A stretch of DNA of 64,000 bases from an uncultured Ignavibacteria bacterium (GCA_964593585.1 CAZQIZ010000001.1:64528-128527), one strand, 5' to 3'. Counted from the stretch's first letter, positions 1 to 64,000 are shown. A program made the numbers and translations. Notes: a model not told the origin generated them from the sequence alone.

Positions 1-1446
1 TTGCCTGTCTGGACGCGCGAACTGCCCTATGATCTGCGCGCGGCGCTGGAGAAAGCCGCCGCGTCGCCGTCCTTCACCGGCAAGGCCGGGGCCACGCTCG
101 TGGTTCACAGCGCGCCGGGGCAGGCCATACTCGTCGGGACAGGCGACGGTGTCGGCGGTAGCGAGTTGTTGCGCCGCACCTATGGCGCGCTGGTCACCGC
201 CGCGCGCCAGCACAAGTTCGCCAAGGTCGCCGCGCCGCTGCCGCCCGGGGCCGATGCCGCCGCCGCTGCCGAAGCGGCGACTGTCGGCGCCGGCCTGGCC
301 AACTACCGCTTCGATTTGTACCGCTCCGAGACCACCCGCGACAAGATTCCCCCGACCATCGCGGCGCTCACCCTCTTCGACCCCTCGGCCGCGCGACGAC
401 GCGCCGCGGTAAGGGGCATCGACAGCGGATCGGTCATCGTCGAAGCGGTCGGCCGTGTCCGTGACATGGTCAACACCCCGGCCAATGACCTCAACCCCAA
501 GACCTATGCCGAGGTGGCCGCCGGCTGGTGTCATGAGGCCAAGGTCAAACTCCAGGTCCTCGGCCCGCGCGAGATCGAACGCGCCAAGATGGGGTGCGTG
601 ATGGCGGTGGGGATGGGGTCGGCCAACGAACCGCGCTTCCTGATTGCCAATTACTTCGGCAACAAGCGCCGCCCCAAACAGATCGATGTCGCCCTGATCG
701 GCAAGGGCGTGACCTTCGACACCGGCGGCATTTCGATCAAGCCCTGGCAGGACATGTGGGAGATGCGCGGCGACATGGCCGGCTCGGCCGTGATGCTGGC
801 CGCCACCTGCGCCGCCGCCAAGATGAAACTACCGCTGAATATCGTCACGCTCACTCCGCTGGTGGAGAACATGCCCTCCGGGCAGGCGTACCGTCCCGGC
901 GACATCCTGCGCTCGCTCTCCGGCCAGACGATCGAGATCAACTCGACTGACGCCGAAGGCCGTCTCATTCTCGCCGACGCGCTGACGTATGCCCAGCGTT
1001 TCGATCCGGGGGTGATGGTCGATATCGCCACGCTCACCGGCGCGATCAAAGTCGCGCTTGGCGATGTCTACTGCGGCATCTTCACCGACGCCGACGCGTT
1101 GGCGCGCGTGGCCGAGGCCGCGGCCGCCAAATCGGGGGAGCGGGTTTGGCGGATGCCGATGCATGCCGACTACGACGACAAGCTGGCGACCGTGGTCGCC
1201 GACATGCGCAATTCGGCCGGACGTGACGGCGGCGCCTGCATCGCCGCCGGATTCCTGCGTAAGTTCGCCGGCGGCTACCCGTGGCTGCACATCGACATCG
1301 CCGGCGTCGATTTGGAGCCCAAGGGCCACGCCTACTGCCCCAAGGGCGCATCCGGCTTCGGCGCGCGTCTGGTGATTGACCTATTGCGTGAATCCAAACT
1401 GACCGCGCTGCGCCCCGCGAAGACGAAGGGCGGGAAACGGCGCTGA
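1..1446 (+). CDS. pepA: Leucyl aminopeptidase (M17 family, cytosol aminopeptidase). Possibly 5'-truncated at the window edge: it begins with TTG at position 1.
   Basis: M17 signature 'NTDAEGRLILADAL'. Zn-ligand context 'VALIGKGVTFDTGG'. Length 481 aa is typical of PepA. Confidence 0.9.
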   Translation: MPVWTRELPYDLRAALEKAAASPSFTGKAGATLVVHSAPGQAILVGTGDGVGGSELLRRTYGALVTAARQHKFAKVAAPLPPGADAAAAAEAATVGAGLANYRFDLYRSETTRDKIPPTIAALTLFDPSAARRRAAVRGIDSGSVIVEAVGRVRDMVNTPANDLNPKTYAEVAAGWCHEAKVKLQVLGPREIERAKMGCVMAVGMGSANEPRFLIANYFGNKRRPKQIDVALIGKGVTFDTGGISIKPWQDMWEMRGDMAGSAVMLAATCAAAKMKLPLNIVTLTPLVENMPSGQAYRPGDILRSLSGQTIEINSTDAEGRLILADALTYAQRFDPGVMVDIATLTGAIKVALGDVYCGIFTDADALARVAEAAAAKSGERVWRMPMHADYDDKLATVVADMRNSAGRDGGACIAAGFLRKFAGGYPWLHIDIAGVDLEPKGHAYCPKGASGFGARLVIDLLRESKLTALRPAKTKGGKRR

Positions 1447-2234
1447 TGGCCGCCCACTGCAACCTCGGAACCGTGCGCGCCGCGCTGTTTGATCTGGATG
1501 GCGTTTTCCATGTCGGCGACCGGCTGCTGCCCGGCGCGGTCGCGACGCTGGCGTTTTTGCGCGAGCGCGGCATCCCGTTTCGCATCATCACCAACACCAC
1601 CACCCGGTCGCGCGCCTCGCTGACTGAGAAACTGCGCCGGCTGGGGTTGCCGCTTGCGCCCGGCGATCTGATCACCGCGCCGTACGCCGGCGCGTTGTTC
1701 CTGCGCGCACGTCCCGGCGCGCGCTGTCGTTTTGTCATGACCCCCGATGCCCGCGGCGAGTTTGCCGCCTTCGCCGACTGCGATGACCGGCCCGACCTGA
1801 TCGTGCTCGGCGACATCGAAGACCAGGTCAGCTATGCGCTGCTCAACTCGCTGTTCAATCAGATCATGTCCGGCGCCGAACTGATCGCCCTGCACAAGGG
1901 ACGCTACTGGCAGGTGCCGGAGGGACTAAAGGTCGACTTGGGGCTGTTTGTGGCCGGACTGGAATACACGACGGGCAAACCGGCGACGATCATCGGCAAA
2001 CCCGCGCCGCTCATCTTCGAGCTGGCGATGAGCGAGTTGAGCGTCACGCCAACCGAATGCATCATGTTCGGCGATGACCTGGTCAATGATATCGGCGGGG
2101 CGCAGGCACTGGGCATCCGTGGCGCGCTGGTGCGCACCGGCAAGTATCGCCCCGGCGACGAATCACGCGGCGCGATCATCCCCGACGCGGTCATCGATTC
2201 GCTTGTTGGCCTCCCGGAACTCCTTGACCGCTAA
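1446..2234 (+). CDS. HAD-superfamily hydrolase, subfamily IIA (NagD-like sugar phosphatase).
   Basis: Motif I 'LFDLDGV', then 'RIITNTTTRSRASL', and C-terminal 'FGDDLVNDIGGAQALGIRGALVRTGKY'. Start overlaps the pepA stop (ATGA). Confidence 0.75.
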   Translation: MAAHCNLGTVRAALFDLDGVFHVGDRLLPGAVATLAFLRERGIPFRIITNTTTRSRASLTEKLRRLGLPLAPGDLITAPYAGALFLRARPGARCRFVMTPDARGEFAAFADCDDRPDLIVLGDIEDQVSYALLNSLFNQIMSGAELIALHKGRYWQVPEGLKVDLGLFVAGLEYTTGKPATIIGKPAPLIFELAMSELSVTPTECIMFGDDLVNDIGGAQALGIRGALVRTGKYRPGDESRGAIIPDAVIDSLVGLPELLDR

Positions 2235-2247
2235 GAGAGCAAACCTA

Positions 2248-2279
2248 CTCGCCCTCTCCGCTGGATTGGGGAGGGCGAG
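2248..2279. terminator. GC-rich hairpin between convergent genes (HAD-IIA on + and pilX-like on -).
   Basis: Near-perfect 12-bp inverted repeat, ctcgccctctcc...ggggagggcgag. No clear U-tract. Confidence 0.4.
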
Positions 2280-2319
2280 GATTGCAATCTCGGCTTCCGG
2301 TGGTGCGGATCTGCGCTGA

Positions 2320-3483
2320 TTAGATCTCGCGCCATGCCACTTTGGCGTAATGCTTCTTCAGTTCCCAATCACGCAACGAGCGGTCGTAATGGAAATTTGA
2401 GCCGCCGTTGTCCTGGGCCACGTTGCCGACATAAGCGCCGTAGAGGTCGGAGCCACCAATGAGACGTATCTCGGTGTCCGGGGCATAAACCACCGACTTG
2501 ACTTCGGCGCCGCCGTTGATGCGGATTTCGGCGCCGCGGCTGTAGATCTGGCATTGGATCGGTTTGCCGGCGATGTTGACACGGGCCTGCGAGTTCATGG
2601 TGATATTGCCATCAATGTAGATCTTGGCGGTGGCGCCGGGTGCGATCACAATGTTGCCCTGGATGTCCATGCTCGAGAAATAGTAGATACCGTCGGCAAG
2701 CGTGAGCGTGTTGCCTGGGTTGACGCGCAAGGCCTTGCTGCCGTTGTTGAAGTTGAACGATCCCGACAGGCCGCCGGGCGCCGTGTTGTTGGTCTTGGCG
2801 TAGTTGATGTCAGCGACCGACACCGGATCAAAGACCTGCATCGGCGCGGTGGTGGTCGTGTCGCCGCCCACATAGGCCGATCCGTCGATCGACAATTCGC
2901 CCGCCGATGCAGAACCGGCATCGCCGTTGATCTCGGCGTCGCCGTTGATGTCGACGAAGCCGTTACTGCCCACGTCGCCATCCTCCAGCCGCATGGTGGC
3001 GATGTAGCTGCCCGAATCGGAGTCGTACGAGTCGGTGTAGGTGCCGCCGAGCAGGTCCATGTGGTCGTCGGCGAAGGCCGCCCAGCGGAAGGGACGCGCC
3101 GGCGCCAGCTTAACTTCGACGCCTGTCTGCGCGCCAGACCGCGTCGCGATCGACCGCAACACCACCGTATCGCCCAGGCTCGCCTGCGTCGTCTTGTCAA
3201 TCACGGTCACGTTGTACTGGCCGCCGGCGAACGTCACATTCGATAGGCCGGTGCGCCAGGTTGACGTGTCGCGGATGATGCCGTAGGCGTGCTCCACACC
3301 CGCCTCGGCCAGGTAGAAAGACCGTGTGTCCTGTTGGAAATTCTCGGAGATCGCCATGTCGGTGCTGGACATCTGCACCGCCGAGATCCCCAGAAGCGAG
3401 ATCATCATCATCACGGCCAGCGCGATTAACATGGCGGCGCCGCGTTCATTGCGCCTGTCATTCATATTGCCTCCTTCGATCAT
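2320..3483 (-). CDS. PilX-like type IV pilus minor pilin / assembly protein (PilX_N domain).
   Basis: N-terminus 'ERGAAMLIALAVMMMISLLGISAVQMSSTDMAISEN' matches the PilX N-terminal hydrophobic segment. It is the last gene of the pilV/W/X-like operon, 6 bp downstream of the previous gene. Confidence 0.6.
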   Translation of the reverse strand: MIEGGNMNDRRNERGAAMLIALAVMMMISLLGISAVQMSSTDMAISENFQQDTRSFYLAEAGVEHAYGIIRDTSTWRTGLSNVTFAGGQYNVTVIDKTTQASLGDTVVLRSIATRSGAQTGVEVKLAPARPFRWAAFADDHMDLLGGTYTDSYDSDSGSYIATMRLEDGDVGSNGFVDINGDAEINGDAGSASAGELSIDGSAYVGGDTTTTAPMQVFDPVSVADINYAKTNNTAPGGLSGSFNFNNGSKALRVNPGNTLTLADGIYYFSSMDIQGNIVIAPGATAKIYIDGNITMNSQARVNIAGKPIQCQIYSRGAEIRINGGAEVKSVVYAPDTEIRLIGGSDLYGAYVGNVAQDNGGSNFHYDRSLRDWELKKHYAKVAWREI

Positions 3484-3489
3484 GCCCGG

Positions 3490-4035
3490 CTAGAAGTTGC
3501 GCAGACGGACCTGCGTCTCGAACGTGCGGCGGCGATACCCGTCGCCGGCGATCAGGGCGCTGTCGGGTTTGGGGGCGCGCGCGGTCAGCGAAATGTCGAT
3601 CAGATTCGGCCCCAGCCGTGTCAGCGCGAACGATTCCACATTCTCCGCGAGGACTTCGGGTGACTCACCCTTGAATTGGCGGTACAAATTGGTCTGCGAC
3701 TGCTCATCGGTCGCCACGAAGTAAAGCGTGGTGTCGACTTCGGCGGTGGCGTCATCGCGCTGGTAGATCGTCAGCGAATCGGCGCCGAGCGTGTAGGCCG
3801 GGTGGCTTTTCAACTGGTAGCCGCCCATGCGCAGCGCCCCGGCGATCTCATCCAGCGACGCCCGCACATTCTGTTGGACCGCGGCGACGTCGTTTTCCAC
3901 CAGCCAGGTCTTGTGCTGCGAGACGTAGAACTCCATCGCCGCGCCCGCCACCAGAAACGTCAGGAAGGACGCGATCAGAAATTCGATCAACGTCATGCCC
4001 CGTTCCGAATGCCAATAGTGTCTGATCGATCTCAC
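3490..4035 (-). CDS. Prepilin-type N-terminal cleavage/methylation domain protein (PilW-like minor pilin).
   Basis: Short leader 'MRSIRHYWHSERG' followed by 'MTLIEFLIASFLTFLVAGAA' (G|M-T-L-I-E class III signal with Glu at +5). Confidence 0.65.
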   Translation of the reverse strand: MRSIRHYWHSERGMTLIEFLIASFLTFLVAGAAMEFYVSQHKTWLVENDVAAVQQNVRASLDEIAGALRMGGYQLKSHPAYTLGADSLTIYQRDDATAEVDTTLYFVATDEQSQTNLYRQFKGESPEVLAENVESFALTRLGPNLIDISLTARAPKPDSALIAGDGYRRRTFETQVRLRNF

Positions 4036-4043
4036 GGCGGTCC

Positions 4044-4448
4044 TCAGTTCTTGGTCGTGTACGTGGTGAAGGTGAGCGTGCGCGCCAGCCCCGACGCGTC
4101 GGTCCAGTTGACGGTCGCGTCCACCTTGTAGACATGCGCCGGGATCGACGAGGTCACCGTCTTGTCGGTAACACGCGTCGTCACCGTGTATCTGCCGCCA
4201 TCGAAGGTGCTGGTCTGCACATAGGGGATGGTCGGAAACCCGACGGCGCCGATTTTCTGCTCGATCATTTCCTGCGCCGCGGCTACCACGCTGGTGATGT
4301 TCTCGCTGTGCACGCTGCCCCGCACCGAGATGGCCATCAGCGGCGCCAACCCCAGAATGCCGAGGGTCAATACGACCATGGCCGCGAGCACTTCGATGAG
4401 GGAGAGCCCCTTTTGATCTGATCCGATCTTGCGCAATCGCCCCAGCAT
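4044..4448 (-). CDS. Type IV pilin-like protein (PilV-like minor pilin). A longer alternative start at 4511 is less likely.
   Basis: Leader 'MLGRLRKIGSDQKG' then 'LSLIEVLAAMVVLTLGILGL' (Glu at +5). An ATG is present at 4448 on the minus strand. Confidence 0.65.
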   Translation of the reverse strand: MLGRLRKIGSDQKGLSLIEVLAAMVVLTLGILGLAPLMAISVRGSVHSENITSVVAAAQEMIEQKIGAVGFPTIPYVQTSTFDGGRYTVTTRVTDKTVTSSIPAHVYKVDATVNWTDASGLARTLTFTTYTTKN

Positions 4449-4687
4449 ATCATCCGCCTTCCTTCGCTTCAGTGTTCGTCTTGCCGCTGACATAAGCCAA
4501 TGCCGTGCCAAGAGTCCGGATTCCGTGACAAACCCATAATCCTCCGACTGACAACGCCTTACGCGCCGGGTCGTTGGGCCGCGCCGATGCCCGTGATGCC
4601 AAGCAGTGGCTGCACCGGGCGGAGGTATGGGATCGTGCCCATTGTCGGAAATGCGGATGGGGATGCGGTCGGACGGCGTTGGTGCTT

Positions 4688-6472
4688 CTACCGCGAGCGC
4701 GATGCTTGGCTGGCCAGCGATTCCGGCGCGCGCCGGATGATCGCGTTGAGCAACGGCGTCCCGGGCGGCAGCTTGGCCGGGTCGAGCAGGTTGTCGTCAT
4801 ACGACCAGTCGCGCGCCGGCGGGCTGTAGGTGCCGTCGGCGTCGCTCCACGGACCGGTGGCGTATTCCGATTCCCATAGTTGCGCCATCGCGCCGCGCCA
4901 GTGGAAGGTGTGCCCGGCCCAATTCTCCAAGAAGCGCGTCAGATTGTGGACGCCGCCCGACATCATCCCGGCGCGTGTCGGGACATGCCCGGCGATGATT
5001 GATACATTGCAGGTGGTACCGGCGGCGCCGCGATACCCCAGACTCCTGGCCGAATGCTTGTCCTGCCAGCCATTGGAGAGCACCGTGTACGCGTCGGCGA
5101 TGATCGCGGCCGGCTGTGGATCTAAGATGTTGTAGTCGCCCTGCGTGTAGACCGGGTTGTCGCTGGCCACCGTCAACGGCCCGGCCAGATGTGCGCCGTT
5201 GACGAGGCGTGCCGCCCGAAATGCGGGTCCGGGCGGCCCGTCGTGGATATAGAGGATGCCGTTGACCGGCCAGCAGGAGCTGGCGTTGAGTCGGGCGATG
5301 TCGATTTCAAGCGCCACGACACGCCGGCTCTCGCGGGCGTCGTGGAACTGCGTACGGCGCAGCACGCCGGTCTCTTCCAGTTGTGCGGTGACATCGACCC
5401 AGGCATCCTCACGCCGATGGAAAGCGGCGCCGTCGATGATCTTCAGTCCGGCCTTCAGTTCGTAAGAGTCGATGTTGCCGTGTACGGCGGGACGGATGAT
5501 GTCGCGCGCCGTGCCGCCGCCGGCCAGCGCCGGCGTCAGGCGTGTGACACCATGTGCCGAATCCTGCACCCGTCCGCCCCAACGTGTCAATGCCGCTGCC
5601 CGCCAGTCCGGATGACGATGATCCAGCCACGCGCCGTCGGCCAGTGCCTGCGACCGAAAGAGGCCGCCCTGGTCGCGGATCTGCACCGGGCCGTCATAAT
5701 TGTCCTCGCGCGACGCCGGATGTTTGCCATGAAGGATCCGTCCGGCGGCGGTGCAGAATGATTCGAGGTTCAGCCCGGTGAAGGCATCAAGATACATGTC
5801 GGCGTTGGTGTGCACACGGCCGCTGATGGACAAAGATGTGCCGGGGTGAAGTTCGAGCACATCATCATAGAAGACCGCGAAGTGAAACAGCGGCACCAGG
5901 GCATGATCGATCGGAATGCGCACGGTGGCGGCCGTGGCGCCCGGTAGCCGCGCCAGAACGTCGTAGCTGCGCACGGTGGCAATCAGCTCCTCGCAAGGGC
6001 CGGCGGTCATTCGCCGCCGCGACGCGACACCGGTCGGCACGATCTCATAGGTCACCTCATGCGCTGCCAGCCATTGCGAATCACCGCTTGCCACCGCCAA
6101 CGCCGGCCGGGCTGAGTCAAGCGTGGCGCGGAATGCCTCGAGGGCATACGCAGCCGCCGCATCGGCGGTGTGCACCGCCGTTTGATCGTCGAAGGTGTAG
6201 GACACCGTCTCGGGCGGCCCCGATGACTGCGGCCATAAGGCAAATCCCGCCGCCGCCGCGACCAGCGCCAACAACAAGGCGATCGCCGTCGCCGCCGAAT
6301 GACGCCAATGCGCCAACGCCGGTGAAGGCGAAGGGGCGGACTCGGGTGATCGGGCCAGGGACACTATGCCTCTCCCGAGGCGAGTCTTTCGCCTGTCGTT
6401 TGAACCGCGCGACAATTGAGCCATGCCGACTTCGCGCGCGGACCCAGGCAGAATCGTGCGCGCCGCCGGCAC
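4688..6472 (-). CDS. Hypothetical membrane-anchored protein (one N-terminal TM helix). It is the first gene of the minor-pilin operon. Function unknown; a pilus-associated or tip protein is possible.
   Basis: Long ORF in consistent coding frame upstream of pilV-like on the same strand. TM segment 'AIALLLALVAAAAGFALW'. No recognisable catalytic motif. Start uncertain (Met at 6472 or the internal 'MAQLS'). Confidence 0.4.
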   Translation of the reverse strand: MPAARTILPGSAREVGMAQLSRGSNDRRKTRLGRGIVSLARSPESAPSPSPALAHWRHSAATAIALLLALVAAAAGFALWPQSSGPPETVSYTFDDQTAVHTADAAAAYALEAFRATLDSARPALAVASGDSQWLAAHEVTYEIVPTGVASRRRMTAGPCEELIATVRSYDVLARLPGATAATVRIPIDHALVPLFHFAVFYDDVLELHPGTSLSISGRVHTNADMYLDAFTGLNLESFCTAAGRILHGKHPASREDNYDGPVQIRDQGGLFRSQALADGAWLDHRHPDWRAAALTRWGGRVQDSAHGVTRLTPALAGGGTARDIIRPAVHGNIDSYELKAGLKIIDGAAFHRREDAWVDVTAQLEETGVLRRTQFHDARESRRVVALEIDIARLNASSCWPVNGILYIHDGPPGPAFRAARLVNGAHLAGPLTVASDNPVYTQGDYNILDPQPAAIIADAYTVLSNGWQDKHSARSLGYRGAAGTTCNVSIIAGHVPTRAGMMSGGVHNLTRFLENWAGHTFHWRGAMAQLWESEYATGPWSDADGTYSPPARDWSYDDNLLDPAKLPPGTPLLNAIIRRAPESLASQASRSR

Positions 6473-6960
6473 CGAGTCGCAGACTCATTTGCACGGGTCT
6501 ACAACCGAGCGACGTAAACCGGATGCCGAATGATGATGTATTCGGGCGTGCCGCTCATCCCGCTGTCGGGCAATGATTAAGCCGGAGCCCGTCGGGGAGG
6601 AGGGCATGGCGCGCGGAACTAAATCATGACTTCAACGGCGGCAGAATCCCTGTCTGTGTCGGCGCGATCCCTCACCGGAGCCGGTCTACAACCGAAGTGC
6701 ACTCAAAGTGCCGCTGACGACCAAGCGACTGGGTGAAGGCGCGGTCTGAGCGAACCGGCGGCAAATATGACTGTTTTTCTCGACTTACGGACGGTGGTTG
6801 TCAAAAAGGGCAGCTAAACAGCCCCGTTCTGTCATAAAGCGGAGCGCAATTGTTACCGTTTGCGCCGGGATTCCGTAACGTTGTTGTGAGTGGACGCGAC
6901 GGCGTGTCCACGTGTCAGTCGCAGGGAACACATTCGCTCTACGGAGGAAAGGGGCACCGC

Positions 6961-7368
6961 ATGCAGTTCACCAAGGCCGAGGAGTATGGATTGTTTGGCG
7001 CCGTGCATCTGGCCAAGCAGCCGCGGGGCACGGTCGTGTCGCTGACGGAGATCTCGCAGGCACAGAACATTCCCGATAAGTTTCTGGCGAAGATCTTTCA
7101 GAGCATGACTCGCGCCGGCATCCTCAAATCGCACCGCGGCGTGCGCGGCGGCTTCTCGCTGGTCAAGACGCCGAAGAAGGTCAGCATTGCCGAGATCCTC
7201 AACGCGATTCAGGGCGACACCGACCCGATCAAGTGCGTCTCCAATGGGTCGCCCTGTTCGAAGAAGGGCGACTGCGCGGTCCGCGACTTAATCCTGGAAG
7301 GTCGCCGGATGATGTTCGCGTACTACGAGAAGCAGACGCTTGAGGAATTGTCGTCGCGCGTGAAGTAG
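6961..7368 (+). CDS. Rrf2-family transcriptional regulator with a putative Fe-S cluster (IscR/NsrR-like).
   Basis: HTH region 'VSLTEISQAQNIPDKFLAKIFQSMTRAGILKSHRGVRGGFSL'. Cys triad 'CVSNGSPCSKKGDC' (CX5CX5C as in IscR). The true start is at the ATG at 6961, not at the 6850 extension. Confidence 0.85.
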   Translation: MQFTKAEEYGLFGAVHLAKQPRGTVVSLTEISQAQNIPDKFLAKIFQSMTRAGILKSHRGVRGGFSLVKTPKKVSIAEILNAIQGDTDPIKCVSNGSPCSKKGDCAVRDLILEGRRMMFAYYEKQTLEELSSRVK

Positions 7369-7402
7369 CCGCGTGGTTTTGACCGCCAGACCCCCCTGCC
7401 AG

Positions 7403-7425
7403 CGCCGGAGTTTGTGTCCGGCGCC
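7403..7425. terminator. Hairpin between convergent rrf2 (+) and purF (-).
   Basis: gcgccgga-gtttgtg-tccggcgc, a perfect 8-bp stem. Confidence 0.4.
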
Positions 7426-7506
7426 GCTCCGCGAATGTTGCGCATCCTTCCGAGGGCGGCCCCGCCGCCATCGTGTTGTCAACAAGCGCGCCCGATGGCG
7501 CGGCGC

Positions 7507-8946
7507 TCAGCCGAGCGCCAGTTTGCCCGAATGACGGTTGATCCGCGTCGGGTAATGGCCGGAAAAGCAGGCGGTGCAGAAGGCGTTTTTGGGATGGCTG
7601 GACAGCGACAGCATGCCGTCCAGCGACAGGTAGCCGAGCGAGTCGACGCCGAGGTAGGCGCGAATCTGCTCAACGGTGCGCGTGGAGGCGATCAGCTCCC
7701 CTTTGGTGGGCATGTCGATGCCGTAGAAGCAGGGGGAGATGATCGGGGGGGAGGCGACGCGGAAGTGCACTTCGCGCGCGCCGGCGGCGCGCACCATCCG
7801 CACCAGCTTGCGCGCGGTCGTGCCGCGCACGATTGAATCATCGACCATCACCACCCGCTTGTTCTGCAGCACCCCGCGCACCGGGTTGAATTTGATCTTC
7901 ACATCCAGGTCGCGCAGTTTCTGATCGGGCAGGATGAAGGTGCGTCCGACGTAGTGGTTGCGGATGAGTCCCAGTTCGAGCTTGATCCCCGACTCCTCCG
8001 CGTAGCCGATGGCGGCGGTGTTCGACGAGTCGGGGACCGAGATCACGATGTCGGCGACAGCCGGCTGCTCTCTGGCCAGTTGGCGGCCGAGACGGCGCCG
8101 CACCTTGTCGACATTCTCGCCGAAGATCATCGAATCGGGTCGGGCGAAATAGATGTATTCGAAGATGCAGTGCGCGCGGCGCTCGCTGCGCGGCAGTTGG
8201 CGGGTGGCCAGCCCCTTTTTGGAAATCGCGAGAATCTCGCCCGGCGCGATGTCGCGGATGTAGCGCGCGCCGATGATGTCGAAGGCGCAGGTTTCCGAGG
8301 CGACGACATACGATCCGTTCAGCTTCCCCAGGGACAGGGGACGGAACCCCCAGGGGTCGCGCGCGGCGATCAGTTCATCGGGTGTGAGGATCACAAAGCA
8401 GAACGCCCCTTCGAAATGCGATAAGGCGTCGGCGACGCGCGAAAGCGTGTCGCGCTTTTTCGAGCGCGCGTACAGGTGCAGCACCAGCTCCGAATCGGAA
8501 GACGAGGTGAAGATCGCGCCCTCCTTTTCCAGCCGCGACTTCAACTCGCCGGCGTTGGTGATGTTGCCGTTGTGCCCGGCGGCCATGTGACGGAACTTGA
8601 ACTTCATCAGAAGCGGCTGGGCGTTGGATAGCGAGGAGGAGCCCGTGGTCGAATAACGGTTGTGGCCGATGGCCGCAAACCCGGAGAGGTCCGACAGCGC
8701 CGCGCGGTCGGGGAAGACGTCGGCGATCTCGCCCATGCCCTTGCGCACCGAGACCGTCTCGCCGTTGCTGACGGCGATGCCGGCCGATTCCTGGCCGCGG
8801 TGCTGCAGCGAGTAGAGACCGAAGTAGGTCATCTCCGCCGGCTTGCGATGGCCGAAGATGCCGAACACGCCGCACTCGCAGGCCGGCTTGTCGAGGCTGG
8901 AATCGCCGCCGGCGGCAGATATCTGGTCGTGGTCGTCGTTCATCAT
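7507..8946 (-). CDS. purF: Amidophosphoribosyltransferase (glutamine PRPP amidotransferase).
   Basis: Ntn Cys 'CGVFGIFGH'. PRTase motif 'VVMVDDSIVRGTT'. C-terminal Fe-S cysteines 'CFYGIDMP...CTACFSGHYP'. Confidence 0.9.
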   Translation of the reverse strand: MMNDDHDQISAAGGDSSLDKPACECGVFGIFGHRKPAEMTYFGLYSLQHRGQESAGIAVSNGETVSVRKGMGEIADVFPDRAALSDLSGFAAIGHNRYSTTGSSSLSNAQPLLMKFKFRHMAAGHNGNITNAGELKSRLEKEGAIFTSSSDSELVLHLYARSKKRDTLSRVADALSHFEGAFCFVILTPDELIAARDPWGFRPLSLGKLNGSYVVASETCAFDIIGARYIRDIAPGEILAISKKGLATRQLPRSERRAHCIFEYIYFARPDSMIFGENVDKVRRRLGRQLAREQPAVADIVISVPDSSNTAAIGYAEESGIKLELGLIRNHYVGRTFILPDQKLRDLDVKIKFNPVRGVLQNKRVVMVDDSIVRGTTARKLVRMVRAAGAREVHFRVASPPIISPCFYGIDMPTKGELIASTRTVEQIRAYLGVDSLGYLSLDGMLSLSSHPKNAFCTACFSGHYPTRINRHSGKLALG

Positions 8947-8986
8947 GGAAACTCACTAAACGCAATCGACGGCGTCGGCGTTGGAA

Positions 8987-9427
8987 CTAATTCACCGCGT
9001 CGACACCCACTCCGTGCGAATACACCATCTGGCCGCCGAAATAGGCGCCATATCCAACCACCACGACGGCCGCCAGCACCAGGAACAAATACAGAAACCC
9101 CGCCCGACGTGGAAATGCTCCCCGCTGGCCAATCCGCCAGAAGGTGACCACCGCCAAAAGCCCCGCGCCGACAAACGCCATGGTCTCGTGCGCCTCCAGC
9201 AGGTCGTGCACCACGCCGGAGACGCCCTCCGGCTCGGCCGCCAATCCGGTGGCAATCGCGGCCAATGACCCGCAAAACGCGAGGATCAGAAGTGGCGTCG
9301 TCCCGCCCCAGAACCCGGCGCGCAGCAGATTCTCGCGATCGAATATCCAACGCCCGATGTCCCAGAGCATCACCACCACAGCCAGCGCGATGGGGAAGTG
9401 GACAATGGTTGGATGCAGTTCCATCAA
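8987..9427 (-). CDS. Small integral membrane protein (about 4 TM helices, DUF2231-like). Function unknown.
   Basis: Hydrophobic segments 'HFPIALAVVVMLW', 'LLILAFCGSLAAIATGL', 'AFVGAGLLAVVTFW', 'FLYLFLVLAAVVVVGYGAYF'. Sits directly upstream of purF on the same strand. Confidence 0.45.
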   Translation of the reverse strand: MMELHPTIVHFPIALAVVVMLWDIGRWIFDRENLLRAGFWGGTTPLLILAFCGSLAAIATGLAAEPEGVSGVVHDLLEAHETMAFVGAGLLAVVTFWRIGQRGAFPRRAGFLYLFLVLAAVVVVGYGAYFGGQMVYSHGVGVDAVN

Positions 9428-9580
9428 ATCGTGTCGTCGCGCCCGATTTCGGGCCGCCGGGAAGCGCCCTATCTACCCCGGCTGGTCGGCTTCGTCAATC
9501 AGTAAGTTGTCCGGTCCGGACTGCGCCAACTGTGCACCCCGGTTCACACCAAAACGCATCGTCGTTCTTAATCGGTCCAG

Positions 9581-9598
9581 TTGGTCCAATAGGACCAA
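9581..9598. promoter_or_regulatory. Palindromic operator-like site TTGGTCC-AATA-GGACCAA in a divergent promoter region.
   Basis: Perfect 7-bp inverted arms. Closely related to the site at 22810..22827 upstream of the TetR gene. Confidence 0.4.
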
Positions 9599-9727
9599 TC
9601 TCCCAATCCTACAAGTTATTGGACGCGTATATGTTGTGCCAATTGTCGCAAGCGTTGCTCTAGGCGATACACTCCGGAGGATCTTCAACAGCGGCACCAA
9701 GTTTGCGCTTTCATCGGACAGGGAGTT

Positions 9728-10534
9728 TTGTCTCCCTTGGGAGAGGTCTGCCCGATGAGCGACATGCCAGCGACCATTGAACACCGCTACCGCATCCTGG
9801 GACAGTTGGCGCTGGCCGCCGCGCGCGGGGAAGATCCGCAGGTGCTTTTGCGGCAGGCGCTCGCCGATGCGGTGACCACAGTCGGGCTGGCCGCCGGCGC
9901 GGCGCGCATCTTCGGGACCAAGGGCGCCGACCTTGCCCACGCCCAGGTCGGCGATCCCGCGGCGGTGCGTCAAATCGAGCAACTCGAGCAGACCCTGCTG
10001 GGGCAACTGCGCAAGACCTGGTCGGTCAAATCGCTGTTCATGACGCTCGATCTGGAAGCTCCCGCCGGCATCTTCTCGTATCCCTTGCGCGCCCACGACA
10101 CCGTGATCGGAGTCATCACCGGAATCGCCTACGGTGAGCGCAGTCTGGCGGTCGAGGAGGAGTTTGTCAGCTATCTCGCTTCGATGATGGTGCTGATCGG
10201 ACGCGGCGGTCCGGCCTGGTCGCAACCCGAGGCGGCCCTCGATGCGCAGCGACTCGACAACATCCGCACCGAAGCGGTGATCGAAACCGGCGCCGCCCTC
10301 AACCACGAGATCAACAATCCGCTCATGGCCGTGCTCGGCAACGTGCAACTGCTCATGCGCAAGTCCCCGTCGCTGGACCCCGACACCCTCGCCCGTCTGA
10401 CCAAGGTGCAGGAAGCGGCCGAACGCATCCGCGATGTCACGCACGCCCTCGTGCGCATCAAGAAAGCCAAAAGCGCGCCCTACCCCGGCGGCGGCCGCAT
10501 GATCGACATCGACGGCTCGCCGAAGCAGGAGTGA
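9728..10534 (+). CDS. GAF-domain protein with a HisKA phosphoacceptor (dimerisation) domain but no HATPase_c domain (truncated sensor kinase / phosphotransfer protein).
   Basis: H-box 'ALNHEINNPLMAVLGNVQLLMRK'. N-terminal GAF-like region. The protein ends about 60 aa after the H-box with no N/G1/G2 boxes. Confidence 0.6.
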   Translation: MSPLGEVCPMSDMPATIEHRYRILGQLALAAARGEDPQVLLRQALADAVTTVGLAAGAARIFGTKGADLAHAQVGDPAAVRQIEQLEQTLLGQLRKTWSVKSLFMTLDLEAPAGIFSYPLRAHDTVIGVITGIAYGERSLAVEEEFVSYLASMMVLIGRGGPAWSQPEAALDAQRLDNIRTEAVIETGAALNHEINNPLMAVLGNVQLLMRKSPSLDPDTLARLTKVQEAAERIRDVTHALVRIKKAKSAPYPGGGRMIDIDGSPKQE

Positions 10535-10599
10535 CGCGTGACAACAAGACACGGAGCCGGTCGGTGGGACCGGCTCCGTTCATTCAATCCTGATCGCGG

Positions 10600-11463
10600 C
10601 TAGACCAATTGCTTGAGCAGTCGCAGCACCATCCGGTTGAAGCCCTCGGGGCCGGGGGCGCCGGCGAGGCGGATGCCTTTGTGCTCGCGCAGGAAGGGGT
10701 GGTACTTGCCGTCGGGTCGTTTGACCGCCACGGCGATGTCGCAGACGTTCATCATCGGCCAATCGCTGGGGGCGTCGCCGAAGGCCAGTGTGCGCGGTTT
10801 GACCGGCTCGACCGCGTTGTACCACTTAATCAATTCGGCGACCGCCTTGCCTTTGTCGGCGTCCTCGCCGATCAGATGGTAGAAGCGCCCGCCCTCGATG
10901 ATTGCAAATCCGTTCTTGCTGAGATTCTTCAGGTGATTCTGCAGGGCCGCCTCCGACGGGGTCGGGCGGAAGATGAACGGCTCGGAATACTCCCGCTTCT
11001 TGGCCAGCGCCACCATCCCGTGCGGCACACCCGACATCGCGGTGATGGTATCGAGATTCCAGTCGCCGAATCCCTCGCAGTGGACCTTGGTCGCTTCGCG
11101 GTAGGTGACCAATTGCTTGCGGACCTCGGTGTAGGGGACGCCGAATTCACGCACCCAGAAACCGTCCTTCTCCTTGGCGCCGCGCGGCTTTTCGGGCACA
11201 CTCGCCTTGGGCCAGAAGATGGCCGACCCGTTCTCGCAGATAAAGGGCGTGTCCAGCCCCAGCAGTTTGCGCAGGTGCGTAATCTCGTAGCGGGTCTTCG
11301 ACGAAACCAAGACCAGCGGCACATTGAGCCGCTTGAGTTCGCGCAGCCCCGCCTGGGCGGCCTCGTAGGAGTGGCTGTGGAAATCCAGAAGCGTGCCGTC
11401 GAGGTCGGTGAACACGACCAGCCCCGGCTTGAGCGGACGGGATTTTTTCTTCGGCGGCGCCAT
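10600..11463 (-). CDS. HAD-IIB phosphatase, mannosyl-/glucosyl-3-phosphoglycerate phosphatase family (MpgP/YedP-like).
   Basis: Starts 'MAPPKKKSRPLKPGLVVFTDLDGTLLD'. Later 'LVSSKTRYE' and 'AFGDAPSDWPMM'. The 10600..12066 extension is rejected because it would run through the riboswitch on the opposite strand. Confidence 0.7.
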   Translation of the reverse strand: MAPPKKKSRPLKPGLVVFTDLDGTLLDFHSHSYEAAQAGLRELKRLNVPLVLVSSKTRYEITHLRKLLGLDTPFICENGSAIFWPKASVPEKPRGAKEKDGFWVREFGVPYTEVRKQLVTYREATKVHCEGFGDWNLDTITAMSGVPHGMVALAKKREYSEPFIFRPTPSEAALQNHLKNLSKNGFAIIEGGRFYHLIGEDADKGKAVAELIKWYNAVEPVKPRTLAFGDAPSDWPMMNVCDIAVAVKRPDGKYHPFLREHKGIRLAGAPGPEGFNRMVLRLLKQLV

Positions 11464-11659
11464 GACTGCAGTCCGTTGGTCGCTGGCGATCTTCAAGATG
11501 ACTCTCCGAATGTAAGTGAGTTGAATCGTCTTCGGCAACCGTAAAGCCGCGGTTGTGCTGATCATCCTTCTGCGCGCGTGGGTGCCTCGTGAATGCGGAT
11601 AGAAGATACGACAATTCGATACGTCTTGACAAGTCCCGCGCGAATTTTGCATCTTGGCC

Positions 11660-11835
11660 TCGGCGTTCGGGGATCGCCCAATGGCGATCGACCGGGAAGG
11701 CGGTGCAAATCCGCCACAGCCCCGCTGCTGTAAGCGGCTACAACGACGGCATCGAAGCCACTGGATTGCATCCGGGAAGGCGCCGTCGAAGGCGCGAAGC
11801 CGCAAGTCAGAAGACCGGGCCGAACGTGTTTGATC
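11660..11835 (+). promoter_or_regulatory. Cobalamin (AdoCbl) riboswitch in the 5' leader of the TonB-dependent receptor gene.
   Basis: Conserved core 'ACCGGGAAGGCGGTGCAAATCCGCCACAGCCCCGCTGCTGTAAGCGG' and a B12 box 'GAAGCCACTGG...GGGAAGGCG'. A candidate promoter (TTGACA at 11626) lies upstream. Riboswitch ends about 150 nt before the receptor ATG. Confidence 0.85.
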
Positions 11836-11990
11836 ACCGACGACGCCTTCGCGGGAGGGAGCGGGTGACAGGGACGGGTCCCACGACCCGGCCATGCCAT
11901 CATCACCCGGCCTGATTCCCGGCCGGGTTTTTGTTTCCGACACCGCCACGGCGCCGTCCAGCCCGCCACTCCGAGGGGAGGTGGAGGTCG

Positions 11991-14123
11991 ATGCCGAGTT
12001 TGCCCCGTTTTGTGTGCTGTGTCGCGGCACTTGCGCTGTTGTTGTCTCCTGCGTCCGCGTGGACACAATCCGACATCGTCATCTCCGGCATTGTAATCGA
12101 TGCGATCACGCTCGCGCCGATTGATCAGGCGGCGATTCGTGTCGATGCCACGGCGCTGGTGACTCATTCGCAGGGCGATGGCCGCTTTACGCTCCGCGCG
12201 GTGCCGTATGGCGCCTGGACGCTGATGATCGAGCGCGCCGGATACCATTCGCGTCGCATCGAACAGGTCCGGATTGATGAGGGACTGGCGCGCACCCTGC
12301 GCATCGAGCTGCAGCCCGACCCGGTGCAAGTCGAGGGACTAAAGTCCACCGCTCCTGTAACCGCATCAGGATCAGTCCGTCGGATTCAACTGCGCGAAGG
12401 GCGGCATGCGGGCAAGTCGCTGGCCGAGGTGCTGGCAACGGTGCCTGGCATCCGTGTCTACGGCAGCGCTGATGCGCCCGGCGGCACGCGCATTTCGCTG
12501 GGCGGCGAACCGGCCAGCCGTGTGACGGTCCTGCTCGATGGTCTGCCCCTGTCGGGCGGCGCCGATGGCGCGGTCGATCTGGAAGCGATCCCGAAGGCGG
12601 CTATCACCGCGGTCGAGATCCGTCCCGGAAGCCAGAGTCTGACCGCCGGCGATGCGGCCATGGGGGGCGCGATCAATTTGATCACCGCGCCGCCGCCCGC
12701 GTCGCGTCAATTGGCGGTTTCCTCGCAGGCCGGGCAGTGGGGCGCCCTCCAGCAGGAGGCGAAGGCCACCGTGCGATCCGGCTCACTGCATCTGTCCGCC
12801 GGCGGCGAATATGGCCGTCGCGACGACCGCTACCGCTACATCGACGCCACCGGCGCCTCCGCCACACGTCGCAACGCCGGGCGGGAAGAGGGGCGGATGT
12901 TCGCGCGAGTTACACATTCCGCGCGGCCCACGCTGGAATTGCTCGGCTATGGCTCGCGCATCGAACGCGGCGCGCCGGGAACCATCGAACGCCCGCTCAT
13001 CTCGGCGACGACGACCAATAGGAATGCCCGTGTCCAAACCAACCGTACCTGGGCGGTTGGCTCCCATGCCGCGCTGGCAGTCGCCGGTTGGTATGAGTTC
13101 ACCAGTGAATATTACAACGCCACTGCAGAACGTGTGCCATTCCATACATATATACGTGAGCATTACCTCGGGGCCCGTGTCGGCGGCGAGTTCGACTGGT
13201 TGCGGGGGGCTCTGACGCTGGAAGGGGAGAGCCGGAGGCGCGATCTGCGCGGCGATGATTACCAACGTCCGGCCCTCGCCTTCGGCGCACAATCGCGCGC
13301 GGAGTATGCGTTGCGCGCGCGCTGGCGACGCACATTCGGCGCGTGGTCCATCTCCGGCGGCGCGTCGGTCGATGCCGATGCCGACAACCGCCCCGGCTGG
13401 TCGCCGCGCGCCGATATCAGCTGGCGTCTGCTCGATGGGCTGCACCTGGGCGCGGGCTGGGGGCATTCCTTCCGCCGTCCGCTGCTATTGTCGGCGTTCT
13501 GGAAAAGCGACTACTACACCCAGGGCAACCCGGATCTGCGTCCCGAACGCGCGGTCGAGTGGGAACTGTCGGCCCGCGGGCGTTACCGCTTCCCGCATGC
13601 CGATGTACGCTACTTCGAACGCGATGTCACCGACATCATTGTCTGGGACCTGCGCGGCGCGCCGCCGCGTTATCAACCGGTCAACCTTGCCGGGGCGCGA
13701 GTGATCGGCCGCGAGGATCATGTTGCGGCCACGGCCTGGGACGGCCGAGTCACGCTGGACTACACCCACATCTTCACCGCCGGCACCGACGCCTCCGGTG
13801 AATTCAATTACGAGGGCCGGACACTGGTCTTCATGCCGCGTCACACGCATGACCTGATCGGCGATGCGCAATTGGGACGCTGGGGTGTCTACGCTGCGGC
13901 GCATTGGGTCGGACCGCGTTTCACGCTGCGCGCCAACACCAAGTCGCAGCCGGCCTATCGTCGTTTCGATGCTGCCATTCGCTGCGCCATCCGACGCGGG
14001 CAGCCGGATCTGACGATTGCCGTGCGCGGCGAGAACCTGACCAACGAATCCATCGAATTGTTGCAGGGATACCCATCGCCGGCCCGGACGCTGACGCTGG
14101 CCCTGACAGCGGGGTTTGATTAA
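11991..14123 (+). CDS. btuB: TonB-dependent outer-membrane receptor, BtuB-like cobalamin receptor, with an N-terminal carboxypeptidase-regulatory-like domain.
   Basis: Signal peptide 'MPSLPRFVCCVAALALLLSPASA'. CarbopepD_reg-like 'IVISGIVIDAITLAPIDQAAIRVDATA'. Plug and barrel motifs, with a C-terminal 'TLTLALTAGFD'. Downstream of the cobalamin riboswitch. RBS GGAGGTGGAGG. Confidence 0.85.
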   Translation: MPSLPRFVCCVAALALLLSPASAWTQSDIVISGIVIDAITLAPIDQAAIRVDATALVTHSQGDGRFTLRAVPYGAWTLMIERAGYHSRRIEQVRIDEGLARTLRIELQPDPVQVEGLKSTAPVTASGSVRRIQLREGRHAGKSLAEVLATVPGIRVYGSADAPGGTRISLGGEPASRVTVLLDGLPLSGGADGAVDLEAIPKAAITAVEIRPGSQSLTAGDAAMGGAINLITAPPPASRQLAVSSQAGQWGALQQEAKATVRSGSLHLSAGGEYGRRDDRYRYIDATGASATRRNAGREEGRMFARVTHSARPTLELLGYGSRIERGAPGTIERPLISATTTNRNARVQTNRTWAVGSHAALAVAGWYEFTSEYYNATAERVPFHTYIREHYLGARVGGEFDWLRGALTLEGESRRRDLRGDDYQRPALAFGAQSRAEYALRARWRRTFGAWSISGGASVDADADNRPGWSPRADISWRLLDGLHLGAGWGHSFRRPLLLSAFWKSDYYTQGNPDLRPERAVEWELSARGRYRFPHADVRYFERDVTDIIVWDLRGAPPRYQPVNLAGARVIGREDHVAATAWDGRVTLDYTHIFTAGTDASGEFNYEGRTLVFMPRHTHDLIGDAQLGRWGVYAAAHWVGPRFTLRANTKSQPAYRRFDAAIRCAIRRGQPDLTIAVRGENLTNESIELLQGYPSPARTLTLALTAGFD

Positions 14124-14135
14124 AGGAGAGTCTGT

Positions 14136-15362
14136 ATGCACACCGCCACAAGCCAGCTCCTGGCTTGGAGCCTCATCCTAGGACTGACTCTGTGCGGCTC
14201 CGATGCCCGGGCGGTCGACGATCTGGATCGACTGTATGTCATCAACGGTCTCGGCGAGACGCTCACGCTGATCGACCGCGCCGGCGATTCGCTGGTGGCC
14301 AACTGGATGCCGCTGGGCGGCTGCCCAAACCGCATCCGCGCCCACGAGGGCCTGCTTCTGGTCGTCAACTCCTGCACTGATGACCTCATGGTCATCAATG
14401 CGGCCAGTCGATCGTTGCTTCGCACCGTCGACTTTCCCGGCGGCGACAATCCCTGGGACGTGCTGGTCCTCGATGATTCTCTCTGTGCCATTTCGCTTCT
14501 GGTGGCCAACGAGGTGGCCATTCTGAACTATCAAGTCGGCGTCGAACGACGCCGGTTTGCGGTAGGAACCAGCCCGGAGGGTTTGCTCTATTACGCCGGA
14601 CGTCTCTGGATCGCCAACACCGGCCTCGACTTCGGCACGTTTGAGTACGGTCAGGGGACGGTGTCGATCGCCAATGCGTCGTTGACCGCCGTGCAAGTCT
14701 CAGTCAATGTTGGCACCAACCCACAGGTCCTGGCTGTCGGCGGCGATGGCGAGGTGCATGTTCTCTGCACCGGCAATTACGCCGACCGTGTCGGGCGCAT
14801 CTACACGCTCGATCGCGATTCCTGGCTGCCGACCGATTCGATCCTGATCAACGATTATCCCGGCGATTTGGCGATTGCCTCCGACGGGATCGGCTACATT
14901 GCCGGGGGGGGATTCGTCGACTCCGGCTTCGTCTACCGCTATGATAGCCGGACACATGCGATTCTGAATGGGCCGTCCAATCCCTGGAAAACCGCGCGTG
15001 GTGTGCTGAGTGTGACACCGCGTCTGGAGGGGGGCGTCTTCGCGCTCTGCTTCTCCGCCGACTCGGTCACCGAACTGGCCGCCAACGGCGCACCGGCGGA
15101 TGCCTGGGCGGGAGGCGATGGCCCCGGCTATGCCGCCTATGTGACCAACCGTGTCCCCGGCGACCTCAACGATGACGGCGTGCACAATGTCCAGGATGTG
15201 GTCGAGATCGTGAACACCGCCTTCCGCGGCGGGGCGCCCAGCGGACGGCCCAACGCCGCCGATGTGAACGGCGATTGCGCCTGCGACATCCTCGATGCCG
15301 TGGCATTGGTCAACCATGTCTTCCGCGGCGGCGCGACGCTCTATTGGGGGTGCCTGCAATGA
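14136..15362 (+). CDS. Surface lipoprotein, YVTN/YncE-type beta-propeller with two C-terminal dockerin-type repeats. Candidate BtuG-like B12-binding partner of BtuB.
   Basis: Lipoprotein signal 'LILGLTLCGS'. Repeated beta-propeller blades. C-terminal 'DLNDDGVHNVQDVVEIVN...DVNGDCACDILDAVALVN' (dockerin type I-like). Position is immediately after btuB, as in Bacteroides btuB-btuG. Confidence 0.5.
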   Translation: MHTATSQLLAWSLILGLTLCGSDARAVDDLDRLYVINGLGETLTLIDRAGDSLVANWMPLGGCPNRIRAHEGLLLVVNSCTDDLMVINAASRSLLRTVDFPGGDNPWDVLVLDDSLCAISLLVANEVAILNYQVGVERRRFAVGTSPEGLLYYAGRLWIANTGLDFGTFEYGQGTVSIANASLTAVQVSVNVGTNPQVLAVGGDGEVHVLCTGNYADRVGRIYTLDRDSWLPTDSILINDYPGDLAIASDGIGYIAGGGFVDSGFVYRYDSRTHAILNGPSNPWKTARGVLSVTPRLEGGVFALCFSADSVTELAANGAPADAWAGGDGPGYAAYVTNRVPGDLNDDGVHNVQDVVEIVNTAFRGGAPSGRPNAADVNGDCACDILDAVALVNHVFRGGATLYWGCLQ

Positions 15363-15739
15363 GACCGATCCTCGCCGCTCTGCTTTTGCTTTCCATCGGC
15401 GGCTGCGGTCAGACGACGACCAAGCAGCGCACGGCCCCCAACCAGCCGGGGGCGTTGGTCATCGCCTACCGTCCCGACAGCGCCGACACCTTTGTCGCGG
15501 TCCGTTCCGATTCCGTGGTCGCGTTGGACTGGCTGCGCGAGATTGCCCGTTCGCATGACATCGCGCTGGAACTGAATTCTTACCCCTATGGCACATTGAT
15601 TGAACAGGTCGGACCGCGTCGCAACGGCGACGGCGGCTATTGGCTCTACAGGGTCAACGGCCAGATGGTCCCGAAGTCGGCCGATGCCCACCCCGTCGCC
15701 TGGAGCGACACAGTGACGTTTTTCTTCGACGAGCGTTAA
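15359..15739 (+). CDS. Small lipoprotein, DUF4430-like (transcobalamin/intrinsic-factor beta-domain-like). Candidate BtuH-like B12-binding protein.
   Basis: Lipobox 'LLLSIGGCGQ'. 'GYWLYRVNGQMVP...DTVTFFF' resembles the DUF4430 W-x-Y-x-V-N-G signature. Translationally coupled to the previous gene (ATGA). Confidence 0.5.
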   Translation: MRPILAALLLLSIGGCGQTTTKQRTAPNQPGALVIAYRPDSADTFVAVRSDSVVALDWLREIARSHDIALELNSYPYGTLIEQVGPRRNGDGGYWLYRVNGQMVPKSADAHPVAWSDTVTFFFDER

Positions 15740-15762
15740 TCGTTGCGGCGTATATTCCCGCC

Positions 15763-16296
15763 GTGACCGTCGACGACAACCGTTTCTGGACCGTTCCAAA
15801 TCTGCTCTCGCTGTCGCGCATTGCGCTCATTCCGGTGTGGTGGTGGGTGATGCGCGCCGGGCTTGTTCCATTGGGGGCGGCGTTGATTGTGTATGCCATC
15901 CTCTCCGATGTGGCCGATGGCTGGATTGCGCGCCGCTGGAACCAGGCCAGCCGCTGGGGACGGATCCTCGATCCGATCGGCGACAAACTGGCGGCGGTGG
16001 TGGTGGGGCTGTTCTGCGTGCTCGACCGCGGCCTGCCGGCCTGGGCCTTCGCGCTGACTATTGCCCGCGACCTGTCGCTTCTGGTCGGCGGCTATGTCGT
16101 CCTGTGCCGCACCCATGTCGCGCCGGTCTCGGCCGACATCGGACGCTACGCCGCCCTGCTCTGGGGGATTGTCCTGCTGCTGTATGCCTTCGACTGGCAG
16201 CCCTATGGCCGTTACACCGTCTGGCCGGCGGTCGCGCTGTATCTGGTGGCAGGAGTCTACTACATGCGGCGGACGCTGTCGATCAAGCCGACTTAG
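15763..16296 (+). CDS. CDP-alcohol phosphatidyltransferase family membrane protein. Start uncertain (GTG at 15763; the ORF opens at 15640).
   Basis: Exact family motif 'DVADGWIARRWNQASRWGRILDPIGD' (D-x2-DG-x2-AR-x8-G-x3-D-x3-D). Confidence 0.7.
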   Translation: MTVDDNRFWTVPNLLSLSRIALIPVWWWVMRAGLVPLGAALIVYAILSDVADGWIARRWNQASRWGRILDPIGDKLAAVVVGLFCVLDRGLPAWAFALTIARDLSLLVGGYVVLCRTHVAPVSADIGRYAALLWGIVLLLYAFDWQPYGRYTVWPAVALYLVAGVYYMRRTLSIKPT

Positions 16297-19200
16297 CCCG
16301 TGCCCGGCGGCGGCTGCGCCAGTGGACGACATCGTCCAGCAGCGTGTAGACCACCGGCACCACAATTAAAGTCAGCATCGTCGAAGAGATCAATCCGCCG
16401 ATGACGGCGCGTCCCATCGGCGCGCGGAACTCCGCGCCCGGGCCGATGCCCAGCGCGATTGGCAGGATGCCCATGATGGTGGTCAGCGTTGTCATGATGA
16501 TCGGGCGCAGACGGATCGGACCGGCTTCGAGAATCGCCGCCTCCCGTGTTTCGCCGCGCGAGCGCGCCTGCTTGACAAAGTCGATCAGCAGGATGGCGTT
16601 CTTGGTGACCAGACCCATCAACAGCACCATACCGATCAACGACATAATCGACAACGCGCTGCCGAAGAGAAACAGCCCGACAAACGCGCCCACCAGCGAC
16701 ATCGGCAGCGAGAGCATGATGGTGAACGGGTCGGTGAAGCTCTCATACTGCGACGCCAGCACCAGATAGATGAAGATGACGGCGAGGACCAGCGCGGTGA
16801 AGATTTCGGCGAACGATTCTTCCTGAATTTCCGCCTCGCCGGTGGCGCGGATCGAATATCCGGGCGGCGTCGGCACCTGACGCGCCTTGGCCATCACCGC
16901 GGCGCGTACGTCGCCGGCGAAGGCGCCCGAGGCGATGTTGCCGGAGACCAGCACCTCGCGACGACGGTCGTACCGACGGATCTCCGCCGGCCCGCCGCGC
17001 GGCTGCAGGTGCGCCACTTCCTTTAGCGGCACCATGAAATTCGGATGCGCGGGGATGTCGCGCGTGCTGCCGATCATGAGGTTGGCCAGAGACCACGGGT
17101 CGCCGCGATCGGACGGGGCCAGGCGCAGACGGACGTTGTATTCCTCCGTGCCTTCCTTGAAGGTGGTGACATCGCTGCCGTCAACGAGGGTGCGCAGATC
17201 GGAGGCGATCGCCGCCATCGACAGACCCAGTTCGCTGGCGCGTTCGCGATCGACCACGATCTGTGTTTCCGGACGCGCCCCGGAGAGCGAATTGCGGATC
17301 TCCCTCGCGCCGGGTGTTGCTTTCGCCGAATCCTCCACCGCCGCCGCCAGCATCCTCAGCACCCGCAGGTCCTCGCCCTGCACAGAAATGCCGATCGGCT
17401 GCTGCTCCATCGAGCCGGCCTCCAGCGCCAAACCGAGGTAGAGACCGGGAAAATCGGCCAGGCGCTCGCGCATTTCGCTTTGCAGCACGAACACATGGCG
17501 GTCACGCCGGTCATGCGGGGTCAGGATCACCGTGACCATGCCTTCGTTGACCCCTTGCTGCTGCGCGCCAATGGTGGTGAAGATGCCCTCGACTTCGGGC
17601 GTCTCGCGCAGCCGCTCTTCCAGCCGCGCGGTCAGCTCGACCGTCTGTCGCAAAGTCGTCCCCGGCGCCGCCTCAAAGGCGATATAGATCTGGCCGCGAT
17701 CCGACATCGGCAGGAACTCGGTGCCAATAAAGGGCAGGAGGAAGAAGCTGCCGACAAACCCGATCCCAGCAATGGTCATCGTGGCCAGCCGATGGCGCAG
17801 CGCCCAGGCGAGGGTGCGGCGGTAGAGCCCCTTAACCCATTCGAAGGCGGCGTTGAAACGCGCCAGCAGGGCGTACAGGCCGCGACGCGACCGGACGGTT
17901 TGCTCCTCCTCGGAGCGGGTGACCAGGCGCGAAAACAGCATCGGCGTGAGCGTGAAGGCGACAAACAACGAGACCAACACCGACACCGCCACGGTCATCC
18001 CGAATTGGTAGAAGAAGCGGCCGACGATGCCGCCCATGAAGGCGACCGGCACAAAGACCGCCACGATCGTGAAGGTCGTCGCCATGACCGCCAGGCCGAT
18101 TTCGCCGGTGCCTTCGGCGGCGGCGGTGTGGCTGTTGCCCCCGCGATGAAAGTGCCGATGGATGTTTTCGATCACGACTATGGCATCATCGAGAAGGAGG
18201 CCGGTGGCGATCGACAGCCCCAAAAGCGACATGAAGTTGATGGTGAAGTTGAGCAGATCCATCATCATGAAGGTGGCAATGATGGACGTCGGTATGGCCA
18301 GCGCCGATATCAGCGTCGTACGCCAGTCGGCCAGGAAAATGAAGATAACCAGCACCGCCAGCAGGCCGCCGTAGAGGATGTTGACGATCACATCCTCGAC
18401 CGAGTCGCGGATGAAGATGGAGTTGTCGGTGGCGACGACGATCTCGATGTCCGGCGGCAGCTCGCGCCGCAACTCGACCAGGCGCGCCTGGATGCCATCG
18501 GCGACCTGCACCGTGTTGGCGCCCGACTGCCGGACCACGTTCAGCGAGACCGCCTCGGCGCCGTTGTAGCGCGCGTAGCTGCGCTGCTCGGCGATACCGT
18601 CGCTGACAGTCGCTATGTCGGACAAGCGCACCGGTTTCCCGTCGCGGTGCGCGACCACGATCGCGGCGAAGTCGCGCCAGTCGATCAGACGGCCCAGCGC
18701 GCGGACGGTGATTTCGCTTTCGCCTCGGTCCAGACGGCCGACCGGAATCTCGACATTGGCCTGGGCGATGGCGGCGGCAATCTCATGCACCGGGAGGCGA
18801 AAGGCCTCCAGCCGGGCGCGGTCCAACGCAATCTGTATCTCACGCTCCTCGCCGCCGGCCAACTGCACCGCCCCGACGCCGGGCACCCCCTCGAGGCGCT
18901 TCTTGATCACGTCCTTGCTGAAGGTGGTGATTTCCTTCAACGGACGGTCGCCGGAGACCACCAGCGACATGATCGGCATGGCATCGGGATCGAAGCGCTG
19001 GATGATCGGATCCTCGGCGTCGTCGGGCAATTCGGAGGTGATAGTCGAGATCTTCTCGCGCACCTCCAGCGCCTTGTCGGAGGGCTTCTCGCCGAGTTCG
19101 AACTCGGCAATGATCATCGAGAGGCCGTCCTGCGATGTCGACGTGATGTGCTTGAGCCCGGAGATCGTGTTGATCTCATCCTCGATCAGCTTGGTGACCT

Positions 19201-19384
19201 CCGACTCGATCGTCTCCGGATCGGCGCCCGGGTAGGCGGTCATCACCACGACGTAGGGAAAGTCGACATCGGGAAAGAGATCAACCGGGATGCGGTTGTA
19301 GGAGAAGGCGCCCAGCACGACCAGCGCGGTGACCATCATCACCGTGAAGACCGGCCGTTTGATCGCGGTGTCGGAGAGTTTCAT
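16283..19384 (-). CDS. Efflux RND transporter permease subunit (AcrB/CzcA superfamily).
   Basis: 1033 aa with 12 TM helices and two large periplasmic loops. Conserved 'LVQVADGIQ' and 'ALAIPTSIIATFMMM' blocks. Confidence 0.9.
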   Translation of the reverse strand: MKLSDTAIKRPVFTVMMVTALVVLGAFSYNRIPVDLFPDVDFPYVVVMTAYPGADPETIESEVTKLIEDEINTISGLKHITSTSQDGLSMIIAEFELGEKPSDKALEVREKISTITSELPDDAEDPIIQRFDPDAMPIMSLVVSGDRPLKEITTFSKDVIKKRLEGVPGVGAVQLAGGEEREIQIALDRARLEAFRLPVHEIAAAIAQANVEIPVGRLDRGESEITVRALGRLIDWRDFAAIVVAHRDGKPVRLSDIATVSDGIAEQRSYARYNGAEAVSLNVVRQSGANTVQVADGIQARLVELRRELPPDIEIVVATDNSIFIRDSVEDVIVNILYGGLLAVLVIFIFLADWRTTLISALAIPTSIIATFMMMDLLNFTINFMSLLGLSIATGLLLDDAIVVIENIHRHFHRGGNSHTAAAEGTGEIGLAVMATTFTIVAVFVPVAFMGGIVGRFFYQFGMTVAVSVLVSLFVAFTLTPMLFSRLVTRSEEEQTVRSRRGLYALLARFNAAFEWVKGLYRRTLAWALRHRLATMTIAGIGFVGSFFLLPFIGTEFLPMSDRGQIYIAFEAAPGTTLRQTVELTARLEERLRETPEVEGIFTTIGAQQQGVNEGMVTVILTPHDRRDRHVFVLQSEMRERLADFPGLYLGLALEAGSMEQQPIGISVQGEDLRVLRMLAAAVEDSAKATPGAREIRNSLSGARPETQIVVDRERASELGLSMAAIASDLRTLVDGSDVTTFKEGTEEYNVRLRLAPSDRGDPWSLANLMIGSTRDIPAHPNFMVPLKEVAHLQPRGGPAEIRRYDRRREVLVSGNIASGAFAGDVRAAVMAKARQVPTPPGYSIRATGEAEIQEESFAEIFTALVLAVIFIYLVLASQYESFTDPFTIMLSLPMSLVGAFVGLFLFGSALSIMSLIGMVLLMGLVTKNAILLIDFVKQARSRGETREAAILEAGPIRLRPIIMTTLTTIMGILPIALGIGPGAEFRAPMGRAVIGGLISSTMLTLIVVPVVYTLLDDVVHWRSRRRARAKSA

Positions 19385-20421
19385 CGCACGGCCGTCTGCG
19401 GCACCGGATTGACCGGGCTTTGATCCTGCAGGGAATGTTGACCGAGCACGACCACCGTCTCACCCGGCGTCAGCCCGGTGACGATCTGCACCAGCGTGCC
19501 CGATTCGGCGCCGACAGTGACCGGTATGTAATGCGCCAGGGAATCGCGCACGACAAAGGCGCCCAGCCCGGATTCGCGGTAGACCAGGGCCTCGCGCGGC
19601 GCCGCCACCGCGTCGGCGATGCGCTCCAACTCCAGGCCCGCGGTGATGAACATGCCGGGCAGGAGGCGGTGCTCCAGGTTCGGCGCCAGCGCTTCGACCC
19701 GCAACATGCGCGTCTCCGGGTCGGCCGACGAGGCGATCTGGTCGACCCAGCCGGCCGCGTGCGCGGCGCTGTCCAGCTGCGACAAAATCTGCACCGGCAT
19801 GCCTTTCCTCAGCGCGCGGGCCTCGTAGACAGTGACGTCAATTAATACACGCACCGTGTCGATGGCGGCAATCTCAACCAAGGCCTCGCCCGGCGTTGTC
19901 TGACGCCCGGTCTTGGCGGTCACATCGGTGACGATCCCGGTCAGAGGCGCCAGGACATTGGCGGCATCACGCGCCGCCTCGAAATCGGCCTTGGCAACCT
20001 CGAAGGCGGTCCGACGCGCATCGCGCTCCAACTCACTCACCGCGCCGTCGGCGAACAGACGATCGTACTTCTCAAATGTCTTCTTGGCATCCTCGTACAC
20101 CGCCTGCGCCTGACGCACCGACGTCGCCGGCCCGGACTGGTCGAACGTCACCACCACCTGCCTGGCGTGTACCGCGTCGCCCTTGCGCACATGCACCCGC
20201 GCGATCGTCTCGGCCAGTCGCGCGCTGACCGTTGCCTGACGAATCCCCTCCACCGAGCCGGAATAGGATAGCGTGCGGGTGATGTCCTGACGGACCACCG
20301 GGGCGGTGACCACCGGAATACGGGCCACGTTGTTCTGTGTCTGCTGGCCCGATTGGCATCCGGCCAAAGTCAGGGTCAGGGCCGCCAGCATCGCCGTGGA
20401 AGTCACCTGTTGAACATGCAT
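19381..20421 (-). CDS. Efflux RND periplasmic adaptor (membrane fusion protein).
   Basis: Lipoprotein-like N-terminus 'LTLAGCQSG'. HlyD/biotinyl-lipoyl-like fold. Stop/start overlap with the RND gene. Confidence 0.85.
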   Translation of the reverse strand: MHVQQVTSTAMLAALTLTLAGCQSGQQTQNNVARIPVVTAPVVRQDITRTLSYSGSVEGIRQATVSARLAETIARVHVRKGDAVHARQVVVTFDQSGPATSVRQAQAVYEDAKKTFEKYDRLFADGAVSELERDARRTAFEVAKADFEAARDAANVLAPLTGIVTDVTAKTGRQTTPGEALVEIAAIDTVRVLIDVTVYEARALRKGMPVQILSQLDSAAHAAGWVDQIASSADPETRMLRVEALAPNLEHRLLPGMFITAGLELERIADAVAAPREALVYRESGLGAFVVRDSLAHYIPVTVGAESGTLVQIVTGLTPGETVVVLGQHSLQDQSPVNPVPQTAVR

Positions 20422-20448
20422 CGTCAGACTCCTTGATCCTGTCCCGAG

Positions 20449-21804
20449 TTACTCACTCGCGCGGGCAAACACCGGCTCGCCCATGGCCAGCCGCCACTGC
20501 ACCCGCGCCACCCGGCGGTCATGACGGGCGCGGGCGGCGAAGACGCGCGCGGTGGCCAGCGCCACCTGCGCATCGAGCACTTCCAACTGCGTTCCGACCC
20601 CGGACTCATAGCGCAAATTGGCGATCTGCAGCCCGCGTTCGGCCTCGGCCACCGATTCCCCCTGCGCCTGCAGACGGGCGCCGGCCTCATCGAAGCGGCT
20701 GCGCGCATCGGCAATCTGCAGGGCCACCGCGCGGTCCAGTTCGCTTTGACGCAACTCGGCTTCGCGTTGATCGACCCGCAACACCTGGATGTTGCCCCGG
20801 CGACGGAAGCCATCGAACAAATTGTACGAGGCCGACAACCCTACCTGCCATGAACGGAAGTAATCGTCGCGCGCCGGCCAACTGTCGTCGGTCAATGCCT
20901 GATAGTCGAATGTTCCCTTTAGATGCAGCGACGGCCAGCGTTCGGCTTTGAGCACGCCTACCGCCTTGTCGATGGCTGAAATCCGGTGTGTCATCGCCGC
21001 CAGATCGGAGCGCTGACGGCGCGCCACCGTCACCAGGTCGCTGCCGTCATACTCCCAGGCGGCTGAGTCGGGTTCGGCGTCGCGAATGCCCAGCTCCAGA
21101 TCGGGCGGGAGCCCGACCAGATTGGCCAGACGCAGCAGCGCCAGACGCAAATCGTTTTCCGCCTGGAGGACCGGTGGTCGGGCGTTGGCCACACGCACCC
21201 GTGCGCTGAGGTTGTCGTATTCCGAGACCAACCCGTCGGCAAACTTGCGCGCTACCACCGCGGCGTGTTCTTCGGTCAAAGCCAATGTCTGACGCGACAC
21301 ATCGGCCAGTTGCGCCGCCAGAAGGGCGTCGAAGTAGGCGGTGGCGACTTGGGCTTCCAGTTCGAGGCGCGCCTGTTGCGCCAGATGTTCGTTCATGCGC
21401 CGATACTGCTGCGCCGCCTGCCAGGCCGACAAGACACCGCCTCCTTCAAACAACGTCTGGTCAAAGGTCAGCCCGCCGACCACCGTGTACTTTGTGCCGA
21501 TGGTGAATTCCTGTCCGGCGAAGAAGATCTTGGGCAGTTCGAGCGTACGGTTGTAGTTGGCGTGCAGGTCGATGGTGGGGAAGAGGCCGGCGCGGGCGCT
21601 GACAATCTGCCCTTCGGCCCGATCCAATTGTGCCAGCACAGTCTGGTACTGCTCGTTGTGACGCACCGCCGAGTCGATGGCCGCCGCCAGCGGCAGTTCA
21701 TACGGCTGCGCATGCCCGCGGGCGGCCGATAAGGCGACCAGCGCAACGAAAAAAACGGCGGAGACCCGCCGACCAGATGCGCGCGGACGGACCGATTCAA
21801 ACAT
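20449..21804 (-). CDS. TolC-family outer-membrane efflux protein (partner of the RND pump).
   Basis: Signal peptide 'MFESVRPRASGRRVSAVFFVALVALSAARGHAQ'. Two OEP repeats with coiled-coil segments. Start placed at the ATG at 21804 rather than the 22110 extension. Confidence 0.8.
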   Translation of the reverse strand: MFESVRPRASGRRVSAVFFVALVALSAARGHAQPYELPLAAAIDSAVRHNEQYQTVLAQLDRAEGQIVSARAGLFPTIDLHANYNRTLELPKIFFAGQEFTIGTKYTVVGGLTFDQTLFEGGGVLSAWQAAQQYRRMNEHLAQQARLELEAQVATAYFDALLAAQLADVSRQTLALTEEHAAVVARKFADGLVSEYDNLSARVRVANARPPVLQAENDLRLALLRLANLVGLPPDLELGIRDAEPDSAAWEYDGSDLVTVARRQRSDLAAMTHRISAIDKAVGVLKAERWPSLHLKGTFDYQALTDDSWPARDDYFRSWQVGLSASYNLFDGFRRRGNIQVLRVDQREAELRQSELDRAVALQIADARSRFDEAGARLQAQGESVAEAERGLQIANLRYESGVGTQLEVLDAQVALATARVFAARARHDRRVARVQWRLAMGEPVFARASE

Positions 21805-21925
21805 CGGACTATAGTACTCCACATCCGGTCCGGTTGGGTGTCGATTTCCCACCCGCGCGCGGTGTTTTTGACAGGCGGGAAGGCCCGCCGCAAACCGTGA
21901 CAAATCCCCCGCCGCAGTCATACAT

Positions 21926-22780
21926 TTGGGCATGGCCGGCGCCATCGACATCCACATCCACGTCTCGCCCTTTGAGCAGATGCATCCGCCGATTCTGGCA
22001 ACGATGAAGCAGGGGAGAGATTTCGCGCTAATCGAACGGGTCACGCGCGATCCCGGCGCGCTGTTGGCGCTGATGGACGAGGCGGGCATCGAGCGGTGCG
22101 GGATCATCAACTATGTCGCGCCGGAGTTGATGGGATTCACCGACGAAGTCAATCGCTTCGCCGCGGCGTATGTGAAGGGCCATCGCGACCGGCTCTTCGC
22201 CCATGGTTCACTCGATCCGCACACAACGCGCGATCCCCGCGGCGAACTGGCCCGGCTGATGGATGAGGGCATCACCGCGATCAAGATTCACCCGCCGCAT
22301 CAGGCGGTATACCCGAACGAATATCTGCGCGGCAACCGCATCTTGGCCGACCTGTATGGCTTCTGCGCCGAACGGGGCGTGCCGGTTGTCTTTCACACCG
22401 GCACCACGATCTTCAAAGCGGCGCGCATCAAGTATGGCGATCCGATCCATCTCGATGACGTCGCCTGCGATTTTCCCGAGTTGACGATCGTGCTGGCCCA
22501 CGCCGGACGTCCCCTCTGGATGGAAACCGCGCGTTTCCTGGTCAAACGCCATCCGAATGTGTACATGGACCTCTCCGGCATTCCGCCCGTCCGGATTCCG
22601 CAATGGTTTCCCGATCTCGACAAACTGGCCACCAAGACCCTCTGGGGCAGCGACTGGCCCGGCCCCGGAGTGCCCGATCTGGGCGCCAACTTGCTGGCAT
22701 TCCGAGCTCAGAATTGGGCGGAAACCAGCCACGAGGCGATCGGCCGAAGCAATGCGCCGAAAGTTTTTCGTCTGGCGTAA
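21926..22780 (+). CDS. Amidohydrolase-2 family metal-dependent TIM-barrel hydrolase.
   Basis: 'AIDIHIHVSP' HxH metal-binding start and a conserved 'HAGRP' motif. Confidence 0.7.
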   Translation: MGMAGAIDIHIHVSPFEQMHPPILATMKQGRDFALIERVTRDPGALLALMDEAGIERCGIINYVAPELMGFTDEVNRFAAAYVKGHRDRLFAHGSLDPHTTRDPRGELARLMDEGITAIKIHPPHQAVYPNEYLRGNRILADLYGFCAERGVPVVFHTGTTIFKAARIKYGDPIHLDDVACDFPELTIVLAHAGRPLWMETARFLVKRHPNVYMDLSGIPPVRIPQWFPDLDKLATKTLWGSDWPGPGVPDLGANLLAFRAQNWAETSHEAIGRSNAPKVFRLA

Positions 22781-22809
22781 CCCACTTGCCGAAAAGGCAA
22801 TAGGTCAAA

Positions 22810-22827
22810 TTGGACCTATTGGTCCCA
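22810..22827. promoter_or_regulatory. Palindromic operator-like site TTGGACC-TATT-GGTCCCA upstream of the TetR gene (candidate TetR operator).
   Basis: Inverted arms in the intergenic region 22781..22882. Near-identical architecture to the site at 9581..9598. Confidence 0.45.
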
Positions 22828-22882
22828 TTCTTTTGCTCCTCGCCGCAAACAAATCGCGCCCTCGGTCGTATAATTCATACGT

Positions 22883-23500
22883 ATGAGTGAATCGCGCGAC
22901 ACGCGTTCTGCCCTGATTGCCTCCGCTCGCAAGGTCTTCGCGCGGCGCGGCTACCGCGGCGCCTCCATTAAAGCCATCACCGATGACGCCCACGCCAACC
23001 TCGGCGCGGTCACCTACCACTTTGGCACCAAGGAACGTCTCTACCATGAAGTCATCCGACAACTGGTCGGACCGCTGCATCAACATGTACGCGCCGCCAC
23101 GGAAGCCGACGGCACCGCGCTCTCGCGCATCGAGGCCGGCGTCCGCGCCTACTTCCAGTACATGCACACGCACCACGAACTGCCGGCGATGATGCTGCAT
23201 GAGATGTCGCTGACCGGACCGCTCCCCGCGCCGATTCAGGAATCGATCGGCGCGATGATGAAGCACATGTCCGGGCTGGTCGTGCGCGGCCAGGCCGACG
23301 GGGAGATAGTCGAAGGCGATCCGGTGCTGCTGACCGTCAGTTCCATATCACAGCCTTTGTTCTTTGTCATCATGCGCCGGGGCCTGAAGGAAATCGCCGG
23401 GGTCAACATGCACGACCGCGCGACCCAGGAACGGGTGCTGGTTCACCTCTTGGCCTTTGTGCGGCGCGGACTGATGCGCCCGGGGAGTTCGACCCAATGA
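22883..23500 (+). CDS. TetR/AcrR-family transcriptional regulator.
   Basis: HTH 'SARKVFARRGYRGASIKAITDDAHANLGAVTYHFGTKERLY'. Stop overlaps the TolC start. Confidence 0.85.
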   Translation: MSESRDTRSALIASARKVFARRGYRGASIKAITDDAHANLGAVTYHFGTKERLYHEVIRQLVGPLHQHVRAATEADGTALSRIEAGVRAYFQYMHTHHELPAMMLHEMSLTGPLPAPIQESIGAMMKHMSGLVVRGQADGEIVEGDPVLLTVSSISQPLFFVIMRRGLKEIAGVNMHDRATQERVLVHLLAFVRRGLMRPGSSTQ

Positions 23501-24843
23501 CAAACCGACGATTGTGGGCTGTTGCGCATTTGCTGACGCTTCTGGCCCTGGCGATGTACGGGGCACCGGCGGCCGCCGCGTCCCTGCGGCTCTCCGAAGC
23601 GGTCCGTCTGGCGCTGGCGCAACATCCCAGCGTGCGGCAGGCGGAGGCGCAGCTGGCGCAGGCGGAGTCGCGGCTGCGTCAGGCACGCGCCGCCTGGTTC
23701 CCGACACTGCGTCTGGCCGGCTCCCTCTATCAATATGAAGAACCCATGGCGGCCTGGCCGATTCATGGCTTCGACCTGACACGCATCCCGCCCTTCGATG
23801 AGACGCTGATGCAGGGCGGATTGCAGATCGATTACACGCTCTTCGATGGCGGCGCGCGCGAAGCAAGGGTGCGTCAGGCGGGTCGTCTGCGCGACGCCGG
23901 CCAGGCCGCCTTCACCAACGCCGAGCAGCGTCTCATCGCCCGTGTCGTGGCCGCCTATCTGTCGGTGCGCGCCGATGAGGAACTACTCGCCGCGCATCGG
24001 CAGCGACGCGCCGCGGTCGATGCCGAGCGAGATCGCGTCGCGCAGCTCCGCGCCGTCGGACGCGCCGCCGATGTCGATGTGGCGCGCGCCGAGGCGGCGC
24101 TCGCCGGTGCCGACGCCGATTGGGCACAGGCGCAGGCGGCGCTCGAGGTCGCCCGCCGCGATCTGGCCCGTCTGATCGGCGCATCCGCCGACACCCTGAC
24201 GGTCATGCCGGTTGCCGAACCCGCGGCGGCGAAGTCATTGGATTCCATCGGCGCGCTCTCTGAACAAGTCCTCGCACAGAGCGCCGAAGTCGAAAGCGCA
24301 CGCTTGCGGCTGGTGGCAGCCGAAGCCGGACGGTCGGCGGCGCGTGGCGCGCGCTGGCCCTCGGTCAACCTGCGCGGCGCCTGGTCCGATCTGCGCGACG
24401 CCAACGGGCATCGCACCGATGAATGGAACGCCGCCGTGCTGGTCGGGTTGCCGCTGTTCACCGGCGGCGCCGTCGGCGGCGCGATCGCCGAGGCCGACGC
24501 CGGTCGCAACGCTGCCGCCGAGGATTGGCGGCTGGCGCAGGAGCGCGCCGCGGCGCAGTTGGACCAGACCTTGGCGCTTCGTCAGGAGTCGAGGGCCCGT
24601 ATCGCCAGTCTCGAACGCGCCGTGGCCAGTCTCGAGGAAGTCGCCCGCATCGAGCAGTTGCGTCTGTCCACCGGTTCCGACACGCAGGCCGAATATCTGC
24701 GCGCCGAAGCCGATTTGCTTGCCGCACGCGCCGGATTGATCAATGCGCGCCATGCCGCCGTGCAGGCCGATGTCGAACTGGCGCGGCTGCTCGGCGAACT
24801 CGATATGGCCTGGGTCGAACACAACTTGGAGTCCAACCGATGA
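23497..24843 (+). CDS. TolC-family outer-membrane efflux protein.
   Basis: Signal peptide, then two OEP repeats rich in coiled-coil Ala/Arg/Glu. Confidence 0.8.
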   Translation: MTNRRLWAVAHLLTLLALAMYGAPAAAASLRLSEAVRLALAQHPSVRQAEAQLAQAESRLRQARAAWFPTLRLAGSLYQYEEPMAAWPIHGFDLTRIPPFDETLMQGGLQIDYTLFDGGAREARVRQAGRLRDAGQAAFTNAEQRLIARVVAAYLSVRADEELLAAHRQRRAAVDAERDRVAQLRAVGRAADVDVARAEAALAGADADWAQAQAALEVARRDLARLIGASADTLTVMPVAEPAAAKSLDSIGALSEQVLAQSAEVESARLRLVAAEAGRSAARGARWPSVNLRGAWSDLRDANGHRTDEWNAAVLVGLPLFTGGAVGGAIAEADAGRNAAAEDWRLAQERAAAQLDQTLALRQESRARIASLERAVASLEEVARIEQLRLSTGSDTQAEYLRAEADLLAARAGLINARHAAVQADVELARLLGELDMAWVEHNLESNR

Positions 24844-25835
24844 AGCCACCCAAACCCGTCATCATCGTCGCCGTGCTGGCGGCGGCGGCCGCCCTCGTCT
24901 GGTTTCTATTCCTCGCCGGCGATGGCTCGGATCGCACATTGATCATCTCCGGAACCATCGAGGCCACCGAGGCGCGCCTGGGCTTCCAATCGGCCGGACG
25001 CATCGACAGCATCTTTATGCGCGAGGGGGACTCGGTGTACTCCGGCGCAATCCTGGCGGTGCTGGACCGCGTCGAGGCGCTGGCACGGCGTGATCAGGCC
25101 ACCGCCCAGGTGGCCGCGGCGCGGGCGCTGCTGGCCGAGCTGGAGAGTGGATTTCGCCCCGAAGAAGTGGCGCAGGCACGCGCCGCTGCGCAGGGTGCCG
25201 AACAGCAATTCCGCGATGCCGAGCGCGATTTGGCCCGGACACGGACCCTGTTTGAGGGCGGCGCGGTCAGCCAGGAGGCGCTGGACAAGGCGCAGACTCG
25301 CAACGACGTTACCGAAAATCAATGGAAGCAGGCCGCCGAACAGTTGCGGCTTTTGGAACGCGGCCCGCGCGCCGAACGCATCGAGGCGCAGCGCGCGCAA
25401 GTGACGCAGGCCGAGGCGGCGTTGCGGGGGATCGACGCCACGCTCGATCTGATGACAATACGCGCCGCATTCCCCGGCATCGTCACCACCCGCCACCGCG
25501 AACCGGGCGAGATCGTCGCCCCCGGCGCGCCGGTGTTGACCATCATCAACCGCGATGACCGCTGGATCCGTGTCTATGTGCCGGAGAACCGTCTCGGCGC
25601 CCTGCGGCTGGGACAGAGCGCGGCGATCACCACCGACACATATCCCGGCAAGGAGTACCGCGGCGAGGTGACCTACATCGCCCCGGAGGCCGAATTCACA
25701 CCCAAGACGGTGCAGACCACCGAAGAACGGGTGAAGTTGGTGTACGCGGTCAAGGTGCGTGTGCTCGATGACCCTGGCTATGAACTGAAGCCCGGCATGC
25801 CCGCCGATGTCCAGATCGCGTTTGCCCAGCCATGA
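24840..25835 (+). CDS. HlyD-family secretion / membrane fusion protein.
   Basis: 'MKPPKPVIIVAVLAAAAALVWFL' single TM helix. Coiled-coil and beta-barrel regions. ATGA coupling with tolC. Confidence 0.8.
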   Translation: MKPPKPVIIVAVLAAAAALVWFLFLAGDGSDRTLIISGTIEATEARLGFQSAGRIDSIFMREGDSVYSGAILAVLDRVEALARRDQATAQVAAARALLAELESGFRPEEVAQARAAAQGAEQQFRDAERDLARTRTLFEGGAVSQEALDKAQTRNDVTENQWKQAAEQLRLLERGPRAERIEAQRAQVTQAEAALRGIDATLDLMTIRAAFPGIVTTRHREPGEIVAPGAPVLTIINRDDRWIRVYVPENRLGALRLGQSAAITTDTYPGKEYRGEVTYIAPEAEFTPKTVQTTEERVKLVYAVKVRVLDDPGYELKPGMPADVQIAFAQP

Positions 25836-26770
25836 CGCATCCCGAATACGCCATCGAGGCCAGCGGCCTCACCCGACGTTTCGCCGCTCTGACCGCGGTC
25901 GACCATCTGTCGTTTGCGGTCCGTCGCGGCGAACTGTTCGGCTTGGTCGGGCCCGATGGCGCGGGGAAGACCACGATACTGCGCATGTTGGCCGGAGTGA
26001 TGCGTCCCAGCGAAGGCGATGCGCGCATCCTCGGCTTGAGCGTGGCGCACCAGGCCGAAGCGGTCAAGCACCACATCGCCTACATGTCGCAGCGCTTCGG
26101 ACTTTATGCCGATCTGACCGTGCTGCAAAACCTGCACTTTTACGCCGACCTCTACCAAGTGCCGGCCGCCGAGCGCGCCGCGCGTCTGGATCGGCTCTTC
26201 CGATTCTCCAACCTCGGCCCCTTCCGCGACCGTCTGGCCGGGCAACTCTCCGGCGGCATGAAGCAGAAACTGGGGCTGTCGTGCGCGCTGGTCCACCAGC
26301 CCGATGTCTTGCTTCTGGATGAGCCGACCTTCGGCGTCGATCCGGTTTCGCGCCGTGATCTCTGGCTGATCGTGCATGAAATGGTCGCCGAGGGGGTCAC
26401 GGTGGTGGTCAGCACCGCCTACATGGACGAGGCCGAGCGGTTTGACCGGGTTCTGCTGCTGCATCAGGGACGTGTCCTCGATCTCGACACTCCGACCGCG
26501 CTGCCGGCGCGTTTCGGCGGTCTGCTCTATGCCGTCCGGACCGATCGTCTGCGCGAGGCGCAGGAGGCGGCGCGGCAGGCGTCGGGAATCCTTCGCACCG
26601 CGGTTTTCGGCGATGTGCTCCATGTCACCGTCGATCCCGCCCTTGATGCCGCGGCGGTGCGTAATGTGTTCGAGCAGGCCGGCCATACGGTGACCGTGGT
26701 GGATCGCATGGAACCGTCGATGGAAGATGTCTTTATCGACCGGGTTGCCAGGGCGGAGGGCCATGACTGA
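25832..26770 (+). CDS. ABC transporter ATP-binding protein (ABC-2 type).
   Basis: Walker A 'GPDGAGKTT', signature 'LSGGMKQKLGL', Walker B 'LLLDEPTFGVD'. Confidence 0.9.
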   Translation: MTHPEYAIEASGLTRRFAALTAVDHLSFAVRRGELFGLVGPDGAGKTTILRMLAGVMRPSEGDARILGLSVAHQAEAVKHHIAYMSQRFGLYADLTVLQNLHFYADLYQVPAAERAARLDRLFRFSNLGPFRDRLAGQLSGGMKQKLGLSCALVHQPDVLLLDEPTFGVDPVSRRDLWLIVHEMVAEGVTVVVSTAYMDEAERFDRVLLLHQGRVLDLDTPTALPARFGGLLYAVRTDRLREAQEAARQASGILRTAVFGDVLHVTVDPALDAAAVRNVFEQAGHTVTVVDRMEPSMEDVFIDRVARAEGHD

Positions 26771-27701
26771 GACTGTCACCGTCGAGGAACTGTCGCGTTC
26801 CTTCGGCGCGTTTGTTGCCGTCGACCGGGTGAGTTTCACCGTGCGGCAAGGGGAGATCTTCGGATTCCTCGGCCCCAATGGCGCCGGCAAGACCACCATG
26901 ATCAAGATGCTGACCGGCCTTCTGCGGCCGTCGGCGGGGCAGGGGCGGGTTGCCGGCTTCGACATCCGCACCGAGGCCGATGAGATCAAACGCCGCATCG
27001 GGTACATGTCGCAGCTCTTCTCGCTTTACGCCGATCTGACCGTGGAGCAGAACATCGCGTTCTTTTCCGGGCTCTATGGCGTCGAGGGGGAACGGCGGCG
27101 GCAGCGCACCGATTGGGTGATCGAGATGGCCGGCCTGGGCGATCAGCGACGACGTCTCACCGGCGAGCTGCCACTGGGCTGGAAACAGCGCCTGGCCCTG
27201 GGATGCGCCGTATTGCATGAACCGCCGATCCTCTTTCTCGACGAGCCCACTTCGGGAGTCGATCCGATCTCGCGGCGCTCGTTCTGGGACCTGATCAACA
27301 CATTGGCCGCGCGGGGGACCACGGTGTTTGTCAGCACGCACTATATGGAGGAGGCCGAATACTGCCACCGTCTGGCGCTGATGAACCGCGGCCGTCTGAT
27401 CGCGCTGGACACTCCGGCGCGTCTGCGGGCCTCGATGTCCGAGCCGCTTCTGGAGATCGTCACCGATCATGGCGCCGCGGTCGTCGAGGCGATCCGCGAT
27501 CTGCCGGGCGTGATCGAGGCGGGGCTGTTCGGACGCGCCGTGCACGCGGCGGTGGAGAGCGCCGTGACGGTCCGTCCGCGGCTCGAAGCGCGGCTGCGCG
27601 AGCGCGGCCACAACTGGCGCGCCATCAACCCGGTGGCGCCGTCGCTGGAAGATGTCTTCATCGCCAAGGTGCGCCTGGCCGGAGGGGCGCCGACCGACTG
27701 A
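26763..27701 (+). CDS. ABC transporter ATP-binding protein (second ATPase).
   Basis: Walker A 'GPNGAGKTT', signature 'LPLGWKQRLAL', Walker B 'LFLDEPTSGVD'. 8-nt overlap with the upstream ATPase. Confidence 0.9.
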   Translation: MTETVTVEELSRSFGAFVAVDRVSFTVRQGEIFGFLGPNGAGKTTMIKMLTGLLRPSAGQGRVAGFDIRTEADEIKRRIGYMSQLFSLYADLTVEQNIAFFSGLYGVEGERRRQRTDWVIEMAGLGDQRRRLTGELPLGWKQRLALGCAVLHEPPILFLDEPTSGVDPISRRSFWDLINTLAARGTTVFVSTHYMEEAEYCHRLALMNRGRLIALDTPARLRASMSEPLLEIVTDHGAAVVEAIRDLPGVIEAGLFGRAVHAAVESAVTVRPRLEARLRERGHNWRAINPVAPSLEDVFIAKVRLAGGAPTD

Positions 27702-27708
27702 GCGCGCC

Positions 27709-28830
27709 ATGGGTATCAACCGCACGAGACTCTGGGCGATTGCCCGCAAGGAGGTCGCGCAACTGCGCCGCGACCGGCGCAGTCTCATCCTCGCGTTTCT
27801 GCTGCCGGTGACGCTGTTGGTTCTGTTCGGTTACGCGATCACCTGGGATGTCAACGACATCAAGACCGCCGTGGTCGATCAGGACCGTTCGCCGCAGAGC
27901 CGCGAATTGATCGATGCGCTGCGCGCTTCCGGTTACTTCACCATCACCGAGTTTCTCGAGCCCGGCCCAACGGTCGATGAGCGGCTCAACAGCGGCGCGG
28001 CGCAGTTGGTACTGGTGATTCCACCCGACTTCTCCCGCACCCTCGGCACCGGCGTCCCGGCGCAGCTGCAGGCGCTGGTCGATGGCACCGATGCCAACAC
28101 CGCCACCATCATCCTGTCGTACACCGAGGCGATGGTGGCGGGGCTGGCCGGCGAGGTGGCGTTGGAGGGACGGCTCCTCCAGCCGCCGCTGGTGGCCGAG
28201 AGCCGTGTCTGGTACAACGAGGAACTGGTCAGCCGCAACATGATCGTGCCCGGGCTGGTGGCGGTGATCATGATGATCATCGCCGCGATGCTGACCTCGC
28301 TGACCATCGCGCGCGAATGGGAGCGCGGCACGATGGAGCAACTGGTCGCGACCCCGGTCACCCGCGCCGAGGTGGTGATCGGCAAACTGCTGCCGTACCT
28401 GGCAATCGGGCTGATCGATGTGGTCGTCTGTTCGGTTCTGGGCGTCTGGCTCTTCGATGTGCCGTTCCGCGGCAGCCCGTTTTTGCTGATGATCCTGTCG
28501 TTCTTCTTCCTAAGCGGATCGCTCGGGCTGGGGATGTTCATCTCGGCGGTGGCGCACTCGCAGTTGGAAGCGACACAAATGGCGATGATCCTCACCTTCC
28601 TGCCGGCCTACCTCCTGTCGGGTTTCATGTTCGCCATCGACGTCATGCCCACGGCGCTGCGGGCGGTCACCTTCATCGTGCCGGCGCGGTATTTCCTTGT
28701 GGTGACCCGCGGCATCTTTCTCAAGGGCGTGGGCGTGGAGGTGCTGCGGGTGCAGGGGCTGCTCATGATCGCCTTCTCGATCGTTGGATTCATTCTGGCG
28801 GTGCGCATCTTCCGCAAGGAGTTGTCCTGA
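27709..28830 (+). CDS. ABC-2 family transporter permease.
   Basis: N-terminal TM, large periplasmic loop, then 5 TM helices. Typical ABC-2 membrane topology. Confidence 0.8.
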   Translation: MGINRTRLWAIARKEVAQLRRDRRSLILAFLLPVTLLVLFGYAITWDVNDIKTAVVDQDRSPQSRELIDALRASGYFTITEFLEPGPTVDERLNSGAAQLVLVIPPDFSRTLGTGVPAQLQALVDGTDANTATIILSYTEAMVAGLAGEVALEGRLLQPPLVAESRVWYNEELVSRNMIVPGLVAVIMMIIAAMLTSLTIAREWERGTMEQLVATPVTRAEVVIGKLLPYLAIGLIDVVVCSVLGVWLFDVPFRGSPFLLMILSFFFLSGSLGLGMFISAVAHSQLEATQMAMILTFLPAYLLSGFMFAIDVMPTALRAVTFIVPARYFLVVTRGIFLKGVGVEVLRVQGLLMIAFSIVGFILAVRIFRKELS

Positions 28831-29942
28831 TGCGCCGCGACCGTTGGGTGCGTTTGCGGGAACTGGTCCGCAAGGAGTTCCTGCAGATCCGCCGCGATCC
28901 GCGGCTGATGCGGATCATCCTGATTGCGCCGATCTTCCAATTGATCGTGTTCGGCTATGCCGTCTCGACCGATGTGCGACGGACCGCGCTGTTTTTGGTC
29001 GATCTGGACAACACCCAGTCCTCGCGCGCGCTCACCGAGGCCTTCACCTCTTCCGAGTATTCCCGGATCGCGGGCGCCTCCTCACGGCCGGAGGATCTGG
29101 TTTCCGCCCTCGACCATGCCGACGCGATTGTGGGGTTGGAAATCCCGCGCGGTTTCGCCGATGATCTCGCCTCTGGGACCGCGCAAGTGCAGCTGCTCTT
29201 CGATGGCTCCAACTCGAACATGGCGACCATCTCGCGCGGCTACGCCGAGCGGATCATTGGCCAGTTTGCCCGCCGGCACAGCCCCGAAACCGCGCCGCCG
29301 ACGATCGATCTGCGGACCCGTGCCTGGTTCAATCCCGATCTCGAAAGCCGCGACTACAACGTGCCGGGTGTGGTGGCCTTGATCATTCTCCTGGTCGGAA
29401 TGCTCCTGACCTCGCTGGCGGTGGTGCGCGAACGCGAAATCGGCACCCTCGAGCAACTGATGGTCAGTCCGCTCACCTCGATGGAGCTGATCATCGGCAA
29501 GACCATTCCCTTTGCCATCATCGGCCTGATTGATCTGGGACTGGTCACGACCGTCGGCATCCTCTGGTTCGGGATTCCGTTTAACGGCAACCCCATCCTG
29601 CTGATCGTAAGTTGCATGGTCTATCTCCTGCCGACGCTGGGTCTGGGACTTCTGATTTCGACTGTTTCCAAGACTCAGCAGGAAGCGTTCATGCTTAGCT
29701 TCCTGGTCCTGATGCCGGTCATTCTGCTGTCGGGCTTCATGTTTCCGGTCAGCAGCATGCCCGAAATCTTCCAGCAGACGACCCTGCTGAATCCGGTGCG
29801 GCACTTCCTCGAGATCATCCGCGGCATCTTCCTCAAGGGCGCCGGAATCTCGGTGCTCTGGCCGCAGCTGCTCTGGCTGGCGGGGATGGGAATCGCGGTC
29901 ATGGCCCTGGCGGCCTCGCGCTTCCAGAAGACCGCGCGGTAA
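28830..29942 (+). CDS. ABC-2 family transporter permease (second).
   Basis: Paralogous to the preceding permease. Start at the ATG at 28830 overlaps the upstream stop; the 28317 extension is rejected. Confidence 0.8.
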   Translation: MRRDRWVRLRELVRKEFLQIRRDPRLMRIILIAPIFQLIVFGYAVSTDVRRTALFLVDLDNTQSSRALTEAFTSSEYSRIAGASSRPEDLVSALDHADAIVGLEIPRGFADDLASGTAQVQLLFDGSNSNMATISRGYAERIIGQFARRHSPETAPPTIDLRTRAWFNPDLESRDYNVPGVVALIILLVGMLLTSLAVVREREIGTLEQLMVSPLTSMELIIGKTIPFAIIGLIDLGLVTTVGILWFGIPFNGNPILLIVSCMVYLLPTLGLGLLISTVSKTQQEAFMLSFLVLMPVILLSGFMFPVSSMPEIFQQTTLLNPVRHFLEIIRGIFLKGAGISVLWPQLLWLAGMGIAVMALAASRFQKTAR

Positions 29943-29962
29943 TGACGACATCAGGTGTTGTC

Positions 29963-29982
29963 GCCCCCGCGAAAGCGGGGGC
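29963..29982 (+). terminator. GC-rich hairpin after the ABC-2 operon.
   Basis: gcccccgc-gaaa-gcgggggc, a perfect 8-bp stem. Confidence 0.35.
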
Positions 29983-30105
29983 CCAAACCATGGCCGCCGC
30001 GTCTGGATTCCCGCGTGCGCGGGAATAACTAAGGGATGGAATCCTCGTCCCCGCGTCCCTCGGCTTCGCTCGGCATAACACTCCCGAGGACAGGGACTCC
30101 CCGCG

Positions 30106-30142
30106 AATAAAATCCCCCGCCGCGTGGCCGCGGCGGGGGATT
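30106..30142 (-). terminator. Rho-independent terminator of the giant gene 30168..35525.
   Basis: Perfect 14-bp stem aatcccccgccgcg-tggc-cgcggcgggggatt, followed on the minus strand by TTATT. Confidence 0.6.
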
Positions 30143-30167
30143 CTTACAACGTGGTGCGATCGTGGGG

Positions 30168-33100
30168 CTACTTCAGAAGCAGCATCTTCTTCGTTTCGAC
30201 CCGATCGCCCAACTGCAGACGATAGAAGTAGATCCCGCTGGCAAGCATGTTGCCGTGCTCGTCGGTGCCCGTCCAGGTCACATGATGCGCGCCCGGACCC
30301 TGGTACTCGCTGACAAGGGTGGCCACGCGCTGGCCGAGGATGTTGTACACCGCCAGATCGACCTGACCGTCCTTGTGCAACGAGTAGGAGATCACCGTTG
30401 ACGCATTGAACGGGTTCGGGTAGTTCTGGTCGAGACTGTACTCGGCCGGGACCGGTTTGACCAGACTGCCGCCCGTCGACGTCACGATCGGCAGCGTGTC
30501 GCCGCAGTAGATCAGGAAGCGGCATTCATCAAAGCCGGTGTTGATCGCGTCGACGGCGTAGTTGATCGACGCCAGGGACGCGCCGGCGGTGTTCCAACCC
30601 GCCAAGGCGCGATTGGCCAGCTCCAGCAATCCACCCACCGTCTCCGGCAGACCGAGGCTGTCCAGCGCGCTCAAGACCGACACCGGGATGTAGTGCGTCG
30701 ATGTCGGATCATCGAACGTGCCCAGGATGCCGTCGAGGCCCGGATTGAGGACATCGTCCTCGGTTCCATAGAGGCGATCCGGACCGGGGAGAGCATCCTG
30801 CGTGATGAACACCGGGCACAGGTCGAGGTTGGCCAGGGCATCGCAGCAAAGCCGCAGGTTGAGCGCCAGCGTGATCGTCTGGCCCAGCAGGATGTTGCGG
30901 AACTTGCCCTTCTTGTCCACCGGGAGCGTGACCGGCGTCTGGCAAGTCGCCTGGTTGATCATCGCGTCGCCGAGCCCGTCGGGCAAAGCCGAAGCCGTGC
31001 CGCCGGCCGGGAGGCGTTCGATGATGCACATGTAATCGGCCTGCTCAAAGGTGACCGAACGCCCCGGCTTGCCGATCACCAACGGTGTGGCCAGCAAGTC
31101 ATAGACCAGGTCGGTGCGAACCACCCCGTTGAACTTGCCGTTGGGATTGCCGTAGGCGCCCTGCGTCAACGTGCAGAACTCGCGGCTCTGTGTCACCTCG
31201 ACGCAGAAGGTGCAATCGACAGTGTCGCACTCGTCGGCAACGGCAACCGTGAAGCACCAGATCCCCGGCTCCTCATCGGCCAGCCAGGCAAAGTGGCCTT
31301 CGTCGTCGATCGACGGCGTGTTGAACGGCACTGTCGGCGCGCCATCGAGCGTGATCTCGGTGATCGTAACCGCCAGGACCGAATCGTCATCGTCGTGGAA
31401 CACAACCGTGGCGAAGACGCTGTCGCCCACCATCACCGGCAGGGTGTCGGATTGGCATTCGATCGTCGGCGGCGTGTTGATGACAAACGTCACCGTAAAC
31501 GAGTCGCGGCAGGTGTCGCACAACCCGATGCACTCGGTGCCGACCGTGACCGTCTCGGATGCCTCCGGCGTGTAGCACCACAGCGAATCCTCGTCGTTGT
31601 AAGCGCCCGGTCCGAACGCGAGACGGCAGGAGCCAAATTGCGCATACACCGGCAGGCACACTTCCATCGACTCGCAGAGATAGATGGTGGTGTCATCCGG
31701 CACGGTGCAGATCGGCGGCTGCGGGTTGGGGGTGGTGATGAACACGAAGGTTGTGCAGGCCTCGGCGCAGGGCACGTCGGCGCAGATGATCGTATCATAC
31801 AGCGTCAATCCGCGTTCCGTGGTGGTGAAGCTCCACACATTGTCAACGAAGTGCACCAGATCATTGGTGTTGGTGCAGATCACCGAGTCACCTTCCGGAT
31901 CGGTTGTAACCATCTGGAAGGTGTAGTTGAACGGCGGGCACGGCGGCGCGGGGCTCAACGGACGGAAGTCGCAGGAGGGCCCTTCGTTGACCGTGAATGT
32001 GACCTCGAAGGTTCCGCGGCAGGTATTGCCGCAGTCGTCGACGCAGCTGATCGTCACCGCCACCGTCTCATTACCCGTCGGTGTGTAACACCACTGACCG
32101 GCATCAAGCACACCGGGCCCGTCGACCAAGCTGCAAACAACTCCGGGGTCACAGTTGTCGGTTGCCGAGACCGGCAGACAGACCTCGGCCGGGTCGCACT
32201 GGAAGAAGCTGGTGTCAGGCGGCAGGATACAAGCCGGCGGAGTGGTGTCATCGACGGTGATCGTCTGCGTGCAGTCAGTGAAGTTGCCGCAGTCGTCGGT
32301 CGCCCGGTAGGTGCGGGTGATCGTGCCGCCGCACGGATCGGTCAACGGACTGTCGCCCACCCAGCTCACGGTCACATTGCCGCAGTTGTCACGTGCCACG
32401 ACCAACGAGATATCCGGAGCCGGGACATCGTCCGGGCACTGGACACTGACCGGAGGCGGACAGGTGGCGGTCGGCGGCGTGGTGTCATCGACCGTGATCG
32501 TCTGCGTGCAGTCAGTGAAGTTGCCGCAGTCGTCGGTCGCCCGGTAGGTGCGGGTGATCGTGCCGCCGCACGGATCGGTCAACGGACTGTCGCCCACCCA
32601 GCTCACGGTCACATTGCCGCAGTTGTCACGTGCCACGACCAACGAGATATCCGGAGCCGGGACATCGTCCGGGCACTGGACACTGACCGGAGGCGGACAG
32701 GTGGCGGTCGGCGGCGTGGTGTCATCGACCGTGATCGTCTGCGTGCAGTCAGTGAAGTTGCCGCAGTCGTCGGTCGCCCGGTAGGTGCGGGTGATCGTGC
32801 CGCCGCACGGATCGGTCAACGGACTGTCGCCCACCCAGCTCACGGTCACATTGCCGCAGTTGTCACGTGCCACGACCAACGAGATATCCGGAGCCGGGAC
32901 ATCGTCCGGGCACTGGACACTGACCGGAGGCGGACAGGTGGCGGTCGGCGGCGTGGTGTCATCGACCGTGATCGTCTGCGTGCAGTCAGTGAAGTTGCCG
33001 CAGTCGTCGGTCGCCCGATAGGTGCGGGTGATGAACCCGCCGCACGGATCGGTGAGCGGCGTGTCGCCGCGCCATGTTACTGCGACCTCGCTGCAATCAT

Positions 33101-35525
33101 CGGAGGTGATGACCCGCGAGATGTCCGGCGCCGGCACGTCCTCGACGCACTGCACGCTGGTATCCGGCGGGCAGGTGATCGTCGGCGGCGTGCTGTCATC
33201 CAACGTGATCGATTGTTCGCATTGGACTGCATTGCCGCAATAATCGGTCGCCGTCCAGGTGCGGGTGATGGTCATCTCCGCGGCGCAGCGGCCCGGCACG
33301 GTGTCGTCGACGAAGGTGATATCCAACGCGTTGTCGCAGTTGTCGTCGAAGACCGGCGTTCCAAAAGCGACCGTCGCGTCGCAATCAATGGTCGCGTCGA
33401 TCGGGCAGGAGACCACCGCCGGATCGTTTGTGTCGTCGACGGTGATCCATTGCGTGCAATCCGCCGAATTGCCGCAGTCGTCAGTCGCTCGATAGGTGCG
33501 AGTGATATATCCACCGCACGAATCGGTCAGCGGACCGTCGCCCACCCAAGTGATCGTCACTTCGCTGCAGTCATCGGTGGCCGAAACCAGCGAAATGTCC
33601 GGATCGGGCACATCGCCCACGCACTGCACGGCAACCGGCGGCGGGCAGGTGATCGACGGCGGGGTGTTGTCCTGCTTGGTGATCGACTGATCGCAGACCG
33701 CCGTGTTGCCGCAGTCGTCGGTGGCCGTCCAGGTGCGGGTCACGGTCATCTCCGCCGGGCAATCGCCGGGGGTGGTGTCCTGCACGAAGGTCACGGTCAG
33801 GTTTTCGTCGCAATTGTCATCAAACGACGGTGTGCCGAAAACAATCGAAGCGTTGCAGTCGATGGTGGCGTCGACCGGGCACGAAACAACCGTCGGGTCC
33901 ACCGTGTCATTGACCATGACGGTCAGCGAGCACACCGCAATGCAACCGAGGATCGGCTCGGTGACCCGGAGCCGCAGTGTGAAGGGGGCGCCGCATGTCG
34001 CGCCGGCGTCGACGCTGACCGTCCGCTCGTTCGTCGGCCCGGAAATCGTCCCATTGCCGACGATCGACCACTGGTATGCGTAGTTGCCCAAGGGGCCGTC
34101 GTAGCTATTGCCGGTTGACGAAGGACAGACCAGGAGATCCCCGGTGATGGAGCAGGGCGGCGTGGGAATGACGACCAGCTGGACTTCGCAGACAGTCTGT
34201 GTCCGCTCCTGATCGGTCACCGTCACGACGTACGTTCCCGCGTCGGCGGGCGTGGCCCCAAGGATGGTGACACAGGCCTCGGCCGGGCAGGGGCAACCGG
34301 GTCCGGACCAGGTGTAAGTGTATGGCCCGAGACCGCCGGTGACGCTTACGCAGAGACGCGCATCGGCGCCTTCACAGACACGGACAGTATCCGGTGTCGG
34401 GTCGCAAACCAGCGGCGGCGTGCAGACCGTGGCGGCCGACAGCGAACGGTCGGTGTTGCCCAGATTCGGCTCGGGGCAGTTGGACGGGGAGAAGCCCTCC
34501 CAGTCAATCAGACGCATGTGGTATGGCGAGCCGCTGATGTCAGAGGCCGAGCGGGGATCTGCGCCCAATGTGCCGCAGGGAACCGTCACGCCATTGAATT
34601 CGCAGCCCCAGGCATCGCGGCAGGCGATGTGGCCGCCCCACGCAAGGACGACATATTCTTGGCCGGGGTCGATGACCACCACCATGCGCGCTTCTGACTG
34701 GGCCGCGGATAGGTTGCCTTCCTCGCCTTCGACGCATTTGTTGCCGTCCCCCGTTCCCAGCGGGTAATCGGCGTAGTACATGTTCACGATCCGTCCGCCC
34801 CAAATGCGCATCTCGCGCTCGACCGCCGGCAGGGAGTGACAGCAGTTCTCCGGCTGGGTGCCGTTGGGCAGATCGCCGTACGGGTCATCGCACTCCGGGC
34901 AGGGAATCTGATAGGCGTGCGTCCAATCGTTGATCGCGCCGCCGAAGAGCGGAGTGCCGTAGGTCGGATCGGGAAAGAATGGGTCGATGTTGTGATCCCC
35001 GACCGGGAACTCGCAGGTCGAGCCGGGAAGGTGCAGCCGGTTGTAGCTGGTCAGAAAGTCGATCGCATGCGCGCCGCTGTGCTTGATATCGTACCCCAGG
35101 ACCAGACGGATCGAGTCGGTCCCGTCGTAACAGGCCGATGGGATGTTGGAGATTTTCGCGCGATACGGGATCGACCAATGTTCCTCAAGGTGGCCCTGCT
35201 GATCGCCAACGTTGCCATTCTGCCAGTTGGGCTGACCGTTGGTTTCGTCTGGCTTGTCCGCCGACCCATTGCGCAACTGGTCCAGATCGATGGACATGGG
35301 CGCGGCAATCCCGTCGGGTGACAGCACGATCAACGACGGTGGCTCCGGTTCCAGGTCAAGCTGCGCCAGCGCCAATCCGGGCAGAAACAGCACGGCCAGG
35401 ACCGGCAGACACCAGCGCGCCAGTCGACATACACTCTCAGTGCTCATTGTCCTCCTCCTTCGGGGGCAGGAACTTCGTTGGTAACGCGTTGGGGGGTGTC
35501 TTCTCCACGGTATTCCTTGCTCCAA
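30168..35525 (-). CDS. Giant (1785 aa) T9SS-secreted surface protein. Signal peptide, then a conserved unknown N-terminal domain (about 400 aa), an array of HYR/Ig-like repeats (including 3 identical copies), a conserved unknown C-terminal domain (about 450 aa), and a Por/T9SS C-terminal sorting domain.
   Basis: Signal 'LPVLAVLFLPGLALA'. Repeats 'TRTYRATDDCGNFTDCTQTITVDD'. C-terminal 'LDQNYPNPFNASTVISYSL...GIYFYRLQLGDRVETKKMLLLK' (T9SS CTD). Paralogous to 36072..40688. Confidence 0.8.
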   Translation of the reverse strand: MEQGIPWRRHPPTRYQRSSCPRRRRTMSTESVCRLARWCLPVLAVLFLPGLALAQLDLEPEPPSLIVLSPDGIAAPMSIDLDQLRNGSADKPDETNGQPNWQNGNVGDQQGHLEEHWSIPYRAKISNIPSACYDGTDSIRLVLGYDIKHSGAHAIDFLTSYNRLHLPGSTCEFPVGDHNIDPFFPDPTYGTPLFGGAINDWTHAYQIPCPECDDPYGDLPNGTQPENCCHSLPAVEREMRIWGGRIVNMYYADYPLGTGDGNKCVEGEEGNLSAAQSEARMVVVIDPGQEYVVLAWGGHIACRDAWGCEFNGVTVPCGTLGADPRSASDISGSPYHMRLIDWEGFSPSNCPEPNLGNTDRSLSAATVCTPPLVCDPTPDTVRVCEGADARLCVSVTGGLGPYTYTWSGPGCPCPAEACVTILGATPADAGTYVVTVTDQERTQTVCEVQLVVIPTPPCSITGDLLVCPSSTGNSYDGPLGNYAYQWSIVGNGTISGPTNERTVSVDAGATCGAPFTLRLRVTEPILGCIAVCSLTVMVNDTVDPTVVSCPVDATIDCNASIVFGTPSFDDNCDENLTVTFVQDTTPGDCPAEMTVTRTWTATDDCGNTAVCDQSITKQDNTPPSITCPPPVAVQCVGDVPDPDISLVSATDDCSEVTITWVGDGPLTDSCGGYITRTYRATDDCGNSADCTQWITVDDTNDPAVVSCPIDATIDCDATVAFGTPVFDDNCDNALDITFVDDTVPGRCAAEMTITRTWTATDYCGNAVQCEQSITLDDSTPPTITCPPDTSVQCVEDVPAPDISRVITSDDCSEVAVTWRGDTPLTDPCGGFITRTYRATDDCGNFTDCTQTITVDDTTPPTATCPPPVSVQCPDDVPAPDISLVVARDNCGNVTVSWVGDSPLTDPCGGTITRTYRATDDCGNFTDCTQTITVDDTTPPTATCPPPVSVQCPDDVPAPDISLVVARDNCGNVTVSWVGDSPLTDPCGGTITRTYRATDDCGNFTDCTQTITVDDTTPPTATCPPPVSVQCPDDVPAPDISLVVARDNCGNVTVSWVGDSPLTDPCGGTITRTYRATDDCGNFTDCTQTITVDDTTPPACILPPDTSFFQCDPAEVCLPVSATDNCDPGVVCSLVDGPGVLDAGQWCYTPTGNETVAVTISCVDDCGNTCRGTFEVTFTVNEGPSCDFRPLSPAPPCPPFNYTFQMVTTDPEGDSVICTNTNDLVHFVDNVWSFTTTERGLTLYDTIICADVPCAEACTTFVFITTPNPQPPICTVPDDTTIYLCESMEVCLPVYAQFGSCRLAFGPGAYNDEDSLWCYTPEASETVTVGTECIGLCDTCRDSFTVTFVINTPPTIECQSDTLPVMVGDSVFATVVFHDDDDSVLAVTITEITLDGAPTVPFNTPSIDDEGHFAWLADEEPGIWCFTVAVADECDTVDCTFCVEVTQSREFCTLTQGAYGNPNGKFNGVVRTDLVYDLLATPLVIGKPGRSVTFEQADYMCIIERLPAGGTASALPDGLGDAMINQATCQTPVTLPVDKKGKFRNILLGQTITLALNLRLCCDALANLDLCPVFITQDALPGPDRLYGTEDDVLNPGLDGILGTFDDPTSTHYIPVSVLSALDSLGLPETVGGLLELANRALAGWNTAGASLASINYAVDAINTGFDECRFLIYCGDTLPIVTSTGGSLVKPVPAEYSLDQNYPNPFNASTVISYSLHKDGQVDLAVYNILGQRVATLVSEYQGPGAHHVTWTGTDEHGNMLASGIYFYRLQLGDRVETKKMLLLK
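32250..33021. repeat. Tandem array of 237-bp repeats. Three 100% identical copies at 32311..33021, plus diverged copies on to about 33690.
   Basis: The six-frame track shows three identical 78-aa antisense ORFs at 32311, 32548 and 32785. The DNA is identical over 3 x 237 bp and encodes in-frame HYR-like repeats of the giant protein. Confidence 0.9.
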
Positions 35526-36015
35526 ATGGCCGGCTTGATCGCCGCCCGTGAACGCAACGTCTTCGCAGCGTGGTGGAACTCTCGTGACTGATGTTCGAAG
35601 TGCCAGCGACCTCCCTGCTGACGGATCAGAACGACGGCGAAACGGAGACGTCCTTCATGCAATCACAATATGCTTGTGAACCTCGTCACGATACAAGCGT
35701 TGCTGGCAACACCTCAACGACTCCTTGAGTGTAAACGACTCTGACTGTGATTAGTGGAATTAATAGAGGCGGACGGAAGGGATGCCAGCAGAATCTTTTA
35801 GTGCCCGTACGGGCGGTCATATACGACCGCGCGAGGTATAGGTGAGTAATACTATACTAAATACCCAATATCACATGATCGCCCGTTGAATCCGCGCTCT
35901 TGGGGGCGAGGTACCCATCGGCAGACTAACCGCGTAAACGGCTGCGAGTTGATGGGCTGCGGTCGAGGCATGACCGCTGGTGCCATGCGGTAAGAGCGCG
36001 ACAGGAACAAAGAAA

Positions 36016-36046
36016 GTCCCCCACCGCGAACGACGCGGTGGGGGAC
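36016..36046 (-). terminator. Rho-independent terminator of the giant gene 36072..40688.
   Basis: gtcccccaccgcg-aacga-cgcggtgggggac, a perfect 13-bp stem followed on the minus strand by a T-rich tract (tttctttgtt). Confidence 0.6.
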
Positions 36047-36071
36047 AGGCAGAGCGAGTGCATTACAGCGA

Positions 36072-39000
36072 TTACTTCAGCAAGACCATCTTCCGGGTCT
36101 GGACCTGACCGCCGATCTGCAGACGATAGAAGTAGATCCCGCTGGCGATCGTGTTGCCGTTGTCGTCCGCGCCGGTCCAGGTCACCCGGTAGGTGCCGGG
36201 GGCCTGGAAGTCGCTGACCAGGGTGGCCACACGCTGCCCGAGGACGTTGTACACCGCCAGATCGACCTGACCGTCGTGCGCCAGCGAGTAGGAGATCACT
36301 GTCGCGGCGTTGAACGGGTTCGGGTAGTTCTGGTCAAGCGTGTACTCCGACGGCACCGCTTTGGCGAGACTGCCGGTGGTCGACGCGGCCACGGCCGGGA
36401 GCGTTTCGCCGCAGAAGACCACGAAGCGACACTCGTCGAAGCCGCGGTTGATCGCGTCGACGGCATAGTTGATCGTCGACAGCGATGCCCCGCCCGTCGG
36501 CCAGGCCGCGAGCGCGCGATTGGCCAACTCGAGCAGGCCGGCCACGGTCTGCGGCAGACCCAGGGCGTCGAGCGCATCGAGCACCGACTGCGGGATGTAG
36601 AAGATCGCCACCGGATCGTCGAAGGTGCCGAGCGTGTTGTCCGGACCCGGATTCAGGACATCGTCATCGGTGCCCATCAGGCCATCGGAACCCGGCAGCG
36701 CATCGTGCGTCACAAACACCGGGCACAGGCCAAAGGTGCCCAGCTCGGCATCCAGACGCGTGTTCAGCGCCAGGGTGATCGTCTGACCCAGCAGGATGTT
36801 GCGGAACTTGCCCTTCTTGTCGACCGGCAGCGGCGTCGGCGTCTGGCAGGTGGCCGAATTGATCGCCGCGTTGCCCAGCGCGGTCACGAAGGTGTCCGCC
36901 GGTCCGCCCGCGGGCAGACGCTCGATGATGCACATGTAGTCGGTCTGGTCAAAGGTCACCGAACGTCCCGGCTTGCCGATGACCAGCGGACTGGACAGGA
37001 GGTTGAAGATGAGATCGGTGCGGACCACGCCGTTGAACTTGCCCTCGGCGTTGCCGTAGGCGCCCTGCGTGAGACTGCAGAACTCCTCCTCCTGTGTGAC
37101 TTCCACACAGAAGGTGCAGGTGTCGGCCACGCACTCATCGGCCGCCTCGATGGTGAAACACCAGACCCCCGCCTGATCGTCGGCCTGCCATTCGAAATGG
37201 CCGGCGCTGTCGATCGACGGCTCGTTGGCCGGCGTCGTCGGCACGCCGTCGAGGGTCACGCCGATGATCGTCACCGCCAGCGTGGAATCGTCGCCGTCGG
37301 TGATCGGGATGTCGAGCGTGACGCTGTCGCCGGCGGCCACCACCAGCGAATCATCCGGGCAGTCGATCGCCGGCGGCTCGTTGATGATGAAGGCCACCGT
37401 GAACGAGTCGCGGCAGGTGTCGCAGATGCCGACGCACTCGATGCCCACCGTCACCGTGTCGGAGACCTCCGGCGTGTAACACCAGAAGGAATCGACATGG
37501 GTGCCGGGACCGAAGGTGATGCTGCACGAACCGAACTCGGCGAACAACGGCAGGCAGATTTCCGTCGACTCGCACAGGTAGATCGTGGTGTCGTTCGGCG
37601 CGTGGCAGATCGGCGGCTGCGGATTGGGCGTGTTGATGAACACATAGGACGTGCACGCCTCGCCGCAGGGCACATCGGCGCAGATGATCGTGTCCACGAT
37701 CGTTTCGCCGGACCCGGCCGTGTAGCTCCAGACACCGTCGACGAACGAGACATTCGGGTTGGTGTTGACGCACACCACCGAGTCGCCGTCCGGATCGGTC
37801 GTCGTCATCTGGAAGGTGTAGAGGAACGGCGGGCACGGCCCGGGCGGGGCCAGCTCGCCGAACTGGCAGGTCGGCCCCTCGTTGATCTCGAAGGTGACCG
37901 CAAAGGACGACTCACAGGTGTTGCCGCAGTCGTCGGTGCAAACAACCGTGACATTGACCGTCTCATCGCCGGTCGGCGTGTAGCACCACTGGCCATTGGA
38001 CAACGTCCCCGGACCCGCGGTGATGACGCACGACACCGACGGATCGCAGTTGTCGCTGGCGGAGACCGGCAGGCAGACACGCGCCGGGTCGCACTGGGCG
38101 ATGGTCGTGTCGTTCGGCGCCGAACAGATCGGATCGGTCGTATCCTGACGCGTCACCGTCTGCGAGCAGGTGTCGGCGTTGCCGCAGGCATCCATCGCCT
38201 CCCAGGTCCGGGTGTAGCTGGACTCGGCGGCGCAGGCGCCGGGCGCGGCAATCGTCGAAAGGATACGAATCGTCACCTCGGAACAATCATCCGTGGCGAA
38301 CGGCTCACCGAAGGCCAGGACCGCGGCGCAATCGATGGTCGTGTCGGCCGGGCAGCTCAGCACCGGCGCGGTGATGTCCTGCTTGGTGATTGTCCGCGAG
38401 CAGGTGTCGGCATTGCCGCAGGCATCGGTCGCCACCCAGGTGCGGGTGTAGCTGGACTCGGCGGCGCAGGCGCCGGGCGTGGCAATCGTCGACAAAATGC
38501 TGATCGTCACATCTGAGCAGTTGTCGGTCGCCGAGGGCCGGCCAAAGTTCAGATCGGCGGCACAGTCGATGACGGTGTCGGCGGCACAGGTAATCACCGG
38601 CGGGGTGTTATCCTGCTTGGTGATCGTCTGCGAGCAGGTGTCGGCGTTGCCGCAGGCGTCCGTCGCCACCCAGGTGCGGGTGTAGCTGGATTCCGCCGGG
38701 CAGGCGCCGGGTGTGGCGATCGTCGAAAGGACCGAAATCGTAACCTGCGAGCAGTCATCGGTCGCCGATGGCTGGCCGAAATTCACTGCGGCGGCGCAAT
38801 CAATGGTCTGATTGTCCGGGCAGGTAATGACCGGCGGCGTATTGTCCTGGATCCGGATCGATTGATCGCAGGTGACAAAGTTGCCGCAGTCATCGGTCGC
38901 CGTCCATGTGCGGGTCACCGTTTTCTCCGCCGGACAATCGCCGGGCACGGTGTCCTGCGCAACCGTCACGGTCAGCGCGTTGTCGCAGTTGTCGTCAAAC

Positions 39001-40688
39001 GACGGGGTCCCGAATGCCAGTCCAGTGGCGGTGCAGTTGATCGTGGTGTCGCTGGGGCAGAAGACCACCGTCGGGTCCTCGTTGTCATCGACGCTCACGA
39101 CGTAGGTGCACGTGTCCGCGCAACCCAGCGACGGCTCGGAGACAATCAATTGCAACGTGAAGTTCGCGCCGCATGTGCTGCCGGCGTTCACGCTGACCGA
39201 CGATCCGGTGCTCGAGCCGGAAATGCTGCCATTGCCCGAAATCGACCACTGGTAGCTGTAATTGCCGGCCGGTCCGTTGTAACTGTGACCGGTCGAGGAG
39301 GGGCAGAGTTCCAGCGGTCCCTGGATGCCGCAGTTCGGCTTCGGAACAACGACCAGGATCGCGGTGCAGGTCGACTCTGTGCCTTCGGCATCGGTGATCG
39401 TCACGGTGTAGGTGCCGGCGTCGCCGGGCACGGCGTTAGTGATCGAAATACAGGAGTCCGTGCCGCAGGGGCAACCCGGGCCGGACCAGGAGTAAGTATA
39501 GGGCCCCGCGCCGCCGCTCACGTCGACGCAGAAGGTCGCGTTGCTGCCCTCGCAGATCATCAGACTGTCGGGGCTCATGCTGCAAATGAGCGGCGGAGTG
39601 CAGACCGTGGCCGCCGACAGCGAACGGTCGGTGTTGCCCAGGTTCGGTGTCGGGCAATCGGCCTCGGCAAACCCTTCCCAGTCGATCAGGCGCATGTGAT
39701 AGGGGGAACCGCTGATGCCGCCGGCCGAACGCACCACCGCGCCCAGCGAGGCGCACGGAACCGTGTTTCCGTTGGCATCTCTGCAACCCCAATCTTCACG
39801 GCTGGCGATGTGGCCGCCCCAGGCCAGCACCACATTCTCGCCGGCTGGATCGATGACCACCACCATCCGCGCTTCGGACTGGGCGGCGGTCAAGACACCC
39901 TCTTCGCCTTCCACGCACTTGTTACCGTTGCCGGTGCCGAGGGGATAGTCGGCGTAGTACATGTTGACGATCGTGCCGCCCCAGATGCGCATCTCGCGCT
40001 CCACCGCCGGCAGCGCCGCGCAAGCCGACTGCGGCTGAATGCCGTTGGGCAGATCGCCGTAGGGGTCATCGCATTGCGGGCAGGGAATGGTGTACGCGTG
40101 CGTCCAATCGTTGATCGCCCCGCCGGCCAACGCGGTGCCGTAGGTCGGGTCCGGGAAGTAGGGGTCCACGTTGTGATTGCCGGTGTAATGGCACGCCGAC
40201 CCCGGAATGTGCAAGCGGTTATAGCTGGTCAGAAAATCGATCGCGTGGGCGCCGCTGTGCTTGATGTCGTAACCGAGCACAATACGGATCGTGTCGCTGC
40301 CCGTATAGCAGTCGGTCGGAATGTTCTCGATCCGGGCGCGATACGGGATGGACCAGCCCTCTTCGAGGTGGCCCTGTTGCTCGCCCACGTTGCCGTTCTG
40401 CCAGTTCGGCGAGCCGTCGGTCTCGTCCGGCGCGTCGGCCGAACCGTTGCGGAGCTGGTCCAAGTCGATCTTCATCGGCGCGGCGATCGCATCCGGCGAC
40501 ATGATCGTCATCGTCGTCGCCGGCTCCAACTGCGCCTCAACCTGCGCCGCGGCCAGACCGGGCACCAGCATGATGGCCAAGACCAGCCACAGCCAGCCCG
40601 GCCGGGTACAACCACTTTTAGTTCGCATTGTCCTCCTCCTTAGGGGGGTAAGTACTGCGTTGATCAGATTACAAATCAGTTTTTCCAA
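36072..40688 (-). CDS. Giant (1538 aa) T9SS-secreted surface protein, paralogue of 30168..35525, with the same N-domain / HYR-like repeat / C-domain / T9SS CTD architecture.
   Basis: The N-terminal 'DLDQLRNGSADAPDETDGSPNWQNGNVGEQQGHLEEGWSIPYRA' and C-terminal 'GKFRNILLGQTITLALN...LDQNYPNPFNAATVISYSL...GIYFYRLQIGGQVQTRKMVLLK' are collinear with the paralogue. Repeats 'SYTRTWVATDACGNADTCS'. Confidence 0.8.
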   Translation of the reverse strand: MEKLICNLINAVLTPLRRRTMRTKSGCTRPGWLWLVLAIMLVPGLAAAQVEAQLEPATTMTIMSPDAIAAPMKIDLDQLRNGSADAPDETDGSPNWQNGNVGEQQGHLEEGWSIPYRARIENIPTDCYTGSDTIRIVLGYDIKHSGAHAIDFLTSYNRLHIPGSACHYTGNHNVDPYFPDPTYGTALAGGAINDWTHAYTIPCPQCDDPYGDLPNGIQPQSACAALPAVEREMRIWGGTIVNMYYADYPLGTGNGNKCVEGEEGVLTAAQSEARMVVVIDPAGENVVLAWGGHIASREDWGCRDANGNTVPCASLGAVVRSAGGISGSPYHMRLIDWEGFAEADCPTPNLGNTDRSLSAATVCTPPLICSMSPDSLMICEGSNATFCVDVSGGAGPYTYSWSGPGCPCGTDSCISITNAVPGDAGTYTVTITDAEGTESTCTAILVVVPKPNCGIQGPLELCPSSTGHSYNGPAGNYSYQWSISGNGSISGSSTGSSVSVNAGSTCGANFTLQLIVSEPSLGCADTCTYVVSVDDNEDPTVVFCPSDTTINCTATGLAFGTPSFDDNCDNALTVTVAQDTVPGDCPAEKTVTRTWTATDDCGNFVTCDQSIRIQDNTPPVITCPDNQTIDCAAAVNFGQPSATDDCSQVTISVLSTIATPGACPAESSYTRTWVATDACGNADTCSQTITKQDNTPPVITCAADTVIDCAADLNFGRPSATDNCSDVTISILSTIATPGACAAESSYTRTWVATDACGNADTCSRTITKQDITAPVLSCPADTTIDCAAVLAFGEPFATDDCSEVTIRILSTIAAPGACAAESSYTRTWEAMDACGNADTCSQTVTRQDTTDPICSAPNDTTIAQCDPARVCLPVSASDNCDPSVSCVITAGPGTLSNGQWCYTPTGDETVNVTVVCTDDCGNTCESSFAVTFEINEGPTCQFGELAPPGPCPPFLYTFQMTTTDPDGDSVVCVNTNPNVSFVDGVWSYTAGSGETIVDTIICADVPCGEACTSYVFINTPNPQPPICHAPNDTTIYLCESTEICLPLFAEFGSCSITFGPGTHVDSFWCYTPEVSDTVTVGIECVGICDTCRDSFTVAFIINEPPAIDCPDDSLVVAAGDSVTLDIPITDGDDSTLAVTIIGVTLDGVPTTPANEPSIDSAGHFEWQADDQAGVWCFTIEAADECVADTCTFCVEVTQEEEFCSLTQGAYGNAEGKFNGVVRTDLIFNLLSSPLVIGKPGRSVTFDQTDYMCIIERLPAGGPADTFVTALGNAAINSATCQTPTPLPVDKKGKFRNILLGQTITLALNTRLDAELGTFGLCPVFVTHDALPGSDGLMGTDDDVLNPGPDNTLGTFDDPVAIFYIPQSVLDALDALGLPQTVAGLLELANRALAAWPTGGASLSTINYAVDAINRGFDECRFVVFCGETLPAVAASTTGSLAKAVPSEYTLDQNYPNPFNAATVISYSLAHDGQVDLAVYNVLGQRVATLVSDFQAPGTYRVTWTGADDNGNTIASGIYFYRLQIGGQVQTRKMVLLK

Positions 40689-41082
40689 AGTTGGTGATCA
40701 CGGCCGATTTTTCTGTTCAGGACGCGGCGCTCGTGTCGGCCGGGCGTCGATCTCCACCGCCCGGTGTGGGTGCGCGCTCACAACGACAGAGCACACGATC
40801 ACCACCAGATCACGTGCTTTGTCTGTCAGAGACGGCTGTTATCCTGTTCGACAAACTGCTGGTACAACGAGGCAAGCCGTGCGCGATGTCTATCGTGTAT
40901 GTAAGTGGCCCCCTTGACAGCACTTCAGACTGTCTGCTATAGCACAACGCTAACGCCGACAGCCGTGCGATGTCAAATTAAATCGGTATTGATTTGCGAG
41001 TTGGTGCCGGGGATGTTAGGCCATCAAGTTAGAGGAAGTGCATAACGCGCTGTCGTACAATGTGATGCAAGATGCCGCCTGG

Positions 41083-42117
41083 TCAGCCAGTGCGGCTCCC
41101 CGGGGTAATCCCTTGATCGGAGATGATCGCTGTCACCAATTCGGTCGGTGTCAGATCGAAAGCGGGCGAGTAGATCTTCGCGCCGGGAGGCGCCAACCGC
41201 ACCGGACCGACATCGCTCACCTCGGCCGTTGATCGCTCCTCGATCGGGATGTACCGACCGTTCGGCAGTGTGGGATCGAAGGTGGATGTGGGGGCAGCCA
41301 CATAGAACGGAACCCCATGATGGGCCGCGAGCACCGCCAGATTGTAGGTGCCGATCTTGTTGACCACATCCCCGTTGGCGGCGATCCGGTCGGCCCCGAC
41401 GATCACCGCGTCGATCCGTCTCTTGGCAAACAGCGAGGCCGCCGTATTGTCGGTGATCAACGTGCAGGGCACTCCCTGCTGCATCAATTCCCACATTGTC
41501 AGCCGCGCACCTTGCCAGACCGGACGCGTTTCATCGGCGAAGACATGCAAGCGCACTCCCCGCGCATGGGCGCAGTAGATCGGCGCGAGCGCGGTGCCGA
41601 TGCCCGACGTCGCCAGCGCTCCGGCGTTGCAATGTGTCAGGATGTTCATGCCGTCGCGAAGAAGCGGGAGACCATACTCGCCGATCTTGCGGCACATCGA
41701 CTGGTCTTCGGTGTGAATGGCGGCGGCTTCCTGTTCTAGGGCGGCTCTCAGTCCGGCCGCGTCGGACACGTCGGCGTCCCCCGCGGCGCGCATCATCCGG
41801 TCGACCGCCCACATCAAGTTCACCGCAGTTGGCCGCGCCGCCTTCAGTCGGCGCGCATCCTCGTCCAACTGCGCCCGAACGCGCTCCAGCGATGCGGCGG
41901 CGTCGCTGATCGACAGGACCATGCCGTAGGCCGCCGCCACGCCGATCGCCGGCGCGCCGCGCACCGTCAGATTACGGATCGCCTCGAAGACATCCATGAC
42001 GCCGGTGCATGTCACCGTCGTCACCCGCGTCGGCAGCGCGCGCTGATCGAGCAATTCCAGCGCGCCGTCGCGCCAGGCCAGCGTCTGAAACGTCATCTGG
42101 ACTTCGGGATTGGCCAT
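41083..42117 (-). CDS. mtnA: S-methyl-5-thioribose-1-phosphate isomerase (eIF-2B alpha/beta/delta-like).
   Basis: 'LAWRDGALELLDQRALP', 'RGAPAIGVAAAYGM', 'TAVNL' and 'THCNAGALAT' blocks typical of MtnA. The start could be 42117 or 42096. Confidence 0.8.
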   Translation of the reverse strand: MANPEVQMTFQTLAWRDGALELLDQRALPTRVTTVTCTGVMDVFEAIRNLTVRGAPAIGVAAAYGMVLSISDAAASLERVRAQLDEDARRLKAARPTAVNLMWAVDRMMRAAGDADVSDAAGLRAALEQEAAAIHTEDQSMCRKIGEYGLPLLRDGMNILTHCNAGALATSGIGTALAPIYCAHARGVRLHVFADETRPVWQGARLTMWELMQQGVPCTLITDNTAASLFAKRRIDAVIVGADRIAANGDVVNKIGTYNLAVLAAHHGVPFYVAAPTSTFDPTLPNGRYIPIEERSTAEVSDVGPVRLAPPGAKIYSPAFDLTPTELVTAIISDQGITPGSRTG

Positions 42118-42229
42118 CGATTCAAGTATCCGCAATTCTCCGCGCGGGGGAAAGTCAATCTTGCCGCGGCGCCGCCAGCGCAAAAAAAGGGCGGCCATAG
42201 CCGCCCTCGTTGATCACTGCTCGGCGCGC

Positions 42230-43011
42230 TCAATCCCCGCCGGCCGCCACCTTGGGCTCGGGCCCGAGGCAGGCGCGACGCAACGCGGTGCGATAGTCGC
42301 GGTTCATCTCCGCGATCACCCGCACCGAAATCTCCTTCGGGCAGACCGCTTCGCACTCAAACGTGTTCGTGCAGGAGCCGAACCCTTCCTTGTCCATCTG
42401 CTCGACCATCTTGATCACCCGGATGTCGCGTTCGGGCTGCCCCTGCGGCAGATGCGCCAATTGGGAGATCTTGGCGGCGGTGAAAAGCGAGGCCGACGCG
42501 TTCTTGCAGGCGGCCACGCAGGCGCCGCATCCGATGCAGGCGGCGGCGTCCATCGCCAGGTCGGCTTCCTTCTTCGGAATCGGGATCGCGTTGCCGTCGG
42601 GCGCGTTGCCGGTGCTGACCGAGACATAACCGCCCGCCTGAATGATGCGGTCCAGCGCCGAGCGGTCGACGATCAGGTCGCGCAGGACCGGAAAGGCTTT
42701 GGCCCGCCACGGCTCGATGCGGATCACGTCCCCGTCCTTGAACCGTCGCATGTGCAACTGACAGACGGTCGTGCCGCGGTCGCCGCCGTGCGGCACGCCG
42801 TTGATCACCAGCGAACAGGTCCCGCAGATGCCTTCACGGCAATCGTGATCAAAGGCAATCGGGTCCTCACCCTTGGTGATCAGGCCTTCGTTGACGACAT
42901 CCAGCATCTCAAGAAAGGACATGTCCTTGCTGATGCCCTCGGCCTGATAAGTGACGAACCCGCCCTTGTCCTTGGCGGACTTCTGCCGCCAGACATGCAG
43001 TGTAAGCTTCA

Positions 43012-43015
<4 letters not shown>
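42230..43015 (-). CDS. sdhB: Succinate dehydrogenase / fumarate reductase iron-sulfur subunit.
   Basis: 2Fe-2S 'CREGICGTC', 4Fe-4S '[11 protein letters not shown]' and 3Fe-4S '[12 protein letters not shown]' cysteine clusters. Confidence 0.9.
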
Positions 43016-44928
<1,913 letters not shown>

Positions 44929-44942
44929 AGATCACTCCTGCC

Positions 44943-45602
44943 TCAGCGGACCACGCCGAGGAGAATCGAAATCGGAATCGAGATGTACCCCAACACGAGA
45001 ATGATCGTAATGACCGTCGCCGCCTTCTCGATCTTCGGCAGCGTGCGCGTGCTCGCCCAGCCGGCGGTCTGGAAAACGCTGGCGATGCCGTGCGACAAAT
45101 GGAACCCCAGCAGGATCATGGCGACGACATACGAGACGCTGATGAGCGGATTGGAGAACCCGGCGACCACCATGGCGTGGATGTCGGGATGCCCGCCCGT
45201 ATCCAGCATCGTCTGGTACTGAGGATTGGTGATTTTCCAGGTGTAGTGGGCCAGATGGTAAACGACAAACGCGAGCAACATGAGACCGGAGTAGACCATC
45301 GTGCGCGAGGCCAGTGTGGCGCGCACCGCCCGCTTCTGGGCGTAGTCGATTGGACGGGCGGCGTTGTTCAACAGGGTGAGACGGATGGTGACCACGATAT
45401 GTAAGATCGCGGTCATGGCGATCACCGCCCGCACCAGCCACAGCAGGGCCGGGAACATCCGCAACTTCTCGCCATAGGCGTTGAAGACCTCCGGTCCGAG
45501 GAAGACTTGGAGGTTGCCGATCATGTGCCCGACAACGAACAACAGCAGGATGACGCCGGTGAGGGCGACGATGATCTTCAGACTAACGGTCGAATTCCAC
45601 AT
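44943..45602 (-). CDS. sdhC: Succinate dehydrogenase / fumarate reductase cytochrome b subunit (5-TM, b558-type).
   Basis: 219 aa, five hydrophobic helices with conserved His residues. First gene of a frdCAB-ordered operon. Confidence 0.7.
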   Translation of the reverse strand: MWNSTVSLKIIVALTGVILLLFVVGHMIGNLQVFLGPEVFNAYGEKLRMFPALLWLVRAVIAMTAILHIVVTIRLTLLNNAARPIDYAQKRAVRATLASRTMVYSGLMLLAFVVYHLAHYTWKITNPQYQTMLDTGGHPDIHAMVVAGFSNPLISVSYVVAMILLGFHLSHGIASVFQTAGWASTRTLPKIEKAATVITIILVLGYISIPISILLGVVR

Positions 45603-45795
45603 ACAGGGATCCCGCGGGCGCCGGAGGCGCCGGTTGGCGCATTTGCGAGCAAATCAGGCTGCATTCGGTTGAAGGCGGTTTCTGACATGGGCTTAAACCA
45701 CCCCGACGGGGCGGGAGATCGAGGATATTGACACCCCCGTTTCCGTACAAGGGGTTTTTGCCCCGCTATGGCAATTTCGCCGCCTCCAATGACAC

Positions 45796-45823
45796 GGCCG
45801 CCGGACCCGCGGGTCCGGCGGCC
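45796..45823. terminator. Perfect palindromic hairpin downstream of the RHH gene.
   Basis: ggccgccggaccc-gc-gggtccggcggcc. Confidence 0.35.
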
Positions 45824-45842
45824 GCATCGGTTGGGAGCCCGG

Positions 45843-46229
45843 CTAACTGCGTCCGGTCTTGAGGATGTTGGTCACCAATTGCTTTTTGATTTGCGAGCGT
45901 TTAGTGCCCTTCGCGATCCCCGATGGGAAGCGCGCGCCGACGTTGTCGAGAAAGGAGTCGACCTCGCGTTCGATCGCGCTCTTGGCCAGTTCGGGATGGG
46001 TGCGAAAGATCACGGTGTGCAGCGCCCGGCGGATCACGCTGGCGACCGAGGTGCCGTCCTTGCGCGCCATCTTGCGCAGAATCGACAGTTCATCGGGATT
46101 GAGGATCAGCGAAAACGGCTGCTTCAGGCCGGCGGCTTTGCGTCCGCGGCGTGTCACGCGACGCCGCGGCCGTCCCGCTGCGGTTCGCGCGCCCGCCTCC
46201 ATACTGCGTTTAGCGGTCTTGGGTGACAT
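45843..46229 (-). CDS. Small basic protein with a ribbon-helix-helix (CopG-like) DNA-binding motif. Function unknown.
   Basis: 'LSILRKMARKDGTSVASVIRRAL' resembles an RHH beta-strand/helix. Arg/Lys-rich N-terminus. Standalone monocistronic gene followed by a hairpin. Confidence 0.4.
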   Translation of the reverse strand: MSPKTAKRSMEAGARTAAGRPRRRVTRRGRKAAGLKQPFSLILNPDELSILRKMARKDGTSVASVIRRALHTVIFRTHPELAKSAIEREVDSFLDNVGARFPSGIAKGTKRSQIKKQLVTNILKTGRS

Positions 46230-46461
46230 CCTGATTCCTTGGATTGGGGTTGATGAATCGGACCTGTTAACTGACGGAACTCATATAATCACAGTGGAAG
46301 TCGCGCCGTCAATCGAAATCGACACAATTCAGCTCACATGCGACCAATGCGGCAGCAAGCCCCTGCCGGATCATAGTTGCACGACGCAGACTCCCGTCGC
46401 ACAAACACGGCACCCATATTGCTTTACTTGTTGATGGGGCGATTAGTTCCCCGGCCACGGA

Positions 46462-48804
46462 TCACGGTTTGGCGACGATCCGCTCCTCAGCGAGAATTGT
46501 GTAGTAGTCGTTAAAGCGAATGTCGCGCGGGCGTTCCGCCATTCCACTGAAACTAAACTCGGTACGCGGTCCGGTTACTTCGAGCAGGCGCGTGCGCTGG
46601 CCTTCCTCGTAGACGATCGTGATCGGCATGAAGGCGCGAAAGGCGGAATCGACGCCGAGTTGGTCGACGCGCACCCGCGCGGTCCATGTCCCATCGTCGG
46701 CGCGCTCCCGCTCCCAGGAGTACTCATAGCGGGGAATCTGCGTGCCATAGACCCACTGGTCGAAGAACCACTGCATGTCCGCGCCGACATGCCGTTCCAC
46801 CACCGCTTGAAAGTCCTGCGTCGATGCATCGCGATGGGCAAACGACGACACATAGTCGCGCATCATCGCCAGGAAGCGCTCGTCGGAGCCGCGCTCGTAA
46901 TCGTACATCATATTGCGCAGCATGTGCAGCACATAGGCACCCTTGGAATACACCAGCTTGCTGTAGGAACCTGGCGAGCGCATGGACGAGCAGCGGGTCC
47001 CCAGCCAGATCGGCGCCGCAGAGGGCCCCTCATGCCAAAACTCATGGCCCCCGACCTGCAGGATATTATCGCGCCAGTCCTTCAGGAGATCATAAAACAC
47101 CCTGGTGCCGGGATTGCGCGCCTGCACATACATCGCCCCGGCGTACTCGGCAAATCCCTCCGACAGCCACTGGTCATGATACGTGGACCAGCCCACTAGA
47201 TGGCCGAACCACTGATGCGCCACCTCATGGGCACGGAACGCGTCGGTGATCCCCTTGCGGCTGGTCTCAAACGAGTACCAGGCCAAATGCAACAGTTGCG
47301 GGAACCCTTGGCCGTGGATCGCCGGAATCTCGGTGGCGGCCAGATGCGGCCAGGGATAGGGCCCGAACGAGCGGCTGAACAGGCGGACGGCCCCCTCGAT
47401 GTCCGCCGCCACTGCTTTCTTGATATCGCCGGCGAACAGGCCGGTGGGATGATTGCGGCTGCGGTAGATGTCCAGACGTGTCCCTTCCAGCATCGTGGAC
47501 GTGAGAACATCGAAACTGCCGTAGTTTAATGAGACAAAGCAGGAGGGGTTGTATGTCCGCCAGACCTTTGTCCGCCAGTCGCCGTGCACACTGTCCGACA
47601 ACAGTTCCCCCGACGAGACCAATTCATAATGTTTGGGGAAGGTGAACGCGGTGCGATAGCTCGCGCGTTCCAGCGGCCGTCCAACCGGCACCCAGCGGGT
47701 GGTGTACCGGATGGCAAAGTCCCCCCACGGATACTTGTTCAGCAGTTGGTCGCCGCGGTAGAAGAAACGCAGGTCGGTGGTATCGCCGCGGCGCAGCGGC
47801 GCGGGGATGCGCAACACCAGCCAGCCCGCCTTGTCATTGTAGATAAATGGGAGAGGGTGCCCGTCGAGGAGAATCGAGTCGACATCCAGTCGCGGCGCGA
47901 GCGTCACCGCCATGTCGCCCAGCCGGTCGCGGCGCGGTACGGCGCGCGCGGTGACATCGAGTTCGACCTTGGCCGACGGTCTGATGAGCACACGGGAATC
48001 GTACTCGACGATCGCAAATCCGCCGTTGACCAGCGCGGCGCGCGCGTCGGATTCGTCGGGCCGACGGCGACGGTCATAGGAGCAGACCAGATCGAATGCT
48101 CCCTGGTCCGGCGTGCCTTGCGGCCGACGCAACAGGTTGATGGCTTCCTCGTTTTCCTCATCCAGGATGAAGTGCAGCTGACGCTGGTCGGCCAGATCGG
48201 CCGCCAGATAGAGGAAGGTGTTCGGCGCCGGATCGCGTAGCAGCATCCGCCACCCTTGCGCCGCCAGACTCGTGGCCAAATCGTCGTTGGCGGTCTCCTC
48301 CCACTGACGCACCGCGCCGGCGCGCGGCAGACGCGGTTCCGGCACCAGTGTATCGAGACAGGCCCACAACCCCGCCGCCGTCAGCGAATCGAAGAAGCGG
48401 GCATACAGGCGCGTAAATGACGACTCGAGGATGCTGTCGCCGCAGAAACGGGCCAGTTGCCCGCGCTCAATCGCGGTCGGTGGTTGATAGCGCAGCCGGC
48501 CCTTGCCGGTGAAGTAGCATCCGGTGGGACGCCCTCCGACCGTCTGCAACAGATGGATGGTCCCCGACTCAAAGGTCCAAGTCCCCAAATCGCCGGCCCA
48601 AACGGCCCCGGCACGGACCATGTACACCCGCCCCGGATCGATTGTCGGACGATCCAGTGAGTCGTAGACTGCCTGATCCCAGCCAGCGATCCGGGTGATT
48701 GTCTTGGCCGATAGATCATCGGTCGCCCACAGACTGATTGCGAGGATGATGAGCCATCCGATCCAACAGCGTCGGCGCCTCCTGATGGTCTGCGTCCCAG
48801 GCAT
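46462..48804 (-). CDS. M1-family zinc aminopeptidase (aminopeptidase N-like), secreted or membrane-anchored.
   Basis: Zinc motif 'HEVAHQWFGHLVGWSTYHDQWLSEGFAEY' (HEXXH-X18-E). N-terminal hydrophobic 'WIGWLIILAISLWA'. Start placed at the ATG at 48804. Confidence 0.8.
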   Translation of the reverse strand: MPGTQTIRRRRRCWIGWLIILAISLWATDDLSAKTITRIAGWDQAVYDSLDRPTIDPGRVYMVRAGAVWAGDLGTWTFESGTIHLLQTVGGRPTGCYFTGKGRLRYQPPTAIERGQLARFCGDSILESSFTRLYARFFDSLTAAGLWACLDTLVPEPRLPRAGAVRQWEETANDDLATSLAAQGWRMLLRDPAPNTFLYLAADLADQRQLHFILDEENEEAINLLRRPQGTPDQGAFDLVCSYDRRRRPDESDARAALVNGGFAIVEYDSRVLIRPSAKVELDVTARAVPRRDRLGDMAVTLAPRLDVDSILLDGHPLPFIYNDKAGWLVLRIPAPLRRGDTTDLRFFYRGDQLLNKYPWGDFAIRYTTRWVPVGRPLERASYRTAFTFPKHYELVSSGELLSDSVHGDWRTKVWRTYNPSCFVSLNYGSFDVLTSTMLEGTRLDIYRSRNHPTGLFAGDIKKAVAADIEGAVRLFSRSFGPYPWPHLAATEIPAIHGQGFPQLLHLAWYSFETSRKGITDAFRAHEVAHQWFGHLVGWSTYHDQWLSEGFAEYAGAMYVQARNPGTRVFYDLLKDWRDNILQVGGHEFWHEGPSAAPIWLGTRCSSMRSPGSYSKLVYSKGAYVLHMLRNMMYDYERGSDERFLAMMRDYVSSFAHRDASTQDFQAVVERHVGADMQWFFDQWVYGTQIPRYEYSWERERADDGTWTARVRVDQLGVDSAFRAFMPITIVYEEGQRTRLLEVTGPRTEFSFSGMAERPRDIRFNDYYTILAEERIVAKP

Positions 48805-48913
48805 CGGGGTGGAAGATAGACGATGGTGGCGGATCCGCCAATGGAATCCGGCTGCCCAAAATGCGAAACGCGCCGCGAGGGCGGCGCGTTCCACAAGTCA
48901 TAAGCGGCAGACC

Positions 48914-51184
48914 CTATGGGTTACAGGGATCGCAGAAATTGACGGCCGGGTCTTCGCCGCGGAAAGCGACTCCGACCACGCGGACCACGTCGATCACGCT
49001 GGTCGCCCCATCGCAATTGACGTCCGCGCGTCCCGCTGGATCGTGCGGGCAGGAGGCGTCGATCGTGGGTGTGGCGCCGCGAAAAGCGATGTTGACCGTC
49101 TCGATGACATCCAACACGTTGTCCGAGCCGTCGCACGAGGGATCGGCGTGGCAGGTGCAGTCGCAAGTGGTGTAGTTGACGGTCACCAAATGCGGCGGCG
49201 TGGTCGCGCTCTGCTGACCGTGCGCATCGGTGGAACGCAGCGTGTAGAAGTAGTCGCCCGGCGCCTTGCCTGTGACCGGGTAGGTGCTGGCTGGTGTCGC
49301 CGCTTCCAGTTCGACTTCAGAGGCAAAGGTCACGACCGGCGAAATGTTGTCGATCCAAACCCCATCCCACAGTTCGGCGCCGTCGGTCTCATAAGAGAAG
49401 CGGATGAGCACATCCTCGCCGGTGTACGAAGTCAGCGGAAACTTGGCCTCGACAAAATTGCCGCCCGAAGAGCCGGTGATGCCGTTACCGCGGTTGGTGC
49501 CATGCGGATTGGTGTTAGTGGTGATGTTTCCCGGCAGCGTGTACCAGTTCGCGCCGAAGTCATTGGACACCTCGGCGTAGGCGTAGTCCCAGTCGGTCTC
49601 GATGTTGTACCACATCCGCGCCCGCAGCGTGTCGCCCGCCGCCGGACGGTAGTAGTGGAGAGCGGTCTGTCGGGCCCGGCGGTTGTTGCTGGAGCCGCCC
49701 CAGAAACTCTCGGTGCTGTTGTAGCCGCGCGTCGGCGACAGACTGAACCCGCTGAGATTCCAGTGGCTGTCATCGTCGGAGAAGTCGGTGACTACCGAGC
49801 GGCCGACCAGTTCGGCCAGACGGAACGCGACCGCGCCATTGAGGCCGCCGGGGTCGGACCAAGTCAGCGTGTAGTCGGGAACTGTCACGGTGTCGGGGGA
49901 AACCCAGGTCGGCGTGACCGGCGGGAGAATCCGCTGTGGCGTGTCAGCCAGATCGATCAGAAGCAGGTTTCCCGGTATGTTCTCGTTGACCAGTGTCGGA
50001 ATGCGCGCCGGGTTCGGCCAGAACCCGTCGCTTCCCGAACCGACTTCCGGCGTAAACGACAGGATTCCTTCGGAAAAGTACATCCAGTCGTCCGAATCGC
50101 CGTTGGTCACATACAGCGCCCAGCCCGGCTGCGGGCTGTAGCCGTTGAAACTGGTCACCGAATCCCCGATTGCGCGAAACAGCGGCTCATCGGCGGAATA
50201 GAACTCATCATACCCCGGTGCCCAGAGAAACAGGTTGGAGAAGGAGTGGAAGTTGACCGCGATGACGAAGTTGCGGCTCTGCACGAAGTCGCGCACCAAT
50301 TGGAGCTCCGGTTCCGAGAAAGCGCTCGGACCGCGGTAGGTGTCGCTGGAAGGGTTGGGGGAGGAGCCAATATTGTCGAACCCCCACATGTGGGCGTAGT
50401 TGCGATTCAAGTCGGTGCCGTAGACGATCGTCGGGGTGGTCTGCACAATCCGACGGTTCTTGCGCCACATCCCGCCGCCGGTGGGGCTGATCATCTCATT
50501 ATAGAGGTAGCCGTCGGGGTTCAGGCAGGGCACCACATAGATTTCGCGCTCGTTGACCAACTGGGTGATGACCGGGTCGGTGCCGTAGTTGAACATCAGA
50601 GTTCGGATCGTGTGCAGGACCACTTCCAGGCCGATCGGCTCGCGCGCATGGTGCATCGCGGTAAACAGAATTTCCGGCTCGTTCTCATCGACGTCGGGGT
50701 TGTCGGAAATCTTGATCGCCCACAACGGATTGCCCTCATACGAATCGCCGAGGGAGAATTTGGCGGTGGTGATCGACGGATACGCGGTGTGGAAGGAGTC
50801 GAGTTTTGAGTTGAACCCGCCCACCGCCTCCATCCAGGTGAGGAAGCCGCCCATTGTGGCCGTCGACTTGGCGGCATAACTGGCGTACCAGTCGGGGTCC
50901 AGCACATCGAGCTTGTAGCCGTCGGCGCGCAATTGGTCCAGTTCATCGGCCGAGACCAGCACTGTGAACGCCCCGGCGGCGTAACTCGGATGATGTTCAA
51001 GAACGTCGACGCCGCGCGCCAGGGCCGCCTCGATCTGGCCCTTGCCGGTGATGTTCCAGCGGGCAACGATCTTCTTCTTCAAGAATTCCATGTCGGCGGC
51101 GTCCAGGGCCCACACGGATTCCACCGCGCCGGCCAGCGCCGCGACCACGGCCACCATGAACAACCCTACGCGTACACTGCTCAT
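48914..51184 (-). CDS. M14-family zinc carboxypeptidase with a C-terminal pair of dockerin-type repeats.
   Basis: Signal 'VGLFMVAVVAALAGA'. Zn ligands 'HAREP' with a downstream His and Glu. C-terminal 'DGSDNVLDVIETVNIAF...DVNCDGATSVIDVVRVVGVAF'. Confidence 0.8.
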   Translation of the reverse strand: MSSVRVGLFMVAVVAALAGAVESVWALDAADMEFLKKKIVARWNITGKGQIEAALARGVDVLEHHPSYAAGAFTVLVSADELDQLRADGYKLDVLDPDWYASYAAKSTATMGGFLTWMEAVGGFNSKLDSFHTAYPSITTAKFSLGDSYEGNPLWAIKISDNPDVDENEPEILFTAMHHAREPIGLEVVLHTIRTLMFNYGTDPVITQLVNEREIYVVPCLNPDGYLYNEMISPTGGGMWRKNRRIVQTTPTIVYGTDLNRNYAHMWGFDNIGSSPNPSSDTYRGPSAFSEPELQLVRDFVQSRNFVIAVNFHSFSNLFLWAPGYDEFYSADEPLFRAIGDSVTSFNGYSPQPGWALYVTNGDSDDWMYFSEGILSFTPEVGSGSDGFWPNPARIPTLVNENIPGNLLLIDLADTPQRILPPVTPTWVSPDTVTVPDYTLTWSDPGGLNGAVAFRLAELVGRSVVTDFSDDDSHWNLSGFSLSPTRGYNSTESFWGGSSNNRRARQTALHYYRPAAGDTLRARMWYNIETDWDYAYAEVSNDFGANWYTLPGNITTNTNPHGTNRGNGITGSSGGNFVEAKFPLTSYTGEDVLIRFSYETDGAELWDGVWIDNISPVVTFASEVELEAATPASTYPVTGKAPGDYFYTLRSTDAHGQQSATTPPHLVTVNYTTCDCTCHADPSCDGSDNVLDVIETVNIAFRGATPTIDASCPHDPAGRADVNCDGATSVIDVVRVVGVAFRGEDPAVNFCDPCNP

Positions 51185-51401
51185 GCACTCTCTCCCATCT
51201 GTACTTATTGTTATCGACACAACCGCACGAAATGTGGCGGGGGGAGCCGGGAAGTACGGAAACGCTGCTCCAAACCACCGTAAAGAACGGCCCCTCTACC
51301 GGCGGGCCGATACCGGTAAGATACGCCATTCGGGAAACATCACAAGCCGCCATTTTGTGCCGCTTGGACCCACCGGCGGCGTGTGATATCTTATTGTCAG
51401 A

Positions 51402-51887
51402 ATGACTGAACCGACGCCAAGCCATTACGATGACGCCGGGCGCGCCCGCATGGTCGATATCGGCGGCAAGTCGCCAAGTCGACGCACCGCGCGCGCCGAC
51501 GGGGAGCTGCGCATCGGCCCCGCCGCCGCCGCGCTCGACCAGGGCACTGTCCCCAAGGGAAACCCCTTCGAGGCGGCGCGGCTGGCCGGCATCGCCGCCG
51601 CCAAGAAGACCTCCGACTTGATCCCGCTTTGCCACCCCCTTCGGCTCAATGTCGTGGACATTGACATCACCCGTGCCCCGGGCGAGGCCGTCATCCGCGT
51701 CGCCGTTTCGGTCTCAGCCGACGAACGCACCGGCGTCGAGATGGAGGCGTTGACCGCCTGCAGCGTCGCGCTGCTGGTGATCTACGACATGCTCAAAGCG
51801 ATCGACAAGGGGATGGTGCTGGGTCCGATCCGACTGATCGAGAAGACCGGCGGCAAGACCGACTACACCGCGCCGCCGGCGCCGTGA
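51402..51887 (+). CDS. moaC: Cyclic pyranopterin monophosphate synthase accessory protein.
   Basis: 'MVDIGGKS', 'KGNPFEAARLAGIAAAKKTSDLIPLCHPL' and 'EMEALTACSVALLVIYDMLKA' are conserved MoaC blocks. Confidence 0.9.
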   Translation: MTEPTPSHYDDAGRARMVDIGGKSPSRRTARADGELRIGPAAAALDQGTVPKGNPFEAARLAGIAAAKKTSDLIPLCHPLRLNVVDIDITRAPGEAVIRVAVSVSADERTGVEMEALTACSVALLVIYDMLKAIDKGMVLGPIRLIEKTGGKTDYTAPPAP

Positions 51888-51890
51888 CGC

Positions 51891-52448
51891 TCAATTGACC
51901 GGAAGACCGATTTGCACAAAGCGCGGGTGGATGGCCCGGACATCGGGCGTCACCAGTTGCAGCGTGTTGTGCGGACGGATAAAGGTGGTGTTGGGAAGCA
52001 GGGGGTAGCTGACCTGGCCGGCGCGTGCGGTGAAGAATAAGCGCGCGATGCCTCCCGATCCGGGCGCCAACGGCGGCCGATTCCCGCCCAGATCGGAGAT
52101 CAACCCGATCAGCACGGTTTGCATTGTGGTATCGACACGGAAGGTCTTCAGGGCAAAATACTCCGTGCGCAGCCCAAGGTAGTTGGCCGAGTCGATCCGA
52201 TAGACCGGCCGTCCCTGCCCCCAAGACAGCGGCAATGTCAACGCCGCGACCGGTCCGGGATTGTCCAGACTGACCAGCACTTCCCAGTGAAGGGAATCGG
52301 TACGGTCGGTCTGTACGGTGACCACATACGAGGTCTCAGCCGGCGGCGGCGACTGCGCCGCGGCCGGATCCGCCGCGCACAGCGCCAGCGTCAGACCCAA
52401 GAGCAACCCCAACGTGTGGAATCCATCGCGGTGACGCATCGGTCTCAT
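51891..52448 (-). CDS. Hypothetical secreted protein.
   Basis: Signal peptide 'GLLLGLTLALCAADPAAAQ'. No recognisable domain. The start could be 52448 or 52439. Confidence 0.4.
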   Translation of the reverse strand: MRPMRHRDGFHTLGLLLGLTLALCAADPAAAQSPPPAETSYVVTVQTDRTDSLHWEVLVSLDNPGPVAALTLPLSWGQGRPVYRIDSANYLGLRTEYFALKTFRVDTTMQTVLIGLISDLGGNRPPLAPGSGGIARLFFTARAGQVSYPLLPNTTFIRPHNTLQLVTPDVRAIHPRFVQIGLPVN

Positions 52449-52491
52449 CGTACCCCATACTACATTCGGGGGCGGCAAAAGGTTGGCCAGT

Positions 52492-54531
52492 TTATTGCGA
52501 CGTTGACGTCCGGTCAAGCGCCGCCTGATCCGCTGCGTCACGGTCCGGCGACGGCAATTGGCTCAGTCCCTGCCCGGATGAACGCCCGCGCCGTTTGCGC
52601 TCGCCGGCGTCGGAGTGGATCGTCAACGCCCGCTGGAACAACTCACGGGCACGATCATAATGTCCGCGGGTGTCGTAGAAGATGCCGGCGCGATACAAAC
52701 TGGCGACGTAGACCCGTTGCGCGTCGAAGTCGCGACGGATCGCCTCGGTGGCGTTGAAGAAACGCGACTGACGTTCAAAATCTTCCTGCTGACGAATCAT
52801 CCGCGCGTCGACCTGCGGCACCGAATCGGGCGACACGCGGAAGAAGTGGCCGGCCGGAATGAGGTGGTAGATCAGGCGCATCGAGGTCTCGGTGAATTCC
52901 CAATACACCGGCGCCCCGGCTTGCGCCAACTGGATTGCCCAGCGATCGACATAAAGCCGCGTCGTGTCGGCCGGGATCGCGATCGCCGCCAAATCGGGGA
53001 ACTGGCGAAAGACCCAGTCGCGATACCAGGCCGCCGGCAACAAGTCACGGTTGATGACGCGCACATCGGGGCGCCAGTGGTCGCAATATTGCAGTCCGCG
53101 CAGGACAAAGTCGATGTTGGCGTCGGAGACAAACACCGTCGCGCTCGGCTGCAGATCGGCGGTGGCCTCGGTGCCGTAATCGTAGGCCAGGCGGTGATCG
53201 ACCAGATTGCAGTAAGGCGCATTGATCACCAGCGGGGCGGCACCCAGAAGCGCCAGCGAGCCCAAGGCCGCGGTGGCCACCGCCATCCGCAACCCGCGGG
53301 TCGGCATCGGCAGATGCAGATAGCTGAACGCCACGATCAACGACGCGATGCCGGCCGCCACCAGAAAGCCGACCATCGTCAGCGCCGCCAGCAGATAGCC
53401 GTGGATGTCGGGATTGGTCTCATTGAAGTCGCTCACCAGCAGCGCGGTGACCGCGACGTTGCCGAGGATGACAAGCAGCGTCAGGATCGCCCAGCGGCGC
53501 GATTTGCGCCACAGGCTCACAATCCCGGCCGCGGTCAGGACCGCGATGCCCCACTGCAACTCATCCAAAAGCAGCGCGAAGGACTTCAGCGCATGCGTGA
53601 AGAAGACTCCGACCCGAGTGGCGAAGACCTCATCCAGGGCATCGACCCCGACAACCCCGCCCCACCCCGGCGATGGCGCGCTCGCAGCCCAGCCCCAGTT
53701 GAGCGGCGGATTGGCGGCGGCACGGATCGGCAGGTACAGATACACCGAAAGCCCGATGAGAAACATGAGCAGCGCGCCCATCCAAAGCCAAAGGCCGGTC
53801 TGGGCACGGCGCATTAGCAGCGCGAAGAAGATCGCGAACGCCGGCAGGGTGGAGGCGAAGGTTGCATTGTGCAACCCCAGCCCCAATCCGGCCACCAGCC
53901 CTGCCGCCAGCACCCAGCGGGACAGTTGCGGATCGCCGCGACGTGCGGCACGGTCAGCGCCCGCCGCCAGCGCCAGCATCAGGCAGACCGCCAGAAGGGT
54001 CGGCGCATAGACCTCGGCACGCGCCGCCTGCATCCACAGCGTGTAGGTCCCACCAATCGTGGTCAACGCCACCGCGATTGGCAGGACAATCTCCCACCAG
54101 GCGGCCTTGCGCCACCAATGGGCAAAGAGCGTGTGCCAGACATAGGCCAAAAAGCCCAGTCCGGTCGCCGCCGACAGCGCCGAGAGAAAATTGACGCGAT
54201 AGAAGATGTCCCCGAACGGCGACAGCGAGAAGACCCGTCCGATCAGCACATACAGCGGAAATCCCGGACGGTGCGGAATGCCGAGCACATGGGCATTGGC
54301 GGCCAGCTCGCCGGTGTCCCACCAGAACACCGTCCGGCACATCGTCGCGACATACAAAAGCAGCCCGACGATGAAGACAATCGTGGCCAGAAGCCAGGCC
54401 GCGTTGGTGGAGCGCTCGCGGTCCCGGTGCAACTCTTCCAGCGAAGGCGAGTACGACGCAAAGGTGTCAGACAACGGTCGGCGCTCCCGGTTGGGCCGTC
54501 TGCGGCCATTTCCCGCCGGCGAAACCGGCAT
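52492..54531 (-). CDS. DUF2723-family (GT-C fold, PMT/TMEM260-like) polytopic membrane glycosyltransferase-like protein with a C-terminal TPR region.
   Basis: N-terminal 'TVFWWDTGELAANAHVLGIPHRPGFPLYVLIGRVF' is characteristic of DUF2723. More than 10 TM helices. C-terminal 'YRAGIFYDTRGHYDRARELFQRALTIH' is TPR-like. Confidence 0.6.
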   Translation of the reverse strand: MPVSPAGNGRRRPNRERRPLSDTFASYSPSLEELHRDRERSTNAAWLLATIVFIVGLLLYVATMCRTVFWWDTGELAANAHVLGIPHRPGFPLYVLIGRVFSLSPFGDIFYRVNFLSALSAATGLGFLAYVWHTLFAHWWRKAAWWEIVLPIAVALTTIGGTYTLWMQAARAEVYAPTLLAVCLMLALAAGADRAARRGDPQLSRWVLAAGLVAGLGLGLHNATFASTLPAFAIFFALLMRRAQTGLWLWMGALLMFLIGLSVYLYLPIRAAANPPLNWGWAASAPSPGWGGVVGVDALDEVFATRVGVFFTHALKSFALLLDELQWGIAVLTAAGIVSLWRKSRRWAILTLLVILGNVAVTALLVSDFNETNPDIHGYLLAALTMVGFLVAAGIASLIVAFSYLHLPMPTRGLRMAVATAALGSLALLGAAPLVINAPYCNLVDHRLAYDYGTEATADLQPSATVFVSDANIDFVLRGLQYCDHWRPDVRVINRDLLPAAWYRDWVFRQFPDLAAIAIPADTTRLYVDRWAIQLAQAGAPVYWEFTETSMRLIYHLIPAGHFFRVSPDSVPQVDARMIRQQEDFERQSRFFNATEAIRRDFDAQRVYVASLYRAGIFYDTRGHYDRARELFQRALTIHSDAGERKRRGRSSGQGLSQLPSPDRDAADQAALDRTSTSQ

Positions 54532-54631
54532 CTCCTCTATTATCGGACAAATTGCCGCCGGGGTTTGCGCCTTTGTGTTGGACGTTGATCTTTTGCCGCC
54601 TTAGGGTATTATCCCTGCGGAGCCCATCCCC

Positions 54632-56665
54632 ATGCCCGCCGCCGATCCCGACTCCCGCCCCTGGCCCCGGATTGTCCGCATCCGTCCGATCGTTGCCACC
54701 ATCGGGGTCATCGGCCTGATCCTTGCGCTTCTATTTCTCACGTGGGCTACCTTGGGCGTGAGAAGCATGCGCCAGGCCCTGGTGGCCGAGACCGAACGCC
54801 AGTCGCTGGCGCTTCTCCAATCGCTGATTCTCGCCTCGCAATACTCCCTGGCCACCGGGACATTGGTCGAACGGCTTGAGCGTGAGACCCAGGCCGAACG
54901 GGCCCGCACGCTCCTGGAGCAACTGGCGCCGGCGCGGATCGACCGACGCGCGCTGGCCTCGCTGGCGGCCACGCTTGACGTCGATGGCATCAGCGTCTGG
55001 ACAGGGGGAGAGGTCGTTGCCGCCCCGGAGGACCTGTCGCATCTGATCGCCGCAGATGCATCCCTGCACCCCGATGCCTGGATGCAGACCGATGAAACCG
55101 TGTCGCTGCAGCTGCGCGACAGTCTTGAGCAAGTCCGCTGGCATGGGATCGGATTCCTTTCCCGTGGCGGCGCGGTGGCGCTCTGGAACCTGCCGCGCCC
55201 CGGCAGCGCCGCCTCGATTTCCGGAGTCGGTGAACTGATTCAGGAAATCGGGCGGCAGTCAGGCATCAACTATATTGTCCTGCAAGCCCCTGATGGGATT
55301 GTCTTTGCCTCGCGTCCCTTAAAGCCGCTGTTGAAGTTGGCCGCCGACAGTTTCTTGGTCGCGGTGCTGGAGAGCGATGCTCCCTCCACCCGCGAGATCA
55401 TCTTCGAAGGCACCCCGGTGGTCGAGGCCGCCGCCCCGTTTCTTTCCACCGACCTGCCCTCCGGGATGTTCCGTGTCGGCCTGAGTCTGACCGCGGTCGA
55501 CAACGCAGTGGACCGACTGACCCTGCAATTTGGTCTCACCGCGCTCCTGCTGATTCTCTTTTCGACCGCCGTCAGCGCCTTTGTGGTCGTGCGACGGTCG
55601 CTGCGGGCGCTGGGGCAATCGTATCGCGAAGTGGAGACACTGACCGGACGCGTCCTCGATGCCATCGATCAGGCGGTGATCGCCGTCGATGGCGAGGGGC
55701 GGCTGACAATCCTCAATCCGACCGGCGAGCGTTGGTTCGGAGTGGCCATCGCCAACATCCGCGGCCAGCGATTCGACATCGCCCTGCCCGCCCCCTTTGG
55801 TTTGGACGAGGCGATGACCTCGGCGCGTCCCTTGCGCGACCGGGAAGTGCAATGCCGCACTGCGCGCGGCGAACGAACGTTCGTCTACTCGGCGACCGCG
55901 CTGGTCACCAGCCAGGGGAACCGTGTCGGCGCGGTGGCGGTGGTGCGCGACGAGACCGACGCGCGGGCAATGGCCTTGCAGGTACGCCGTGCCGAGCGTC
56001 TCTCCGCCATGGGTCAGTTGGCCGCCGGAGTCGCCCATGAGATACGCAATCCGTTAAACGCGATCGCGCTGGCCTCGCAGCAGCTGAAACTCGAACTTTC
56101 CGGCTCGCAGAATGCATCCTTCGCCGACACGATCTGGAACGAATCCAAGCGGTTGAACACGATAGTGGAGGACTTCCTTTCACTGGCACGGCCCTCCGGC
56201 CAGCCGCGCAGGACCGTTGACCTCGGTGAATTGACCTGCGAGATCACCCAGATGGCGCGTTTGGAGGCCGACAAGGTTCCCGTCGAACTCAGAGTATCGT
56301 TGGCCGACGGTTGCAAGGTTGACGGCGTCGCCGACGAACTGCGCAAGGCGGTCTGGAATCTGTTGCGCAACGCCCTGGCCGCCACGCCGTCCGGTGGAAC
56401 AATTGAAGTCGCTGTTGAACCGGTCGACGGCCAGGTCCGGTTGACCATCGACGACACCGGTTCGGGTATTGCGCCCGAGGCGCTGGCGCGCGTCTTTGAA
56501 CCCTGGTTCACCACTCGCGCCGGCGGCACCGGATTAGGGCTGGCAATCACGCACCGGATTGTGCAGGATCATGGCGGCACCATCGATCTGCTCTCGCCGG
56601 TTCCCGGTCGTGAGCATGGCACCCGGGCGCTGGTGAAACTGCCGCCGGCAGCCGACAACAAATAG
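54632..56665 (+). CDS. Sensor histidine kinase (2 TM helices, periplasmic sensor, PAS, HisKA, HATPase_c). No cognate response regulator is adjacent.
   Basis: H-box 'MGQLAAGVAHEIRNPLNAI'. N-box 'LLRNALAA'. G1 'DDTGSGI'. G2 'GGTGLGLAI'. Confidence 0.85.
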   Translation: MPAADPDSRPWPRIVRIRPIVATIGVIGLILALLFLTWATLGVRSMRQALVAETERQSLALLQSLILASQYSLATGTLVERLERETQAERARTLLEQLAPARIDRRALASLAATLDVDGISVWTGGEVVAAPEDLSHLIAADASLHPDAWMQTDETVSLQLRDSLEQVRWHGIGFLSRGGAVALWNLPRPGSAASISGVGELIQEIGRQSGINYIVLQAPDGIVFASRPLKPLLKLAADSFLVAVLESDAPSTREIIFEGTPVVEAAAPFLSTDLPSGMFRVGLSLTAVDNAVDRLTLQFGLTALLLILFSTAVSAFVVVRRSLRALGQSYREVETLTGRVLDAIDQAVIAVDGEGRLTILNPTGERWFGVAIANIRGQRFDIALPAPFGLDEAMTSARPLRDREVQCRTARGERTFVYSATALVTSQGNRVGAVAVVRDETDARAMALQVRRAERLSAMGQLAAGVAHEIRNPLNAIALASQQLKLELSGSQNASFADTIWNESKRLNTIVEDFLSLARPSGQPRRTVDLGELTCEITQMARLEADKVPVELRVSLADGCKVDGVADELRKAVWNLLRNALAATPSGGTIEVAVEPVDGQVRLTIDDTGSGIAPEALARVFEPWFTTRAGGTGLGLAITHRIVQDHGGTIDLLSPVPGREHGTRALVKLPPAADNK

Positions 56666-56669
56666 ACCG

Positions 56670-57881
56670 ATGACGATGCTCATCTTTCGCAGCGCCGGCG
56701 AATCCCACGGCCCCCAGTTGACCGGTATCCTCGAAGGCATGCCCTCTGGCTTGCGTGTCGATTTCGACCGTCTGGCCCACGATCTGGCTGAACGGCAGAA
56801 GGGATTCGGACGCGGCGGACGGATGAAAATCGAGCAGGACCGCTGCCAGATCACCGCCGGGGTCCGTCATGGGATGACGCTCGGCTCCCCGATCGCCTTC
56901 CGCATCGAGAACCGGGACTGGGCCAACTGGCAGTCGGCGATGGCGGTGACCGAGGAGCGTCCGGCGCCCAGCAGCGACCGTGAGGCCGAACTGTCCCGTC
57001 CGCGCACCGTACCGCGTCCGGGGCATGCCGATCTGGCCGGCGCGCAGAAGCACCATTGGGCCGATCTGCGCAATGTCCTCGAACGCGCCTCCGCCCGCGA
57101 AACCGCCGTCCGCGTGGCCGCCGGCGCCTTCGCCAAGATGCTTCTGTCCGAATTCGGCGTGGAGACCGCCTGCCATGTCGTACGGATCGGCGGTGTGGCG
57201 CTGCCGCCGACGACTTTGACCGTCGCCGAGATCCGTTCACGCACCGCCGATTCGGAGGTGCGCTGTGTCGACCCCGCGGTTTCGGCGGCGATGTGCGAGG
57301 AGATCCGTCAGGCGGCCGCCTCCGCCGACACGCTCGGCGGTGTGATGGAAGTCGTCATCGAAGGCGTTGCGCCGGGGCTGGGCGATCACACGCAGTGGAA
57401 CACCAAACTCGATGGCCAATTCGCGCAGGCGTTGATGTCGGTGCATTCGATCAAGGCGGTGGAAATCGGCGATGGTGTCGCGCAGACGGCCCGGCGCGGA
57501 TCAACCGTGCACGACGAAATCCATTACGATCCTTCACGTGCGCCGCTGGCCTCCGGCTTTTACCGCGCCACCAACCGCGCCGGCGGGCTGGAGGGGGGGC
57601 TGTCCAACGGCGCCCCGATCATCCTGCGCGCCTACGCCAAGCCGATCTCCACGCTCAATAAGCCATTGGCCTCGGCCGACATTCATACCAAGACTGCCGC
57701 CGCTGCCTTCGTCGAGCGTTCCGACATCTGCTCGGTGCCGGCGGCGGCGATCGTCTGCGAGGCGATGGCGGCCCTGACGTTGGCCGATGCCTATCTAACC
57801 GCCTTCGGCGCCGGGGCGCTGTCCGATTTGCGCGAACGCCTGCGAATCTATCGTTCCCGGATCGACTGTTTCGACGTATAA
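56670..57881 (+). CDS. aroC: Chorismate synthase.
   Basis: 'FRSAGESHGPQLTGILEGMPSGL' and 'GRSSARETA'-like 'ERASARETAVRVAAGA' blocks. Length 403 aa. Confidence 0.9.
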   Translation: MTMLIFRSAGESHGPQLTGILEGMPSGLRVDFDRLAHDLAERQKGFGRGGRMKIEQDRCQITAGVRHGMTLGSPIAFRIENRDWANWQSAMAVTEERPAPSSDREAELSRPRTVPRPGHADLAGAQKHHWADLRNVLERASARETAVRVAAGAFAKMLLSEFGVETACHVVRIGGVALPPTTLTVAEIRSRTADSEVRCVDPAVSAAMCEEIRQAAASADTLGGVMEVVIEGVAPGLGDHTQWNTKLDGQFAQALMSVHSIKAVEIGDGVAQTARRGSTVHDEIHYDPSRAPLASGFYRATNRAGGLEGGLSNGAPIILRAYAKPISTLNKPLASADIHTKTAAAAFVERSDICSVPAAAIVCEAMAALTLADAYLTAFGAGALSDLRERLRIYRSRIDCFDV

Positions 57882-57952
57882 TCGCCGGTACTTGTCCTGA
57901 TTGCGGCGGACAACAGGTCGCCGCCGGCTGCTCGATTGTCGAAAGGAGCAAC

Positions 57953-58981
57953 GTGAGCGAACGTCTCTTTGCGCCCCTGCTGGTGGGCAACCAGCCGAAG
58001 ATTTTTGATGACCGGCGACGCGCCGGCGCCGAATTCAACCTGCGGCTGGCGCGCAACCGCCTCGACAAGGGCGCGATCACCCCGGCTGAGTTTGAGCAGG
58101 TGGTGGAGCGTACCATCAAAGCGGTCGTCGACGATCAGATCGCCTGCGGCTTCGAACGCGTCACCGACGGCCGCATTCGCTGGGATGATCCGGTGACCCC
58201 GTTTGCCGTCGCGCACGACGGCTTTGTCATCGGCGGGCTCATCCGCTTTTTCGACAACAACGTCTACTACCGCCGCCCGACCATTTCCGGTCCGGTGCGG
58301 TTTGTGCGCTCCGCGGTCATCGACGACTTCCGTCTCCTGCGCCGTCTGACCGACCGACCCGTGATGCCGTCAGTCTGCGGGCCGTTTTCGCTGGCGCGCT
58401 TCTGCATCGATGAGAATTACGGCGGACGCAAGGCGCTCTACGACGACTGCGCCCGTCTGGTGCGCGGCGAACTCGAGGCGCTGGCCGCCGCAGGCGCGGA
58501 TTGGGTGCAACTGGATGAGCCGTTCCTTTCGGTCCACCCCGATGATCTCGGCGTCGCCGTCGATGCCATCAACGCCGCCATCAGCGGCGTGGGCGTCAAG
58601 ACTCTCGTCTACACCTACTTCGGATCATTGGCACGTGTGGCCGACCGTGTCTGGGACATTAACGCCCAGGCCATTGGCGCCGATTGCGCGACCGCTCCGG
58701 AGAACTTCGACATTCTCCTGCGGGGGCCGCACACGCTCGGCCGCGCCTTCGGCCTGGTCGATGCGCGCTCCACCCGGATGGAAAGCTCCGACTGGCTGCA
58801 GCAACGATTGGACGCGCTTGCCGATGCCGGCGCCGCCCACTGGCCGGTCTGCTGGATCACTCCGTCGGCGGCGCTGGAATTTCTGCCCTCCAAGAACGCC
58901 ATCGCCAAGATGCGCCTAATCGGCGATGCGGTCGCCCAGTTTGCGCCCGCGCGCATCGAAGAAACCGTCGATCGACCCTGA
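57953..58981 (+). CDS. MetE N-terminal (folate-binding, UroD/MetE-fold) domain protein. First half of a split cobalamin-independent methionine synthase.
   Basis: Collinear with the E. coli MetE N-domain: 'LLVGNQPKI' ~ 'LLLGNVPAR', 'FFDNNVYYRRP' ~ 'WFNTNYHYMVP', 'WVQLDEPFL' ~ 'WVQIDEPAL', 'LVYTYFGSL' ~ 'LLLTTYFEGV'. Lacks the Zn ligands. Confidence 0.55.
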   Translation: MSERLFAPLLVGNQPKIFDDRRRAGAEFNLRLARNRLDKGAITPAEFEQVVERTIKAVVDDQIACGFERVTDGRIRWDDPVTPFAVAHDGFVIGGLIRFFDNNVYYRRPTISGPVRFVRSAVIDDFRLLRRLTDRPVMPSVCGPFSLARFCIDENYGGRKALYDDCARLVRGELEALAAAGADWVQLDEPFLSVHPDDLGVAVDAINAAISGVGVKTLVYTYFGSLARVADRVWDINAQAIGADCATAPENFDILLRGPHTLGRAFGLVDARSTRMESSDWLQQRLDALADAGAAHWPVCWITPSAALEFLPSKNAIAKMRLIGDAVAQFAPARIEETVDRP

Positions 58982-59005
58982 CCCTCAGACAAAGCGAGCC
59001 AATGG

Positions 59006-59971
59006 ATGCTTGAGACCACCAGTGTCGGATCATTCCCCAAGCCCGACTACCTTGTCCGGGCGCGCAACGCCGTCAGCAAGGGGGAGGCGTCGCCCGAATC
59101 GCTGCGTCCCCTCGAGGAACAGGCCACCCGCGAGTGGATCAAAGTCCAGGAGGATCTCGGCATCGACATCCTGGTGCACGGCGAGATGGAACGCGGCGAC
59201 ATGACCACGTTTTTCGCTGAGCAGTTGACCGGCTATGGGGTCTCGGGGTTGGTCCGTTCGTACGGCAACCGCTACTATCGCAAGCCGATCATTCAGGAAC
59301 GTCTGGCGCGTCCCCATGCCATGACCGTCGACTTCTATCGCTGGACCCAGTCGCTCACCTCCCGGCCGGTCAAGGGGATGCTCACCGGGCCGTACACGAT
59401 GTGCGACTGGTCGTTCGATGAGTTCTATTCGTCCCGCCGCGAGGCGGTGCTGGCGCTGGCCGAGATCGTGCATCAGGAGGTGCGCGATTTGGAGGCGGCC
59501 GGGGCGCGCTACATCCAGATCGATGAGCCCGCCATCTCGACCCGTCCGGCCGAGATTGACCTGGCGATCGAAGCGATGGGGATTGTCACCGATGGCATCC
59601 GCGCCACCACCATCAGTCACATCTGCTACGGCGACTTCGCCCGCATCTACCCGCGCATCCTCGATCTGCCGGTCGATGTGCTCGACCTCGAGTTCGCCAA
59701 CTCCCAGTTTGCCAACCTCGAAATCTTCCGCCGGCCGAAGTTCACCAAAAAGATCAGCGTCGGCGTCATTGACGTGCACTCGCACCGTGTCGAGAGCGTG
59801 CGCGAAGTCAAAGACGCGATCAAACGCGCCCTGACCGTCTTCGATCCCGAACAGGTCTGGATCGACCCCGACTGCGGCCTGAAGACACGCACCGTGGCCG
59901 AGGCGATCGACAAAATGCGGGTCATGGTCGAGGCGACACGCGAAGTGAGACGGGAACTGGGCTTCGCCTGA
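59006..59971 (+). CDS. metE: Cobalamin-independent methionine synthase catalytic (C-terminal) domain protein.
   Basis: 'TTSVGSFPKP', 'LGIDILVHGEMERGDMTTFF', 'KGMLTGPYTM', 'IQIDEPA', Zn ligands 'HICYGDF' and 'IDPDCGLKTR'. Confidence 0.8.
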   Translation: MLETTSVGSFPKPDYLVRARNAVSKGEASPESLRPLEEQATREWIKVQEDLGIDILVHGEMERGDMTTFFAEQLTGYGVSGLVRSYGNRYYRKPIIQERLARPHAMTVDFYRWTQSLTSRPVKGMLTGPYTMCDWSFDEFYSSRREAVLALAEIVHQEVRDLEAAGARYIQIDEPAISTRPAEIDLAIEAMGIVTDGIRATTISHICYGDFARIYPRILDLPVDVLDLEFANSQFANLEIFRRPKFTKKISVGVIDVHSHRVESVREVKDAIKRALTVFDPEQVWIDPDCGLKTRTVAEAIDKMRVMVEATREVRRELGFA

Positions 59972-59974
59972 GCG

Positions 59975-61897
59975 ATGGAAGGTCTGATGTCCAACGAATC
60001 ACCCCGCCATCCTTTCCTGCAGCGTCTGGCTGAGGCGCCGCTTCTGGCCGATGGCGGCATGGGGACGATGCTTTACAGCCGGGGGGTGTCGTTCGAACGC
60101 TGTTTCGATGCGCTCAATCTCAGCGAACGCGGCATTGTCCTCGGCATCCATCAAGACTACCTGCGCGCCGGGGCGCAACTGATCGAAACCAACACCTTCG
60201 GCGGCAATCGGGTGCGTCTGGCGCACCATGGCCTCGAGGGCCGGGTCCGGGACATTAATTATGAGGGCGCGCGCATTGCCCGTGAGGCGCGCGAAATCAT
60301 CGGCGCCGATGTCTTTGTCGCCGGCGCGATCGGTCCGCTGGGCAAGAATCTCACACCGCTGGGGACCATCACGCCGCGTCAGGCGCAGGAGGCCTTCGCC
60401 GAGCAGGCCGCCGCTCTGCTGGAAGGCGGCGTCGATCTGTTCATCATCGAGACCATCTCCGACCCGGCCGAGATGTCGGCCGCGGTTGCCGCAATACGCG
60501 CACTGACCGATCTGCCCATTGTCGCCGAGATGACCTTTACCGAGGAGGGCACGACCTTCACCGGACGTTCCCCCGAGGAGATCGGCGCCTTCCTCCATCA
60601 GCTTCCCGTCGATGTCATCGGCGCCAACTGTTCGGTTGGTCCGCAGGCGATGCTGGAAGTGATCGCGCGCCTGGCGTCGGTTGTGCGCAAGCCGTTGGCG
60701 GCGATGCCGAATGCCGGCATGCCGCGGCTGGTCGACGGACGTTTTGTTTATCCGTCGCATCCGGCCTACTTCGCCGGAATCGCCGGTGCGTTTCTGGCGC
60801 AGGGGGTGCGTTTAATTGGCGGCTGCTGCGGCACCACCCCCGAACACATCACCGCGATGCGCGATGTCCTCGCCGGCTGGAGGCCCGCGTTACCGGGCCC
60901 TAAGTCGGTGACATTCGTCTCGACCCCGCCGGTCGAACGGTCCGCGGCGGGAACGAGCGCGCGCACCAATTCGCGATTTGCCTCTGAACTCGGACGTCGC
61001 TTTCAGGTGTCGGTTGAACTCGATCCGCCGAAGGGCACCAACCCGGCCAAGGTCATCGACGGGGCGCGTCTCTGCCGCGCCGCCGGCGCCGATGCGGTCA
61101 ATATCGGCGACTCGCCGATGGCCCGCGTCCGCATGAGCGCCATCGCCACCGCCGCGCTGGTCGAACGCGAGGCCGGCATCGAGACGGTCCTGCATTTCAC
61201 CTGCCGCGACCGCAACCTGATGGGCATCCAATCCGATCTGATTGGCGCCCATGCCCTCGGCATCCGTCATGTTCTCGCCATCACCGGCGATCCGCCGGCG
61301 GTGGGGGATTACCCCAATGTCACCGGCGTCTTCGATGTCGATTCGATCGGCCTGACCCGCATTCTCGCCGGGCTCAATCGCGGCGAGGATTTCGCCGGCG
61401 CTTCCATTGGCCATCCCACCGACTTCGCCATCGGCGTCGCGCTTAATCCGGTCGCCCCTGACTGGGCGCGCGAACTCGAGCGCTTCCGCGCCAAGGTCGA
61501 TGCCGGAGCGCAGTTTGCCTTCACGCAGCCGCTCTACCAGATCGCGCCGCTGGAACGGGTATTGAAAGCCATACAGGGATTCCGCATTCCGGTCTTCCTT
61601 GGGCTTCTGCCGTTGATGTCATTCCGTCATGCCTGGTTTCTGCACAACGAAGTCCCCGGTATTGAAATTCCACCGGCAGAACTCGAGCGGATGAAGCGCG
61701 CCGGGATGCGTGGCGCCGATGAGGGAGTAGCCATCTGCCGCGCGCTTCTGGAACAGGCACGGCCCATGGTCGATGGCGTGTATCTCATGCCGTCGTTCGG
61801 ACGGTACGAGACCTGCTTACAGGTCATCGACGGCTTCGTCGATCGCCCGGCTAAGCCCTTTATAGACGATGTGATGCCGGATCACGTTAATGCATAA
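59975..61897 (+). CDS. Bifunctional homocysteine S-methyltransferase / 5,10-methylenetetrahydrofolate reductase (YitJ-like fusion).
   Basis: N-terminal Hcy-binding pterin-independent methyltransferase domain ('LLADGGMGTML', 'IETNTFGGN', 'GGCCGTTPEHI'). C-terminal MTHFR domain ('VSVELDPPKG', 'LHFTCRDRN', 'HVLAITGDPP'). Confidence 0.85.
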   Translation: MEGLMSNESPRHPFLQRLAEAPLLADGGMGTMLYSRGVSFERCFDALNLSERGIVLGIHQDYLRAGAQLIETNTFGGNRVRLAHHGLEGRVRDINYEGARIAREAREIIGADVFVAGAIGPLGKNLTPLGTITPRQAQEAFAEQAAALLEGGVDLFIIETISDPAEMSAAVAAIRALTDLPIVAEMTFTEEGTTFTGRSPEEIGAFLHQLPVDVIGANCSVGPQAMLEVIARLASVVRKPLAAMPNAGMPRLVDGRFVYPSHPAYFAGIAGAFLAQGVRLIGGCCGTTPEHITAMRDVLAGWRPALPGPKSVTFVSTPPVERSAAGTSARTNSRFASELGRRFQVSVELDPPKGTNPAKVIDGARLCRAAGADAVNIGDSPMARVRMSAIATAALVEREAGIETVLHFTCRDRNLMGIQSDLIGAHALGIRHVLAITGDPPAVGDYPNVTGVFDVDSIGLTRILAGLNRGEDFAGASIGHPTDFAIGVALNPVAPDWARELERFRAKVDAGAQFAFTQPLYQIAPLERVLKAIQGFRIPVFLGLLPLMSFRHAWFLHNEVPGIEIPPAELERMKRAGMRGADEGVAICRALLEQARPMVDGVYLMPSFGRYETCLQVIDGFVDRPAKPFIDDVMPDHVNA

Positions 61898-61912
61898 CGT
61901 GAGGCAGGACTC

Positions 61913-62455
61913 TCAGCGTCGCTTTCCGTTCGGACGGGCTTCGGCCCCTTCGAGCTCCAGAAGTGCGCGCTTGTAGGACAAACTCCCCGAAAATCCACCC
62001 AGCCGTTTCCCGGCCGCCAGCACCCGGTGGCAGGGGACAACCGGTGGAAACGGGTTTTTCCCCATTGCTTGGCCAACCGCCCGGGCGCCGCCCGGCGATC
62101 CGGCTTTCGCAGCCACTTCGCCGTAGGACAAAGTCTGCCCATAGGGAATCCGGGCACAGACCTGCAGCGCCTTGCGGGTGAAGCCGGACACGCGCGACCA
62201 GTCGATGGCCATGGCAAACTCGCGCCGTTTGCCGTCGAAATACTCGGCGAGCGCCTTGCGTGTCGCGGCGGTGGCGCGCTCATCCTCGACAAACGCCACC
62301 CCGTCGTCGGTCAGTTCGGCCAGAAACCGGGCGCGGTCGGTTCCATAGTTGATCCGCCACAGGCCGTGCGGCCCTTCGGCGAACCAGACCTCGCCGAAGT
62401 CGGATGTGCCCAAATGCGAAACGCGAATCATTGGTTGTGACTGGCTGGCGCTCAT
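61913..62455 (-). CDS. ogt: Methylated-DNA--protein-cysteine methyltransferase.
   Basis: Active site 'VVPCHRVLAAGKRLGGFSGS' (PCHRV). Confidence 0.85.
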   Translation of the reverse strand: MSASQSQPMIRVSHLGTSDFGEVWFAEGPHGLWRINYGTDRARFLAELTDDGVAFVEDERATAATRKALAEYFDGKRREFAMAIDWSRVSGFTRKALQVCARIPYGQTLSYGEVAAKAGSPGGARAVGQAMGKNPFPPVVPCHRVLAAGKRLGGFSGSLSYKRALLELEGAEARPNGKRR

Positions 62456-62567
62456 TGTTCCTCCCGTGTTGTCCTAGACGGTGGTACGCAACCGGCGTCG
62501 GCTCGGCCATCACTTTCTTTGGCATCATTGCCCTTGCCCGCACCAGTCTGTGCGCTAACTTGCCGCC

Positions 62568-63644
62568 ATGTCCGAGGTGACGATCAAACGCGAGCACGTC
62601 TTTCTCGCCGCCCTGCTGGCGTTTATCGTCGGCGTCTTCGTGCTCTTCTACAAGCTGATCGTGCCGTTTTTCGCCCCGATCGCCTGGGCGGTGGTCTTCG
62701 TGGTGACCTGCAGCCCGGCGCACCGTTGGCTGGCGGCGCGGGTGCGTCCGCGCGGACTGGCGGCGTTGATCTCCACCGCCGCGGTCGCCATCCTCATTCT
62801 CGGTCCGTCAATCTGGCTGGTCGTCACTCTGGTCGGGGAAGCGCGGAACCTGTACGAGTGGATTCAGTCGGGCGATTGGACCTCCGAGGCGATCACCGAA
62901 CTGGCCCATCGCATCGACCCGGTCATCCAGACGCTGGGGGAAAAGCTCGGCGGGTTCGTCGACCTGTCGAAGTGGGACTTCCAAAGCGTCGCGCTCAACT
63001 TCATCGGCAAGCTCAGCAAATGGATTGTCGACAACACCACCGCCACGCTGGCCAACATCGGCAAGGTGGCGCTCCAGTTTTTGATGATGCTGCTGACGAT
63101 GTATTATCTCTTCAAGGATGGCGCGCCGCTGTTTGAAAACGTGCGCGCCTCGATCCCCCTGCCGCGGGAACGCGCCGGCCAGATGCTTTCCCACGTGACC
63201 GATGTGGTGCGGGCTACGATTTACGGCGGGTTGGTGGTGGCGGCGATCCAGGGAACATTGGGCGGGCTGCTCTTCCTGATTCTCGGCCTGCCGTCGCCGG
63301 TGTTCTGGGGCGCGGTGATGGCGTTTTTCGCGCTCATTCCCCTGCTCGGCGCCTTCGTTGTCTATGTGCCCGCCGCGATCATCCTCTTTGCGGGCGGCTC
63401 GTATGTCAAGGCCGTCGTCGTGCTGGCGGTCGGGGCCGCGGTAGTGTCGCAAATTGACAATTTCCTGCGTCCGATGCTGATCTCCGGACGCACCCAGATG
63501 CACCCGCTGCTGCTGTTTTTCTCCATCGCCGGCGGTGTAAGCGTGTTTGGATTGCTCGGTTTGGTAATGGGCCCGGTGGTGGCCGCGCTGTTTGTCGGTC
63601 TCTTCGAAATCTACCGTATGACGATCCACGCCTCCGAGCCGTAG
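62568..63644 (+). CDS. AI-2E family transporter (PerM/UPF0118).
   Basis: 8 TM helices. Conserved 'LLTMYYLFKDG' and 'GLPSPVFWGAVMAFFALIP' blocks. Confidence 0.85.
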   Translation: MSEVTIKREHVFLAALLAFIVGVFVLFYKLIVPFFAPIAWAVVFVVTCSPAHRWLAARVRPRGLAALISTAAVAILILGPSIWLVVTLVGEARNLYEWIQSGDWTSEAITELAHRIDPVIQTLGEKLGGFVDLSKWDFQSVALNFIGKLSKWIVDNTTATLANIGKVALQFLMMLLTMYYLFKDGAPLFENVRASIPLPRERAGQMLSHVTDVVRATIYGGLVVAAIQGTLGGLLFLILGLPSPVFWGAVMAFFALIPLLGAFVVYVPAAIILFAGGSYVKAVVVLAVGAAVVSQIDNFLRPMLISGRTQMHPLLLFFSIAGGVSVFGLLGLVMGPVVAALFVGLFEIYRMTIHASEP

Positions 63645-63845
63645 GCACTCCCCGTATCCTGACATCTCCAGATGCTCTCCCGCGCCCGGCTCCGGCGACG
63701 CCCGTTGACCGGCGGGTGAAGGAAAGGGCGTTCGCGCCGATACCTCTCCATAGGGTAGGGCGGTCGGGAGGCGGTCCACATTCCCGTCGGCAGGGAGATG
63801 GTCGCATCGATCCCGGCTGCGGGCCGGAGAGAGAGGGGCGGTCGT

Positions 63846-64000
63846 ATGGAACTGCGCCTGGAGAGTCATCAAACGGTCGACATCATCGCCGTCAGCGGTC
63901 GTCTCGATCTGGTCAGCTCAAGCGCTCTGAAGGACATGATCCGCCAACGCCTGGCCGATCGCCGGGTGAATCTGGTCATCGACATGGAGAAGGTGCACTT
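63846..64000 (+). CDS. STAS-domain protein (anti-sigma-factor antagonist-like). 3'-truncated by the window end.
   Basis: 'MELRLESHQTVDIIAVSGRLDLVSSSALKDMIRQRLADRRVNLVIDMEKV' is the typical SpoIIAA-like beta1-alpha1 start. Confidence 0.55.
   Translation, partial: MELRLESHQTVDIIAVSGRLDLVSSSALKDMIRQRLADRRVNLVIDMEKVH

What the first reader, a model, noticed from the sequence alone, without database searches (positions are those of the whole stretch)
32250..33021. Three 100% identical 237-bp in-frame tandem repeats inside the giant gene
Identity at the DNA level over 711 bp implies very recent expansion, ongoing recombination (copy-number variation among cells), or an assembly artefact. Each unit encodes exactly one HYR-like module (79 aa), so copy-number change would lengthen or shorten the surface protein without a frameshift. 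That is a classic contingency or size-variation mechanism. Diverged copies continue to about 33690.
Basis: seen in the sequence. Interest (0 to 1): 0.55.

Follow-up and report, generated by a model that had tools for sequence, protein, structure and literature searches.

The report
Near-identical domain repeats in surface protein
A bacterial cell-surface protein gene carries three back-to-back copies of one 79-residue Ig-like module, an ordinary way for such proteins to change length. The copies are perfectly identical only in this assembly, and four other assemblies of the same organism differ from it or break apart at this spot.

Summary
The repeat is real in the window. Period-237 self-identity is perfect over 32257..33017 (761 bp, 3.2 units).

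It lies on the minus strand in a 1759-aa gene (30168..35447), not in one giant gene. A tandem paralogue sits upstream behind its own terminator-like hairpin. The protein has a signal peptide, seven 79-aa HYR_4C Ig-like modules (33908..32250) and a T9SS type A sorting domain. The last three modules are the repeat. The organism is probably a Zixibacteria-like uncultured bacterium.

Four JGI assemblies of the same population match the window at every base of 24.5 kb of flank and differ only inside the array:
- One has three copies that are 97.5-98.7% identical, through six copy-specific SNPs.
- One has two copies.
- Two break inside the array.

At each of those six sites the window carries the 2-of-3 majority base. 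All three SNP clusters are simple bubbles at k<=55. So the "100%" identity is most likely consensus collapse, though real homogenisation is not excluded. At least three copies are supported in two JGI samples. The 2-versus-3 difference may be real variation or an assembler shortcut.

This is an ordinary "Periscope-protein"-type array, not a frameshift contingency locus. Interest is low.

The parts
30168..35447 (-). Gene A: 1759-aa secreted or surface protein that contains the repeat. ATG at 35447, preceded by AGGAGGAGG at 35459-35451.
   Evidence: ORF list; upstream sequence; Pfam HYR_4C 136 bits in 7 stretches, plus FlgD_ig and Por_Secre_tail; identical to database protein P0109.
35361..35447 (-). 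N-terminal signal peptide (MSTESVCRLARWCLPVLAVLFLPGLALAQ).
   Evidence: Read from the translation. A hydrophobic core is followed by ALA-Q. No predictor was run.
32250..33908 (-). Array of seven 79-aa (237-nt) HYR_4C modules. N to C: Y1 33908-33672, X1 33671-33435, Y2 33434-33198, X2 33197-32961, X3 32960-32724, X4 32723-32487, X5 32486-32250.
   Evidence: Unit parsing and identity matrix; 7 HYR_4C stretches; alignment with six invariant Cys; AlphaFold model of one unit, pLDDT 92.7, all-beta.
32257..33017 (-). Perfectly periodic tract (761 bp = 3.2 units): the finding itself. It includes the last 57 nt of X2.
32349..32938 (-). Span holding the six sites where the JGI assemblies differ from the window: 32938 and 32907 in X3, 32514 in X4, and 32483, 32365 and 32349 in X5. 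The changes are 3 nonsynonymous (T8I, T2A, S41T) and 3 synonymous.
   Evidence: Ungapped comparison of L001-L004 with the window shows 0 differences outside this span in 24.5 kb.
32961..33037 (-). 3' end of module X2 (unit nt 161-237). It is 93.5% identical to X3, against 69% for the rest of X2, so it is a likely recombination junction or conversion tract.
   Evidence: Segment identities.
30180..30422 (-). C-terminal T9SS type A sorting domain (aa 1676-1756).
   Evidence: TIGR04183 at 44.1 bits against a cut-off of 23. Pfam Por_Secre_tail, FlgD_ig and CHU_C also hit.
36072..40628 (-). Gene B: upstream tandem paralogue (1518 aa, 58% aa identity to A). It has four HYR_4C modules (Y 39077-38838, then three 234-nt Z units 38837-38136 at 75-79% identity) and its own T9SS sorting domain.
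36016..36046 (-). Terminator-like hairpin (13-bp stem, 11 G-C pairs, T-rich tail) 26 nt after the stop codon of gene B. It separates the two genes.

Best explanation
The repeat is a recent in-frame tandem amplification of one 79-aa HYR_4C Ig-like module. The module forms part of the stalk of a T9SS-sorted, adhesin-like surface protein in an uncultured, probably Zixibacteria-like bacterium.

Shown:
- The unit equals one folded module.
- The array has a layered history: a Y/X split, a 474-nt Y-X pair duplication at about 70-75% identity, X2 to X3 at 77%, then X3/X4/X5.
- The genome carries at least three near-identical copies in two JGI samples.

Inferred:
- New copies arise, and can be lost, by RecA-type unequal recombination or replication slippage between 237-nt units. 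The junction probably used the conserved 3' end shared by X2 and X3.
- Each event changes the stalk length by one module without a frameshift.
- The PERFECT identity seen in this window is most likely an assembly consensus effect. The organism's copies differ at six positions (97.5-98.7% identity), and the window's assembler replaced each copy-specific base with the majority base (bubble popping at small k, or polishing with multi-mapped reads).
- The 2-copy contig seen in one assembly is either a real shorter allele or a skipped loop.
For: Module identity:
- Pfam HYR_4C scores 136 bits in 7 stretches.
- All units are 79 aa, with invariant C9, C17, C35, C52, C66 and C72.
- AlphaFold gives pLDDT 92.7 and an all-beta fold.
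- The nearest solved folds are bacterial Ig-like, SraP and Rib domains.

Surface targeting:
- TIGR04183 scores above its cut-off.
- A signal peptide is visible in the translation.

Layered duplication:
- The identity matrix and the 474-nt spacing.
- The 3' end of X2 is 93.5% identical to X3, against 69% for the rest of X2.

Consensus effect:
- L001 versus the window over 25,226 bp gives 6 mismatches, all inside the array.
- The same variants appear wherever the sites are covered: all six in L001 and L002, the four b-sites in L003 and L004, and the two a-sites in L047.
- At each site the window has the base found in 2 of the 3 L001 copies.
- All three SNP clusters are equal-length bubbles at k<=55 and none is at k=127.
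- The only copy-specific base the window keeps (32256) abuts unique sequence.
- The contigs from the three assemblies are 219,316, 219,235 and 219,080 bp long, so they end at nearly the same places. That is typical of short-read graphs.

At least three copies:
- L001 has three.
- The first 127 nt of L003 carry a combination that only a middle copy has.
- L047 ends, and L003 and L004 start, inside the array.

Generality: related HYR_4C arrays with 231-246-nt periods reach 90-100% unit identity in other FCB-group genomes.
Against: - No reads were available, so neither the copy number nor the allele state in the window's own sample was tested directly.
- Recombination between 237-nt repeats is far faster than point mutation. 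A truly homogenised allele could therefore exist in a sample whose flanks are still identical. A chain of 3-4 unequal crossovers can produce the window's sequence, including the retained 32256 base.
- The assembler and k-mer sizes used for the window are unknown.
- Surface display and a rod-like shape are inferred from domain content, not shown.
Confidence: 0.6

Rival explanations
1. The three copies really are identical in the window's population. Gene conversion, or contraction followed by re-expansion, homogenised an array that still carries six SNPs in sister populations. The 2-copy contig is a real shorter allele. On this reading the locus is an actively length-variable surface protein undergoing concerted evolution.
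For: - Copy number differs between assemblies: 3 in the window and L001, 2 in L002.
- All differences between otherwise identical genomes fall in the array, as expected if repeat recombination outpaces point mutation.
- The 3' end of X2 is homogenised with X3-X5, a footprint of past conversion.
- The paralogue and a sister species also differ in module number: B has 4 units here, and the sister-species B joins to 3.
- The phenomenon is established for Periscope Proteins (PMC8201768).
Against: - It needs several separate events (loss of variants in X3, at the X4/X5 boundary and inside X5) that happen to restore the majority base at all six sites. One assembler behaviour explains the same result.
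- The same SNP-marked allele recurs in four JGI samples, so the dominant allele is stable.
- L002's 2-copy path is exactly the shortcut a graph assembler can take through a 155-nt ambiguous node.
Confidence: 0.3
2. The tandem triplication is itself a mis-assembly. The genome has only one or two copies of the module, and the assembler walked a loop too many times.
For: Short-read graphs cannot count identical 237-nt units from k-mers alone (PMC6868369). One assembly gives 2 copies and two assemblies break in the array.
Against: - L001 has three copies, each marked by its own SNPs.
- The L003 contig start holds a consensus-a2 / consensus-b3b4 combination within 127 nt. That combination cannot exist in a 1- or 2-copy genome carrying the other observed variants.
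- A copy number above 3 is as possible as one below it.
Confidence: 0.07
3. The periodic DNA serves something other than the minus-strand protein, for example the 1141-aa plus-strand ORF 30693..34118, or a structured or regulatory DNA repeat.
For: A long antisense ORF overlaps the array.
Against: - The minus-strand frame has strong Pfam domains, a signal peptide, a T9SS sorting domain and over 100 homologues.
- The genome is about 64% G+C, where long antisense ORFs are common.
- The repeat unit coincides with a protein module whose cysteines are conserved.
Confidence: 0.02

Closest known systems
Periscope Proteins (Whelan et al. 2021, PMC8201768): SasG/Aap G5-E repeats, Rib/alpha C of group B streptococci, Sgo_0707 SHIRT repeats, Esp, CdrA
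   Same: A surface protein with a tandem array of folded Ig-like modules of more than 50 aa that are nearly identical at the DNA level. Linkers are short and proline-rich (DDTTPPTATCPPP). A distinct N-terminal region and a C-terminal attachment signal are present. Module gain or loss is in frame. The modelled module's nearest solved folds include Rib domains.
   Different: Only three of the seven modules are near-identical, against up to more than 40 in known cases. Attachment is through a T9SS C-terminal domain rather than LPXTG or type I secretion. The host is an uncultured environmental bacterium, not a pathogen. Length variation is seen only as disagreement between short-read assemblies. 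The N-terminal domain has no known function.
HYR / HYR_4C (PF02494 / PF23237) repeat adhesin-like T9SS cargo proteins of Bacteroidota (e.g. Chitinophaga, Brumimicrobium, Flavobacteriales MAGs)
   Same: The same module family and the same C-terminal sorting domain. Arrays have periods of 231-246 nt, some with 90-100% identity between neighbouring units: L028 has 16.7 copies at 97%, and L034 has 33 copies at 88%.
   Different: These proteins are only 31-51% identical to gene A and match it over the repeats. No orthologue with the same N-terminal domain was found outside the window's own population and its sister species. Gene A itself is absent from the sister species.
Simple-sequence contingency loci (phase-variable genes of Neisseria, Haemophilus, Campylobacter)
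   Same: Repeat-mediated, recombination- or slippage-driven heritable variation in a surface component.
   Different: Contingency loci use 1-8-nt units whose number shifts the reading frame or the promoter spacing and so switches the gene on or off. Here the unit is 237 nt (3 x 79), so no on/off switch is possible and only the length changes.
Repeat collapse or mis-counting in short-read assemblies (Tørresen et al. 2019, PMC6868369)
   Same: The tandem repeat is longer than k and longer than a read. Contigs break inside it, copy number differs between assemblies, and copy-specific variants are lost.
   Different: The repeat itself is real. Only its exact copy number and the perfect identity are in doubt.

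Membership tests
HYR_4C domain (Pfam PF23237) | Match to the family HMM above the gathering score | tested here: met
   136.2 bits against a cut-off of 27, in 7 stretches in gene A. Gene B scores 60.4 bits in 4 stretches and also matches PF02494 HYR.
HYR_4C domain (Pfam PF23237) | Conserved cysteines in each module of about 75-80 aa | tested here: met
   Alignment of 9 units from genes A and B shows invariant C9, C17, C35, C52, C66 and C72. That is six conserved Cys, at least the four the family name implies.
HYR_4C domain (Pfam PF23237) | Ig-like beta-sandwich fold | tested here: inconclusive
   The AlphaFold model is confident (pLDDT 92.7) and all-beta with six strands. The best Foldseek PDB hits are bacterial Ig-like (Big_3), SraP, Rib and cadherin domains, but none reaches E<=0.001 (TM 0.5-0.68).
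T9SS type A cargo protein | C-terminal sorting domain (TIGR04183 / PF18962) at the extreme C terminus | tested here: met
   TIGR04183 scores 44.1 bits against a cut-off of 23, at aa 1676-1756 of 1759. Pfam Por_Secre_tail scores 24.3 bits, just under its cut-off of 27, and FlgD_ig scores 33.5 bits, above its cut-off of 27.
T9SS type A cargo protein | N-terminal Sec signal peptide | tested here: met
   MSTESVCRLARWCLPVLAVLFLPGLALA/Q was read from the translation. This is by inspection only; no predictor was run.
T9SS type A cargo protein | T9SS machinery (SprA/Sov, PorU, PorV, PorK-N) encoded in the same genome | not testable with these tools
   Only 64 kb of the genome is available. The ten large ORFs scanned are efflux, peptidase, kinase and metabolic genes.
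Periscope Proteins (PMC8201768) | [quoted passage not shown] | tested here: met
   The units are 79 aa. X3/X4/X5 are 99.6-100% identical in DNA in the window and 97.5-98.7% in L001. The criterion is quoted.
Periscope Proteins (PMC8201768) | Repeat-number variation between closely related strains | tested here: inconclusive
   There are 3 copies in the window and L001, 2 in L002, and contig breaks in L003, L004 and L047. All appear to be short-read assemblies, so an assembler shortcut cannot be separated from a real allele.
Periscope Proteins (PMC8201768) | Cell-surface anchoring, with a functional domain projected at the far end of the repeat stalk | tested here: inconclusive
   A C-terminal T9SS sorting domain is present. 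The N-terminal 350 aa are conserved in the paralogue but match no Pfam family. About 600 further residues lie between the array and the sorting domain.
Periscope Proteins (PMC8201768) | The array forms an elongated rod (termini at opposite ends of the module; short or proline-rich linkers) | not tested
   The linker DDTTPPTATCPPP is short and proline-rich. The geometry of tandem modules was not modelled.
Simple-sequence contingency (phase-variable) locus | A change in repeat number shifts the reading frame or promoter spacing and switches expression | tested here: not met
   The unit is 237 nt = 79 codons and all seven units are exactly 79 aa. The 2-copy and 3-copy versions both encode full-length proteins, 1680 and 1759 aa.

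The most novel reading that the evidence does not exclude
The locus is a genuinely length-variable, concertedly evolving stalk in a T9SS-anchored adhesin of an uncultured Zixibacteria-like bacterium. On this reading the 2-copy, SNP-marked 3-copy and fully homogenised 3-copy alleles coexist in closely related environmental populations. That would extend the Periscope-protein mechanism to T9SS cargo and to free-living candidate phyla. It would also show repeat turnover that is faster than any point substitution in 24.5 kb of flank.
Probability: 0.3. Interest if true: 0.35.

Novelty: new member of a known kind. Interest (0 to 1): 0.2.

Why it matters
Biologically, this is one more example of a well-known design: near-identical folded modules in a surface protein that can be gained or lost in frame. 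It occurs here in a T9SS-sorted protein of a poorly known phylum.

The more useful lesson is practical. Five assemblies of one population agree at every base of the flanks. At this array they give four different answers: perfect triplet, SNP-marked triplet, doublet and break. Copy number and "100% identity" of such repeats in short-read MAGs should therefore not be read as biology without read-level or long-read support.

Tried and rejected
- Exact look-ups of the window's protein in the contig index found nothing. The related contigs were reached through the members of its 90% cluster instead.
- The metagenome contigs and genome-contig scans with gene A returned only distant relatives (31-51% aa), mostly Bacteroidota. 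They matched through the HYR_4C repeats. No further same-species or orthologous loci were found, so copy number could not be compared across more genomes.
- Literature searches for 'HYR domain' + 'type IX secretion', for 'Zixibacteria' + 'T9SS', and for the JGI and GenBank sample accessions found nothing.
- Pfam at relaxed thresholds gave no family for the N-terminal 350 aa or for the 630 aa between the array and the sorting domain.
- Foldseek against the PDB gave only weak Ig-like matches.
- Rejected: one giant gene spanning 30168..40688. A stop codon, a hairpin, a spacer, an RBS and a second signal peptide separate two genes.
- Rejected: the plus-strand ORF 30693..34118 as the coding frame.
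- Rejected: a phase-variation (on/off) mechanism.
- No tRNA genes were found in the window. The ten large ORFs scanned in the window gave no T9SS machinery.

Full report
**Observation.**
- Tandem Repeats Finder reports a 237-nt period at 32235..33068 with 3.5 copies and 98% matches.
- A direct lag-237 comparison shows no mismatch for i=32257..32780. The tract 32257..33017 (761 bp, 3.2 units) is therefore perfectly periodic. With one mismatch at 32256 the periodicity reaches 32242.
- At the window's base composition, 524 consecutive lag matches have a probability of about 10^-298.
- This is the only exact duplication of 40 nt or more in the 64 kb.

**Where it sits.**
- The coding strand is the minus strand.
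- The ORF 30168..35525 starts functionally at the ATG at 35447, behind AGGAGGAGG, and encodes 1759 aa.
- It is not part of one giant gene. The upstream ORF (gene B, 36072..40628, 1518 aa) ends with a stop codon. After that come a 13-bp-stem terminator-like hairpin (36046..36016) and a spacer of about 620 nt up to gene A's start codon.
- A and B are tandem paralogues with 58% aa and about 76% DNA identity.
- Both have a signal peptide, an N-terminal region of about 350 aa with no Pfam family, SprB/PKD-like modules, HYR_4C modules (PF23237; 136 bits in 7 stretches in A, 60 bits in 4 stretches in B) and a C-terminal T9SS sorting domain.
- For gene A, TIGR04183 scores 44.1 bits against a cut-off of 23.
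- Neighbouring genes are ordinary chromosomal genes: sdhCAB, an IF-2B-family gene, and ABC-2, RND and TolC efflux genes.
- The best named relatives of SdhA (79-82% aa) are Zixibacteria, so the host is probably an uncultured member of that FCB-group phylum.

**Anatomy of the array.**
- Gene A has seven modules of exactly 79 aa: Y1 X1 Y2 X2 X3 X4 X5, spanning 33908..32250. The diverged copies therefore continue to 33908, not 33690.
- DNA identities are layered: Y versus X about 44%, Y1/Y2 70%, X1/X2 75%, X2/X3 77%, and X3=X4 with X5 differing by 1 nt.
- The 474-nt spacing of families D1 and D2 shows an old duplication of a Y-X pair.
- The last 77 nt of X2 are 93.5% identical to X3, and the last 57 nt are 100% identical. 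The rest of X2 is 69% identical to X3. This marks a recombination junction or conversion tract.
- Gene B expanded a different 78-aa Z unit independently, giving three copies at 75-79% identity.
- An alignment of nine units has six invariant cysteines.
- An AlphaFold model of one unit is confident (pLDDT 92.7) and all-beta.
- Its nearest solved folds are bacterial Ig-like, SraP and Rib domains, though none is significant at E<=0.001.

**Other assemblies of the same organism.**
The 90% cluster of gene A has five members.
- P0109 (NCBI, 219,235-bp contig) equals the window's protein.
- P0001 (JGI 3300037465, 219,316-bp contig, locus L001) has three copies that are not identical.
- P0107 (JGI 3300037501, 219,080-bp contig, L002) has two copies.
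- P0106 and P0108 (JGI 3300043243 and 3300043267, L003 and L004) are fragments whose contigs begin inside the array, at window positions 32681 and 32640.

Further points from these loci:
- L001 aligns to the window over 25,226 bp without gaps and with six mismatches. All six lie in the array: 32938, 32907, 32514, 32483, 32365 and 32349. The 24.5 kb of flanks are identical.
- The same variants recur in L002, L003 and L004.
- They comprise three nonsynonymous changes (T8I in X3; T2A and S41T in X5) and three synonymous ones. They make the copies 97.5-98.7% identical.
- A 6,007-bp contig from sample 3300043243 (L047) runs exactly from gene B's array (38789) to gene A's array (32783) and matches L001 perfectly. 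That assembly therefore broke at both arrays.
- L003 is identical to the 3-copy L001 but mismatches the 2-copy L002 at its 12th base.
- Its first 127 nt combine the consensus base at 32670 with consensus bases at 32602 and 32586. Only a middle copy has that combination. At least three copies are therefore supported in two JGI samples without relying on repeat resolution.
- More than three copies cannot be excluded, because extra all-consensus copies add no new k-mers.

**Why the window is "perfect".**
- At each of the six sites the window carries the base present in two of the three L001 copies.
- In the L001 sequence, all three SNP clusters are equal-length bubbles against the other copies at k=21-55. 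None is a bubble at k=127.
- The one copy-specific base the window retains (32256) lies next to unique sequence, so it can never be a bubble.
- The three long contigs end within about 240 bp of each other in length, which suggests short-read graph assemblies with the same break points.
- Bulge removal or multi-mapped polishing would yield exactly the window's sequence. This step is inference, because the assembler is unknown and no reads were available.
- The alternative is a truly homogenised allele produced by unequal crossovers or conversion. It is possible because repeat recombination is much faster than point mutation.
- However, that alternative needs several events that happen to restore the majority base everywhere. 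The SNP-marked allele is also stable across four samples.
- I put consensus collapse at about 0.6 and real homogenisation at about 0.3.
- The 2-copy contig follows the shortcut through a 155-nt node (32906-32752 = 32669-32515) that a 150-nt read cannot span. It too may be either an assembler product or a real allele.

**Relatives.**
- A sister species (GCA_035559435.1; SdhA 95% aa) has only the gene B orthologue between the IF-2B-family gene and the ABC-2 genes.
- Its two contigs break inside gene B's array. If joined by their overlap they give three modules instead of four.
- Scans of metagenome and genome collections found only distant relatives (31-51% aa), mostly Bacteroidota.
- Their HYR_4C arrays have 231-246-nt periods and are often highly similar. 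Examples are a Flavobacteriales MAG with 16.7 copies at 97% (neighbouring units 95-100%) and Cyclobacteriaceae MAGs with 33 copies at 88% and 10-11 copies at 90-91%.
- Near-identical arrays of this module are thus a recurrent feature of the family.

**Mechanism and comparison.**
- The best-supported reading is repeated unequal homologous recombination or slippage between 237-nt units, each event adding or removing one folded module in frame. This lengthens or shortens the extracellular stalk of a T9SS-attached protein.
- This is the Periscope-protein design (PMC8201768). Its criteria are tandem repeats of more than 50 aa at 80% identity or higher, a surface protein, short proline-rich linkers and repeat-number variation.
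- The repeat-length and repeat-identity criteria are met. Strain-level number variation and the projected functional domain remain inconclusive. Rod geometry was not tested.
- It is not a contingency locus in the strict sense, because both the 1680-aa and 1759-aa versions are complete proteins.
- Assembly difficulties with such repeats are well documented (PMC6868369).

**Verdict.**
- The feature is real and the biology is ordinary: a new member of a known kind.
- The striking 100% identity is probably not a property of the organism.
- Copy-number variation is suggested but not demonstrated.
- Interest is about 0.2.

Noticed in passing
window 29942..36072 versus L045/L046 (GCA_035559435.1): Gene A and its upstream spacer have no counterpart in a sister species (SdhA 95% aa). 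There the gene B orthologue is followed directly by the ABC-2 genes. A and B are more diverged (58% aa) than the B orthologues (91-95%). Gene A was therefore probably lost in the sister lineage, or has evolved fast since a duplication.
   Followed up: partly
window 38136..39077 (gene B): Gene B has its own independent expansion: one Y-type module and three 234-nt Z-type HYR_4C modules at 75-79% DNA identity. Short-read contigs break here as well (L046/L045 in the sister species, and the start of L047 at 38789). The sister-species B joins to three modules instead of four.
   Followed up: partly
window 32961..33037: The 3' end of module X2 is 93.5-100% identical to X3-X5, while the rest of X2 is 69% identical. 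This is a footprint of the crossover that seeded the amplification, or of later gene conversion.
   Followed up: partly
window 31128..32249 (gene A aa ~1067-1440): Just after the array lie two Cys-rich modules of about 190 aa, each starting PPxC...C(D/E)xxEVCLPV and ending ...FTVTFxxN. They are followed by a region of about 230 aa. None matches a Pfam family at E<=0.01. All are conserved in gene B.
   Followed up: partly
window 34308..35366 (gene A aa 28-380): The N-terminal region of about 350 aa is conserved between A and B and has no Pfam family. It is the presumed functional head of the protein, with unknown activity.
   Followed up: partly
window 30693..34118 (+): A 1141-aa antisense ORF overlaps gene A. 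It appears to be a shadow ORF of a 64% G+C coding region, not a gene.
   Followed up: partly
L028 8590..12591; L034 14645..22751; L035 16782..23383: Distant relatives in Flavobacteriales and Cyclobacteriaceae MAGs carry much longer HYR_4C arrays (17-33 units of 240-246 nt) with 88-100% identity between neighbours. These are better candidates for length-variable stalks than the window's gene.
   Followed up: partly
window 16283..29941: Downstream of gene A lies a dense efflux cluster: two ABC-2 permeases, two ABC ATPases, a membrane-fusion protein, TolC-like OEPs, a TetR regulator and an AcrB-family pump. It is conserved in order in the sister species.
   Followed up: no
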